From assembly GCF_964204865.1 (NCBI RefSeq), contig NC_135261.1, positions 682,001-746,000 on the forward strand: 64,000 nucleotides of DNA, given 5' to 3'. This DNA is from Styela clava (taxonomy: Eukaryota). Under the pieces are notes generated by a model. The model did not search any database and was not told where the DNA came from. It saw only the letters and a list, made by a program, of their open reading frames with translations. This document shows positions 1 through 64,000 of this stretch, piece by piece. The position numbers were made by a program, and so were the translations under genes. How positions within the stretch are numbered: the first letter of the stretch is position 1; each line of letters begins with the position of its first letter.

Positions 1-1842
1 TCAACTTCCTTTTGCAATTCTCGCTATCGCTCAACTAATTTCCGTGGCATCGTTCATGAGTAACACCATGCTTTCGAAGTAACGCATTTCCAAAGCACAT
101 TCGTAATTTTACGAGATCATAAACTTTAAAAAAATCGCGGAAGCTCACGTCAATCATTTACTTTCTTTTCAAACAGCGCAACGCAAATTTAACGCTAAAT
201 ATATCAGTGAGATATTCTGATTATAATTTTACTCGAAGCCCTCACTATATTTTCCTAAGAATGACATATCACACGTAGAAATGCACTGAAATACCGCGTT
301 TCATGCACATGAAACAAGTTGGATTTTGCCCTTTCGAAAATTTGCGAGGTTTGCCCTTTATCACGTGATTTGTAACTCCAAGAGTCGGAATCGCAGACTT
401 TCACGGGCGATAAAATAACTCAAAACTTCCTACTAAATCTCAAAAAAATTAATTTTACCGTCTGTTAACTAGTTTTATAGATAGGTCACTCATTCACGCC
501 GTTTGATATGAACAAGGCTTTGTATGAGCTACCACTGATATCTAACGATATGTAAAGAACTACTATCATTCGGAAATACCTAGATTTTTCCGGCTCGGCA
601 TTGCTTCCCCCAATTTATCACACCCTGGGTTAGAAGGTGGTTATGGAATTTAAACCATTGATAGGAAATAACGCTTCAACCACTAGGTCAAAGGGAATCA
701 AACACAATTTACATAGTGGCCACTTGAGGCAGAGTTTGGCCGGTTGTGTGCCACATCAGGTTGTTCACAATAAAAGCTCAGATTAAAAAATTCAAATCTG
801 TTCTTACTTTGATTTTTTCAATCAAATATTTTACCGATGGACAGTGATGTCTCACGACAAGGAATATATGGTTACAATGTATCAATATAAATCTACGCGT
901 CAGTGATTGTGACGTTAAGAATCCGAGAACTTATATAAAATGTATTACTCCTAAACATCAAACTTGTATAGAAAGTCGGGGGCCACAAACTGTCATCGTG
1001 CGGGCCGTAATTGGCCCATCGGGCCTAGAGTTTGAGATCCCTGCACTAGGTCATCGCACTATAAAAGAGAAATTAGCATTGCGTGGAATAACTGTAGTTG
1101 TGGATACGAAACCAATTTAAGTGTTTGCTCAATGCTGAGTTGAAATTCTTTTTTCTTCAAAGATGTTTCCGTCGCATATTGGATAAGAGATAAAAAAAAA
1201 ATTCAAATTCGTGAAGAGGTGTAATTAGAGAATAAAGTCTGGGAATGTTTGTTATAAAGATATTTTTATGTCGGTTTCTCACTGTTGAATCAGGTAATGA
1301 GTTTTGGCTTTGTGGCCAAACAAGCAGGCCTCGCCATATTGTTTCAAAGAACATTTTTGAGAGAAATCTACCTTGTGTGGGAATTATCGCGTTAATTTTA
1401 TCCCTATTCTCATCTTCTACGACTTAAAATGATTATAGGCGACATTTTATAGCAGATGTAAATTAAAATTGGAATTGAATGTCTAAATACTATGAAAACC
1501 TAACATAATTGGAATTAAAAATATATTTTGCGGCAAATATGACTCAACACTCGCCAGGGTGTTTGAAATTTCAGGGGGTGTTCACCCCTTATTGGAGAGA
1601 TGTGGGGAAATCACTGTACTCCGCCAGACATTGAACAGCTAGTTGTATAAAGGCAGCCGTCCCTTCAAATAAATATAATGAAATAATTTGTAATTTCTTT
1701 TTCAATAAATGAGCACTAATGGGTGTTTTGGATTAAAGTTGTGCTAAAGATTTAATTACCGCTGCTATAAAGTGATATAGGTGGGCTCTGGTTAGATTAC
1801 CCTTGTAATTCCTACAGAAATATTGTTCGCGTGTGCTTGATA

Positions 1843-1990
1843 CATGGGTGGGCCAATTATGGCCCGCGGGCCATCGAAGTGTTTCATCCGGCCCACTTGT
1901 GTCTGCTTAAATAACGACTATAGTTTTTATGGATTTAAATTTGTAAATATGTGTAATTAGCCCACTCGGAAAAGTAATTGCCCACCCTTG
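1843..1990. mobile_element. hAT-type MITE (copy at about 5274-5421; partial copies at 2930, 6360, 9260)
   Basis: Terminal inverted repeats CATGGGTGGGCCAATTA ... TAATTGCCCACCCTT with internal GGCCCGCGGGCC motifs. No TSD found. Confidence 0.5.
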
Positions 1991-2400
1991 GACGTCAGCC
2001 AATCAAATTTGAAATCGGGGTACCAATTGATGTGACGATATTTCTGACATATCACGAATATTTAAAAATATAGAAAAGAACTTTTTTCCAACTTTTGCAA
2101 TCCATGCTCTCAACGCATGATAGCTGTTAACAAAAATAGTAAACTTACCACACAACTCACTGTCAGAGTTGTCTTTGTCGCAGCTATTTCCTGATGATTG
2201 ACTTAAGCCCACTGTTTTGGCGACGCGATGGTCTATTGGTTGAAGCGTTCGACTTAATATATATTATACCGAGCTTGTTCGGGTCCTTCGCCCCCAACAG
2301 GGTCCTGTACAGACAGTCACTGATATTTAACAAATGTAACGCCCAAATCCTTTTTTATCTTAAAAATGGATCGTGCGCTTATGAGCAAGTCACACAAATG

Positions 2401-2500
2401 GGTGCTCCCATAGTGTGTGCACCAAGATGGCGCACAACCTGAACATAGTATGTGTACCAAGTTCGGGTTCAGGTTGTGCGCCATCTTGGAGCACATACAA
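2401..2500. mobile_element. Internally deleted palindromic MITE of the 42703-42922 family (duplicate at about 5831-5930)
   Basis: CCAAGATGGCGCACAACCTGAAC ... GTTCAGGTTGTGCGCCATCTTGG inverted repeat. It shares the AGTATGTGTACCA core with the 42.7-kb element. Confidence 0.65.
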
Positions 2501-4124
2501 CAGCAGCGAAGCTTATGTATAGAAAATGCCCCAGTCACCCCTTGTCCATATTCGGCGTTGTGTGCGTTGATTTCATAGATGGGCAAGCGATACGACCCAA
2601 CAGTCGCCAGGGTGTTTAAAATATTAGGGAGTTGTCAACCCCTCATGGGAGTGGTGTGGGGAAATCACTGCACAAATCAGACATTGAACAGCTATTTGCC
2701 AATAAATAAAGGTAGCAGTCACATTGAATAAATATAATGAGATAATTTACTGATTTTTTTCCAATAAATGGGCTTTTCTGAGTGTTTGAAGTTAAAATGA
2801 TAAATCTAATTAAAGTGCTGAAGAGTTGGTGAGAACCGCTGGTGATATAGTAGGTTCGGTTTAGATTTCCCTTGTAATTCCCACACAAAGTAGTTACCTC
2901 ACAAAAATATTGTTCTTGTGTGTTTGATACATGGGTGGGCCAATTACGGCTCGCGGGTCACCGAAGTGTTTCATCAGGCCCACTTATGTCTGCTTAAATT
3001 ACGACTATAATTTTTATGAACATAAATAAACGTTGAAAATATCGATGTGAATTACGTCACGTAAGCCAATCAAATTTGTAATCGGGGTACCGAATGACGT
3101 GGCAATATTTCTGACATACCACGAGTATTTGAAAATATAGAAAAAAAAACACCCTTTGACGTCAGCCAATCAAATTTAAAATCGGGCTACCGAATGACGA
3201 ATCGATATTTGTGGCATACCACGAATATTTAAAAATATAGAGGAAACTTTATTCCAACTTTTAGAATTCATGCTATCAAGGCGCGATAGATGTTAACAAA
3301 AAGGTAAATTTACCCAACAACTTACGCTACAATTGTTACGCTATGTGTAGATTAAACCAGGGGTTCCTAATTAAACGTTTTTGAGACGCAACCCAATTTA
3401 GGATTTCAAGAACATTTCGCAACCTATACATCGGAAAGATGTTTTCTCATGTTAGCTAAGTTTAGACAAGACATGGCAATGCAATTTCAATAATGCAAAA
3501 ATGTGAAATTTGAGGAAAAAACACGCCCATCGTAAATATGCAGTTGATGGTTAGAGAGGATTTGGAAATTTGATATTTTAGAGCAATGGAAAATTACTAG
3601 TTTTTTTTTTTTTGAGTTTTGGAAATATTGATGGAAAAAGTCCTGCGATGAGAACTAGACAATATTATCAACTTCCCTTTGCAATTCTCGCTATCGCTCA
3701 GCTAATTTCCGCTGCATCGTTCATGAGTAACACCATGCTTTCGAAGTAACGTATTTCCAAAGCCCATTCGTAATTTTACGAGATCATTATCGTTTTAAAA
3801 AATCGCGGAAGCTCACGTCAATCATTTACTTTCTTTTCAAACAGCGCAACGCAAATTAACGCTAAATATATCAGTGAGATATTCTGATTATAATTTTACT
3901 CGAAGCCCTCACTATATTTTCCAAAAAAATCACATATCACACGTAGAAATGCATTGAAATACCGCGTTTCATGGACATCAAACAAGTTGGATTTTGCCCC
4001 TTTGTGAATTTGCGAGGATTGCCCTTCACCACGTGATTTGTAACTCCGGGAGTCGGAATCGCAGACTTTCAATGGCGATAAAATGACTCAAAACTTCCTA
4101 CTAAACTCAATAAAACATTGGCAT

Positions 4125-4226
4125 TGGCATTGCTTCCCCTAATTTATCACAACCTAGGTTAGGAGGTGGGTATGAAATTTGAACCAGAGATGTAAAACAG
4201 CGCTTTAACCACTCGGCCTACGCGCT
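4125..4226 (-). mobile_element. tRNA-derived SINE-like head (other copies at about 595-690, 7484-7585, 8390-8490)
   Basis: Minus strand reads GCGCGTAGGCCGAGTGGTTAAAGCGCTG...TCTGGTTCAAATTTC. This gives an A-box/D-arm like Leu/Ser tRNA and a B-box. The anticodon arm is truncated and there is no acceptor stem. Confidence 0.55.
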
Positions 4227-7200
4227 ATAAAGTAGGATAATCCTTTGTAGGGGATAATCGTAGTTGTATAAACGCAACGCAATCAATTTTATACATCTGC
4301 ACAATGCTAAGTTGAAATTCCTTTTTCTAAAGACTTTTTCGTACGTCGCCCATTGCACAGTGTGGGTACATTTTATTTTCAGTTCGCAAAGAGTTAAATT
4401 AGAGAATGAAGGCTGAGAACTTTTGCTGTAAAGTATACAGAGATGAACGAATTAGCGCAGAGATTAAATTCGATAACAACAGACGAAAGCGAGATGGATT
4501 TGTGATTATTTTTCGCTTTGCTTTTTTCATTTGCAATGGTTGGGGATGTGAAAATTCTGATGCCAGGGTTATGCTAGTTCGAAGCAGCAAAAATTTTCAA
4601 CGATCATTTCCCGGAAGCTAATAGTCCTTTGACGTAAATCGAGCAGTGATCGTTTGAATTTTTGATTGAAATGAAGTTAAAATATTTTTATGTCGGTTTC
4701 TCACTGTTGAATAAGGCAATGATCACACACTCGAGAGTTTTGGCTTTGTGACCAAACAAGCAGGCGCCGCCATATTGTTTCAAAGAAACTTTTCGAGAGA
4801 AATCTACCTTGTGTGGGAATTATCGCGTCAATTTGATCCCTATTCCCATATTCTACGACTTAAAATGATGATTGGCGACCTTTTATAGCAAAAGTGGGAA
4901 TTGAAAGTCCAAATACTATGAAAACCTAACATAATTGGAATTAAACTATATTTTGCGGCAAATATGACCCAACACTCGCTAGGGTGTTTAAAATTTCAGG
5001 GGGTGTTCACTCCTTATTGGAGGGATGTGGGGGAATCACTGTACTCCGCCAGACATTGAACAGCTAGTTGCACTTGTATAAAGGCAGCCGTCCCTTCAAA
5101 TAAATATAATGAAATAATTTGTAATTTCTTTTTCAATAAATGAGCACTAATGGGTGTTTGGGAGTAAAGTTGTGATAAAGATTTAATTACCGCTGCTATA
5201 AAGTGATATAGGTGGGCTCTGGTTAGATTCCCTCTTGTAATTCCTACAGAAATATTGTTCGCTGTGTTTGATACATGGGTAGGCCAATTACGGCCCGAGG
5301 GCCATCGAAGTGTTTCATCCGGCCCACTTGTGTCTGCTTAAATAACGACTATAGTTTTTATGGACATAAATTTGTAAATATGTTTAATTAGCCCACTCGG
5401 AAAAGTAATTGCCCACCCTTTGACGTCAGCCAATCAAATTTGAAATCGGGGTACCAATTGATGTGACGATATTTCTGATATATCACGAATATTTAAAAAT
5501 ATAGAAAGAACTTTTTTCCATCTTTTGCAATCCATGCTCTCAACGCATGATAGCTGTTAACAAAAATAGTAAACTTACCACACAACTCACTGTCAAAATT
5601 GTCTTTGTCACAGCTATTTCCTGATGATTGACATAAGCCCACTGTTTTGGCGACGCGATGGTCTATTGGTTGAAGCGTTCGACTTAATATATATTATACC
5701 GAGCTTGTTCGGGTCCTTCGCCCCCAACAGGGTCCTGTACAGACAGTCACTGATATTTAACAAATGTAACGCCCATATCCTTTTTTATCTTAAAAATTGA
5801 TCGTGCGCTTATGAGCAAGTCACACAGATGGGTGCTCCCATAGTGTGTGCACCAAGATGGCGCACAACCTGAACATAGTATGTGTACCAAGTTCGGGTTC
5901 AGGTTGTGCGCCATCTTGTAGCACATACAACAGCAGCGAAGCTTATGTATAGAAAATGCCCCAGTCACCCCTTGTCCATATTCGGCGTTGTGTGCGTTGA
6001 TTTCATAGATGGGCAAGCGATACGACCCAACAGTCGCCAGGGTGTTTAAAATATTAGGGAGTTGTCAACCCCTTGTGGGCGTGGTGTGGGGAAATCACTG
6101 CACAAATCAGACATTGAACAGCTATTTGCCAATAAAGAAAGGTAGCAGTCACATTGAATAAATATAATGAGATAATTTACTGACTTTTTTTTCAATAAAT
6201 GGGCTTTTCTGAGTGTTTGAAGTTAAAATGAGTAATGTAAGTAAAGTGCTGAAGAGTTAAGAACCGTTGGTGATATAGTAGGACTCGGTTTAGATTTCCC
6301 TCGTAATTCCCACACAAAGTAGTTACCTCACAAAAACATTGTTCTTGTGTGTTTGATACATGGGTGGGCCAATTACGGCCCGCGGGCCACCGAAGAGTTT
6401 CATCCGGCCCACTTGTGTCTGCTGTAAATACGACTATAGTTTTATGGATATAAATTTACGTTGGAAATATCCCTTGAACGTCAGTTAATCAAATTAGTAA
6501 TCGGGGTACCAAATGACGTGGCAATATTTCTGACATATTACGAATATTCAAAAATATAGAAAAAATTTTATTCCAGCTTAAAGTAAATTTACCCAACAAC
6601 TTACGCTACAATTGTTACGCTATGTGTAGTTTAAACCAGGGGTTCTCAAACAATCCTGAGACGCAACCCAATTTAGGGTTTTATGAACATCTCGCAACCT
6701 ATACATCAGTAATGTTTTCTCATGTTAGCTAAGTTTAGACAAGACATGGCAATGCAATTTCAATAATGCAAAAATGTGAAATTTGAGAAAAAATTGGAAT
6801 GGAAAAAGCGCAATGGAAAATTACTAGTTTTTTTTGAGTGTAAGGAAATATTGATGGAAAAACTCCTGCGATGAGAACTAGACCATAATATCAACTTCTA
6901 TTTGCAATTCTCGCTATCGCTCAACTAATTTCCGCTGCATCGTTCATGAGTAACACCATGCTTTCGAAGAAACGCATTTCCAGAGCACATTCGTAATTTT
7001 ACGAGATCATTAACTTTAAAAAAATCGCGGAAGCTTACGTCAATCATTTACTTTCTTTTCAAATAACGCAACACAAATTTAATGCTAAATATATCAGTGA
7101 GATATTCTGATTATAATTTTACTCGAAGCCCTCACTATATTTCCAAATAAATGACATATCATACGTAGAAATGCACTGAAATACACCGATTTATAGACAT

Positions 7201-10200
7201 AAAACAAGTTGGATTTTGCTCTTTCGAAAATTTGCGAGGTTTGCCCTTTATCACGTGATTTGTAACTCCAAGAGTCGGAATTGCAGATTTTCACGGGCGA
7301 TAAAATGACTCAAAACTTCCTACTAAATCTCAAAAAACTAATTTTACCGTCTGTTAACTAGTTTTATATATAGGTCACTCATTCACGTCGTTTGATATGA
7401 ACTAGGCTTGGTATGAGAATACATTGATATATGACGGCATGTGAAGAACTACCATTATTCGGAAATATCGATATTTTTCCGGCTCGGCATTGCTTCCCCA
7501 ATTTATCACACCCTGGGTTAGAAGGTGGGTATGAAATTTGAACCCAAGATGTAAAACAACGCTTTAACCACTCGGCATACTCGCTATTAAGGAGGAATTA
7601 GCATTGTAGGGGATAATCATAGTTGTGTGAATGTGAAATTTGAGAAATAACACCCACATCGTAATTATGCAGTTGAGGGTTAGAGAGGATTTGAAAATTT
7701 GAATTTCTAGCGCAATGGAAAAATACTAGTTTTTTTATTGAGTGTATGGAAATATTGATGGAAAAAGTCCTGCGATGAGAGCTAGACAATATTATCACCT
7801 TCCATTTGCAATTCTCGCTATCGCTCAACTAATTTCCGCTGCATCGTTCATGAGTAACACCATGCTTTCGAAATAACGCATTTCCAGAGCACATTCGTAA
7901 TTTTACGAGATCATTATCGTATAAAAAAATCGCGGAAGCTCACGTCAATCATTTACTTTCTCTTCAAACAGCGCAACGCAAATTTAACGCTAAATATATC
8001 AGTGAGATATTCTGATTATAATTTTACTCGAAGCCCTCACTACATTTTCCAAAAAAATGACATATCACACGTAGAAATGCACTGAAATACCGCGTTTCAT
8101 GCACATTAAACAAGTTGGATTTTGCCTCTTTGTGAATTTGCCCGGTTTGCCCTTTGTCACGTGATTTGAAACTCCGAGAGTCGTAATTGCAGACTTTTAA
8201 TGGCGATAAAATGACTCGAAACTTTCTACTAAATCTCAAAAAATGAATTTTACCGTCTGTTAACCAGTTTTATATATTGGTCACTCATTCACGCCGTTTG
8301 ATATGAACAAGGCTTTGTATGAGCTACCACTGATACCTAACGACATGTGAAGAACTACTATTATTCGGAAATACCGATTATTTTCCGGCTCGATATTGTC
8401 TCCCCAATGTATCACACCCTGGGTTAGAAGGTGGGTATGGAATTTGAGCCCGAGATGTGAAACAGCGCTTTAACCCCTCGGCCTACGCGCTATAAAAGCG
8501 GAATTAGCATTGTAAGGGATAATCGTAGTTGTATAAACGCAACGCAATCAATTTTATACATCTGCACAATGCTAAGTTGAAATTCCTTTTTCTGAAGACT
8601 TTTTCGTCCGTCGCCCATTGCATAGTGTGGGTACATTTTATTTTCAATTCGCAAAGTGTTAAATTAGAGAATGAAGGCTGGGAACTTTTGCTGTAAAGTA
8701 TACAGAGATGAACGAATTAGCGCGGAGATTAAATTCGATAACAACAGACGAAAGCGAGATAGATTGCTTGTTATTTTTTGCATTGCTAATTCATTCGCAA
8801 TGGTTAGAATGTAAAAATTCTGATGCCAGGGTTATGCTAGTTTAAAACAGCAAAAATTTCAACGATCGTTTCCCGGAAGCTAATGGTCCATTGACGTAAA
8901 TCGAGCAGTGATCGTTTGAATTTTTTGATTGAAATGAAGTTAAAATATTTTTATGTCGGTTACTCACTGTTGAATAAGGCAATAATCACACACTCGTGAG
9001 TTTTGGCTTTTTGACCAAACAAGCAGGTGTCGCCATATTGTTTCAAACAACATTTTTGAGAGAAATCTAGCTTGTGTAGGAATTATCGCGTCAATTTTAT
9101 CCCGATTCTTACTTGTTACGACTAGAAATGATTAAGAGCGACCTTTTATAGCAGGGGTAAATAAAAGTGGGAATTGTCAGGTCATTTGACATTTCAGGGG
9201 GTATTAACACCTTTCCTTGAAAGAATCCTTACAAAAATATTGTTCGCGTGTGATTGATACATGAGTGGGCCAATTACGGCCCGCGGGCCACCGAAGTGTT
9301 TCGTCCGGCCCACTTGTGTCTACTTAAATTACGACTATAATTTTTATGAACATAAATATACGTTGAAAATCTTAACTTTGGAAAATGCTCATTGCTCACA
9401 AGATTTTAAAATACCGTTTTAATTCAATGTTGTTGTCACCGACACAACTTGCCCGTATATGAAGCAAGCCATGTGGTATTTTCCTATTTTCCCTCCTATG
9501 TCCAGTTGAAAATCTGTTTGAATTTGCCAACTTTCTTTTCAAACTCATGTTTACAAAATAATTACAGATAGATAGATTACCAAATGTGAGGTACAGAAAG
9601 GTAATGACCTAATTTTCTGAAATACAGTCATATTTAGACTGCCAAGCACATCATCCAACTTCGCTCAGCTAGCCATAACACTAGTCAATGCAGTGACATC
9701 AGTGATGTAACAATATGACAAAAGATTTTTCTTGTTGATTTTATGACGAAACAACACGGAATGCAATTTTATGATTATTCACTGAATTCGACGCGGGCCA
9801 CAGATAATGAAGCGGCGGGCCACATGCTTTGAATAAATCTGACACATAACCTTCGAAACGCCAAATTAAATTTCGATCGTTTTTTTATGACAGCAATGGA
9901 TATTCGCCCGCAAGCATCTATCATCTGACATGACCCGTAGCCGTCAATATAAGACAAGAGCCTAGCCAGAACCCTTGCTGAATATAAAATTGTACTATAG
10001 AAAGGATGAAAGGCAACAATAGTGAAAAGTCAGACTGTATGTCAGATAGATGCTTTATATATTTCATCATTGGCCGTAGCTGACTCGAAAATGTTTTGTT
10101 CAATTATTTTGTTCTTTCATTGGACAGAAGCGTATATTCTTCGTTATCCGCGGGCTGTAAAAATACGTACATAGGTCGCTCGTTCACAGACGATTCATGA

Positions 10201-11828
10201 TATAGAAAACGATTTATAGCGTGTTATCGACTTAACCAAATACGTGGGAGACGTATGGTCGGTCACCATACACGGCCTATAGGTAAAATGAGTGAAAACT
10301 TAGGCTCTATGTCAGGCCAAGCATGTTTGATAGATGCTTGTGTGTGAAATATGTGGCCCTTACATGGCCCGTAGTTTGAAAGAGTGAAAATTCAGGCTAT
10401 ATGTCATGTCAAGCAAGTCAGATAGATGCTATATATATATCATCATTGGCCGTAGCTAACGTGAGCTAGTTCTTTGGCAATGTATCGTTGACTGCAACAA
10501 GTCGATTTCCGTTTTTGTAATTTGTTCCTTTTACATTTATTTTATATTGTATATTGGTTTGACTAAAATGAATATCTGAATCTGGAGGGATTTGCTCAAT
10601 CCAAACCCCTTGAATTCAATTCTTTTATTGAAGAGAGGCGTATGGAAACGGGGTATATGCTTCACCACGCGTAAGGTCGTAGAAATACATAGGTCGCGCT
10701 TTATCTGACGATGGTAAGAAAGCCGAAAATATAGCGTAGTACATACATAACCAAATATCCCGAAAATTCAGCTTTATCATTGAAAAGACAGAGCGTTCAG
10801 ATTCAATACTACTGAACTTTTGTTTGAAGCGTTTAATCTTTAAATCGGATAAAGAATAAAAAAGAATACCATTTCATGATTAAATATCCTATGTTATTTC
10901 CGAACGAAAACCGTTGGAGCAATGGAATTGAAGCCTGTACGTCCGCGTTTATATCAATGAAGTAACCGGAAAAAATCTGAAAAGAGGCATTCACCGAGGT
11001 ACTCCCGTAGTGTGTGTACCAGGTCAGGGTTAGGCCATAATTTTATTCCATTTTTTCTCATCCTAGTTACATAACGAGTTCGGGGACTAGCCAATTAATT
11101 CCCGTAGTATTTGCATATGTATATTGCATATTTGTATATGACCCGTACCTCGAGCAAACTAAATCCTAGGAAAGACAAAATTTCCAGCTGAACAAAGATT
11201 GCGCTAATGATTGGGTTTCTGCGGGACTAACAACTTATCCTTCTTCTATGCCTTCGTGCCTTTGGATCCATATGCATATAATACAAGGATACCGTAGCAA
11301 GGTTCAAGGTAACTATCATAAGTGATTCAAGAGTCTATAGAAATATATTTGCGTTAGTGTGCAGCAGGACTCTTGAATCACTCAGACCAAGATTTCCTGG
11401 AATTCACATTCCAACATAGGCGACATAAATACATACATTGGGCGCTCTATCATTAAATATACGTTGCATATGCCCTAAGGGGCAAAATAAAAGGAACCCG
11501 AAGATATGCTCCTGAAAATAAATAACAAACTGATTCCATACCCGACATGGAATGGTAACCGGTTCGCCATTTGGTTAAGACTCATGGCTTTCCTCTCACC
11601 TGGGATAAATATGTAAATCCTAAGTACTGAGGAACGAGGACAGCGAACACGTGCACCAAACAATTTGAGCACTATAAAGTATAAACTGACCTTACGATTG
11701 TAAAGACATTCAGTTTTGAAGTATCCAGAGATGTATCGATATCGACCATTTTTTACACCGTCGACCCACTGACCTGACAGAGGAAGACATTTTTCATATT
11801 TTAGCTAGCATACAAAAAAAAAAAGTTA

Positions 11829-13306
11829 AGAGCCTGACTCACTGCCCTGCACCCTCTCAACCTCCCTCCCGAATTCCTATCCTCAGCCCCCTTATCCTCC
11901 AACCACCACCCTATCTCCCTCCCGTTTCCCTATCCCCGACCCCATACCTATCTCCCTCAGTCCTCCTGTCTTCGACCCACTGCCCTAACTCCCTAGCCTT
12001 CCTATCCTAGACACTATAAACTGTCTCCCTTTTCTCGACGCTAGCCTCATCCCGCTGACCTCCCCTGACCCTCCCGCTCTCGACTCAATCTTACGCACGT
12101 CCTGATCGTCATATTCAATCCTCTTTGTTTCCGAATACCTTCCAGGCTTTATACAGATCAAGCATGCCAATGATATTATTGAAGAATACGTCGAAGACAG
12201 GTTGACAGTTAATGCAGGCTTATATTCCTGGAATCTCAAATAGTGATTACCATAATTGGTAGCTCAGAAATGGGCAACTTCATCCAATGTATACAGAGCG
12301 CCTCAAAAGTGAGTACTGTATACAATTTTGATTTTGATTTGCTTTTCAGGTACTCATCATAGAGCGTTCATTTGTTTAGGTAACATAGTACATGGATAAA
12401 TAGTGAAATATAGATATTGTTCGCTTTTTTAGCAACCCACAGAATGACAGGGAGATTAACCTAAAAAATGAGGATTACAATTTCCAATTGGCAAGAAGAT
12501 TATAAAACAGTAAGGCATTCGGCGCTTTTACGACGAAGAATTACGCAATTCATCAAAAATGAATGGAAACTGGATCTATAGTTGATGAACAAAGATCAGG
12601 AAGACCAAGGAGCGGACACTCTGAGGAAAACATTCGAAGCTGAATTAATTTCAAATTTTCTGTTGAAGAGGCGCTAAGTTTGCCTTACTGATTTACATGC
12701 TTCTTGCCAATCAGCAATTGTGATCATCATTTTTTCGGTTAATCTCCTTGTCATTCCGTGAGTTGTTGAAAAATGCAAACAATAACTGAATTTTACTAGT
12801 TACCCATATCATGTTTCGTGAAAATATGAACTAACAAAACGAACACTCAACGATGAGAACCTGATAAGTAAATTAAAAGTGTATACTGTACTTACTTTCG
12901 TGACACCCTGAATACATTGGATAAAGTTGACCATTTCTGAGCTACCAATTATGGTAATTACCATATGAGATTCCAGGCATATAAGCCTGCATTAACTTTC
13001 AACCTGTCTGTACTCGACGTACGCTTCAATAATATCATTGGCATGCTTGATCTGTATAAAGCCTGGAAGTTATTCGCAAACAAAGAGAGTTGAACATGAC
13101 GATTTGGACGTGCGTAAGATTTAAGTGAGTCGAGTTCGGAAAAGTCAGGGAAGGTCAGCGATATGAGGCTAGCGTCGAGAAAAGGGAGACGGCTTATAGT
13201 GCCGAGGATAGGGAGTTAAGGCAGTGGGTCGAGGATATGGGGAGCTGAGAGAGATAGGGTGCGGGGTCGAGAATAGGCAACCGGAAGGGAGATAGGGTAG
13301 TGGTTC
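11829..13306. repeat. Long palindromic (foldback) repeat with C-rich/G-rich outer arms
   Basis: 11900-12480 is the reverse complement of 12717-13306 (e.g. CATAATTGGTAGCTCAGAAATGG vs CCATTTCTGAGCTACCAATTATG). The missing outer end of the right arm reappears at 29016-29117. Confidence 0.9.
12294..12910 (+). mobile_element. Tc1/mariner-derived non-autonomous element with transposase HTH remnant
   Basis: TA-flanked TIRs (TA|CAGAGCGCCTCAAAAGTGAGTAC ... GTACTTACTTTCGTGACACCCTG|AATA). The central remnant translates as METGSIVDEQRSGRPRSGHSEENIRS, the typical TGS..D..RSGRPR..EENI motif. Confidence 0.75.
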
Positions 13307-13550
13307 GCTGTTTAATTAAGGTAAGCTGTCTTGCGCTCTTACCTGAACAGCAGACAGCTTAAGTCGTTTTGGGCGTCGAAACCCCGCTCCAGTCCGTCTA
13401 GTTTGGGGGAGGCCCTCCCGCCGCTTTATCGCTCTGGGACTCTCTGTTAAAAGTTTATAAGGCAGAAAAGATTGTATAAAAAGAGGCAGTAGACCAGGTC
13501 AGGAAGGTTTTCTTACTCGGATTACCTCGAATATACGGATACCATAAAGG

Positions 13551-14830
13551 ATGGATTACGCCACTGCAGCCGCGGCGAATGGAGCAACTGATACTACTAC
13601 GACAACGAGAACAACCAGACCCCGGACTCTTTTTTTGAAATCGGAACAAAATTTGGATTTCCCAACACTCATGGACATTTTCAGGAAAGATGATTTAATA
13701 ATGGAATACTGTGAACAAATTAAAGGGCTATTGGTAAGCCCGGAAGGAACCTGGATACTGACATTTGCGGCCTTGGACAACCCAAACGAAAGCTGTCGTG
13801 AGAACTTCTTACGAGCAACGAATGGACAAATTCAAACGGCGAACATATTAATATCGGTGTCATTACCAAATGAACCCCCTACTCGTATTTCAGTGAGAGG
13901 GATACCTGGTGAAACAACCTATGCAATAGCAGCCGCGGCCATAAACCGGCTAGGTTGCGGGAAAGTAAGAAGTGCGACAAGGAATTGGTACCGTGGGACA
14001 GATGTGTACAATGGTTAAACATCATTTCTGATCGATGGATTTAAAAAACAACATCTGCCTGATTTCGTCCCAACTGACGGAGTCAGCTGTGAAACGTTCC
14101 TCCCTCGGGAACTATACGTGCCAACATGTGGTAGATGCCTCCAAACGGGCCGGCATATTTTCACCAATTGCGAAAACCAGGCGGTATGCAGATACTGCAA
14201 GAAGCCAGGGCACTTGCAAAAAGATTGCCAGGAGAGGGCTAAGGAGTTCCCCAAAATACCAAATCTTGGAAACACTTGGTCTATCCCTAGATCAAAAAGG
14301 GTGTGACAGGAAAACGCTGCCAAAACACCTAGGAAAACACACAATTTGGGAAACAAAACACAAGACAACGCAGAAAAGGTAATCAATCATGATAAAGAGC
14401 AATCAACGGAAAAACAAACATCCGAAAAACCGATAACTGAACTAACACAGAACGACACGGTAAACGAATTTTCTTCGTCTGCTTCTGATCTACACAATAC
14501 TAAGGTGTTAAGCGACTGGTCCGAGTGTGAGGACTGCATAAGTCCACTGAAAAGCCCCCAGAAAGACCTGCAACATATAGGACGACCAAAAGATGACGTG
14601 CAGCCTGAAACACCAATAAATGACGCGCAACAGGAGAAACAGAAAAAACCAGTGGATCTAAGATCTACTTCAACAATAGGAAACACGCCGTACCACCCGA
14701 AATCAAAAGGACATGCCTGTGCACAATATTGAATATCCGGACTCATCAAATTCTTCGGTATTTTCAGAAACTCAAAGAGAAATAATTTCGGCCCAGCAGA
14801 TTTGGCATCAAAAGAAAACTCGGATCTATC
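13551..14830 (+). pseudogene. LINE copy 1 ORF1 (gag-like, CX2CX4HX4C x2), frameshifted
   Basis: ORF pieces 13551-14018, 14118-14306 (CGRCLQTGRHIFTNC, CRYCKKPGHLQKDC) and 14346-14732. Homologous to copy 2 ORF1 (DWSEC, STIGNTP). Confidence 0.85.
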
Positions 14831-17242
14831 GGATATAATGTACAAGTAATATACAAGGTCGTAGATTAGACAGGATATACAATTCATCAAACTCAGAAGA
14901 TTCAATTTCCGACATAACCCACGTCACGAATACCATCTCAGATCACCTACTATGCCCCAAAATAACCCTAGAAACAATTAAAAAAAGTTCGATGGGGTAG
15001 AGGGATATGGAAGAATACACCTCCCTATACAAAGATAAAAAATATATAACCATAATTAAGAACACCTACCAGGATGCACTCACCGACATAGAGAAATTTG
15101 ACTATCTACAAGAATGGTGGGACATGGTAAAAAACAGAATCAAGAATCAAACAATAGCCTATTCGAAAACCCTAAAAAGAAACAAAAAGAACAATTCGAT
15201 TCGACTAAGAAAACGTTTGGACAAATTAATCAATGAAGGCAAAAAAGAAAATCTGGTGGAAATCAAACGGCTAAAATCCCAACTGATGATATATCAGGAA
15301 GAACAAAACGAACGGGATATTATAATGGCTAACATGGAAAACCTTAAACAAGGTGAAAAACCGACTAAAACGTTTTACGACAAAATTCGACAAAGAGCAA
15401 AACAAATCACTATCGAAAAACTCAGGGACGATAACGATTGCATGGTAACCGAGGAAGGGGAAATTATGGCCTTAGTAAAAAAGTTTTATGCGGATTTATG
15501 GGGGGAGGAAAATTTGGTACAAGAACAAAACCAAAATTACTACCTATCTTTGATGGATGTACAATTATTACGGAGGAAGAAAATCTCATTCTAGAACAAA
15601 ATGTCACACAGGGGGAAATATATAATTATAGGGCAATAAAAAACATGAAAAATAATAAATCTCCTGGCATGGATGGATTAGGTATAAAATTTTATTTGAC
15701 TTTATGGAACTGCATAAAAAAGGAATTTACTCATATGATCAACAACATATTTAATTTCAGCCATCTTGCCAAATCTGCAATCACAGCAAAGGTTAAGTTA
15801 TTATATGAGAAGAGGGACAAAACGTATCTCAAAAATTGGAAAGCCCATCACTACATCGAACGTAGATTACAAAATTGTATCCAAAATTCTCATTAAAAGA
15901 CTGGAACCGGTGTTAAATAATCTAATTAGTTCGTCCCAAAAGTGCTCTCTCTCCCAGCGAAGCATGGAGGATATACACTATAACATAGATTCTGTCATAC
16001 GATACGCTTAAACAATAAACATCTCAGGGGCAATAGTGCTTATCGACAACCTGAAGGCATTTGATAGGGTCAATCACAACTTCCTGTTCAAATTGCTTCA
16101 ACGGATAGGACTTGGACAAAGATTTTGTAATGTAATAAGAGGTATGTATGACGGAAAAAAAAGCGTCATAGACGTAAATGGGAGACTGACAAAAGAAGTA
16201 GGCATAGAGCAAGGCATTCGACAAGGATGCCCTTTGAGCATGTTGCTCTATGCACTAACTTCGGAACCGATGGCAAGATCGGTACATCGAAACGGCAACA
16301 TAAGAGGGATAAGACTAGGTAAATATGAACACAAAATTGATCAGTATGCCGATGACATCACTTTTACAATCAGAGACCAGTCATCGATACCGGAAATATA
16401 TTGAGAACTAAACAATTTTAAATTGGCAGCTGGTCAGAAAATCAATATTGATAAAACTGAGATACTTTGTATAACGAAAACCGCGCATGATTCCATACAT
16501 AATTCGACATACCGAAATAACATAAAAAACAACACCCGGATACTCGGCATAAATTTTGGAGATAAGGGACAAGAAAAAATTTGGCAAGACATCGAAAACA
16601 GGCTAATAAGGAACTTGAATCACATAAAATTACGGAACCTTACCTGGTTTGGAAAACTAATCGTAATCAATGCATTGGTCATGTCGATTATGGTTTTCAA
16701 TAGCCGAATCAAATTTGTCCCTAATAGAATAATACCCAGGATCCAGAGCGCATGTTATAAATATTTATGGCATCCACAACGAATAGAAGCAGTGGGTAGA
16801 AAGACCCTACAGAACAGTTGGGAAAACGGGGGGATAAACATGTTTGATCTCCAGGCAAAAATTAAAGCATGCCTAGTTGAAAGGATGCGGGACCTCATAA
16901 GCATAAAAACGCCATCACAGTTTTGGGACTTTGAGGCCCTGTACGCACTGGGTTCCAAAATAAATGCGGTTAACAAGCAGCTATACAGCAATTCGATGCC
17001 GCACAGTAATGAACTTCCAAAGAAATGGCAGACAATATTCGACATTTTCAAAAAAGTAAATTACACGCAATCATAATGGGAAACTGCTCGCCACAGGGAT
17101 CTGTACGCGAGATTAAAATAGAAGCACCCAAATCAACAACAACTAGATCTCAATTGGAAAGAATCACATCCACATACAAATGCATATCGGACCAAATTCA
17201 CGAATACAGGAAGGGTTTTCTTACACCGGATCGCAATAAATG

Positions 17243-19949
17243 CAGTGGCTGCGCGTCAATAGGGCCAACCGGGGCAATTTTTTCGGTATAATAAAAAATA
17301 TTCGGAAAATACCTCAATATCGGTTGCACAGACTGTCTACACTAGCCATATTCTCCCGACATGGTTCATTTTTCACTCGCAAAGCCTTCGCCGAACGTCG
17401 ACGGGGCGACGCCGATTTTGCCCCGGTTGCTCATTGTATATCGTATCCTCTCTTTTATCTTCCACTCGCCGCGTTTGTTTTCTGTTTCTTTTACCAAATC
17501 ATCGGTGCCGATCGGGGCTAGCCCCGAAATTATGACGACACAATGCCGACGTTTCTTACAACAACGTGTTGACATATTCACGCATTCCTTCTCGTTCGTT
17601 GGTTGCTTGAAGAGTTGATAGTTTCCTCGCCTTCGTTTTTGTCTCTTGTTTCGCTATTAGAATCAGTTAGAGACCTTTAGTCCATTTGCTTTCGATTTTC
17701 CACATTCCTTTTGAGCTTCTCACTTCTTTCCGGCTTCGCATTTCTTAGCCTTAGACCTCATAATGAATAAGGTTGATGCACTACTTCGCACTCCGTTTTC
17801 GCAGCTGCCGCTGGAACCAAAATTAGAGGTACAACGTCTTGGGCCTTATCAACCAAAAAATTGTTCACTGGAACAATCCCATGACGGAGGAAAGCGTCGG
17901 CGTACATTCTTCGCAGAAACTTGGTATAAAAAACACGAATGGTTGTGTTACAGCGAGGACAAAAATGCACTTTTTTGTTTTTATTGCTTACTTTTTGCTA
18001 CCGCCCGTGACTCACGTTGGTGTAAATTTGGTTTTAGAGATCTTAAACATCTTTCCGAGCGTGCCAGGGATCATCAATCTTCTATGGAGCATCTGGACAA
18101 TGCAGTAAAATACCGAACATTCGGAAATGTTAATATTGCAGCACAGTTGGATGAAGGACGCGCGGTTTCTATTCGTCGGCACAACTAAAACGTCGAGAAA
18201 AACCGCCATGTTCTCGGTCGATTGATAGATGTTTTGAAGTTCATTGGTTGTCACGAGCTGTCCCTCCGTGGGCACGATGAACGGGGCTGGCTCTTCTAAT
18301 AGAGGGGTATTTTTGGATATGGTGGAATACACCGCATCCCTAGATACAGTATTGAGAAATCATCTTGATGCCGCAACTGTTTCGAAAGGTACATCTAAGG
18401 ATATCCAAAATGATTTGCTCGACTCAATGTATAAAATTTATTTACAACATTTGGCTCTGGAAATTGAGAATTGCCAGTTCCTTTCGATTCAGTCTGACCA
18501 GACAACTGACATCACGTGCGTTTCCCAACTGGGTGTGATTTTTCGGTTTGTGAAAGATGGTAAACCTACCGAGAGATTTCACAGCTTTGTACCATTCGTT
18601 GATCGCACGGCTTGCGGGATATCGGCTGTACTGAAAGAAGTGTTACAGCCTTACAACGCGAAGTCAAAATTGATAGCTCAAACTTATGACGGCGCGGCAG
18701 TCATAAGTGGGTCGAAACATGGTGTGCAAGTTTATATAAAAGAAGATTTTCCTCATGCGCATTTTTTACATTGTTATGCACACCAATTTAACCTCGTTAT
18801 TAAAAATATGTGTCTTGATACCCCTCTCGTCCGTATATTTTTTGCAAATGTTTCGGGGTTTTCTTCATTTTTTTCCGTTTCGCCGAAGCGCTCTGACCTC
18901 CTTCGCCAGATATGTAGCCGCCGTCTCCCAGCTTGTGCACCAACACGTTGGAACTTCCAATCACGCGTGGTGCAGGGCGTGTCCGAAATTAGGTCTGAGC
19001 TCATTGAGTGGTTCAATGGCATTCAGAGCTCTCCGGTTTGGGACGAACGCTCTGTGAGGGAGGCGGCAGGTCTAAAACGTCTGCTACAAGATGGTGAAAA
19101 AAATTGCACTTCATTTTTCCATCCATTTGTTGGCTACTGTCTCCAAATTTTACCCCATGATAAACGTGGGTAAATTGGAAAATGAATTGCGATGTATATA
19201 CACCAATCAAACTTTTTTGAACATCACATCAACTTGCGCGCTCTATGGGTTCCTCATAGATAACACTCTAGTAACTACCTTTGCGGCGTCTGCAAAATTT
19301 CTGGACATCATTTTGACAACGCCTATTTCTTCCGCCGACGCAGAGCGAACATTCAGCACGCTGAAGCGTATTAAAACGTATCTCAGAAACACAATGAAGC
19401 AAGATAGATTAAATTCCTTGGCTGTTTTATCCATTCACAGAGACGTTATTTCTGGGATGCATGACTTTAATCAGCGCGTTACTGAGCCTTTTGCTTACAA
19501 AAAACCGCGGCGTGTTGCATATATGTTCAAGCAGTAGAAGTCTAGCAGCATATATATCTATGAGTGAGCGACGCATGTCCTTATCTTTGCATTAACTTTC
19601 CTTTCTTCATAGTAACGTTTTAAACCTTATTTTAGGTTTTGTCTGCTTTCCCGAAGTTTCTGTTAATATGTCATTGTATTTATCTGGGTAAATATTGCTT
19701 TTCCTTTTGAAAGAGGTTTCAAAATAAACTATGTCTATCTTTATTAATCCCTTGACTTGGACCGGTTTTAAAAACACTTTCTTATCGTTAAAAATTGTCG
19801 CTTTTGCCAATTGGTTGTTACCGATGGAATGGTTTTTATACTCATAAAATGATGGGAGAACTTACAGCGCTCATCCTGTCCCCGTAGATGGGGGTGACTT
19901 GGTCCCGCAGTAGCTTGCCCCGGTTGTCAAAATGACCACGCGCCGCCAC
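17243..19949 (+). mobile_element. hAT DNA transposon (Tip100/ZMYM1-like), inserted in LINE ORF2
   Basis: Left end CAGTGGCTGCGCGT..CAACCGGGGC and right end GCCCCGGTTG..ACGCGCCGCCAC. Left TSD AATAAATG (17235-17242); only AAATG remains on the right (19950-19954). Confidence 0.9.
17763..19537 (+). pseudogene. hAT transposase (TTF-type zinc finger, DUF4371-like, catalytic core, hAT dimerisation domain), disrupted
   Basis: Motifs WLCYS..LFCFYCLLF, SIQSDQTTD, QTYDGA, HCYAHQFNL, TRWN, ERTFSTLKRIKTYLRNTMKQDRL. Stop at about 18186, frameshifts, and an internal deletion near 19100. Confidence 0.9.
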
Positions 19950-20539
19950 AAATGGATACAACTTTGGAGATAAATTGCGGAATATGGGGCTTCGCTATAA
20001 AACATCGGGTGCCCTAAAAATAATGAAATGCAAATTCTGCCAAAAAAACACGGATAATACGAAACATATCTTTCTCTCATGCGACAAAGTAGCTAATTAT
20101 ATTTCGGAAATCACTGGAGCATTGAACCAAATTTCCAGTAACAATGTTATAATAACCCGAGAAGAAATAATGTACAATGGATACCAAGGACCCCAGCAAC
20201 TACTTGTAACTAAATGTTTCGTATTATTGAAGAAAATCATAATAAAAGAAAAAATAAAGTTGGATAACCAAGATAAATACATCGACCCCGAGGAAGACAC
20301 AATCTTGGCCACAACAATACAACAACTCACGGAATTCATCACACTTCTGGAACACAAATTTGGCGATATTCACTTCCTGGGTTTAACACAAGATTGGAAA
20401 CGAATTTTAAACGGGTATACATCAAACTGGTAGCTTTTTTGTCTTAACAAAGTAAGACTACTAACAACCCCAACCACCATAAATGGTAGCCCGATACAAA
20501 CGCCAAAACCCTCAAAAAAATTTATTTTTTCTCAAACCC

Positions 20540-23500
20540 CGATATTACCATCTAACATGGCGGAGCTAGCTAGAGGCTCGGATGTAGGTATTGGAGCCGA
20601 AAGAGCCCTCCCAGTCGCGAATTTGTACGGGCCTCTCCACCAGCGTTAAAAGTATAGCAGAAAGCTTTGTATACTTAAGCTAGGAAAAGAATCTATAATT
20701 GGATTTATCACCTACCTGGATATTATGTGTAAAACATATCTTCCACGAGAACTATACGTACCAACGTGCGGACGATGCCTGCAAACGGGGCACACCTTTG
20801 CAGAATGCGAAAATGAAGCCGTTTGTAGGCATTGTAAAAAACCTGGGCACGTTCAAAAGAACTGTACCTTGCGGGCGAAGGAGTTTCCTGCCCTATTTGG
20901 CTCGGGAAATGGATGGGCCTTATCATAACAGAGGAGAGGAGGACAGACACAACAACTAACTGTCCCAAACCTTGATGGAAACCCACCACCAACTAACGGA
21001 CAACAGCTAGTAACTAACCCAGAAAAATCAGGGGAGATGATTGCTCAGAACAAAACGTCAGAGAAAGACACCAACAATCAAAAATCTCATATTACCGCTA
21101 AAGTAATTAAAGAAGCTGTAAACGCATCCACAGTTCCCGAAAATACAAAAATAGAAGGAAACAACGAAAGAATTATTCATGCGGAAAAAACAGACAAATT
21201 AGATGAAGGTAATCAAAACAAAACGAACGCAGACATTTATGAAATCTTATCCACACAACCCTCTGCTGACTCGTCAAAACAATCCAATGATTGGTCAGAA
21301 TGTTCTGAAATTGACAACGTCAGTCCTATAAGAACCTCGCCGCCACGGATGAACAACCAGCAGTTACCACGATTAAAAACAACATCAACGATTGGTAACA
21401 CCCCATTCCACGCACCACCAAAAGGAGGAGCCTATGTCAAAGTTATGGTTCATAACTACGAGTCGCAGGACACAACATCGTCCTCGCTCTTTGCCGCATT
21501 GCCCCATGAGATTCTTTCGGCCCCAGCAAATATGGAAACACCTCTGCTAAACCTGGACCTGGCCCTAGAGTTAGACGAATCGAACCCGGATAATACAGAC
21601 CACAACAAAAGATATAGAGAAGACACAACCTCGTCCGAGTCGTCTCTCGCAAGCAGCAACCCAAAAAAGGGTGGGACAGGTAAAAAGAAAAAAGAAAAGT
21701 GAGTAAAAATTTTGTGTGACATTACCTCTCTGTTGTATTTAACTAGTTCTTCACTCTACCCACCACAACCCGTAGGATAGTCAACAAAAAAACATCCCAA
21801 TATGGCCGACTTGAATATAATTTCCTTGAACGCCAATGGCCTCGAACACCTTCTAGCGGAAATGACGGCCTTCATAGAGCACGAAAACCCGAGTATCGTG
21901 TGCGTCCAAGAGGCTCACCGCCTAAATAAAGACAAAATTACGCATTGGTCAAATCAGCTAGGTTTCAATGCCTTTTTTAACACCTTGGATAAGGACGAAA
22001 AGCACCTCGCATCCTTTTGGCAAGGAACTCTGATAATGATCAAGCTAGAGAACATCTTAACACCGTCCAGTTATACCATACATATTAGGCATCGCTGCGA
22101 CAGTATTGAAGTTCAGATCGATCAGAAAATCATAAAAATATTTAATGTCTACGCCCCGGCACAAAGCGGGACCCGAAAAACCGAATTCTACGAAAGCCTA
22201 GTATATATTTTAGCAAATTACTCTGATACAGGAAACTTAATAATAGCCGGTGACTTTAATATCATTCTGGAACCGATTGACGCACAAAATATCAGTTACA
22301 AATACCAGTCCGAAATACAGTTTCGGACCACCTGCTCTGCACTCAAATTAAGCTTAAACAAACAAAGAAAATCCGCTGGGGTAAAGGAACCTGGCGGAAT
22401 AACATCACACTCTACGGAGATCAGACTTACATCGAAATAATAAAACATTCATACAATTTGGCCCTTCTCGAACTAGAAAATAATGACTCAATACTTGATT
22501 GGTGGGATAGTACAAAACAAAAAATCAAAAAAGTCACCGTCGCCTTCTCTAAAAATGTCGTAAAAAATAAAAAGAACAGGATTACTCAGATACGTGAAAT
22601 GTTGCATAAACTCATTAATGAAGGAAGAATGGAAAATGTGGTAAAAATCGAAAACCTTAAATTCCAACTACTAACGTTGCAGGGTGAGCGGAGAGGGCTG
22701 GACATACTAATGGCAAATATGAAAGAAATGGAGCAAAATGAAAAACCCACATCCTCCTTCTATGCCAGAATTAAGAAACGCGCGAAAAATACCACAATAG
22801 GGAGTTTAAAAACATCAAATAACGACCTAGTTTCCGACCAAGACGCTATTATGTCCTTAGTTGAAGGCTTCTATTGCGATCTGTGGGGCAAGGAACAAAA
22901 AATAAACAGTTACCACCAGCGATACTACTTATCCCTAATGGGCTCGTCCCAATTATCAGAACAGGAAAACTGCATTTTAAAGCAACCCGTTACGAGCGGA
23001 TAAATCTACAGCGCAATGAAATCACTTAGCAACAATAAATCACCTGGTTTCGATGGACTCAGTAAAGAATTTTACATAACCTTTTGGAGCACCATAAAAA
23101 CTCAACTCACCCAAGTCATCAACAATATCTTCTCATTCGGCCTTTTCCCAAAATCTTGCGCATTAGCTAAAGTTAAACTTCTGTATAAAAAGAACGACAA
23201 GACGGATTTGAAAAACTGGCGGCCCATATCAACCCTAAATATGAACTATAAAATCATATCTAAAATCGTAGTAAAAAGATTGGAACCGGTCATATCGAGA
23301 ATAGTAAGTGCGTCGCAGAAGTATTCTTTAGCACAAAGGAGTATACATGACGTCCATTACAACATCGATGTGATTGTAAGATACTGTCAACACAAAAACA
23401 TCCCAGGGACATTGGTCCTGATAGATAACTTAAAGGCATTTGATAACGTCAGTCACACTTTTCTTTTTAATATCCTGAAACAAATTGGACTGGGAAACAA

Positions 23501-24063
23501 AATTCATAGTGTAATAAAAAAGTTGTACCAGAACATAGAATCTCAAATTGACGTCAACGGCGAGCTATCAAACAAAATCACCATAAAGCGTGGCATAAGG
23601 GATGCCCTCTAAGCATGCTGTTATACGCAATAAGCGTAGAACCTCTGGCAAGATCCGTACAGATGAATTCCAACATTCACGGTATAAAACTAGGTGTATG
23701 CGAACACAAGCTGGACCAATACGCCGATGATGTCACCTTTGCTATAAGCGACCAACCATCTATAAATGAAGTATTCAAAGAACTATACCACTTTCAATTG
23801 GCGTCAGGACAAAAGATAAATCAAGAAAAAACAGAAATTCTATGTATAACAAAAACCTCCCATATTTCAATATTCAACTCTCCATTTAGGCAATATATTA
23901 AACAGGATGTTAAACTACTGGGAGTACATTTCGGACGAAAGCCACTAGACAAAATGTGGGATGAAATTGTGACCAATCTGATTCGAGTAAGACTCGGACA
24001 TGAAGTGTCTTTTAGACACCGATCCGAAAACTGGAAAAATTCTGATCCGCAATAAAAAAAAAA
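20540..24063 (+). mobile_element. L1/Tx1-clade LINE copy 2 (related subfamily, multiply deleted), head-to-tail with copy 1
   Basis: 5' segment resembles the copy 1 5'UTR (GCCCTCCC...GTTAAAAGT..AGCAGAAA). CCHC knuckles at 20725-20928 and ORF1 tail at 21037-21702. APE motifs (LNANG, VQE, NVYAP, GDFN, SDH) and RT motifs (KAFD, QYADD). Ends in a stem-loop plus AATAAAAAAAAAA. Confidence 0.9.
21802..23985 (+). pseudogene. LINE copy 2 ORF2 (APE endonuclease + RT), frameshifted and 3'-deleted
   Basis: ORF pieces 21802-22440, 22458-23003, 23016-23612 and 23615-24055 carry the APE and RT motifs. Confidence 0.9.
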
Positions 24064-24300
24064 CGTGCGTGAGATTTTAGTGAGTGGAGTGCCAAAAGGT
24101 CAAGGGAGGGCAGCGGGATGAGGCTGGCGCCGAGGAAAGGAAGACAGGTTATAGTGTCGAGGATAGGAAGGTTGGGACAGTGGGTCGAGGATATGGGGAG
24201 CTGAGAGAAATAGGGTGAGTGGGTCGAGTATAGGAGGAGTGAAGGAGATAGGATGTGGGGTCGAGGATAGGGAACCGGGAGGAAGATAGGGTAGTGGTTC

Positions 24301-24540
24301 TGTAGTGTATTCTGCCTTTAGATCTTTATAAACAAGCACCAAGTTTCCATTACAACACTACTTTATTATAAGAGTCGAGCACTTCAACATTAAGACACCA
24401 TAGCAGTAACAGACTAAACAGCAAGTCAGCACTTAACACGTGCACAGATAGAACAAGAATGACAGCCTCGGATATACAAGGTCAAATCAGTCTGGGTCAA
24501 TAGCGTCACCTAGCGGTATTACATCATATAATATACAACA
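24301..24540 (-). repeat. 3' LTR (240 bp)
   Basis: Direct repeat of 28776-29015. On the minus strand it is preceded by the polypurine tract GAAGGGGGGAAAAAG. Confidence 0.97.
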
Positions 24541-24584
24541 CTTTTTCCCCCCTTCAAAAAAATGAGAATGTCATTACATTTCAT

Positions 24585-27500
24585 TTACATTGTTTCAATC
24601 AACCGCTCAGGCTTAACCCTAAGACGTTTTGGATAACGTGAAATTTCAACAGATGTTTCATCAGGGCACAGGGTTTCACTTTCAGTACTAACATTAGGAT
24701 TAACAGGTAAATTTTCATTAGCACTAGGGATATCAACATTAAGATCAATTACATCAGTATTTGGAAACACAGAAGGCAATGAAACGTCATCATCCAAACT
24801 ACTATCATATGATTTCTCTAATTTCACTTTAGACATGTCCAATATTTGATCAATATGTCTTTTCCAGATCATTGAACCAACTTTTACACGATAGGTTACA
24901 GGACTCAACTTCTTTACGATTATTCCATGAATCCATTTTCGGTTTGGATCTCTATAATCACAAACTTGAACACGATTTCCAACTTCCAGATTTCTAATAG
25001 GCTTTTGCACTGGAGTTGTTCTTTTCGGCATCGAATTACTCAAATTAGGTTTCATTAAATCTAATCTTGTTCTCAGTCTTCTTTTCATGAATAATTCAGC
25101 TGGAGTACATTTCGTTGTAGAATGAGGCGTTGTTCGATAAGTTAACAAGAACGATGCCAACTTCTGATTCAGTGTTCCAGATAATCTTTTTAAAGTTTTC
25201 AGTGCAGTTTTGAAGGTACGCACATTTCTTTCAGCCTCGCCATTAGAGGACGGATGATACGGACTTGAGAAGATTTGCTTAATTCAATTTCGTATCATAA
25301 AATCTCGAAACTCTTTCGATGACAGGTTAGGAGCATTGTCGCTTACCAATATTTCAGGTAGTCCATATTTTGAAAATAAATATCTCAATGCATCAACAGT
25401 CTTTTCAGAAGTAGTTGAAGGCATTCTCAACACTTCAGGCCCTTTAGAATGAGCATCGACCACCACCAGAAAGTTTTCATTCATTATTGGACCAGCATAG
25501 TCAATATGAATTCTTTGCCATGGCTTCGTAGGCCATATCCATGGATTTCCAGGCGTTTTATTCGCAGGACTTCTTACTTCCTGACAATTTGAACAATCTC
25601 TCACTTTATGTTCAATTCTTTCATCAATATTCGGAAACCAAACATGCAATCTGGCTAATGATTTCATCCGAACCATACCAGGATGATTTTCATGCAGTTC
25701 ATCTAGTACTTCTGCAATATACTTTTCAGGAATAATAACTCTTATTCCCCACAGCAATATTCCTTCTTCCACAGTAATTTCATCTTTCCTCCTGTGGAAT
25801 GGCAACAATTCATTTGTAATTTCCTCCTTTGCAGGCCAACCATTTATAGTATACAGCAACACTCGTGAGAGCTTTGGATCATTTTCAGTTGCATGGCGGA
25901 GCTTTGCAGGAGTTATGGGAAGCGTATGAACTTGGTTTATGTTCATAATCGTTGCCTCTTCTTCCCAACAATCACGTATTTCAGACTGATCTGTTTTCAT
26001 GGGCAATCGGGATAATGCATCTGCATTCCCATTATTTTTCGTGTTTCGATAACATATTTCATATTTATATGCAGACAGTTTTATAGCCCACCTTTGCAAT
26101 CTGGTTGCAGTTAAAACAGGTATACCACGTTTTGGACTCAATAGCATAGTTAAAGGTTGGTGATCAGTCAACAATTTGAAATTTCGACCATATAAATACA
26201 CATGAAATTTTCTTACACCATATACAATTGCTAGTGCCTCTTTCTCGATTTGGGAATAATTTTTTTCAGCTTTTGTTAAAGTACGAGAAGCATATGCAAT
26301 AGGTTTTTCAGCACCATTTGGCAGTATATGAGAAATTACAGCACCAATACCTACAGATGAAGCATCAGTGGCAAGTACTAATGGTTTTTCAGGGTCATAG
26401 TGTACTAGCACCTCAGATGACACCAATATATCTTTCAGTTTCACAAAAGCTTTTTTACAGTCACTATTCCAATTCCATTTCATACCCTTTTTCAGTAACT
26501 TATTGAAAGGATCAACAAGGGTAGACATTGCAGGAATAAATTTACGATAATAATTTACAATACCAAGAAAAGATTGCAATTCTTTTACATTTTCAGGGCT
26601 AGGGATTTCCATTATTGCTTCAATCTTTTTCGGAGAAGGGTGAATACCTTCTGCATTAACAACAAAAGCAAAATATTCAACAGATGATTGCAAAAAACAA
26701 CATTTAGAACGTTTCAATTTTACACCAAATAAATTCAATCTATATAGAAGTTTTCCAAGAAATTGCAAATGACTATCATCATCTTTTTCAGTGACAATCA
26801 AATCATCTAAAATACAACCCACATTTGGCAATCCCTGGAGAATTTTCTCCATAGTTTCTTGGAAAATACTAGGACTAGAAGCTGCCCCATATGGTAACCT
26901 TAAATATCTAAATAACCCCATATGAGTATTAATAGTGACATATTTTTGAGATTCATCATCAAGTAAGACTTGTTGATAAGCTTCTGATAAATCAAGCTTT
27001 GAAAATTTCTGCCTCCCATTCAATTTACTAAATAGGTCCTCAGGTCTAGGCAAGGGATATTCAGGGACATCTAATTCAGGGTTTATAGTTACTTTAAAAT
27101 CCCCACAAATTCTTACTGAACCATCAGCTTTCAATACTGGAACAATGGGTGAAGCCCGATCAGAACTTTCAACTTTTTTCAGGACCCCCATATTTACTAG
27201 TCTTTTCAGCTCATCCGAAATTTTATCACGAAGAGCAAAAGGAACAGGACGTGGCTTGTAGAATTTCGGAATGGCACTTTCTTTCACCCTTAGTTTAGCA
27301 GTTATACCTTTTATAGTACCAAGGGAATTATCAAAAACAGGGTACTTTTTCAAAATATTCTCAAGCGTGAGCTTGGAACCAATATGACAAATACGATGCC
27401 AATTCAATTGCAATTGGGATATCCAATTTCTACCCAATAGTAATGGACCATTGCCACGAACAATTTGCAAAGGTAAATTTACACACTGTGACTCATATGC

Positions 27501-28558
27501 AACAGTAACATTCACTTTACCTAAGACCGTAATATTTTCACCAGTATAAGTTGTCAATACAACATTAGATTTCAGCAAAGGCAAATGTTTAAAATTCCTT
27601 TCATACATGCTTTCAGAAATGAGTGACACCCCACTACCAGTATCTAATTCAAATTTACAATCACAATTTTCGATTCTCAGTGGAACTACTATTGGACCAT
27701 AAGAATTAGACTTAGTAGTAAATACAGGACACATTTCATTTTGAGAACAGTCCGAAGACAGGTTATCATCATTCGTAGGTTGCATGTAGTCACAATTCGA
27801 AGACTTTTTACTTTTCAGAGGCTTGGAACCTCGATAGAAGTTATGTTGCATTGAGCATTTTCGACTTATATGCCCAATTCGTTTACATTTATGGCACTTT
27901 GCATTTCTGTAGAAACAGCTTTCAGCAGGATGATTACTTTTCCCTTATCGAAAACATTCTTTGAATTTTCGAATTTCAGAACGCGTTGCAAATCTTTGAT
28001 TATTTTGAACTTTATGAACTTTTGGTTTACTTTCATCTACTGGCAATTTTTCAAATTTGCAACTTAATTCATTGGCTTGTTTTTCTGCCAATTCCATACC
28101 AGTAGCAATTTTCACAGCATTCTGCAGAGTTAGGTCAACTTCAGTTAATAATTTACGTTTCATTCGAGTTGACATTAGTCCACTCACAAATCTATCTCTT
28201 AGTGAATCATTTAAGAACTCACCGAATTGACAATGTTCAGATAATTTCCTGAGCTGTGCCAGGAACTCATTCACAGTTTCTCCATCATGTTGGATTCTTT
28301 CATGAAATTTGACTCTTTCTGCTATCACCAATGGTTTGGGGTTGAGATGCAAGTTCTTTCAGTTGGACATAAGTCTTTTCACCAGGCTTTTCAGGAGCAC
28401 AAACTGTATGTTTGAGCCCCGCAAATGCTTAATAATATGGCTTTCTTTTTATCAGCACTTTCAATCTCGTTTGCTTCAAAATAATGTCCTAAGCGTTCAA
28501 CATATTCAGACCAATCTTGGCCATTACTATACTCTTCTATTTTTCCAAATGTAGTCAT
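24585..28558 (-). pseudogene. Gypsy gag-pol polyprotein (gag with 2 zinc knuckles, protease LDTGS, RT, RNase H, integrase), disrupted
   Basis: ATG at 28558 (MTTFGKIEEY..DWSEYVERL). Frameshifts near 28400-28350, in-frame TAA at 27945, 855-aa PR-RT-RH-IN ORF 27851-25284, then a frameshift into the integrase tail 25223-24585. Confidence 0.92.
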
Positions 28559-28753
28559 TTCAGGTATAGTAATGTTTCAGCTATGGAATTTCAGGCTCAT
28601 AAATTTCAGTCTATGAAGACAATTTCAGCTGCTTATATTTCAGACTCTTCTTTTCAGGTACTTGTAATAACGTTGATTTGAAACACTTACTGTGACACCG
28701 GCATGCAGCAGACCGATCCCATTGTAACAGTTAACGTTATATGGCAGCAGACT

Positions 28754-28772
28754 AATCCCATCCTCGTCGCCA
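28754..28772 (-). promoter_or_regulatory. Primer binding site complementary to the 3' end of tRNA-Ser(GCU)
   Basis: Minus strand TGGCGACGAGGATGGGATT lies 3 nt inside the 5' LTR. The plus strand AATCCCATCCTCGTCGCCA matches the metazoan tRNA-Ser(GCU) 3' end as recalled. Confidence 0.8.
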
Positions 28773-28775
28773 AAT

Positions 28776-29015
28776 TGTAGTGTATTCTGCCTTTAGATCT
28801 TTATAAACAAGCACCAAGTTTCCATTACAACACTACTTTATTATAAGAGTCGAGCACTTCAACATTAAGACACCATAGCAGTAACAGACTAAACAGCAAG
28901 TCAGCACTTAACACGATCACAGATAGAACAAGAATGACAGCCTCGGATATACAAGGTCAAATCAGTCTGGGTCAATAGCGTCACCTAGCGGTATTACATC
29001 ATATAATATACAACA
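28776..29015 (-). repeat. 5' LTR (240 bp)
   Basis: Direct repeat of 24301-24540. On the minus strand it is followed by the PBS. Confidence 0.97.
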
Positions 29016-32000
29016 GGTTCGATGGTAGGAGGCCGGGGATAGGAAACCGGGACAAGGGTTGAGAGATATGGGTAGAGGGTATAGAAAGGCAGGGTGCAGG
29101 GCAATGGGTCAGGCTTACGAATGTAGGTTGTGGTTGTAGGCCTACCAAATTTTAAGCAAGGTTGCGAGCGCTTAATAACGTGCCAAGAGCTACTGATACT
29201 ATAATATTGAATTAATTATTGTGTAAAATTGTGCGTTAGTTGTGCAGTTTTTCTTAATTGTGCAGCCATAGTGTTATAAATTTCGTGGGCAATGCCGATC
29301 CGGGAACATTTTGGTCCTTACAAGGACAGTATGGAAACCCTTATATATATTTAACATGATAAGGACCTGGGACGAGTTAATTCTTTGATCACCGAGACGA
29401 AAACGAAGCCCAGATGGCAATTCTTTCATCTGAGTTATGTTGTCCAGCCTAAGTTGCGTTGTCTGGTTACGTCTATACGTACGTCTGATGGACAAACCAA
29501 CGAGCTCGTAGCATTCTACCCCTTGATTAGCTATTCGTATCATCAGCGCTGTAGTTGTCATGGTTACCCTACAGTCAGCGCTCGGAGTCGTTTGCTCCTA
29601 ATAATACCGTGAATACCCTGTCTCTCAAACATATGCATATACGCCACAGGCGATTCTTGTTAGTATCGGGTTTTCTACTTTTTATTCTAGTTTGATTTAA
29701 TGTTAGTTTTTTTTCATTTTGACTACTCACTTTATGATTTAATGTTAGACTTTTCTATAGGTGTTGCTGCTTGATAACCAGTACTGGTTTATCGCGTCGC
29801 CTTTCATCATGAAATGCAATTTTTCTTCTTTTTACTTCATTTTGTATTTACAATGTGTATTTTCAGTATGGTGACAGAATAAACTGCTGATTTGTTACAA
29901 GAGAGGGAGATTAAAACTGGGTATTTGCATTGCGATACGCAGGTATGATAAGGAAAAGTCTCTTGTGGGACGATGAAAAACATTTCAGAATATCTGCAAT
30001 TTACATTGTTTTGCCAACACCGGTTGTGCTCTGATTAAAGTCCGTATACAAACGGGCACTGGTACGTAATATAGAGCAGGCCAAAATATAAGTTCGCCGA
30101 ACATGAGTGAACGTAGAAATATTTTGCAATTAAATCGTGTCTTCTAGAGAGGATAAATAATGCTTCATTTAAGCCTGAGCCTGAGAAACGAGTGGATTCT
30201 ATTAAGGGGTCCTTCTGATCTCTGGTGGACCTGGGTCATTTTGACACCCCTCTTTAATTTTTTTAATATTTCACCAACCAAGAATGCCAAAAACATTAAT
30301 GTGTCCTTAAAAAGCTTATTTTCGTCGCTTTCCACTAAAACGCGCCCAAATTACGTAGCGCAAATGTGTACGCCGTACGACGGTAAGAAGAGAAAAATTT
30401 CAAAAAATTTCGAGAAAAAGTTTCTCACTTTTAACGCTGTGGTCGACACGTGATTGATATGCGAGAAAAATAGTTCTCTTTTAGAAGAGCTATACGTCAC
30501 CTTCAAGATAAAACAAGACTGGGATTTGTAAGTGAAGTGATATTCGTTTTATCGAAGAGCATTTGATCGCGTGCTGTCTGGTATCATTGTTTGTTTATTA
30601 TGAGCCGAAGAACGTTGTTGTTGCAAAATAAAAATTATACATAAAAAAAATATGATGACATCACTGTAATTAAGAACACTCGGATCAAGCATGGATATTT
30701 TAAACTTAAACATTTTGAGTTTTGAAATTGGTTTTGTTCACATGCAGACCACTATGAAATACTATTGACCCCCCAAAATACATTTAATTTAGCCATAAAC
30801 CCAAATTATGACACAGATCAGCCATTTATGACCAGGCCGAAACCCTAGGGAATAACAAGAGCTCGTACGAGGTCGAGTTTGGTTGAACAGAGAGGATTTC
30901 TGTGTTTCAATATGGTAATGTGGTCGTTCGCTCTGTTTATTTATCTTTAAATGTTAAATCTTTTAATGCATCTGAAAAAAAAAATAAAAATACAGCGCAT
31001 TGTTGGCCTACGAAAGCGATGGGCAATTTCAGGCCAAGCAAAGACTTTTGTGGGTTACCCATACCTACCTCTTCGAGAAATATTTACGAAAACCGAGTCT
31101 ATGCCGTAGTTTAAATTAGCTTTAAAATAGGAAATATACGAAGAAGTTGATAAATAAGAAGCTTGTTCAAGATCAATTCTGGCTGAACGGCGATAATTTC
31201 TGTTTTTCAATATCGGAGATATCGCTTGCTTATTGGCAGTATGTTAACGTATCTCAAAATGTGGCACTACCGTAGTATGTGTACCAGGTTAGGGCATAAT
31301 TTGATTCCTGTTCTCCCTTTTTTAGTTCTATTACGAGTTCGAGAACTGTTTGTGTAGCCAAGTGAAAATACCCCCTGCCCATAGCATTCCGTCCCTTTAC
31401 ACAACTTTAAGTAAAATAGCCGAACAAAATTAGTTACCCTACATATTGGTACACAATTCTGGAGCGCCCAAAATGTTACATCCACTTCATAAAAAATAGT
31501 CCGAGACATAGCTGTGTTACTTATACCAGTGATGGGATTCGCGATTTTAAGAACGGGTTCTCTTTTGTACCGAACTCGCTAACAACGATTACCTCAATAA
31601 GAGTGTTCCCAACTAAGTGTTCCCTTTCCCTACTTGTCTAATTAAGAAAAAAATGTTCTTAAATTTCCAATTCTCCGATTAAGTTAATTTCTTAGTTTTC
31701 TGAGAAATAAATTTGAACTTTATCATTTTTATATTTAATCGATAACGTTTTGTAAGACAATTTTATTCACACAAAGTAGCAAATAATATTTCTGCAATGA
31801 AAGTTCAAATTATTTTTCATGAATTTCATTTGTTAAGTTCAGTTCGTGAAAAATAATTTGAACTTTCATTGACAAAATATTTTACCAAAAAAATGATAAG
31901 ATCCAGAAACACATCTAACAAATAAAATATCTGTATGTACATATTATATATCACACTAATTCACACACAAGAAATTGAAAAACAAAAGAAATAAAATTTT

Positions 32001-33588
32001 TGTCATGTTTTGAGAGCCTGAGGGGGAAGGGGCATACGAAAAATAAAACTTGATTAATTCAAAGAGAAGACAATGCTGTAATTTGTTTTAATTTTGATAA
32101 ATTCCTAACATTTCCTCGTATTTTGTTCTTGTCTCACTGAAGTTTCAAATTATTTTTCAGCTTTTTTAACTATTGAATAACCAGGAAAATATCTTATTTA
32201 ATGGCGTGATTAAGAACAATTCAAATAAATGAAATACGATAGCAAATATAATAAAAAAAAATCATCAATCCTTAGAATTCACACACAAGAAAAATAAAAT
32301 GTTAAAAGAGCTGTGAGTAATAAAACTTGCTATTGTAAAGCAAAGACAATGCTGTAATTGATTTCAGTTTTTAAACCTAAAATACAAATTGAAAACTCGA
32401 ACCCAAAGTTAAGGTAAAACAACTTGATAGTTGTAAAGGATTTCTCAACCAAATTTGATTTTCTGGAAGTTCGAGTGAAAAATGCGACATGCTCGGGGGA
32501 TTACTCTTGGAAAAATTTTGTCTTATTTGGACAATTTCAATATGACTGTTTTTTGATATCGATTCTCTGATAAAGCTAATTTCTTAGTTTTTTGGTAAAT
32601 GAATTTAGTCTCTATCGTTTTTAAAATACATCGATGACGTTTTGCAGGACAATTTTATTTACACAAAGTAGCAAATAATATTTCTGCACTGAAAGTTCAA
32701 ATGATTTTCCATGAATTTCATTTGTTAAGTTCAGTTCGTGAAAAATAATTTAAACTTTAATTGATAAAATATTTTGCCAAAAATTGATAAGATCCATAAA
32801 CACATCTAACAAATAAAATATTTGTATATACCTATTGTATATCACACTAATTAACACACAAAAAAGATATAGCAAACGAAATGAATTTTTTTTCATAGTT
32901 TAAAGAGTCGATGGGCGGCGAGTCTGGGAGGTTCAACGGAGAAGTTTGCATTTACCAAAGTTTTTATCGTAAAAATTTGATTTTTTTCGATTCGATTTCG
33001 ATTTTTCTTCGACTTCACAGCTTTATTCAAATAAAGTTCAATGACAAATATCTGAAAACAATTTCTTCCTGTAATTTACGAAAATTTGAATTTCACGATA
33101 TTCAGAGGTTAACAGGTACGAAGCCGTTATTCGTAGAGTATCGAACATTTTTGTAATTTAATGAAATTTCCTGAACATGTAATATATATTTGAATAAACC
33201 AAATCGCCAAAATTTTAGGATTGTTCAAATTCAGACAGAAACAAATTGAGTTAAAATAATAAATTCAAACTTTTTTTGGACACATCTAAGAAATAAAAAA
33301 TAGTTCGTTTGGTAGAAATCTAACAATGAATATAATATGAGGTTTACCGCATGCAGAATCTAATTACTTTATATGCTCGTTCAACTGTGATACGTGGAAA
33401 TAGTGAATTTGGGTGTAAATTAAGCTGAATGTATGGATAACGAATATTCGGGAATTCAACAGCATAAGCTTGTTCAACTGTGGAAATAGTAAGTTAAAGT
33501 TTTAATAAATCTACTAGAGTGAATAACAATTAATCTCAAACTCAAGTAATTTTACAGTTTTTGTTTATCGATCATTCAATGTACAGAG

Positions 33589-34547
33589 TTATAAATCAAT
33601 TTCACAGATGGCTCCGTGATATGCATGGAAAGGAGGAACATTAAAAATCCCTTGATCACCCGGGTTTCGATTGACTTCAACAACAACAGTTGTGTACGAT
33701 GCATCGGAATGCTGACGACCATTATACCAAACCTCAGTTGGTAGAGACATAGCTTGGCCCGTCGTTGAATACAGCTGACCGCCCTGTCGTTATAAAATAT
33801 ATTTTCAGAAATATAACAAAGTGATGTGACCATATGATCTGACGAAGCAAAACAAACTTATTTGGTCTTCAGTAATAAGCCTAATGAAGCGTGATTTCAT
33901 CACGTGACTGTTCTGCTCAGTCACACTTCAGTGATTACCGTTGGTGGATAAGAATTGAATGAAATAAACACATAAAATCAAATTAGTTTGGATTAGTATT
34001 TTTTGATTTGGTGACAGAGCTGTAAACTTGAAGCGTTCCACTGATGTTGGAGTCAAATTTTGAATCTCCCGGAAATATTACAGGGAGACGAAAGTTTGAA
34101 GTTGAATTTTTCGATAGAAACCGGAAAACCCTGCCAAATGAATTTTTCTAATCTTGTAGAATTTGATTTGAACTTATCTCCTATTCAATGGTTATATGGG
34201 TTTGAAAACAAAATGTAATAGCACGTGGTAATGCGGAAGCAATATCGGCATAACATTTATAAATGGTATTATAAATAATATTTTATGAGAATTTCATGTA
34301 TGGCCCCCAATGAAAAACATGATTCAGACTCGACCTACCTTGTAAGTCATTCCAGTACAAACCCGAATCCCTGACAATCCATCAGGAATCATGGATCGTA
34401 AATAATCAACAACCCGGTTGTAGTGTGTGACGTCATAAATGTTAGCCAATTTGTTTTCGCAAATAAATTCAGCGACGCTTAATGAGACGTTCCAAGTGTC
34501 ATAAACAATCGCTCGAAAACATCTTGAATTATAGACAACTCCACATT
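33589..34547 (-). CDS. Exons 12-13: C-type lectin-like domain (non-canonical, no EPN/QPD)
   Basis: CGVVYNSRCF..AEFIC..LANI..TGM | ...W....GAICE follows the CTLD scaffold. Confidence 0.8.
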
Positions 34548-37500
34548 CTGAAACAAAAATGACATTCAAAAATGTTTGAAGTCAGATATTTATGAAACTA
34601 TTATTAAGGAGAATATTTATTTCTACGTTTTAATTGAAAACTTTTTTTCGTTTTATTCAGGATAGTCGTCTTTTGTAGTTTTTTACAATAATATGATTGT
34701 GATCCTTCAGTAGTTTTGACCATACGTCATTTTGTTGGATTCAAGAAAGGACTCGCAAACTTACTCAGATATAAAGTAAACGTTTCTATGAGCAGATTAC
34801 GTGCAGCCACTGAGCTATTAGAGCTGAAGAAACATAGCAGTGAAATATGCGATTTATAATACAGGCCGATGGGACTTGACGAATATGAGCAGGATAAATC
34901 TATAACGTACTGAATATTCTATAAAAAACTTTTTGTCACGAAGCGAGTTCGTAGACAACCGGCACGATCGCCAGTAGATGCCGTGATTAATCAACAGTAT
35001 CAGTGGTTGCCTGCACAGTTTCTTATTTCAATGTAAAAATATTTCCAAAAATATTAGCTCGTTGCCTATCTGTAAACGTTTGTGCAGAGCCTTGTTCAGA
35101 ATGGAGGGATGGTTGAAACCAATAGGCTTCACCTATCTTTGGTTGCTCCTGTAGAGCCTTGTTCAGAGAGAATGTGTGAAAACTACCAGTAATAACAGCA
35201 TCTGCTTATATATCAGTAATTGCTTGTTCATTCAGAATGAACGTGTTTTAACGCCTAGCTCTTCACGTCGCATTATTTGTTTGTGTAGAATGTTGTTCAG
35301 AGTGAAAGCATGAAAACCGGAAGGTTCAATTCATTTCTGAGTGAGTGCGATGCCAGCAGGCCAGCGGTAATGTCTCGCGAGTCACATACGCTACGCCCCG
35401 AATTCAGGAGAGAGCACCCGCTGAATTTAATTTTTAAGAGTAGAAAACGAGGGCAACAGGGTAATGAGTAATGGTGAATGAACTGGAAAAAGTCTGGTGT
35501 CCAATCTGCGCGCAGGCAACAAGAATGAATACGGTGACGATAGGGATAGATATTTAGTCCCAATCGCCATTTTAAATGCCTCCCCTATACAGGGCTATTG
35601 GGCTGCCAAATGGATAGCAGGTTATGGATCGCCATTTAGATGGCCTCTTCCACACAGGACATATAGACAGTAGTTTGGGGATGGATATATGGCCCCAATC
35701 CTAGACTTGGAGGAATTTACGAATATACGAAATTTATTTTCGCATACCTCGGCAAATTTCAAATTGCCTAAAGTCGTAATTGTTGACTAAACGCACTTAG
35801 TGTTAGAAAAGAGTCGGAAACCACCTTTTTCGTTCTTTTTGGATGACTGAAAAAGTCGCCAATAACGCGTGCCATTGGATTTTCTTCAAATCGCAGATTG
35901 TTTTCATCAGCGCAGTGTGCTACTTAAAGCCTTAAACACCTTCACGTTGTTATTTATTCTCTCTAAATCACAAATTACGCGAGGACGATAATATTCACTT
36001 TTCGGTTCTCGCAAGGAATTGTGAGATTGTTGTTGAAAACAAGTCATGATATTATATTCATCGGCGACGAGATGCTAGAGATAATAAAGAGGTGAATCCA
36101 CAACCCAAATATTTTGATTGAAAAGCGGCATTGTAAAATAATGAAAGTAAAACTAAGAGAAAAGCCATAAGTTTTGTTTTAGGAGGCTTGGGACAGATCA
36201 AAAATGCTTTTTGGACATTGTCAATCGCAAATGGCTCACATTATGTTGGATTGTCTTTGACGCTAAAGCGTTTTTCGGAAATTACGAATGAAAACAAGAT
36301 TATATTATCGGGCACAAAGCCACACATTTTTATGGCCGCGGCATTTTGGATTAGTAATCCTTTTATATTTTTAGTCAACAAAACAGCAGGTTACATTGAA
36401 CACAATTAAAGCATGATATTTTAAATATGCCTGTATGTGGATTAAATGGATTGATGAGTCATGGATTAAGTACTTTGGGCAATTGTGAATTGTACTTCCG
36501 AAGTTTTTAACGCAGACCCAATCGCCATTTAAAGTACCTCTCCCATACGGGGACGTTGGTCTGTCTTATGGAAAGCAGGTTATAAATAGGGATGGATATA
36601 TGATCCCAATCGCTATTTGAATGGCCTCCTCTATATGGGGATATAGGTCTACAGACAGCAGTTTAGGAATGGGGATTGATATATGAACCCAATCGCTATT
36701 GGAATGGCCTCCCTCATACAGGGCTATTGAGCTGACATATAGACAGCTGGTTAGAAATAGAGATGGATATATGGCCCCATTCGGAATTTGAATGGTCTCC
36801 TGCATACAGGGCTGTTGACAGGGCTGGGCATTGCGGAAAAAAAGTTTAGGAATAGGAATGGATATATAGACCCAATCGCTATTAGAATGGCCATCCCCCA
36901 TACAGGGCTATCATATGAACTGCAGGTTAGAAGTATTGATGGTTATATGTCCTATATAGCTATTATATAGACTCCTCTATACAGGGCTACTTGGCTGCCT
37001 TATAGACAGCAGGTTGGAAATGGGTATGATTGAATGATCTTAATCGCTAAAGAAAAAACTCACGAGTGCATGCTGGTGTTGTAGACCATGAGCCGTCAGC
37101 TTTGCATGTTCCCGTCTGCCCCCCTTCCAAAGTGTAACCACTGCTGCAAGAGTAACTGACCTCCTGATCTTGACTGTACAAGTTATGCTCAGGAGAAATT
37201 GTTCCGTTCTCGAGATTTCGCTTAGCACAAGGTGTAGCTACAAAAAGAAATGATGAAAAAGTTTAACTCGCAGACTATTTGTTTCTTTCAAATCTGTAAA
37301 ATATTTCGTAAAATATTTAAAAATACTGGAAACTTACTTACTTACCTAGACCATAACATTCGGAAGAGTTCGAAGTTGTTATGTTGTCTAACTCTACATT
37401 CCCGGATGCGTCAAGCACAAGTTGGACCTGAATAAAATAAAAAAGATTGAAGTTTGAGCGAGGCAGAAACTAGAGCAGGAATGGGCAGGGTTTTCAGAAA

Positions 37501-40500
37501 AGGGGCAAAAAAATTGTAATGTAAAAGCGGACCATGTAAAAGTGACGTAAACAGTTACGTTTCATAAAATATTTGCAAAAGCAAAGTTTAAAATCAATGA
37601 ACCGCGTACCAAAACAAAATTTAATCGCAATCTTAACAGTTTCTTTGAGCTTTTTTTTTTTTAGCTTAAACGCCAAAATTTGATTTTAGTTTAATTGTGG
37701 CAGCATCGGGCGGGCCAGATTAAATTACCCAACGGCTGTTTTTGGCTAGCGGCCCGTACTTTGCTCATCTGTATTTGAACGTATCGTAATTGCAAAGGGA
37801 TTCTCACAGAGTCAAAAGATCTACATTTGAGGTTTATACATGCGGAGTGAAAGGTTGGTAATATGTGTTCCCTGTTTGTAAAGGAATTCTAGAAAAACTT
37901 CAATTATGCGAAAAAATGATTATAACCCTCTGAGCGCTGATAAAGCTAGACCTGGACCTGGAGCAGAAATTTGGACATTTAGATTGGCGGACCATGTAAG
38001 TGCGACGTAAAAATTACATTTTATGAACAATTTCGCAATCGCATTTTTAAAAAATTCCTCAAGTTATTTTCAGCTAAAATGTCAAAATTTGGTTTAGTTT
38101 GGTTGTAGCAGGATCAGGCGGGCCAGATTGAATTTCCCAACTGGCTGAATTTAGCCCGCGGGCCGTAGTTTGCCCATGTCAGAGCTAGACTACGCCCAAC
38201 CAGAATTTTAAAAAGCTTTCGCGTTTTATGAGATGGGATTCACATCCCAAGCAATTCCGATTTAAATTTTCCAATTTTAAAATTCCAATTTTTCCAATTT
38301 TTGCTAAAAGATGTGTTACAAACCTCAGTATCTGTAGAGTTCACTTTCTTTAAAACGAATTTCTCTGTTTTCCAGATAGTCGAGGCAGAAAACGGCCAGA
38401 TTGCTTTCCTAAAAGTTACAAAACATATAATTGCTGCCTTTACATAGACTTCCAAAAAAATCAAAATCGGTTATACTCGGCATTTCCAAGGAATCCCATT
38501 TACATGAAATCTATTTTTCAGCTCTTTTTCCGAGCGCATCAAATTTAACTGTCTTAAAGTCTCCCGTTAATCAGCAATGTGAAATTCACCGCTATAGTTA
38601 TTTATAGTTTTAGCAGCTCTTCATATTACAGAGCTTGCCAGTAGTTTTGTTCCCAGATGATACTCAAAGCAAAATTTTTGAATTACCCTAAAACAGGGGC
38701 GAGCAACCTTTAATAGGAAGGGCCAAATACAAATAACTGGGTGAAGCCGCGGGCCGCAACTTTTATTTAACATGGGCTTTGCTCGACAACATGACATGTT
38801 CATAGGCATAGATAATAATTTGGACCGAAATATAGGTTTTGCAACGCAAAGGGATTGGAATTCCTCAAAAGTATCAGATTAAATTAAAAATTTGTTTTGC
38901 AAGCCGCACATTAGACAAAACTGGCACTAGGCCGCGGGTGTCACAATTTTTTTTCGTGAGCCGCGATTTCTTTCTGGCGGCAGGTGGCACAAGCATGATC
39001 TAAAACACTGAATTTCAAATTCCGTTATCGGTTTATAAAAATTATAAATCCTCACTGTATAGCGGCTGCCAATACAAAGCCTTCTTTGGGGTGAAAGCGG
39101 GAAATATTTGGGTAAAAAATAAATGCAGTGTTAGCTACTCACGTTACAGTTCCATTGTGAACCTTGGCCACCAGTTCTCCTTCAGATGTCCCTTTTATGT
39201 CGACACTCATGCATAGTTCCTCATTGCCAGCCAAAGGTAAGGATCTGATTGTACCATTACCAGCAAGAACATAACCTAGAATGAATTAGAATATAAAAAA
39301 ATGTGTATCTGGTGTGAGAACTGGGATAAAGCTTGAGTATTTTTCACAATGAGTTTTTTCTATTTTAGCAAGGGTGTCTGAAATCTTTGCGCTATGGTGG
39401 CTCAATTGCGCAATAATTGAAATATGGGTTGTTGTTCTTTGGTGTAAAATTTGCTCCTTAGCGATGTTGTGCCCTCTCAGAAGAAGGGATGGTCAATTCA
39501 AACAATTGGCGAATAATTTAATTTCAGGAAATCTAAAAACTACTGTGCACTGATGCTATTTCGTGAAGTTTTATTTAATGACAAAGAAACTACAACCTAT
39601 GCAAATTTGCTTTTTAAAACTTAAATATATCGATGCGATGGAGAAAATTCAATTTTCATTTCCACTGTGAATAAAATCAGTATAGGATTCGATTCAATCC
39701 GAGTATTTTAGAATGGTAAATTACTCTCAGTTACAAGAACTCACTAAGCGAGAATTATGTATGCGCAGTTACCGGCACTCACTGGAAAATAGTGGAAACT
39801 CAACTCTGAGTAAATTTACGGGCACTCACACAGAAGCAAAAGTGACTCATCTCCAAACAAAAATTATGAAAACTCACTCAGAAGTGAAGGATACTCATCT
39901 CCGATCAAAATTACAAACAAAAAGTTACAGATAATCACTCAAAAGTAAAGATTTTGTAAGCAATGTTACGGGCAGCCATTATACTTTGAGCAAATTTTCT
40001 TAAAAACAAGGCATTTCATAAAAAAAAACAATACCTGTAATGTCCTTATCTCTCTCAAATGTTCCATTAACTATCGTGTAGCCGCATGTAGGGTTTGTTG
40101 AAGACTCAAAATCACACGTAAGATCGACTGAAAAACGCAAAAATTTTTTTTTAGAGTCAGAGCCTTGTATTCTGGCCTAAACTGAATATTGCTTCATTGC
40201 GAACAGGCTGTAAAATCAGATCAAATTAACAATTAACATCGGGTTGAAACAATTTTAACTCCGACTCAGCTTCGAAGTCCAGAGATAAATAAATATCGAA
40301 ATGTCGGACTTTCAATTGTGACAATTCAAAGTTATCAATAAAAACTCAAAAAGCAAGTTTGCAAAGAATTCATAACAGTCTATTTGAGGAAGCTTGCATA
40401 TATTGGACTTTAGAGATGCAAATTTTTTCTGAATATACATATTTTTATTCGGAGTTAACCAAGCTTTTAAAATATAAGATTTTTGTATTTATCACATGGG

Positions 40501-43500
40501 AGCGGAAAACCAATGACACAGCTCAATCAAATAGCGAATCCCACCCATTACCAGTTCATGTTGGATTTGGAAATAGTTAACTAGTTAATTGTTTCAGATA
40601 CATGGACTTAATGGTGAGGAGTCCGGTATACGACCAGCGGTTATGTTAACCTCTCGCACATAATTATCCCGTATTGGATTTCAATCGGGAAACCACACAA
40701 GGTAATTAATCGAAAGTGCAATTACAAAGAAATACCGAATGCACAGCCCTATGTAAACACTTACCTACACAAGTGGGCACTTCCCCCCAAGTTCCATTTT
40801 CTTCGCATTTTCCGATGTTGGATCCTTGAAGAACGTATCCAGCATTGCATGAATATTCGATAGTTCGACCAAATTCTAAGTCAGGTGCGGTCGTAGTGTC
40901 TACAGTCCCGTTGTCTGGAGCTTTGGGTGCCTGGCAGGTATGTACTGTAACTGAACATTGAAACAGTTATAAGGGTGCAGACTAGACTTTTCAACAAATT
41001 TGCCAAATTTCATATTGTATAAGTATTTGCATCTCCTTAACCATGAATAAAAAACAAGAATTTAGAGCCCGGATCTGTGGATGGGCAAACTATAACCCGT
41101 CACAGCCTTATGTGTTGTCAATCAGCTCTCGGAAAAGTTGCGAAAATTTTTAACGACTACCAGACTACATACAAAAATGAGACTTGTTTTCAAACTTAAC
41201 TCAAAAAATCTAATCTGTGAATTGTTAAAACAGTATCAATGTTTTTTTAATTTCCGGTTCAGAAACCATTAAATTCGACACCACCATAGTAAATTGGAAT
41301 TGTGATTGTGATGTCACATACAATTTTTTGAATGAGATCCTTGCCAAAAAAGTTTGCCCCCACCCCCTCCTCTAGAGTCGAAACAAGACAATTATTGAAA
41401 TATGAGGAGCCCCTATTCTTGGATCACACTTTTTTTTGTTTGGGGCATTAGGGTCTGATCAATTCTGTACTTGTCTTGAGGTCGTTAAGGGTCTAAAAAG
41501 CGTTTCAAGATATGAAAAGATGCTTTTATTTTTACATTTAAAAAAAAGGAAAGGGGGGGGGGGGATTGGGGGTTGGTTGGGAGGGGGTAATGATACCAGA
41601 CCCAGATTTCTCGAGTAGAACGCCGAAACGACAGCAACAAAGGGCACGAAGCGAGGCTACGCAAGATTACGGACGCCATCTTACAGTAATTTTTTTCTGT
41701 CTTATATTAGGGTGGCTTGAGGGGACAAAGAAAGTAATTTTTATAGAATAAGTCGTAGGCGATAACGTTGATATCTTTTATTCAAGCAAATACGTTTGGT
41801 GTTTTGTGATTCGTTTTCAAATATCGCTTCAAAAAAGGCGTTAGACAAGACAATTACTAATACATAAGAAACAACCTCTTTTGGAAATGTCGCAATTTTC
41901 CCTGTTCTGCACCTCAGGTGCTGAGGAATTTCTAATAAAGATATTAAGGCGTACTAGAGAGCGTGTATGGGAGAAGTATTTTCCGAATAAAAACGAGAAA
42001 GAAAAGGCCACACCAACCTGTACTCTGTTTGAATTTTGTAGTTTGTGGGAGCAAAGTAGAGAGAAAGGCTTCCTTAGTTGACCACGGGGATGTAGCAGGG
42101 ACGGTTGAAGAGCGCGTCGTGTTCTTGACTTTGTTACCTGTGTGAAAAAGTGAGTTTATATTAAAAGTTCATAGTAACATTTATAGTTTTGATTACTTCA
42201 AGGTAAGAATGAGACACTGAATTGCAATGTCAATATATTTCGAAATTTTTCTCTTTAACCGTTTTTGCACAATCGTCTTATTATCGATTACTAGGACTGA
42301 AAGTGACCTTTCTAATAACTATTCTATTGCATGCGATACCAAATACCATAGACTTTCATACCCTGAGGAGTGGTCGTTTCTTTGACTCCTACAACAGGGG
42401 GCTGCACTGAGTTCGTCTCTGCTTCTTCCATCACTTTTTCCAATTGATTGAGCTCACTTTTCATCCCGTCTAATCGTTCCGTTAAAGCTGCGAAGCATAA
42501 ATAAAACAGAAGTGAAATTGGGGCCATAAGTTTTACAATACATTTTCACTGAATTTTTTGTTATAAGATTTGAATCGCTTCCTTTCTGGTTAAAAATAGG
42601 AGAGATATCAGATGGGTATTGCTAAACTACACGTCATGATGTGATTGTTAAAAAGGGCGCGATAAAAATATAAAAGGATTGAGCTTTTTCTAGTAAAACG
42701 ATGGTACTCCAGAAGTATGCGTACCAAGATGGCGGGCACTGGAACGTAGTATGTGTACCAGGTTAGGGTTGAGCCATAATTTCATTCCAATATTCGAGTT
42801 CGAGGACTAGTCAAGTGACTCCCGTAGTTTTTGTACCTAAAATTATGGCCTAACCCTAACCTGGTACACATACTACGTTCAAGTGTCCGCCATCTTGGTG
42901 GTACGCATACTTCAGCAGTACCAAAACGATTGTTTAGGGGCATTGTTTGCTGTCAGACCGTTAAAAAATATGAAAACATAGCATACGTATTTCGAAAGAA
43001 ATTGTATTGTGGACACGAACCTTCCAAAGCTTTCTCTTCTTCTTTTGTGCACTGTCCATTCTGAAATAGAACAAGAGAAAAAAGTTTGAACACATGGAGA
43101 TGAAGGCTGCACTACGCTAAAGTAAGGGGTTAGCTGAGCAAGTGTTCAAACAAAACAGTCAAACAAAACAGTTATTTTTACAAATAATACTGCCTATATG
43201 CAACTACTGCTGAAGCTCTCACCGTATTAACGTCTCTCCAAGTAGGTTCCCCATTGCAAACCATAGGCGCCCAGCATTTCTCACCTGTTGAGAGAAAATC
43301 GAAATTAGAAATCGAGGGAATTGTTTCGTTTAAAATAGATAAACGAAAATTAAGTTACTGAACTTTTTTTTATAACGAGACTAATTCATTACCCATCAAC
43401 TTATGGCGCGAATTCGCCCATTCCATATATAATTTTACACTATTAAGCGAAATATTATCCTCCATTGTGATTGGTTGAATCAAATTTGAAATATTACGCC

Positions 43501-44366
43501 CGCTTTGGCGGAACCTACCAATGTTTAGCGGTCTTACGGGCATAAACGAGGATCTGACCGATAACCGCTGTTCAATTTCTAGTTTTTGAGAATCGTTTCA
43601 ATGTTTCTGGCGAACATTGCACTCGGGAAAGTCAAATTCTCTCATAGTTTGCTGCTTTGGACTTTTCGTTTAGACTTTGATTAAGATAGTTCCGAATACT
43701 TCTGAAGTTTATTTAACATCCTTCAATGACTTTTATTTTACGTTTTATACGCTTTTCTACCCGAACGAAACTATGTGTGAACGGCCACTGAAACGTAATT
43801 AACTGCTATACTTTGAATTGGCAGCAATCTTGTTGGTTCGGCATTGCCTATTCAGTTGACAACACCATGGGTGAAATGGTGGCTATAAAATTGAACCAGA
43901 TATTATACTACGAGATTCCAAAATAAACGAGTCTAATGCTGTACAAATGAGCCACCACGCCCGCTAATCTACGACCAAATATTCTCGTCTGAACAAAACG
44001 ATTTGAGAATTACGATACCAAAAATTGAAGTTCAAAAGCTAAAACTTTTCATGATCCTCTCCTCGGCAATTCTAAAACTAAAGCGTCTTATCGCATATTT
44101 TTAAAACAATATTATGATGAAGAAACGGCAATTTAGCACGAACTACTGTACGGCAGGGAACACGCATTGAATACGAAAAATCATTTATCATTTGTATCAA
44201 TGACAGTCTCCGCTCTTGGAGTGCAATGAAGATCTAGTTAGATTTTCACTTCAACTAATCTGATCTCTAACGCAAACCCAACATAGAATGCACGACTTTA
44301 CTAACCTTTAATCAATGAAAATGCCCCGATGAACATAAGAAGTATGCATGAAATCGGAATCTTCAT
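33589..44366 (-). CDS. Secreted mosaic protein: signal peptide, Cys motif, coiled coil, S/T-rich, CCP(sushi), MAM-like, CCP, C-type lectin (13 exons, 521 aa)
   Basis: Exons with GT-AG ends and consistent phases: 44366-44306, 43284-43223, 43060-43021, 42487-42362, 42137-42018, 40950-40765, 40127-40035, 39275-39143, 38408-38324, 37427-37346, 37237-37064, 34547-34339, 33783-33589. Total 1566 nt with no internal stop. Starts MKIPISCILLMFIGAFSLIKG and ends YHGAICEIDL. Confidence 0.8.
35394..35513 (+). pseudogene. Decayed 28S (LSU) rRNA 5'-end fragment in intron 11 (paralogous copy at about 60239-60360)
   Basis: ACCCGCTGAATTTAA (35416-35430) is followed by AGTAATGGTGAATGAACTGGAAAAAGTCTGGTGTCCAATC, colinear with LSU AGTAACGGCGAGTGAACAGGGAAGAGCCCAGCGCCGAATC. 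Most differences are C>T or G>A. Confidence 0.7.
36515..37040. repeat. Intronic minisatellite, about 85-bp unit (also 35540-35700 and 61640-62100)
   Basis: Repeated CCCAATCGCTATTTGAATGGCCTCC..ATACAGGGCTATTG...GGGATGGATATATG. Confidence 0.85.
37064..37237 (-). CDS. Exon 11: CCP/sushi domain 2
   Basis: PCAKRNLENGTISP...VSYSCSSGYTLEGGQTGTCKADGSWSTTPAC. Phase 1-1 exon. Confidence 0.9.
37346..40127 (-). CDS. Exons 7-10: short, divergent MAM-like domain
   Basis: Begins LTCDFESSTNPTCGY, has an internal LCMS and ends GNVELDNITTSNSSEC, resembling the MAM start CDFE..CGW and end IALDDI..C. Confidence 0.65.
40765..40950 (-). CDS. Exon 6: CCP/sushi domain 1
   Basis: CQAPKAPDNGTV...IEYSCNAGYVLQGSNIGKCEENGTWGEVPTC has the 4-Cys plus Trp pattern. 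Phase 1-1 exon. Confidence 0.9.
42703..42922. mobile_element. MITE with about 80-bp TIRs and 8-bp TSD (Merlin-like GGTAC termini), in intron 3
   Basis: GGTACT..GAAGTATGCGTACC.. and ..GGTACGCATACTTC..AGTACC. TSD AAAACGAT at 42695-42702 and 42923-42930. Partial relatives at about 10998-11110, 31268-31350 and 60450-60607. Confidence 0.85.
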
Positions 44367-44486
44367 TTCGAATTCAAGAATTACCTCAACTTTGCTACAA
44401 TGAAAGTCGATTTCCAAACAGCGTAGGTTAGAATGAAGCTTAAATTCATTCGCATCGGAATATATCCTATGCAAGCTCACTCACTA

Positions 44487-44493
44487 CTTTATA
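44487..44493 (-). promoter_or_regulatory. Possible TATA box of the lectin gene
   Basis: TATAAAG on the minus strand, about 120 nt upstream of the ATG at 44366. Confidence 0.3.
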
Positions 44494-44749
44494 GCGGAAA
44501 GATAAATTGTTTTCTCTCTTTTAAGTTTCGGGAGACGTGTTTCGTCACAAAAAGAGAGTCTGGGCTGCTCTTTCTATCTTTATGAAACGAGGACGACGAC
44601 GGCTCTGATGACAATTTTATTCAAAGTACTTTATACATTTCTATTAAAACTGAAATAATTTAATTATATAATTACGGACTCAGGAAAATTTCGTGATTCG
44701 GGGACATGCAGAACGCTGGATTTTAGCTCTGCTTGAAATTTAAATCGGA

Positions 44750-47700
44750 ATTTAAATTGAAATATTTTTCTGAAAACTGAGATATCACATGCTAAGGAAA
44801 CCAAATACCGCGATTCAAGGACATTTATACACATTGAAAATATTTGACAAAAGATTTACTGTTGAAATAAATTTCAAAGCAACGTTTATTCACCACTTAT
44901 AGAAGGGTGTGGGTGGAAATCACTATTTCAGAGGGACAGGTATTCACCACTTATAGAGAGGGGTGTGTGGAAATCACTTTTTCAAAGGAACGGTTATTCA
45001 CCACATATAGAGTGGTGTGTGAAAATCAATGTCTCTAGTGATACCTGCATAATTGATGTTTGCTTTAGATGACGTTTCCAATCAATTTTCCCATTATACT
45101 AAAACATGTTCAACTGGTAGAAAGCAAACAATACAATTCAGTCAATGTCTTGGGTATCAATGCCAGTGGTTTTCGGTGGAGCGGTAATATTTGGTTTAAT
45201 TCGTTGGTGATGTAGATAATGAGCGAAATCTGATACCAGGGTTATGTTAGTTTAAAAACGGCAAATGTTTCAAACGTTCATTTCCTGAAACCAAACAGGT
45301 CAAAAAAGTTGAAAACAAATTGAACAGGTTAAAATATTATTTATATCGATTACGCAGAGTTGAATCAGAAATATCAGCGATTATTGTTGTGTTATGTAAC
45401 ATGGCCTTTCCCTCATGCTCATGTTCAATTGCTGATACTGTTTTTGAATAGCTATTTGTTTACCGTTTATATAACATTATGTGAAGAAACTTTAACACTG
45501 AATACATCAGTCGAAGATTTCATTATTATATTACCTAAAGCACTTTCTAGATTTCTCTAAAATCTCAGAGAACACACATGATAATGCAATAAATACCGCG
45601 ATTCAACGACATATAATACTTAGGGCCCTGGCTATGAAGACAATTTTAATCCAAGTACTTTCCGAAGTTTTTTTAAAACTGAGATAATACATAAACAGAT
45701 TTATAAAAATATCTTGACCCAGGGACAAACAGCACGCTGTAATTTAGTTATGCTTAAAATTTTAATCGACATGTTCCTATATATCTTGGAAAACTGAGAC
45801 AACACAAATGAAAATGCGTTGAATTACTGGGATTCAGGAACGAAAACACGCTGCACTTCCCTATTTTCAAAGTTGGTGATCACACGGGATTTAAAACTCC
45901 GAGGTCGGAATGGCAGACTTTCTTTATAGGCGAGGTCTTGTACTGGTGGCCACTGAATATATGTCATATCATCCAAAATTTTGAAAGATTTTTTTATTGT
46001 GATTAAACTTTTATTAATTAAGAAAACGTTTTATACATGAGAAATCGGCAATTACCATTTTAGCGTCAAAATTTTATTTATTACCTATTAATTTGTCGCC
46101 CAGAGCTAAATAATAATTAGGCTGGCGTCCTTCAATAAAATGCTGCGCGCTGTATTTTAATCAGCTCCTGCCCCAACAGATAGCAGATCTCTGGCAATTT
46201 ATTTGTTTCGTCCGTGAGTTATTGTAAAATGAATGAAATCGTTTGTGACGCAGTGTGAGATTTCAGGTGACAAAGTGAGGGATTTAAAATATCGAATAAA
46301 ATTAGTTTCGGTTGATTTGGATATTTGATTCGTTTTGGACGTGAGAATTAGTTGCCAATTGGGAAGAAGCCAGGCGGAGGAAGCACTTTCTAGTTTTTGC
46401 GTAAATCCCCGAACATCTAGGATTAAGTCGAATCAATCACTGTTTTGAGTCATATCGTTGGTCAGTTTCGTCCGAGTTATTTCATTCAGGTAACACGAGT
46501 CAATTCAGGTCATTGATAAATCGTCATTGGAGCCTTCACAGCGCTGCTACTTTCACATTGGGATATTTGACATTAGCTTTATTGTTAAAAAAATAATTTC
46601 AGGGGTAGGGTTATTCACCACTTACAGAGAAGGGTATGCAAAAATCACTGTCTCTCGTGAGACATGCACAGTTGCTGTTAGTTTTAGTCCACGTTTTAAA
46701 AAAACTTTATTTTATATTATAATAGAACATGTTCAACTGATGAAAAGCAAACAATACAATTCAGTCAATGTTTTGGGTGTCAATGCCAGTGGTCTTCAAG
46801 CCTTCCGGTCGCGCGATGATATTTGGAGAGTAATATTTGGCTGAATTCGTTAGCAATTGTTAGACTATGCAAAATCTGATGCCAGGGTTATGCTAGTTTA
46901 AAACGGCAAAAGTATCAAACGCTCATTTCCTGAAATCAAACAGGTCAAAAAAGTTGGAAACAAGTTGAACAGGTTAAAATATTATTTATATCGATTACGC
47001 AGAGTTGAATCAGAAATATCAGTGATTATTATTGTGTTATGTAACGTTGCTTTTCCCATTGTTCTTTTGTTTGCATTCTAAATAACATTATGTTAGTGAG
47101 CAAATTTAGCACTAAATATATCATTCAAGGACCTGATTATGATATTAACCAAAGCACTTTCCAGATTTCTCAGAAACTGATACAACACACATGATAATGC
47201 AACAAAATACCGCAATTCAATGAAATGTGACACTTTTAGCCCTGGCTATGATAACAATTTTGAACAAAGTACTTTCTACAGTGCTCTTAAAACTGAGATA
47301 ATACACAAACAGACTCATGAAAATATTGAGATTCAGGGACAAACAGCATGCTGTATAATAGTTCTGCTTGAAATTTTAATCGAAATTCTGTCCCTATATT
47401 TCTCTGAAAACTGAGAGTTAAGCCGGCGTCTTATGACTCAATAAAATATAGCGCGCTGTATTATTTGACTTTGCCCTACCAGAAAACTCTGGCGATTTAT
47501 TCATTTGGTACGTAAGTGAGTTTTCGTAAATTAAATGAAATCGTTTTCGGTGACGCAATTTGAGATTTCAGGTGTTAGAGTGACGGATTTAAAATATCGA
47601 ATATAATTAATTTCGTTTGATTTGGATATTTGATTCGTTCTGGACGTCAGAATTAGTTGCCGAATGGGAAGAAGCCAGGCAGAGGAGGCACTTTCCAATT

Positions 47701-47960
47701 TTGGCGGTAATCTCTGAACCTCGAGGCCAAGTCGAGTCAATCACTGTGTTGTGCCTCATCGGTGGTTAGTTGCGTTCGTGTTATTTAATCTAGGTAACTC
47801 GAGTCAATTCAGGTCATTGATAAATCGTCATTCGAATCTTCACAGCGCTGCTATAGTGGGAGGGGGGAGGGGGATACATGCAGAATTGCTGTTAGATTTA
47901 GCCGATGTTTTTTTGCCGAATTTTATTTTCTAATATAATAAAACATGTTCAACTGGTAGT
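44750..47960. repeat. Duplicated repeat blocks related to the 1-9.4 kb macro-repeat, including a 3x ~55-bp tandem at 44885-45035
   Basis: 45100-45800 matches 46720-47410, and 46120-46545 matches 47420-47850. Shared motifs TCTGATGCCAGGGTTATGCTAGTTTAAAAC and AACTCCGAG.TCGGAAT.GCAGACTTTC with the left repeat. Confidence 0.8.
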
Positions 47961-49699
47961 CTTGGATGTCAATGCGAGTTGTTTTCCAGCCTAATAATGG
48001 CAAGTCTAATGATAGCTAATTAAAATGACTTTTAAAGTGTGACAGGTTCACCAATAGTGGCAAACATATACCCTCTTCGATTTAATTGGAAAACCCTGAG
48101 CTGTGCTGGCGGAACCCGACGGTTCCAACCCCTTTTTTGAGAGACCCAAATTTTCTACAAAAGAAGTTTTGTATAAAACCTCGCAATCCAATATATGCTC
48201 AAATATTGATCGGCATTGTTGTGCTTCTGGGGCCGCATTTAAATGGCTAATTTAGACAATCATTTTTATATAATATTTAGGTCCCGAAAATTACTTCGAA
48301 GTAAGAAAAAAATTGCTAGATTTTGTATTTCAGTACTTAAAGACGGATGAAGTTGCTTGAATGCTACGGTTTTTAATTACCATTCGACGTCGAAGTCACA
48401 CCTGGGGTTTCGAAACACTAATATGTCGAATCGGCTATGTTTCGACTTCCGGAACGGGTATTATGACGTCATGGTAAATGCCAACTGAACTTCCCCGAGG
48501 TGTCAAGTTTGGACTTAGATAAAAAGCTTAATGTTCTTTTTAGTTGACTTTCATCCCTCACCCGGTACGGAATCATCTGCTTCAATAGATTTATGTCATA
48601 TATACCTGTTCTTTCTTCTAATATTTTTTTCCTGTCTCCCGTTGTCCAGTCCACTACCAAGGATGATTATCTTAAGTAGGCTGTGATAACAGAGCGCCTA
48701 CGAATTCCCGAATATTTCTCCAAAACACAAACTTATTCACTGCATCTAATCTACAAAACGGGGAAATTACTATCCCAAATTACTATCTGATGTATTGCGT
48801 GGCTCTCTGATACAACCTAGTGTAATGACGACTTCTCATTAAAGAATGCTATATTGATCTTATAAAAATAAGTTTTAATTAGATAGTTTAATCTTGGGTG
48901 CCGCTGCTAGATAACCAACTTTGGTTCTCTGCGGCTTCCCTTGTCCGTGAAATTATGTTCTTTAATTTTTGCTTGTATTTTGCACTGTTTATTACTATTT
49001 TACTGGTTGGAAAAAATAAACTTGACTATGACTATCAACTATTTTTGTCACTAATTCAGGAGAATGGAGAATAGCTGTATTGACAATTCCTCCACGCATT
49101 ACATTATGTGTGCATTGAAGCATGCAGTTTATACCCGCGACTTTCGCAGTCTGTTTTGACATGGTGGTTTGTTTTCACAGAACAACAGAAATAGACGATC
49201 GGTACCGCATTTGAGTAGTCGCTATCAGGTCAGGTAGTTACAGTCGGTATTGTTACTGTATTAGTTCTTAGGCCTATTCTTGTACTAGGAACTGGTAGAT
49301 GGTAACTTAACGTTGTACCTGTACCAATATCATTTACTGGCTAGTGTTTTTGTACCGATACCGTTCCGGTACTGTCAAATGGTGCCTTGCTGATTCTGTC
49401 AGTCACGCCTCATCAGTTTTGGAATAATGGAGATACTGTACCAATTACATACCCGTAGGCCGTAGTGTAGTTTGAGAAGGCGTCCTGATAATTCTGTGAA
49501 TCTTTCAACTTTCTGACATGGTTCGTGCTAACGTGAAGTGTTCTGCTATTTCAGAGTATCACAGTATTATGCTACTAATTCCAATTTTTTTTTTGACTGT
49601 TATGTAAAATCATGAATGCTACCAAAAAGTCGATCGTTTAAAATTTCTTACACCCTCTCCTCGAGAAGACTGTAACAAAAACCTACTGACTCAGGTATA

Positions 49700-50480
49700 G
49701 AATAAATTTGGCATCACAGCACATTTTTGTTCTAAAGATTTTGTTCTTCACAGTTATATCATTGGTGTAAAGCCTGTACATGAAAGGCACACTGCCGACA
49801 ATATTGTAGAATGGATTTGTGAAACTGTCGGGCATTACAGCATTGTAAATAAAGTAACAGCTTCGGTCACAGATAACGGCTCCAACATGCTGAAAACGAG
49901 AAAAATCCTGGAGACTGACAAATATTTTTGGAATGTTAATTGAGCAGCACATACTTTACAACTGTCACTTTAGTTTCATTTGTATTAGTATTTCAATTGG
50001 TCTGTGTAAAATCCCGTTTTCTTATTGTGCAACTTTGTTTAATGCAACTGCGTCAATATTTGGAAAAAGAAATGTCTGGAGTGGGTCAAGGTGAAATCTA
50101 TGAACAAGATTCAATAGAATGCCCAGATGTGAACTAGAATCAGCAATCAACTCATCACTTTTGTTGGACCTCATTTCATATTTATAGGATTTTGCTGGTT
50201 CAAAAGGATTTCTTGCATCAGATAATATAGCAAATGAGCTCAACCATTACATGAGATGCAAGACTACTAACATTGATCCACTTACATGGTGGCGTAGTAA
50301 CAAAACATGTTATCCTAATGTGTCACAGCTTCCCCTCAAATATCTATCAATTCCAGCGACGTCAACACTTTGTGAACGAGTTTTCTCATCTTCAGGCCGT
50401 ACAGATAGAGAGTTGAGGTTTAACCTAACAGGCAAACACGTAGAGGCCCTGGTTTATTTGGGGGGGGGGGGGATGCGGAT
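49700..50480 (+). pseudogene. Decayed Ac/ZBED-like hAT transposase (element probably about 48400-50863)
   Basis: HTADNI..VTDNGSNM at about 49790-49890 and DPLTWWR..YP..LSIPATSTLCERVFSSSG..R..LTGKHVEALVYL (hAT dimerisation). Weak GTTTCGAAA inverted ends. Confidence 0.8.
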
Positions 50481-52494
50481 TTATGATTGCATGACATAAT
50501 TATTTTAATTATTTTTTTTCTACAATGATCATCAGTTTTATTTCTTTTATAATATTGTAAAATTTCATTAGGATATTCTGTTTTGTACTATTTGCAAACT
50601 GTTTTGTCATTCAGCACCTTTGTGGAGAGAATAACTTGAATGAAGTGCTTCGGGTTAATATTTCATGCTTTTGAATTAGTTTAAAGTGTTTCACACATTT
50701 TGGATTTAATCCTTGGAAATATCTCTTATTATACATTGTTGTTACATTTAATATTCGATGTGTAGGCTACTAATGGGGCCATATTTGATTGTTTGTAAAA
50801 ACTTGTGTTTAGTTTCGATCTTGCTTCAAAAATGAAATTTTGTACCGATTTCGAAACACCATTGCCTGGCCACCTGACACACCATTAAATTACATTTGAC
50901 ACGATTCCCTCTGCGATGGCATGTTAGTCATATGTACTTGTTCACCTTATTTATGAGCGTTGCTCTCTAATATTGAAAAAAATATTGACATAGATGAACA
51001 AATCTTGTTGTTGGAACGATTATTACAATGAAACGAATCGGAGAATATCACGTGATTACAGAAATAACATTTCAGCAAGCAAAATCGTCATCGGGTTATT
51101 ATGATCGAAAAATTCACAGTATTCTGCACTGCACAAAAAAACTGTTGAGATTTGGATTGTCTGTGTTTCTGTGTTCCTTCAAAGGTTGTCTATCTCATTG
51201 GCATTGCTTGTACGGATGAGTATTCGTGGACATATGTGTTGTTTTGTCATCTTGTACACTTTCTCGTGTTGTTACCGCATGTATAAATCGCCATGGACCA
51301 ATTGCTATAAAACTTTCAGATTCACTTTTGTTTCAAATTTACTTCAAAATTTTCTGTGACTCCTAAAAAATTCGTTTTTTTGTACGCGGTGACTTCATGA
51401 AAATTAAAAAATGGCTGCGATACCTTTCGTGTTTATATATTTGAGAATGTCTCTTTTGTTTCTATAGACGATGCTGTGAGCCAGCTTCTTCCATTGGACC
51501 ATATTTCAGGAGAAACGTTGAATCAGACGGCCTGGTCAACATCGATTACCATTATGAAGTGTTTCTTGCAGTATTCTCGAAGGGCGACATGGAAGTACTC
51601 GCAAGAAGTAGAAAGCTATAGGAGGTTTTTCTGATGTGAGTTCGTTTTTTTGTTGCCGAGTTTGCTATTGACCTCTAACCTTTCAATTCTCTGCACCTGT
51701 TTACCTTTCAATTTGTGGCCTTTGCTGTGATGACATATTCTACAATAAATCTCTTTATATGACAGTTCGACCCGAACAACTCTGTATATACAGCCACTGA
51801 TTAGCGCAGAGCTCACTTTTCTGATAAACCCTGCTCGTTCAGAGCTTTGTTTAGGGCGAGAGAATGAACAAATCCTGACATATTTTCACAGCATTGATGT
51901 AGAAAAGGGATAATTTATACCCGGATCGGTGAAGATCTTGATATTCTGCCAGTGTCGAATAGAGATGACTTGAACCTGGACTGACGGGAGAAAATATACG
52001 ACTACCATGTCTGCAATGACGTATCTACGTAAAATGGCGCCAGTGAAATTACTCTAATATACGCCACCTAGTTTGTGATTAGCTTCGCCAGTTCATCAGA
52101 GAGAAAGAGAGCGACGATTATATTGTCATTTCCTTTTGCTTCATGTTTTAATACGTCAATATAGCATCTAACATTAATTGTACTGTTAAATTAGTCAAAC
52201 TGCCTAAAAGGAGGTGCACGTTTTCAGTCATCTGAAAACTAGGTTTTTATCTGACAAGGTTTGGTAGGAGGGTGATAAAGTTGTAAACAAGTATAAAACG
52301 TAAAATGTGTGAATTCAATTGTAACGACGCACATTGGCTTGTTTAGGGTTCGTCTTGTAGACCGTCAGTCAGTAGTTTATTTTTTGCCAAAATGAACATA
52401 CACTTGATGAAAACAAACACTAGAAAAAAAAACATGAAAATGACATTTCACGGTGAAGAGATGCGAGTAAAACAAGCGGGCAACAGACAGCCAG

Positions 52495-53702
52495 CCCAGT
52501 CGTATGTGATCCGCCATCCATTTTATTTAGGTAAACTCTAATAATTTATATGTCCTCCTGGTAAGCAATTACAGAATTTGAAAATGTAGACTGAAGACGC
52601 CTAGAATTTGGGACAGTAAATGTGCCTTTTCAATAAAATTGGAATGACTGAAAAATACAAGTGTAACGCAAACAGCACAAGTGGGAAAATGGCTGGTATT
52701 TGACAAACAGGACAAATGTTGCACAAGCAAAACGAGTGTTGTGCAAGTAAGACAAGTTTGATATAAACATCACTGATGTGGTACAAACGAATCAAAAATG
52801 AATTCAGCGTGTTCTTCACATGTATTTATTCTAAATTTGATGAAGAAGGCGCCATAGCCTAACCGAATTCGGGCTGTATTTTAAAAATTTGTTATTTCTG
52901 ATCAAAAATACTTTATTGTATTGAAATTATTGAATGATAGAAAGTTTGCAGGAAGACGAGAATCCGAAATCACGTAATCCCAGGCGGTCAGCCATGCAAG
53001 TTTTAACCTAGGATGACTTTGCTCAACTTCCGACCTCAGACGTTTACGGGTTTAATTAACGTAACCTGGTCGCGGACCTCGGTCGATGCTTCTTCTGTTT
53101 GGGTATTGTAATTAAGCTACGACGTTCGTTCAACAGCTGAGACCTACAAAGCGTAATGTTGTAAACAACTAGTATTTATCATAAGTATAGGTATATATTA
53201 TATGAGTAAGAATATATTCGGTTTGACCGGGACACCGTTAAGCAACATACACCCCAGTCGTATTTGGTCCTCAAGCCAAAATTATTAGAAAAACTCTAAT
53301 AATTTATATGTCCCTCTGGTAAGTAAATACACAATGTTAAATATTAAGTCTGAAGCCGCATAGAATTCGGGACGGTAATTGTGAGTTTCTAATAAAATTG
53401 AAATGAATAAAGCAATACAAGTGTGACGCAAACAGCAGAAGTGGAATAATGACAAGTATATAACAAGCAGGAAAAGTGTTTTGCAACAAGACAAGTGTGA
53501 TACAAACATTGCAGATGTGGGACAAACGCAGCAAACACGAAACCAGTATGAATTCGGCGTGTCCTCAATAAGTATTCATTATAAATTTAATGGGAAAGGC
53601 ACCGTAGGCTAATCGAATTTAAGTTGTATTTTAAATATTTTGTTATTACTGATCAAAATTCTTTTTAATGTATTGGAATTATTGAATGATAGAAAGTTTG
53701 CA
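52495..53702. repeat. Diverged direct repeat pair (about 52495-52950 and 53253-53702)
   Basis: Shared AAACTCTA.TAATTTATATGTCC and ATTATTGAATGATAGAAAGTTTGCA blocks, offset about 750. Confidence 0.8.
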
Positions 53703-53869
53703 AAAGGATCAAACATCAGGTAATTCCTTGCAATTACTATGAAAAAACAATGGTTGCTAATGATCCTTGCTTTTGCGCCAAAACATGTAACTTGATTTGA
53801 AAGTTGCTGACGACAGTGACATTATCTCACCATAATGGGACACAACTCTTCGATAGATACGTAAATAGG

Positions 53870-54015
53870 AGGTTCGCGGAAAAAATCTGATTTCTGGGGT
53901 TCGAGTTAAAATCTTATTTCTGGGGATTCGAGTTGAAATTTGATATTCTGGGAGTTTGAGTCAAAATTATATTTTCTTGGAGTTCGAATCAAAATTCGAT
54001 TTTCTTTAGATCGAG
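53870..54015. repeat. Minisatellite, about 28-bp unit x5
   Basis: AAAATCTGATTTCTGGGGTTCGAGTT and variants in tandem. Confidence 0.75.
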
Positions 54016-55154
54016 TGCTCACGGATTACTCCTGAAATTGAAATTCATTTGTTAAGTTCAGTTCGTGGAGAATAATTTTAACTTTTACTGACAAAATATT
54101 TTGTCTAGAAATGATAAGATCCAGAAACACATCTAACAAATAAAATCTTTGTATATACATATTGTACATCACACTAATTCACACGAAAGAAAAGTGAAAA
54201 TCGGAAAAAATGAAATTTTTGAGAGCCTGAGGGGGTAGGGGGATATGAAAGATAAAAAAATGATTATTTTAAACAGAAGACAATGATGTAATTGGTTTTA
54301 ATTTTAATAAATTTCTAACATTTCCTCATATTTTGTTCCAGTCACACAGAAATTTCAAATTATTTTACAGTTTTTTTTTTTAACTATTGAATAACCAGCA
54401 AAATATATTATCTAATGGCGTGATTCAAAACAATTTAAACATATAAAATACCGGAACAAATATATTGAAAAAATCATAAATTCGTATCATTCACACACAA
54501 GCAAAATAAATTTTAAATGAGTGAGTGATTAAACTTTCTCATTGTAATTCGATGACAATGTTGTAATTGATTTCAGTTTTGATAACTTTCTGATAAAGTT
54601 GAATTCCAAATTTTTCCTTCGGGTCACAGAAAAACTTTAATTTAATGGAAATCGAAAAACATGTCAAATTCAAATCTAAAATACAAATTGAAAACTCAAA
54701 CCCAAAAGTTTGGGTAAATAAACCTGATAGTTGTAAAATATTTCTCAAGATTTCTCATAAAATTGATATAAAAAGGTAACAACATCGGCAATATGGGCTA
54801 TTGGACTTATCGGAAATAAATTTGAAAACTATGTGCAAATCATTTTAGTCAATAACGGCTCGAAAACAAATATCCTCGACGCAGTTTTAACTAATTGTGC
54901 TTTTAATCGAGAGTCGACCTTCTGGAAAAGTGTTCGTCGGTGTACTTAAAATGGCAAAAACAAAAGAAATTCTCTTAAATAATGAAGAAAAGTAATATAA
55001 ACCGATTCCTGCTAATTATGTTTATTTTAAAACTATTCTGAATTTCATGTTTCAAAATAAGTTAAAACTTCATTATGAATTAAAAAAAGAATTAATTTTA
55101 ATGAGCGTTCGGAATAGTCCATTGAGGAAAGTTTACAATTACCAAACATTCAAA

Positions 55155-57608
55155 GGACCTTATTCATTAAAATCCCATCCTACGCGCAAAAAAAAAGTGA
55201 TGTAAAAAAATATTTTTTAACATTGCTCTTATGGGGAATGTGATCACCAGAGCAGAATTTGCATTTTATGTAATTTTCTAGATATCTTTCATTGTATTCG
55301 TGAGCAGTTTTGAGGGTAGAATATTTTTTACATCTTTTTTGATATTTTCATTATAATAAACATGGTCAAGATTTTTAATAATCGTTCATTGACATTTTAA
55401 TGAGCGCGGTGTTTCCGATGACGTCATTCTCACTAGACCATGAGATTCTGCCAACGCGCCTTTTCTCTTTGGGATATGTGCTCCAACTGCTTGTGATAAC
55501 AGAACACTGGAATACCGGTACCGGGACCACAACTGGCGTTCGAAGAAAGACCTATTTTGGTTTTAATTGGATGTTATATATTTCATGAATTCCATGTACA
55601 TTTCTGGTACACCTTTCAAAATCCAATGGACTAACTCAGTTCATATGTTGACGGTATCTATCATGTACGGTAGCTATCCCAAAATTGGTGATGTTCAGGG
55701 CTGGATTTAGACCATGAGAGGCCCCTTCATATTTTTGAGCTCAGAATTTCTCTCTAAACAACACCACATTTAATTGCTTAAAATTTAAAAATATGAAAGC
55801 ATTAAACTTTTCATTCTCTCCATTCATGGGTGTGAATTTTTAATTAAAAGAATGATAATTTACTTGAGGCAGTTTTGCTTTCAATTTCTTTCATCAAAAA
55901 ACCACTACAGCCATACTTTAACATAGAAACTTCCAGCAGAATGCGCATAATAATAATATCCCTCATTATGATGTAAACGACGCAATAATGGCTGTTTACA
56001 ATGTGGTTGAAACTTGTTGTATACAGAATTTTTTACACTGAAAAGCTTGATATATATATATATATACTTTTTGTAGGGTTTAAACTTGTCAAGTTTTCAA
56101 AAGAATTACAAATTTTGAAACCGAATTTCGAGGCTCTAGATTTCATCTTGCCTAGCCTATTGGTAAATCCAGCCATGGTGATGGTCCCCACAGCAAATTT
56201 CTGGTCCTAATCACTCAGCAGATTGAAATAAATGGTTTTCAGCATTTATTAGCATAGATAGATATTTTAATTAAACATATAGTTCAACTTAAAGTCTGTA
56301 TATTGATATTATAAATATATGTCCCATTATTACTGCATTGTGAGAAAGCTTTCCACACTATCAAGTCTATAAGGTTTTAGCGTCTTCCAATGTCTCAGAT
56401 GGAAACTTCAGTCTTCATTTCGCATATTCTTTTCATTAATGCCATTAGCATTTGAAGCTTGACTGATTCCAATGTACCTTTTCCATTGTTGTTTAATGTA
56501 ATATCCTAAACATGACTTCAAAATTTTTTTCTCACTTCAATCATCACATGTTTGAATACCCGAGCTGACTTCTACTGATTTGTTATTAATTTACAATTTG
56601 TTTTTATAAATTAACAGTCGTACTTGCTAAGTGTCCACTAAGTGAAAATCTACAAAAAAAAGCAGTGTTTTAACCGAATCCAAAATTATTCCGTAACTTA
56701 GTCAACCCTTCCTCCGAGGAGTTTTTGTTAAAACATCTAAATTAACTGTTAATCTTGATAGCAAACATGAGGGGCAAGGGGGAGCTGACTGTGATGATCG
56801 TATCGCTCCCCAGTCTATACCGAATAACTGTGTGTTTTGTATATGATTTTTATTGATTCAATGCTTGTATTCTGGTTGACAAAATAAATCTCCCCCTCGC
56901 ATTCAGTCATGTTTTTTAACCTAGTTACGAGACCGGTATTGTACAATTATAGGTTGGAGATATTCATCTTTTTTTGTATACCGGTACCGTACAACTTGTC
57001 CTGCCTAGTGGCAAGATGGCCAACATTTTTGATCGTGGGCCTATTTCAGTATTTACTAAATAATTTAGTTTTCACCTCTTGCAGCCTTGGTACGGTACCG
57101 GTAGTTTAAATAACACGTCAGCATACCTTCAGTCAATGATTGCTAGCTGTACAGGTATAAATGCGTAAAACCAGTAAACAAACGTGATAGAAATGGTACG
57201 GGTTATAGATTGTCAATGTTAAACGCTTCCAGTACCGGACGGACACGGACCCAAAGCGACATTAGGGTCGCATTTGCAGCGCATATCCCACAGAGCACGG
57301 CGCGTTGGCAGAATCGCATGGTCTAGTGAGAATGACGTCATCGGAAACACGGCGCTCATTAAAATTTTAATGAACGATTATTAAAAATCTTGACCATGTT
57401 TATCATGATAAAAATATCAAAAAAGACGTAAAAAAATATTCTATCCTCAAAACTGCTCACGTATACAATGAAAGATATCTTGAAAATTATAAAAAATGCA
57501 AATTTCTGCTCTGGTGATCACATTTCCCATAAGAGCTAATGTTAAAAAAATTTTTTTACATCACTTTCATTTTTTGAGCGTAGGATGGGTTTTTAATGAA
57601 TAAGGTCT
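55155..57608. mobile_element. Non-autonomous DNA transposon with about 305-bp TIRs (possibly ISL2EU/PIF-Harbinger-type)
   Basis: 55155-55460 is the reverse complement of 57299-57608 (RGACCTTATTCATTAAAA termini). No recognisable ORF inside. Absent from the paralogous flank at 32-33 kb. Confidence 0.85.
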
Positions 57609-58601
57609 ATTATCAAAATTAGATTTTTTCTGAGTCGATTGTGAATTTCCTCCGACTTCACAGCCTTATCAAAATAAGGTTCTTTGCCAAATGTTTGAAT
57701 ATATATATATGTTTTTTTTTATATTTTATCGAAATTAAAATCTTCAGATATTTAGAGGTTACAGATACGAATCCGTTATTCAGAAAGTATCAAACATTTT
57801 TGTAATATAAAGGAATTTATTAAACATGAAATATATATTTGAATAAACCACATCGTCACCAATTTAAATTTATATACAATCACTCACAAACAAATTGGGT
57901 TACAATAATAAATTCAAACATTTCTTGAACACGTCTAAGAAATAAAAAATAGTTTGTTTTGTAGAAGTCTAACAATGAATGCAGTTTTATTGGAAATACC
58001 CAAGAAAAGCCCGACAGACAATTTGAATAAGTGAGCATTAAATCGTATCGGTTCAACATATAGGCCTCAGTTTTGAATTCAGTGGAATTGATTGTGTGAA
58101 GTAAATAGGAGAACATGGTCGTCTCTTTTCAATATAATTTTAAATCTTATTCCAATTATCATGCGAACATACAATCTTCCAATAGACTGATTGTAACCTA
58201 TGTATCTCAGGCTTATCGTGATCTATGTATCACAGTTCGAGCGGAGACAAAACAAACCATTCATAGTTTTCTAATTATAAGTGACAGAGCCTTGTTCAGA
58301 GTGACGATTTGAAAGAACCGTCTTATACAAGTGGTAACCTCAAATGTATCTCATATGAAAATTATATACCGCATGCAGGATTCCATATGATTGTTACACT
58401 GTGGGACGTGGAAATAGTATGTGGGGGTGTAAATTAGGCTGCATGTGTGGATAACGAATTATCGTGAATAAAAAAGCCTATGGTTGTTCAACTGTGGAAA
58501 GTTTTTTAAAGTTTTAATCAATCTACTTATGTGAAAAACAGTTACTCCTAAACTCAAGTAATTTTACAGTTGCTTGTTTATCGATCTTTCAATGGGCATA
58601 G

Positions 58602-61600
58602 TTATAATTCATTTTCACAGATGGCTCCGTGATATACATAGGAAGGAGAAACATTATAAATCCCTTGATCATTCTGTTCTGAGTCATGGTTGACATCAAC
58701 AGCAACAATTGTGCGAGATGCATCGGATTTCGGATGATCAGGTCGCCAAATATTACTTGACAGAGATATAGCTTGGCTCGTCGTTGAATACAGCTGACCG
58801 TTCTGTTGAAATAAAAAATATATTTCATGAAATATAACGATTGGCAATTTGAGAATATAGTCGAGTAAGGTTGAACCAGTAATCCTGGCCATATGATCTG
58901 ACAAAGCAAAACAACCTTTCTGGTGTCCAGTAAGAAACTGAATGAAGCGTGACACCACCACGTGATTATTCTGCTCTGTCACACTTCAGTGATTACCGTT
59001 GTTGGATAATAATTGAATAACAAACACGACACACAAATCAACTTAGTTTGGATTAGTCTTCTCTGATTTAGTATCAGAGCTGTAAAGTTGAAGCGTTCCA
59101 CTGGTGTAGGAGTAAACTTTTGAATCATCCGGAAACTTTAAATGGAAACGAAAGTTTGGGGTTGAATTTTTTGAAACTGGAAAACGCTGGCAAATGAATC
59201 TATCTAATCCGTAGGATTCGATTTGAACTTCTCTCCTATTCTACAATTATATGGGTTTAATCTCAAAATAAAATGTAATAGCGCATGATAATGCGGTAAC
59301 AATATCCGCCATAATAATAATATATAATATTATAATTAATATTTTATAATGATTTCATGTATGACCCCATAAACAACATGATTCAGACTCGACCTACCGT
59401 GTAAGTCATTCCCGTACGAACATAAACGCGTGTCCATCCATCAGGAATCATTGGTCGTAAATAATCTAGAACCCGGTTGTAGTGTGTGACGTCATAAATG
59501 TTAGCCAGTTTGTTATCGCAAAGAGATTCAGCGACGCTTAATGTGACGTTCTGTGCTTTGTAAACGATCGCTCGAAAACATTTCAAATTATAGACAAAGC
59601 CACATTCTGAAAGAAAATCCACAGTCGAAAAAGTTTGAAGTCAGATATTTATGAAACAATTATTAAGGAGAATATTTATTTCTACGTTTTAATTGGGAAC
59701 CTTATTCATTTTATTCAGTATCATTGTCTTTTATAGTTTTTTTTTACAAGAAAAGGGTGGTGATCCCTTTAGTAGTTATGATCATACGTCATCTTATTTG
59801 AATAATAAAGGTCTCGCAAACTTACTCAGAAATAAAGTAAACGTTTCCATGAGCAGAATGCGGGAAGCCACTGATCTATTGGGGCTGAATAAATATAGCA
59901 GTAAAATATACGATTGATAATACAGGCCTATGGGACTTGAAGAATATGAGCAGGATAAATCTATAACGTACTGAATATTAGATAACTGGAATTCCTAACT
60001 ATATTTTAGTTGCTTCTGTAGAGAATTCAGAGAGAATGTGTGGAACTACCGGTAATACCAGCATCTGCTTACATATCAGTAATTGCTTGTACAGGGCACA
60101 TTCAGTATGAATGTGTTTCAATGCCTAGCTCTTCACGTCGCAATATTTGTTTGTGTAGAATGTTGTTCAGAGTGAAAGTATGAAAACCGGAATGTTTTGT
60201 TCAGCAGGCCAGTGGTAATGGATCACGAGACACACATGGCCCGAGTTCATGAGAGAGCACTGGCTGAATTTAATTTTTGATCGTAGGAAACGAAGGCAAC
60301 AGGGTATTCGCTGAGTAATCGCTAGTAATCTGGAAAGAGTCTGACGTCAAAGCTGCGCGCTGGCAACAAGAATGAATACGGTGGCGATAGGGATGAATAT
60401 ATATGTTCCCAACCACCATTTAAAAGGACGCTGACTTAAAATTGAACCAGATTAGGGTTAGGCCATGATTTCATTCCAAATTTCCCTATTTTAGTTCTAT
60501 TGCGAGTTCAGAGACTAACCAAGTAACTCCCGTAGTATTTGTACCGGGAATTATGGTATAACCCGTACCGGGTACACATACTACGTTCCGGCGTCTGCCA
60601 TCTTGGTTTATATCAGGGGCCGCAGGACGATAGTTTGCGGCGCCCGCCTTGGTATGAAAGTTTAATGTTAGTGCGGCCCGTAAGTCACTCAGCTCAGTTA
60701 GAATGATTGATTCATTTGATATATGATCAGGACAAGTAGAGCAAAGCAAAATATTCAATAATCCATCCAGCGAAAGGAATATGCGGTACGGTAACCTACT
60801 AGTACCGTACCTGTAGGCATGATATTCGATTGGCCTTTGACCCCGAAGAAAATTTTCTTATACTTCACCATTGCAAATTATTGGTGCTTATTTTAGAGGT
60901 GGCTTCGCGAGTTGAAGCCTATAAACTGGGATATATGTTTCACGTCATCAATTCGATTCAAAATATTCAACAACCTGTTTTCCAACAGTACCGGTAGAGA
61001 AATTTAACCTAGTCTATCACATCTATTTCTAGACTAATTTTTTATTAGAGCAATTAAGCTACGACGTCCAAGCAATCAGAATGATCATTGAGTTCTTTGA
61101 TTCATACTTGAATTTCTGAAACACAACCAAAAACTAACAAATAGCATGCAAAAACAAGATAATTCCATATAAACATGCCTAAAAATCTTTCTGAGTGACA
61201 AGTGTCTGAGCGTTTGCGAAAAAGTCTATTGTTACGTCACTTATTGCGTCCTGCTGATTAGCCCATGTTACGGAATAAGCAAGGAAGTAGATGCTCGGGG
61301 AAAGGTCCATCGCGATATTACTTCCATTTATGTTTTTGACATGTTTTGCGTATAGAAAAAAACAAAGAAAAGATATAACTTTTTAAGTTTAATGATTTTA
61401 TTGTGAAAAACCCGATGCGGCCCGGACTCACTAAGGTAAATTGAGTTTGAGACCTCTGCTTTAGATACTATGGGAGTACTTTGCAATGTACCGGATGTTT
61501 GCAATTCATATCGCTATAATTCCGTACTTTTATGTCTGGAGAATTGGATAAATTTAATCCGAGTAAAACTATAACAATGGCGTGGTCATTACGTAAGCAA

Positions 61601-64000
61601 TTTTGCCGTAATTACGGAATTTATTTCGGTCGTGCAAGCCTATGGCCAATTCCCATTTAAATGGCTTCCGTCATAGAGGAATATTGGGCTTCCATATAGG
61701 CAGCAAGTTAGGAATAGGGATGGATATATGGCTCCAATCCATTTTAATGGCCTTCTTCATACATGTGCTCTCAAAGCCATGTCAGAGGAATCATACACAA
61801 TTTTATGGTCACGATGGCCTTGCGGTAAAAGGGTTAAACACAGCTGTGTCTGTATCTCACATACAAGGATATATGATGAACATATGACCCCAATCGCTAT
61901 TTGACTGGCCTCCTGCATACAGGGCTATTTGGATGCCATATAGACAGAAGGCTAGGAATAGGGATGGATATATGACATTTCGACAGCAGGTTAGGAAATG
62001 GAACGAATATATGACACCAATCTCTATTTAAATGGCCTATTCCATACAGGGCTAATGGGTTTCCATATGGACACCAGGTTAGAAATGGTAATGATTGAAT
62101 AATCTTAATCACAAAAGAAAAAAACTCACGAATGCACACTGGTGTTGTAGACCATGAGCCGTCAGCTTTGCATGCTCCCGTCTGCCCCCCTTCCAAAGTG
62201 GAATCATTGCTGCAAGAGTAACTGACCACCTGATCCTCACTGTACAGGTCTTGCTCAGGAGAAATTGTTCCGTTCTCAAGATTTAGCTTAGCACAAGGTG
62301 TAGCTACATAAAGAAACGATAAAAAAGTTTCACTCGCAGAGTATTTATTTGTGAAATGTTTCGTCCCTTCAAACATGTCTTTGTGGAAACAGTCCAGCCA
62401 TTGATACACACTCACTGCAAACAAGGCTTCGTGCAATCAGCCATTGATAATTTATTTAACTACTGGAATCTTACTTACTTACTTACCTAGACTATAACAT
62501 TCGGAAGAGTTCAAAGTGGTTATGTTGTCTAACTCTACATTCCCGGATGCCTCAAGCTCAAGTTGAACCTGAATGAAATGAAAAAGATTGTGAAGTTTTA
62601 GCAGGGCTGCAAGGTAGAGTCTAGTAGTGGGCAAGGTTTTTAGACAAGGGGTGGAAATATTTGCCCCATCTAGACGAGCGGGGCCACGTAATAGTGACGT
62701 AAAAAGTTACGTTTATTTTAAAATATTCACAATATTTACAAAAACAAAGTTTAAAATCAATGAACCTTGGGCTAAAACTGAGCATAATCGCAATCTCAAC
62801 GAACCCCTTGAGTTATTTTTAGGTGAAACGGCAAAATTTGAGTTTAGTTTGGTTGTGGCAACATCAGGCGAGCCAGATTAAATGACCCAATTGGCCCACG
62901 GGTCGATCCGTCCTTGAACGTATCGTAATGCCAAGTGGATTCTCACAAAGTCAAAAAATCTACTTTTGAGATTTATTCTTGCGGAGAGGAAAGTTGGTAA
63001 TATGTGTTACCTGTCTGTAAATGAATTCTAGAAAAACTCCAATTATGCAAATAAATGATTATAACCCTCTGCGCGCTGATGATGCTCTACCTGGACATGA
63101 GGAAGAAATTTGGCCATTTAGACCGGCGGGCCATGTAAAAAGTTACATTTTATGAACAACATTTACAGTTACAAAAGCAAAAAACATTTCACTCAACTTT
63201 TAAACAAATTCCTTGAGTTATTTTTTAGCTAAAAGATCAAAGTTCAGTTGTGACAGCATCAGGCGGGCCAGATTGAATCACCCAACGGGTTAGATTTGAC
63301 CCGCGGGCCGTAGTTTGCCCATGTCAGAGCTACACTATGTCCTACCAAAATTTTAAAAAAGCTTTCGCGTTATGTAGGATGTTATTCACATCCAAAGCAC
63401 TTCCGATTTAATCGGATTTTCGCAAACAAATATGCTGCAAACCTGCGTATCTGTATAGTTTACTTTCTTTAAAATGAATTTCTCGGTTTTCCAAGTAGTC
63501 GAGGCAGAAAACGGCCAAATCGCTTTCCTAAAAATTGCAAAACATATTATTGTTGCCTTTACATAAACATCCAAAATAAATCAAAATTAGTTATATTCTG
63601 CTTTTTCCAGGAACCTCATTTATATATAATTTATTATTTAGCTTATTTTCCGATCGCATCAACTTTCACTTCAGTTCTCCCACCAATCAGTATTTACTGA
63701 TGTGGAATGCACCGCTAAAGTTATTTATAGTTTCAGCAGCTCTTAACACTCACAGGTGATCCTCAGAGGAGAATTTATTGTTTTTTAAATAATCTAAATC
63801 AATGAATTTTAAATTCCGTTAATCGTTTTCAAAAAATAATATTTTTGTTTTACTGTACAATGCCCGCTTTGGAGTGAGAGCGGCAAATAGTCGGATAAAA
63901 AAAATAAATGCAGCATTAGCTACTCACGTTACAGTTCCATCGTGAGCCCTGGCCACCAGTTCTCCATCAGATGTCCCTTTTATGTCGACACTCATGCATA
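58602..64000 (-). CDS. Tandem paralog of the CCP-MAM-CCP-CTLD gene (3' part; 5' exons lie beyond the window)
   Basis: Exons >64000-63928, 63527-63443, 62568-62487, 62303-62130, 59606-59398, 58802-58602. Same phases as gene 1 and same lengths (last exon +6 nt). All are open. Confidence 0.85.

Follow-up and report, generated by a model that had tools for sequence, protein, structure and literature searches.

Background

GBL of Halocynthia roretzi, as described in passages of PMC8605247 and PMC5465252, is a secreted ascidian lectin with an N-terminal coiled coil instead of collagen and a C-terminal C-type lectin domain (CTLD); it binds sugar and, via its collagen-free design, MASP (PMC8605247). 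The same passages describe oyster CgCLec-CCP as a collagen-free CTLD protein with one CCP, which binds microbes and a MASP-like protease and activates C3 (PMC8605247). According to parts of PMC12074976, the snail VIgL families (FREP/CREP/GREP) are secreted multigene recognition proteins with a coiled coil and a terminal lectin-type domain, and their diversity comes from gene conversion and point mutation. In the DGR variable proteins Mtd, TvpA and AvpA, the C-type-lectin fold is the scaffold and the variable site runs from about beta3 to just before the invariant beta5 (passages of PMC5006420).

For Styela clava, portions of the genome paper report expanded complement recognition genes, and its Table S8 gives species-specific expansions (151 uncharacterized, 88 surfactant-associated, 81 collectin), which may include the lectin-tip family reported here (PMC7540406); passages of that paper hold no description of the family, and gene ids of the expansions are absent from the supplement portion searched. 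In the main text of the S. plicata genome paper, the words "lectin", "collectin" and "sushi" are absent (PMC12627437). No description of the family was found in the literature searched, which was mostly without subscription papers.

Here we analysed a window of 64,000 nt from S. clava (GCF_964204865.1, NC_135261.1, 682,001–746,000); all coordinates are positions in this window.

Gene model and splicing

The gene comprises 13 exons on the minus strand (1566 nt; 521 aa plus stop), with GT-AG ends throughout, matching phases and no internal stop. The domain order is signal peptide, Cys motif, four heptads, mucin linker, CCP, short MAM-like jelly roll, CCP and C-type-lectin fold, distributed as follows:

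44306..44366, minus strand: exon 1, ATG and predicted signal peptide (aa 1–21; hydropathy peak 2.1)
43223..43284, minus strand: exon 2, N-terminal Cys motif (C24, C30, W36)
43021..43060, minus strand: exon 3, C45 and helix start; intron 3 skipped in X5 and X10
42362..42487, minus strand: exon 4, heptad segment (about aa 53–77) and linker start
42018..42137, minus strand: exon 5, mucin-like linker, S/T/P-rich
40765..40950, minus strand: exon 6, CCP/Sushi 1, phase 1-1 module (PF00084 E 2e-13; omega 0.42)
40035..40127, minus strand: exon 7, MAM-like domain part 1 (C203, C213)
39143..39275, minus strand: exon 8, MAM-like domain part 2 (C251), with the 5'/3' similarity switch inside; intron 8 skipped in X5 and X10
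38324..38408, minus strand: exon 9, MAM-like domain part 3; intron 9 skipped in X5, X8 and X10
37346..37427, minus strand: exon 10, MAM-like domain part 4 (C326; whole-domain omega 0.43)
37064..37237, minus strand: exon 11, CCP/Sushi 2, phase 1-1 module (PF00084 E 1.5e-10; omega 0.57)
34339..34547, minus strand: exon 12, C-type-lectin fold, first half (C389, C397, C417; selected sites 405, 406, 445–447, 449)
33589..33783, minus strand: exon 13, C-type-lectin fold, second half and stop (C517; no EPN/QPD/WND; selected sites 482, 487, 493, 496, 500, 506, 507, 510, 511)
58605..64000, minus strand: exons 8–13 of the next tandem copy, frame intact; its 5' part lies outside the window, to G000:C16:751118

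P0004, an NCBI S. clava protein of 526 aa, has the identical domain order and aligns end to end with the 521-aa model at 84.8%; because of this full-length agreement, the model is not a product of chance. Together with the GT-AG ends and phases, it bears out the 13 phase-compatible exons and the domain order of an earlier note on this DNA, whose N-terminal Cys motif, heptad segment, mucin-like linker and many N-glycan sequons (11) are likewise found in the model. A secreted protein with no transmembrane segment, as that note had proposed, is also predicted here: in 19-residue hydropathy windows the N-terminus alone is strongly hydrophobic (2.1), with at most 0.83 beyond residue 25 (values from the first exon model, in which the frame of exon 5 differs). 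Every relative that was named comes from Styela clava, and none has been characterised; the domain order, reported before as unrecognised, already exists in uncharacterised S. clava NCBI models.

Contigs of three putative RNA runs join exons across introns 3, 8 and 9 where the model places the GT-AG ends; they also skip introns 7 and 12, there with a few letters replaced. None of these RNA-type joints is present in the DNA-like run X1. RNA-type support therefore covers at least 5 of the 12 introns (among 15 joints listed, with 144 more beyond the listing). The contigs differ from the window by about 4–10% and therefore derive from paralogs or alleles. Three studies thus have runs with spliced family transcripts, but RNA-type contigs differ from this copy at listed sites, and none of those examined could be matched to it. 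The search of protein relatives returned none with exon 12 of this copy. Intron 11, the CCP2-to-lectin junction, is absent among the RNA joints listed and is based on NCBI models. Nine NCBI proteins carry the cassette exons and the tip in one chain, with tips matching G000 tips at 100%, so the possibility that the lectin exons form a separate gene, which the earlier note had named as one refutation, was rejected.

Coiled coil, linker and CCP-MAM-CCP stalk

C24, C30 and W36 are invariant in 24 aligned relatives, and C45 is at least 90% conserved. Hydrophobic residues occupy 8 of 11 a/d positions in the heptad segment, whose exon (exon 4; 68 genome matches) has a weak Pfam match to HSBP1 under the cut-off (E 0.014); a sequence-profile search of solved structures gave weak coiled-coil matches alone (E 0.04 or worse). 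The mucin linker carries variable 11-aa repeats, and 26 of the 60 residues in aa 81–140 are S, T or P. The heptads stop near aa 77 and the lectin fold begins at 389, which leaves a gap of about 310 residues, and the 521-aa model has no collagen Gly-X-Y region.

Both CCPs, with four Cys, exceed the Pfam PF00084 cut-off (50.8 and 41.7 bits vs 20.7). In this gene they are two single modules parted by the jelly roll, and some paralogs have runs of 3–7; a search of solved structures with P0046 returned CCP proteins alone among the 60 matches listed. The MAM-like domain (about 130 aa vs 158 positions in the Pfam model) has no Pfam MAM match in the window exons, P0004 or 30 members, and a genome-wide PF00629 search (150 scored of 210 candidates) listed at least 128 matches, none at mapped family loci. 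In models of relatives, the jelly roll matches the MAM domains of SR-C (8yt7; Z 10.9) and neuropilin-1 (10.8) as well as PTPmu (10.8), about tied with CBM4-2 (11.9). LAST-MAM has the top identity among the Foldseek matches listed (22–25%), and the four Cys of the jelly roll stand in what we take to be MAM-like places. Bacterial toxin receptor-binding domains and carbohydrate-binding modules (CBMs) are also listed; we take these matches to reflect a common beta-sandwich fold rather than homology. No Pfam match to an Ig domain was found, the 521 aa being filled by coil, linker, two CCPs, jelly roll and CTLD.

Two other S. clava proteins, P0048 (locus L036; "C4b-binding protein alpha chain-like") and P0044, have the CCP-MAM-CCP exons in identical order with 74–80% DNA identity, and their MAM-like part is 61–64% identical in protein to that of the lectin-tip family. 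P0048 is a membrane protein with an N-terminal WAP-like domain, four more CCPs and a C-terminal mucin and membrane segment, without a lectin fold; its combination of WAP and CCP resembles nematode LEV-9. Judged from sequence, this WAP/CCP membrane gene is likely the donor of the cassette, which would make it a clean and recent example of an invasive species capturing an exon cassette.

Lectin-fold tip

The tip model of a relative, P0013 (pLDDT >90), aligns 118 residues to CL-K1/collectin-11 (4yli) with Z 15.5 and rmsd 2.4 and reaches Z 15.2 with tetranectin; all 50 structure matches listed are CTLDs. Pfam Lectin_C gives no match in the window exons or P0004, and is reached in 2 of 30 aligned members (best E 0.021). 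The MAM and Lectin_C labels rest on modelled structure, not on Pfam, and since Pfam misses two of the four folded domains, members are annotated as "uncharacterized", "SVEP1-like" or "ZP3R-like".

C417 and C517 are invariant in 27 tips, while C389 is found in 26 and C397 in 25; the outer disulfide (alpha1 to beta5) and the long-form N-terminal Cys pair would thereby be present. EPN/QPD and WND are the motifs for Ca2+ and sugar in this fold. The tip of this gene lacks both as well as the inner disulfide, therefore it is no collectin-type sugar binder; the Asn at the WND position is retained. Among 132 collected lectin-fold proteins (a set that takes in isoforms and near-duplicates), none has EPN or QPD within its final 75 aa, one has WND there and 118 have a single Cys there; collagen is found in 25 of the 132, more distant relatives, one of which is named surfactant protein A-like. 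This copy also has an unpaired Cys451 and Gln in place of the conserved Pro481, which could reflect its decay. The "collectin-like" mechanism proposed earlier is not supported, with the coil about 310 residues from a fold that lacks these motifs and the inner disulfide. The collagen-free layout of coiled coil and CTLD has a precedent in ascidian GBL (passages of PMC8605247).

Diversifying selection

Diversifying selection is strong, limited to the lectin fold and robust to the controls run. For 27 unique intact tips, codon models gave omega 1.26, with 2dL of 251 for M2a vs M1a (omega2 4.9 on 14% of sites) and 260 for M8 vs M7. In the stalk, omega is 0.43 for MAM (29 sequences), 0.42 for CCP1 (21) and 0.57 for CCP2 (28), and no test was significant. 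The tip signal persists in gap-free columns (2dL 198) and when the two tip exons are given separate trees (121 and 109); neutral simulations with recombination (four replicates) gave 0–9.7. Tree-free pN/pS is 1.01 in the tip vs 0.37–0.45 in the stalk, rising to 1.5–2.3 in four tip segments chosen after the site results, and dN exceeds dS in 200 of 351 tip pairs vs 2 of 406 MAM pairs. The stalk domains and the tip framework are under purifying selection. The codon models were run with our own code, whose M0 likelihoods match IQ-TREE to 0.1 unit.

Fifteen tip sites are selected by empirical Bayes posteriors and show 25 distinct residue sets among the 27 tips, and the positions equal to the Ca2+/sugar motif sites are hypervariable. 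Judged from the predicted secondary structure and the general layout of the CTLD fold, the 15 sites would presumably form one surface. Selection limited to the lectin fold supports the recognition role suggested before.

Family size and mosaicism

The tandem family, noticed earlier, has five copies on one strand in 224 kb. Cassette-bearing loci number about 35, and the lectin-fold exon superfamily has at least 150 exons, with at least 150 genome matches each for exon 12 (150 scored of 456 candidates) and exon 13 (150 scored of 295 candidates). About a quarter of loci (10 of 34) are flagged as broken, two of the flags resembling extraction artefacts.

This gene is a 5'/3' hybrid of two neighbours, with the similarity switch in exon 8, which also has a 2-codon deletion vs most paralogs; the 5' half of the next tandem copy is 95–99% identical to its own. 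No DNA contig spans the switch among the matches listed. MAM and tip have incongruent trees, a common one for the two being rejected by AU tests. In 5 of 7 proteins found only in UniRef/nr, the tip is just 72–86% identical to the best extracted G000 copy, vs 94–98% for the MAM part. By these alignments, family copies are mosaic, and the CCP-MAM-CCP cassette is common to the WAP/CCP membrane gene.

Interpretation

The tip is without the usual sugar-binding residues and evolves much more quickly than the remaining protein, and on balance we therefore favour an inherited immune repertoire of varied microbe sensors: an intact copy of a Styela multigene family, predicted to be secreted, with a conserved stalk and a lectin-fold tip that diversifies fast and whose likely targets are varied foreign surfaces. 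The four heptads and the N-terminal Cys motif would bundle the chains, probably as disulfide-cross-linked trimers, and the mucin linker and CCP-MAM-CCP would form a glycosylated spacer, which could dock complement or a cell receptor. Two isolated CCPs alone do not demonstrate a complement role. The tip would bind via loops and strand ends, including positions of the lost Ca2+/sugar site, probably Ca2+-free, with protein or complex glycan as target. Tandem duplication, unequal crossover or conversion, and point substitution under selection would supply new specificities, with decay of about one copy in four.

A bolder extension, which we put forward only tentatively, is a chordate germline system of "variable head, constant stalk", in which the C-type-lectin fold is a DGR-like paratope scaffold, crossover shuffles heads between stalks, giving repertoires that differ from one individual to the next, and the recently captured CCP-MAM-CCP is the constant region through which any head is linked to complement or phagocytes.

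The protein might instead act in tunic, mucus or settlement, as a secreted glycosylated rod managing fouling organisms, microbiome or substrate cues, its tips chasing environmental surfaces rather than blood pathogens. The variable 11-aa repeats, the 11 sequons, the tie of the jelly roll with CBM4-2 and the peak of S. clava complement-type genes at metamorphosis (parts of PMC7540406) agree with such a role, but omega near 5 at tip sites is unexpected from a purely structural one, and we consider it unlikely. It overlaps the immune-repertoire reading in mechanism and differs in place.

Diversifying selection also fits gamete or self recognition. Known ascidian self-incompatibility involves few loci with linked partner genes, whereas here exon 8 has 38 genome matches spread over 8 contigs, diversification is among paralogs and a membrane anchor is absent. 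Gamete or haemocyte allorecognition, in which the protein would be a self/non-self marker or receptor with variable tips that show or read individuality and a stalk anchored in egg coat or plasma, is therefore rather improbable, although tips diverge between individuals and one relative is auto-named "zona pellucida sperm-binding protein 3 receptor-like" (a name that may reflect CCPs alone). Parts of the ascidian literature name three self-incompatibility loci and describe the polymorphic CCP-containing vCRL1 among other self markers (PMC5465252, PMC6916515). From the sequences, the many unlinked paralogs would favour pattern recognition over allorecognition.

A recently amplified, mostly redundant family might drift under relaxed constraint, with gene conversion mimicking selection and this copy a silent hybrid or assembly mosaic. 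The broken loci, incongruent trees, lack of a matched transcript and an exon-8 switch spanned by no listed DNA contig would fit. This is very improbable, given the purifying selection on stalk and tip framework, pN/pS of 1.5–2.3 in the four segments drawn after the site results, recombination nulls of at most 9.7 vs 251, and family transcripts spliced in three studies. A Ca2+-dependent sugar lectin of GBL/collectin type that starts the lectin complement pathway is hardly credible: collectin-11 is the top structural match, the WND-position Asn is kept and distant relatives have collagen (one named surfactant protein A-like), but EPN/QPD, WND and the inner disulfide are absent, the equivalent positions are hypervariable and no neck adjoins the fold.

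Known non-antibody recognition scaffolds are Ig, leucine-rich-repeat or fibrinogen domains. The family points to the C-type-lectin fold minus its sugar site as another variable scaffold, bears on the question of specific recognition without antibodies in invertebrate chordates, and yields 15 named residues and natural head/stalk swaps for testing.

Comparison with known systems

Insect class C scavenger receptors are membrane receptors with a CCP-CCP-MAM layout; they share with this gene a CCP adjoining a MAM or MAM-like domain, and their MAM is among its fold matches, but they are membrane-bound and have neither coil nor CTLD. Selectins carry an N-terminal CTLD, EGF, CCPs and a membrane anchor, and were rejected since the CTLD is C-terminal here and EGF and membrane segment are absent. 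Regulators of complement activation bind C3b/C4b through at least three tandem CCPs; this gene does not have such a run, its two single CCPs being split by the jelly roll.

Collectins (MBL, SP-A/D, CL-K1) and tetranectin share the N-terminal Cys, coiled coil and terminal CTLD, and are the top fold matches (Z 14–15.5). However, this gene lacks collagen, the Ca2+/sugar motifs and the inner disulfide, its coil lies away from the CTLD and its tip is hypervariable, and a canonical collectin was rejected for want of Gly-X-Y, a coiled-coil neck directly before the CRD and sugar motifs.

CgCLec-CCP is likewise a collagen-free combination of CTLD and CCP, but it keeps CPD/WPD motifs, and coil, MAM and family-wide diversification are not reported in the PMC8605247 passages. 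GBL, compared by its description in the passages cited above, is also ascidian, with a coiled coil replacing collagen at the N-terminus and a terminal C-type-lectin fold, as in this predicted secreted protein; here, however, a mucin-CCP-MAM-CCP stalk parts coil and tip, the tip has lost its sugar motifs and the diversified copies number in the dozens. With the DGR proteins, as portrayed in those passages, the likeness is analogy only: 8 of the 15 selected sites (487–511) fall in the stretch from about beta3 to beta5, and beta5 is nearly invariant here. Identity with DGRs was rejected, as there is no retroelement mechanism; duplication, recombination and selection make the variation, and further sites lie near beta1 and beta2. 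The best functional analogue, on the parts of the snail literature cited, is FREP/CREP/GREP, which are likewise secreted and multigene with coil and lectin tip; their diversification by gene conversion and point mutation is paralleled here by germline mosaicism and selection. The present family, however, is chordate, has no Ig domain but a CCP-MAM-CCP stalk, and its measured variation is of germline origin, with most of it in the lectin fold.

Focal gene and its transcripts

The focal gene (33589–44366, minus strand) lies in AT-rich DNA with introns, GC being 0.30–0.42 across the window. Its 13 exons have GT-AG ends and compatible phases and give 521 aa with no internal stop, which bears out the length and motifs described in an earlier note; the lack of a transmembrane segment in the focal protein, also claimed there, holds as well. 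A candidate TATA-like hexamer is located at 44488–44493 (minus strand), ~120 nt upstream of the ATG. Exon 12 was found in 41 proteins (41 of 49 candidates passed), and every one with a legible organism comes from Styela clava. None of these 41 is identical to the focal copy, which may therefore be unannotated; P0004, an NCBI relative of 526 aa, matches it at 84.8% over the full length.

In contigs of three presumed-RNA runs from three studies, introns 3, 8 and 9 are skipped precisely, introns 7 and 12 with some letters replaced, and none of the intron 3, 7, 8, 9 and 12 joints is present in a DNA-like run. Because these contigs differ from the focal copy by substitutions and by 6 nt inserted in exon 8, splicing is proven for the family, not for the focal copy. 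One contig from run X10 (presumably RNA) spans exon 13 plus the 3' flank and is ~95% identical to the focal gene; among 14 listed differences, 5 agree with the copy at 649k of contig C16, 2 with locus L019 and the rest with neither.

Mobile elements and repeats in the window are as follows.

~13548–17073 and 19936–24052, plus strand: two fragmented LINE-type elements, read by eye
~18238–19534: hAT-like transposase remnant, splitting the first LINE-type element
24588–28358, minus strand: Gypsy-type LTR retroelement gag-pol, one frame with two in-frame stops
~35550–37000, intron 11: degenerate tandem repeat with a ~60–70 bp unit, seen in the sequence
~37700–38200, 38700–38900 and 39800: smaller repeats
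~42700–42900, intron 3: palindromic element in high copy number, with very high depth in each of the four runs
50188–50496, plus strand: remnant of a hAT dimerisation domain, identified by eye

By eye, the Gypsy-type element has zinc knuckle, protease, RT, RNase H and integrase motifs, and the LINE-type fragments have a CCHC-knuckle ORF1, endonuclease and RT pieces. The palindromic element is likely a MITE.

Domains and loss of the sugar site

In the focal protein, about four heptads occupy residues 53–77 and two CCPs score above the Pfam cut-off. The C-terminal lectin fold (the tip; exons 12–13) and the jelly roll between the CCPs were assessed on predicted models of two close relatives, P0013 and P0046. 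The P0013 model has a mean pLDDT of 79 (>90 in the tip), and the best 50 matches listed in its structure search are all C-type lectins, led by collectin-11 (Z 15.5, rmsd 2.4, 118 aligned). In the P0046 model (mean pLDDT 72), a jelly roll is predicted that matches MAM domains at Z 10.8–10.9, about tied with CBM4-2 at Z 11.9. Given these MAM-domain scores, together with four Cys and a 22–25% match to LAST-MAM, we label the modelled domain MAM-like, which is not proof of a MAM. Most of the genome's 128 listed Pfam MAM matches fall in a very large gene or array with many MAM domains at 6.35–6.49 Mb of contig C9.

The focal tip retains four Cys and is missing the inner pair, and it contains neither EPN/QPD nor WND. 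Among 132 stored lectin-fold proteins of the superfamily, EPN or QPD occurs in none and WND in 1, and 118 have a single Cys in the last 75 residues. Judged from these motifs, the tip does not belong to the canonical sugar binders, and the pattern holds across the superfamily. On a presumed mapping, positions 480–482, 487, 505 and 506 would correspond to the Ca2+/sugar ligands of mannose-binding protein; in 27 tips, position 505 is an invariant Asn, and positions 482, 487 and 506 are hypervariable. P0077 (LOC120332703) is a single secreted chain of five tandem lectin folds of the motif-less type.

Family census and species range

Contig C16 carries five copies on one strand within 224 kb. Genome-wide, exon 8 gave 38 matches from 38 candidates on 8 contigs, including a few within-gene repeats and one membrane-type gene, and exon 4 gave 68 of 68; exons 12 and 13 each gave at least 150, among 456 and 295 candidates, respectively. 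Broken flags were raised for 10 of 34 units reaching exon 13 (fetched around exon-8 loci), two of them probably extraction artefacts. The third tandem copy (C16:765–776k; L002–L004) has a truncated exon 6, an exon-8 frameshift and an exon-9 stop, and its tip has the same translation as the tip of the intact copy at 740–751k. The fetched loci differ in how many CCPs stand before and after the jelly roll, and linker length varies by 11-aa repeats; at loci L032 and L048, the MAM-like exons 8–9 are internally duplicated.

A search of 1.84 billion representative sequences returned 104 matches, 30 of which were looked up: 22 are S. clava, 7 Logan contigs and 1 has a cut name. So far, the form with the CCP1–MAM-like–CCP2 cassette (exons 6–11) is confined to S. 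clava among the relatives found. In 25 of the 132 lectin-fold proteins, all distant relatives, collagen replaces this stalk; one distant relative bears the name surfactant protein A-like.

Mosaic copies and origin of the cassette

Copy-to-copy identity was measured in 300-bp tiles. From upstream to intron 7, the focal gene is mostly 93–100% identical to the next copy, as part of a tandem unit of 24.7 kb. Beginning with exon 8, its best agreement is with the copies at C16:787k, 649k and L019, mostly at 92–99% identity, and one 10.9-kb block matches at 96.5%. The switch would be explained most simply by unequal crossing-over around exon 8; an assembly mosaic could also produce it, as none of the listed contigs runs across. 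MAM and tip trees have only 4 of 21 splits in common, and AU tests reject each on the other. In 5 of 7 proteins present only in UniRef/nr, tips are 72–86% identical to the best extracted genome copy and MAM parts 94–98%, which suggests, for cassette loci, that tip repertoires may differ between animals.

Phase 1 is shared by the joints of exons 5/6, 6/7, 10/11 and 11/12. The linker is joined directly to the tip in P0006, P0014 and P0041, while P0056, P0067 and P0069 are divergent (33–39% identity), keep the N-terminal Cys motif and, being <300 aa, are too short for the cassette. Locus L036 contains exons 6–11 in order at 74–80% identity, and its product is a WAP/CCP membrane protein with no lectin fold. 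We infer that an L036-type gene was the probable donor of the cassette and an older coil-mucin-lectin gene its recipient.

At loci L052, L053, L054 and L056, the signal/Cys/coil/mucin front is joined to lectin-fold heads that are far more distant (P0140, P0141, P0144), so the front, too, moves from one head lineage to another. In a cluster on contig C10 (P0007, P0015, P0019, P0143), close tips follow an unnamed N-terminal domain of another kind, for which Pfam gave no match; P0143 has both fronts in series.

Selection on the tip

Codon models were run on intact, non-identical domains of the fetched loci (27/29 tips, 29 MAM, 21/22 CCP1, 28/29 CCP2), leaving out broken copies and L036; our own code reproduces IQ-TREE likelihoods. 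Tip omega is 1.26, and M2a vs M1a gives a 2dL of 251 and places 14% of sites at omega 4.9 (M8 vs M7, 260), while stalk domains have omega 0.42–0.57 and every selection test on them is non-significant. The control values were 198 for gap-free columns, 121 and 109 for single exons, and 0–9.7 in four neutral recombinant simulations, one of which exceeds the nominal 5% level. Tree-free pN/pS is 1.01 in the tip vs 0.37–0.45 in the stalk, with similar pS.

Fifteen tip sites exceed 0.95 (405, 406, 445, 446, 447, 449, 482, 487, 493, 496, 500, 506, 507, 510 and 511). On predicted secondary structure they fall in the beta1-alpha1 loop, at the beta2 entry (alternating), within the long loop, on the beta3-beta4 hairpin and in the loop that precedes beta5, whereas beta5 itself and the core are conserved. 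Of the residues at these sites, 30% are Y, W, F or R, and 25 residue combinations occur among 27 tips. A counterpoint to the selection results comes from comparing the focal gene with the copy at C16:649k: divergence in intron 12 (8.4%) is on a par with that in exon 13 (8.2%), against 3.5–4.3% in the flanks, and therefore whole-tip-segment exchange contributes alongside point selection.

Possible mode of action

The family has a conserved stalk and a variable tip, and it evolves as a mosaic by birth and death. The protein would be secreted, the Cys motif and heptads would bundle chains, the spacer may dock complement or a receptor, and the variable face of the tip may bind non-self surfaces. 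An immune repertoire is, on balance, our favoured reading. A role in tunic, mucus or settlement is unlikely, and allorecognition slightly more so. Drift or artefact is improbable beside the selection tests and controls, and a canonical lectin, with EPN or QPD in none of the 132 proteins, is scarcely credible.

Comparison with known systems

The focal protein is a CTLD/CCP mosaic protein and, as tested, falls outside the collectins, selectins, complement regulators and VIgL (the snail FREP/CREP families). Literature searches gave no account of such an architecture or of selection acting on it. Expansions of families labelled 'surfactant-associated' and 'collectin' are reported in the S. clava genome paper (PMC7540406), and these families probably overlap the superfamily. 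Among invertebrates, lectin families that have diversified are common; the lost sugar site, sharply localised selection and putatively captured cassette have good support and can be tested. FREPs/CREPs (PMC12074976) are most similar to the family in its presumed way of working, the Halocynthia lectin GBL shares its collagen-free plan and CgCLec-CCP its CCP (both PMC8605247), and DGR proteins (PMC5006420) use the same fold for variation, which the family echoes.
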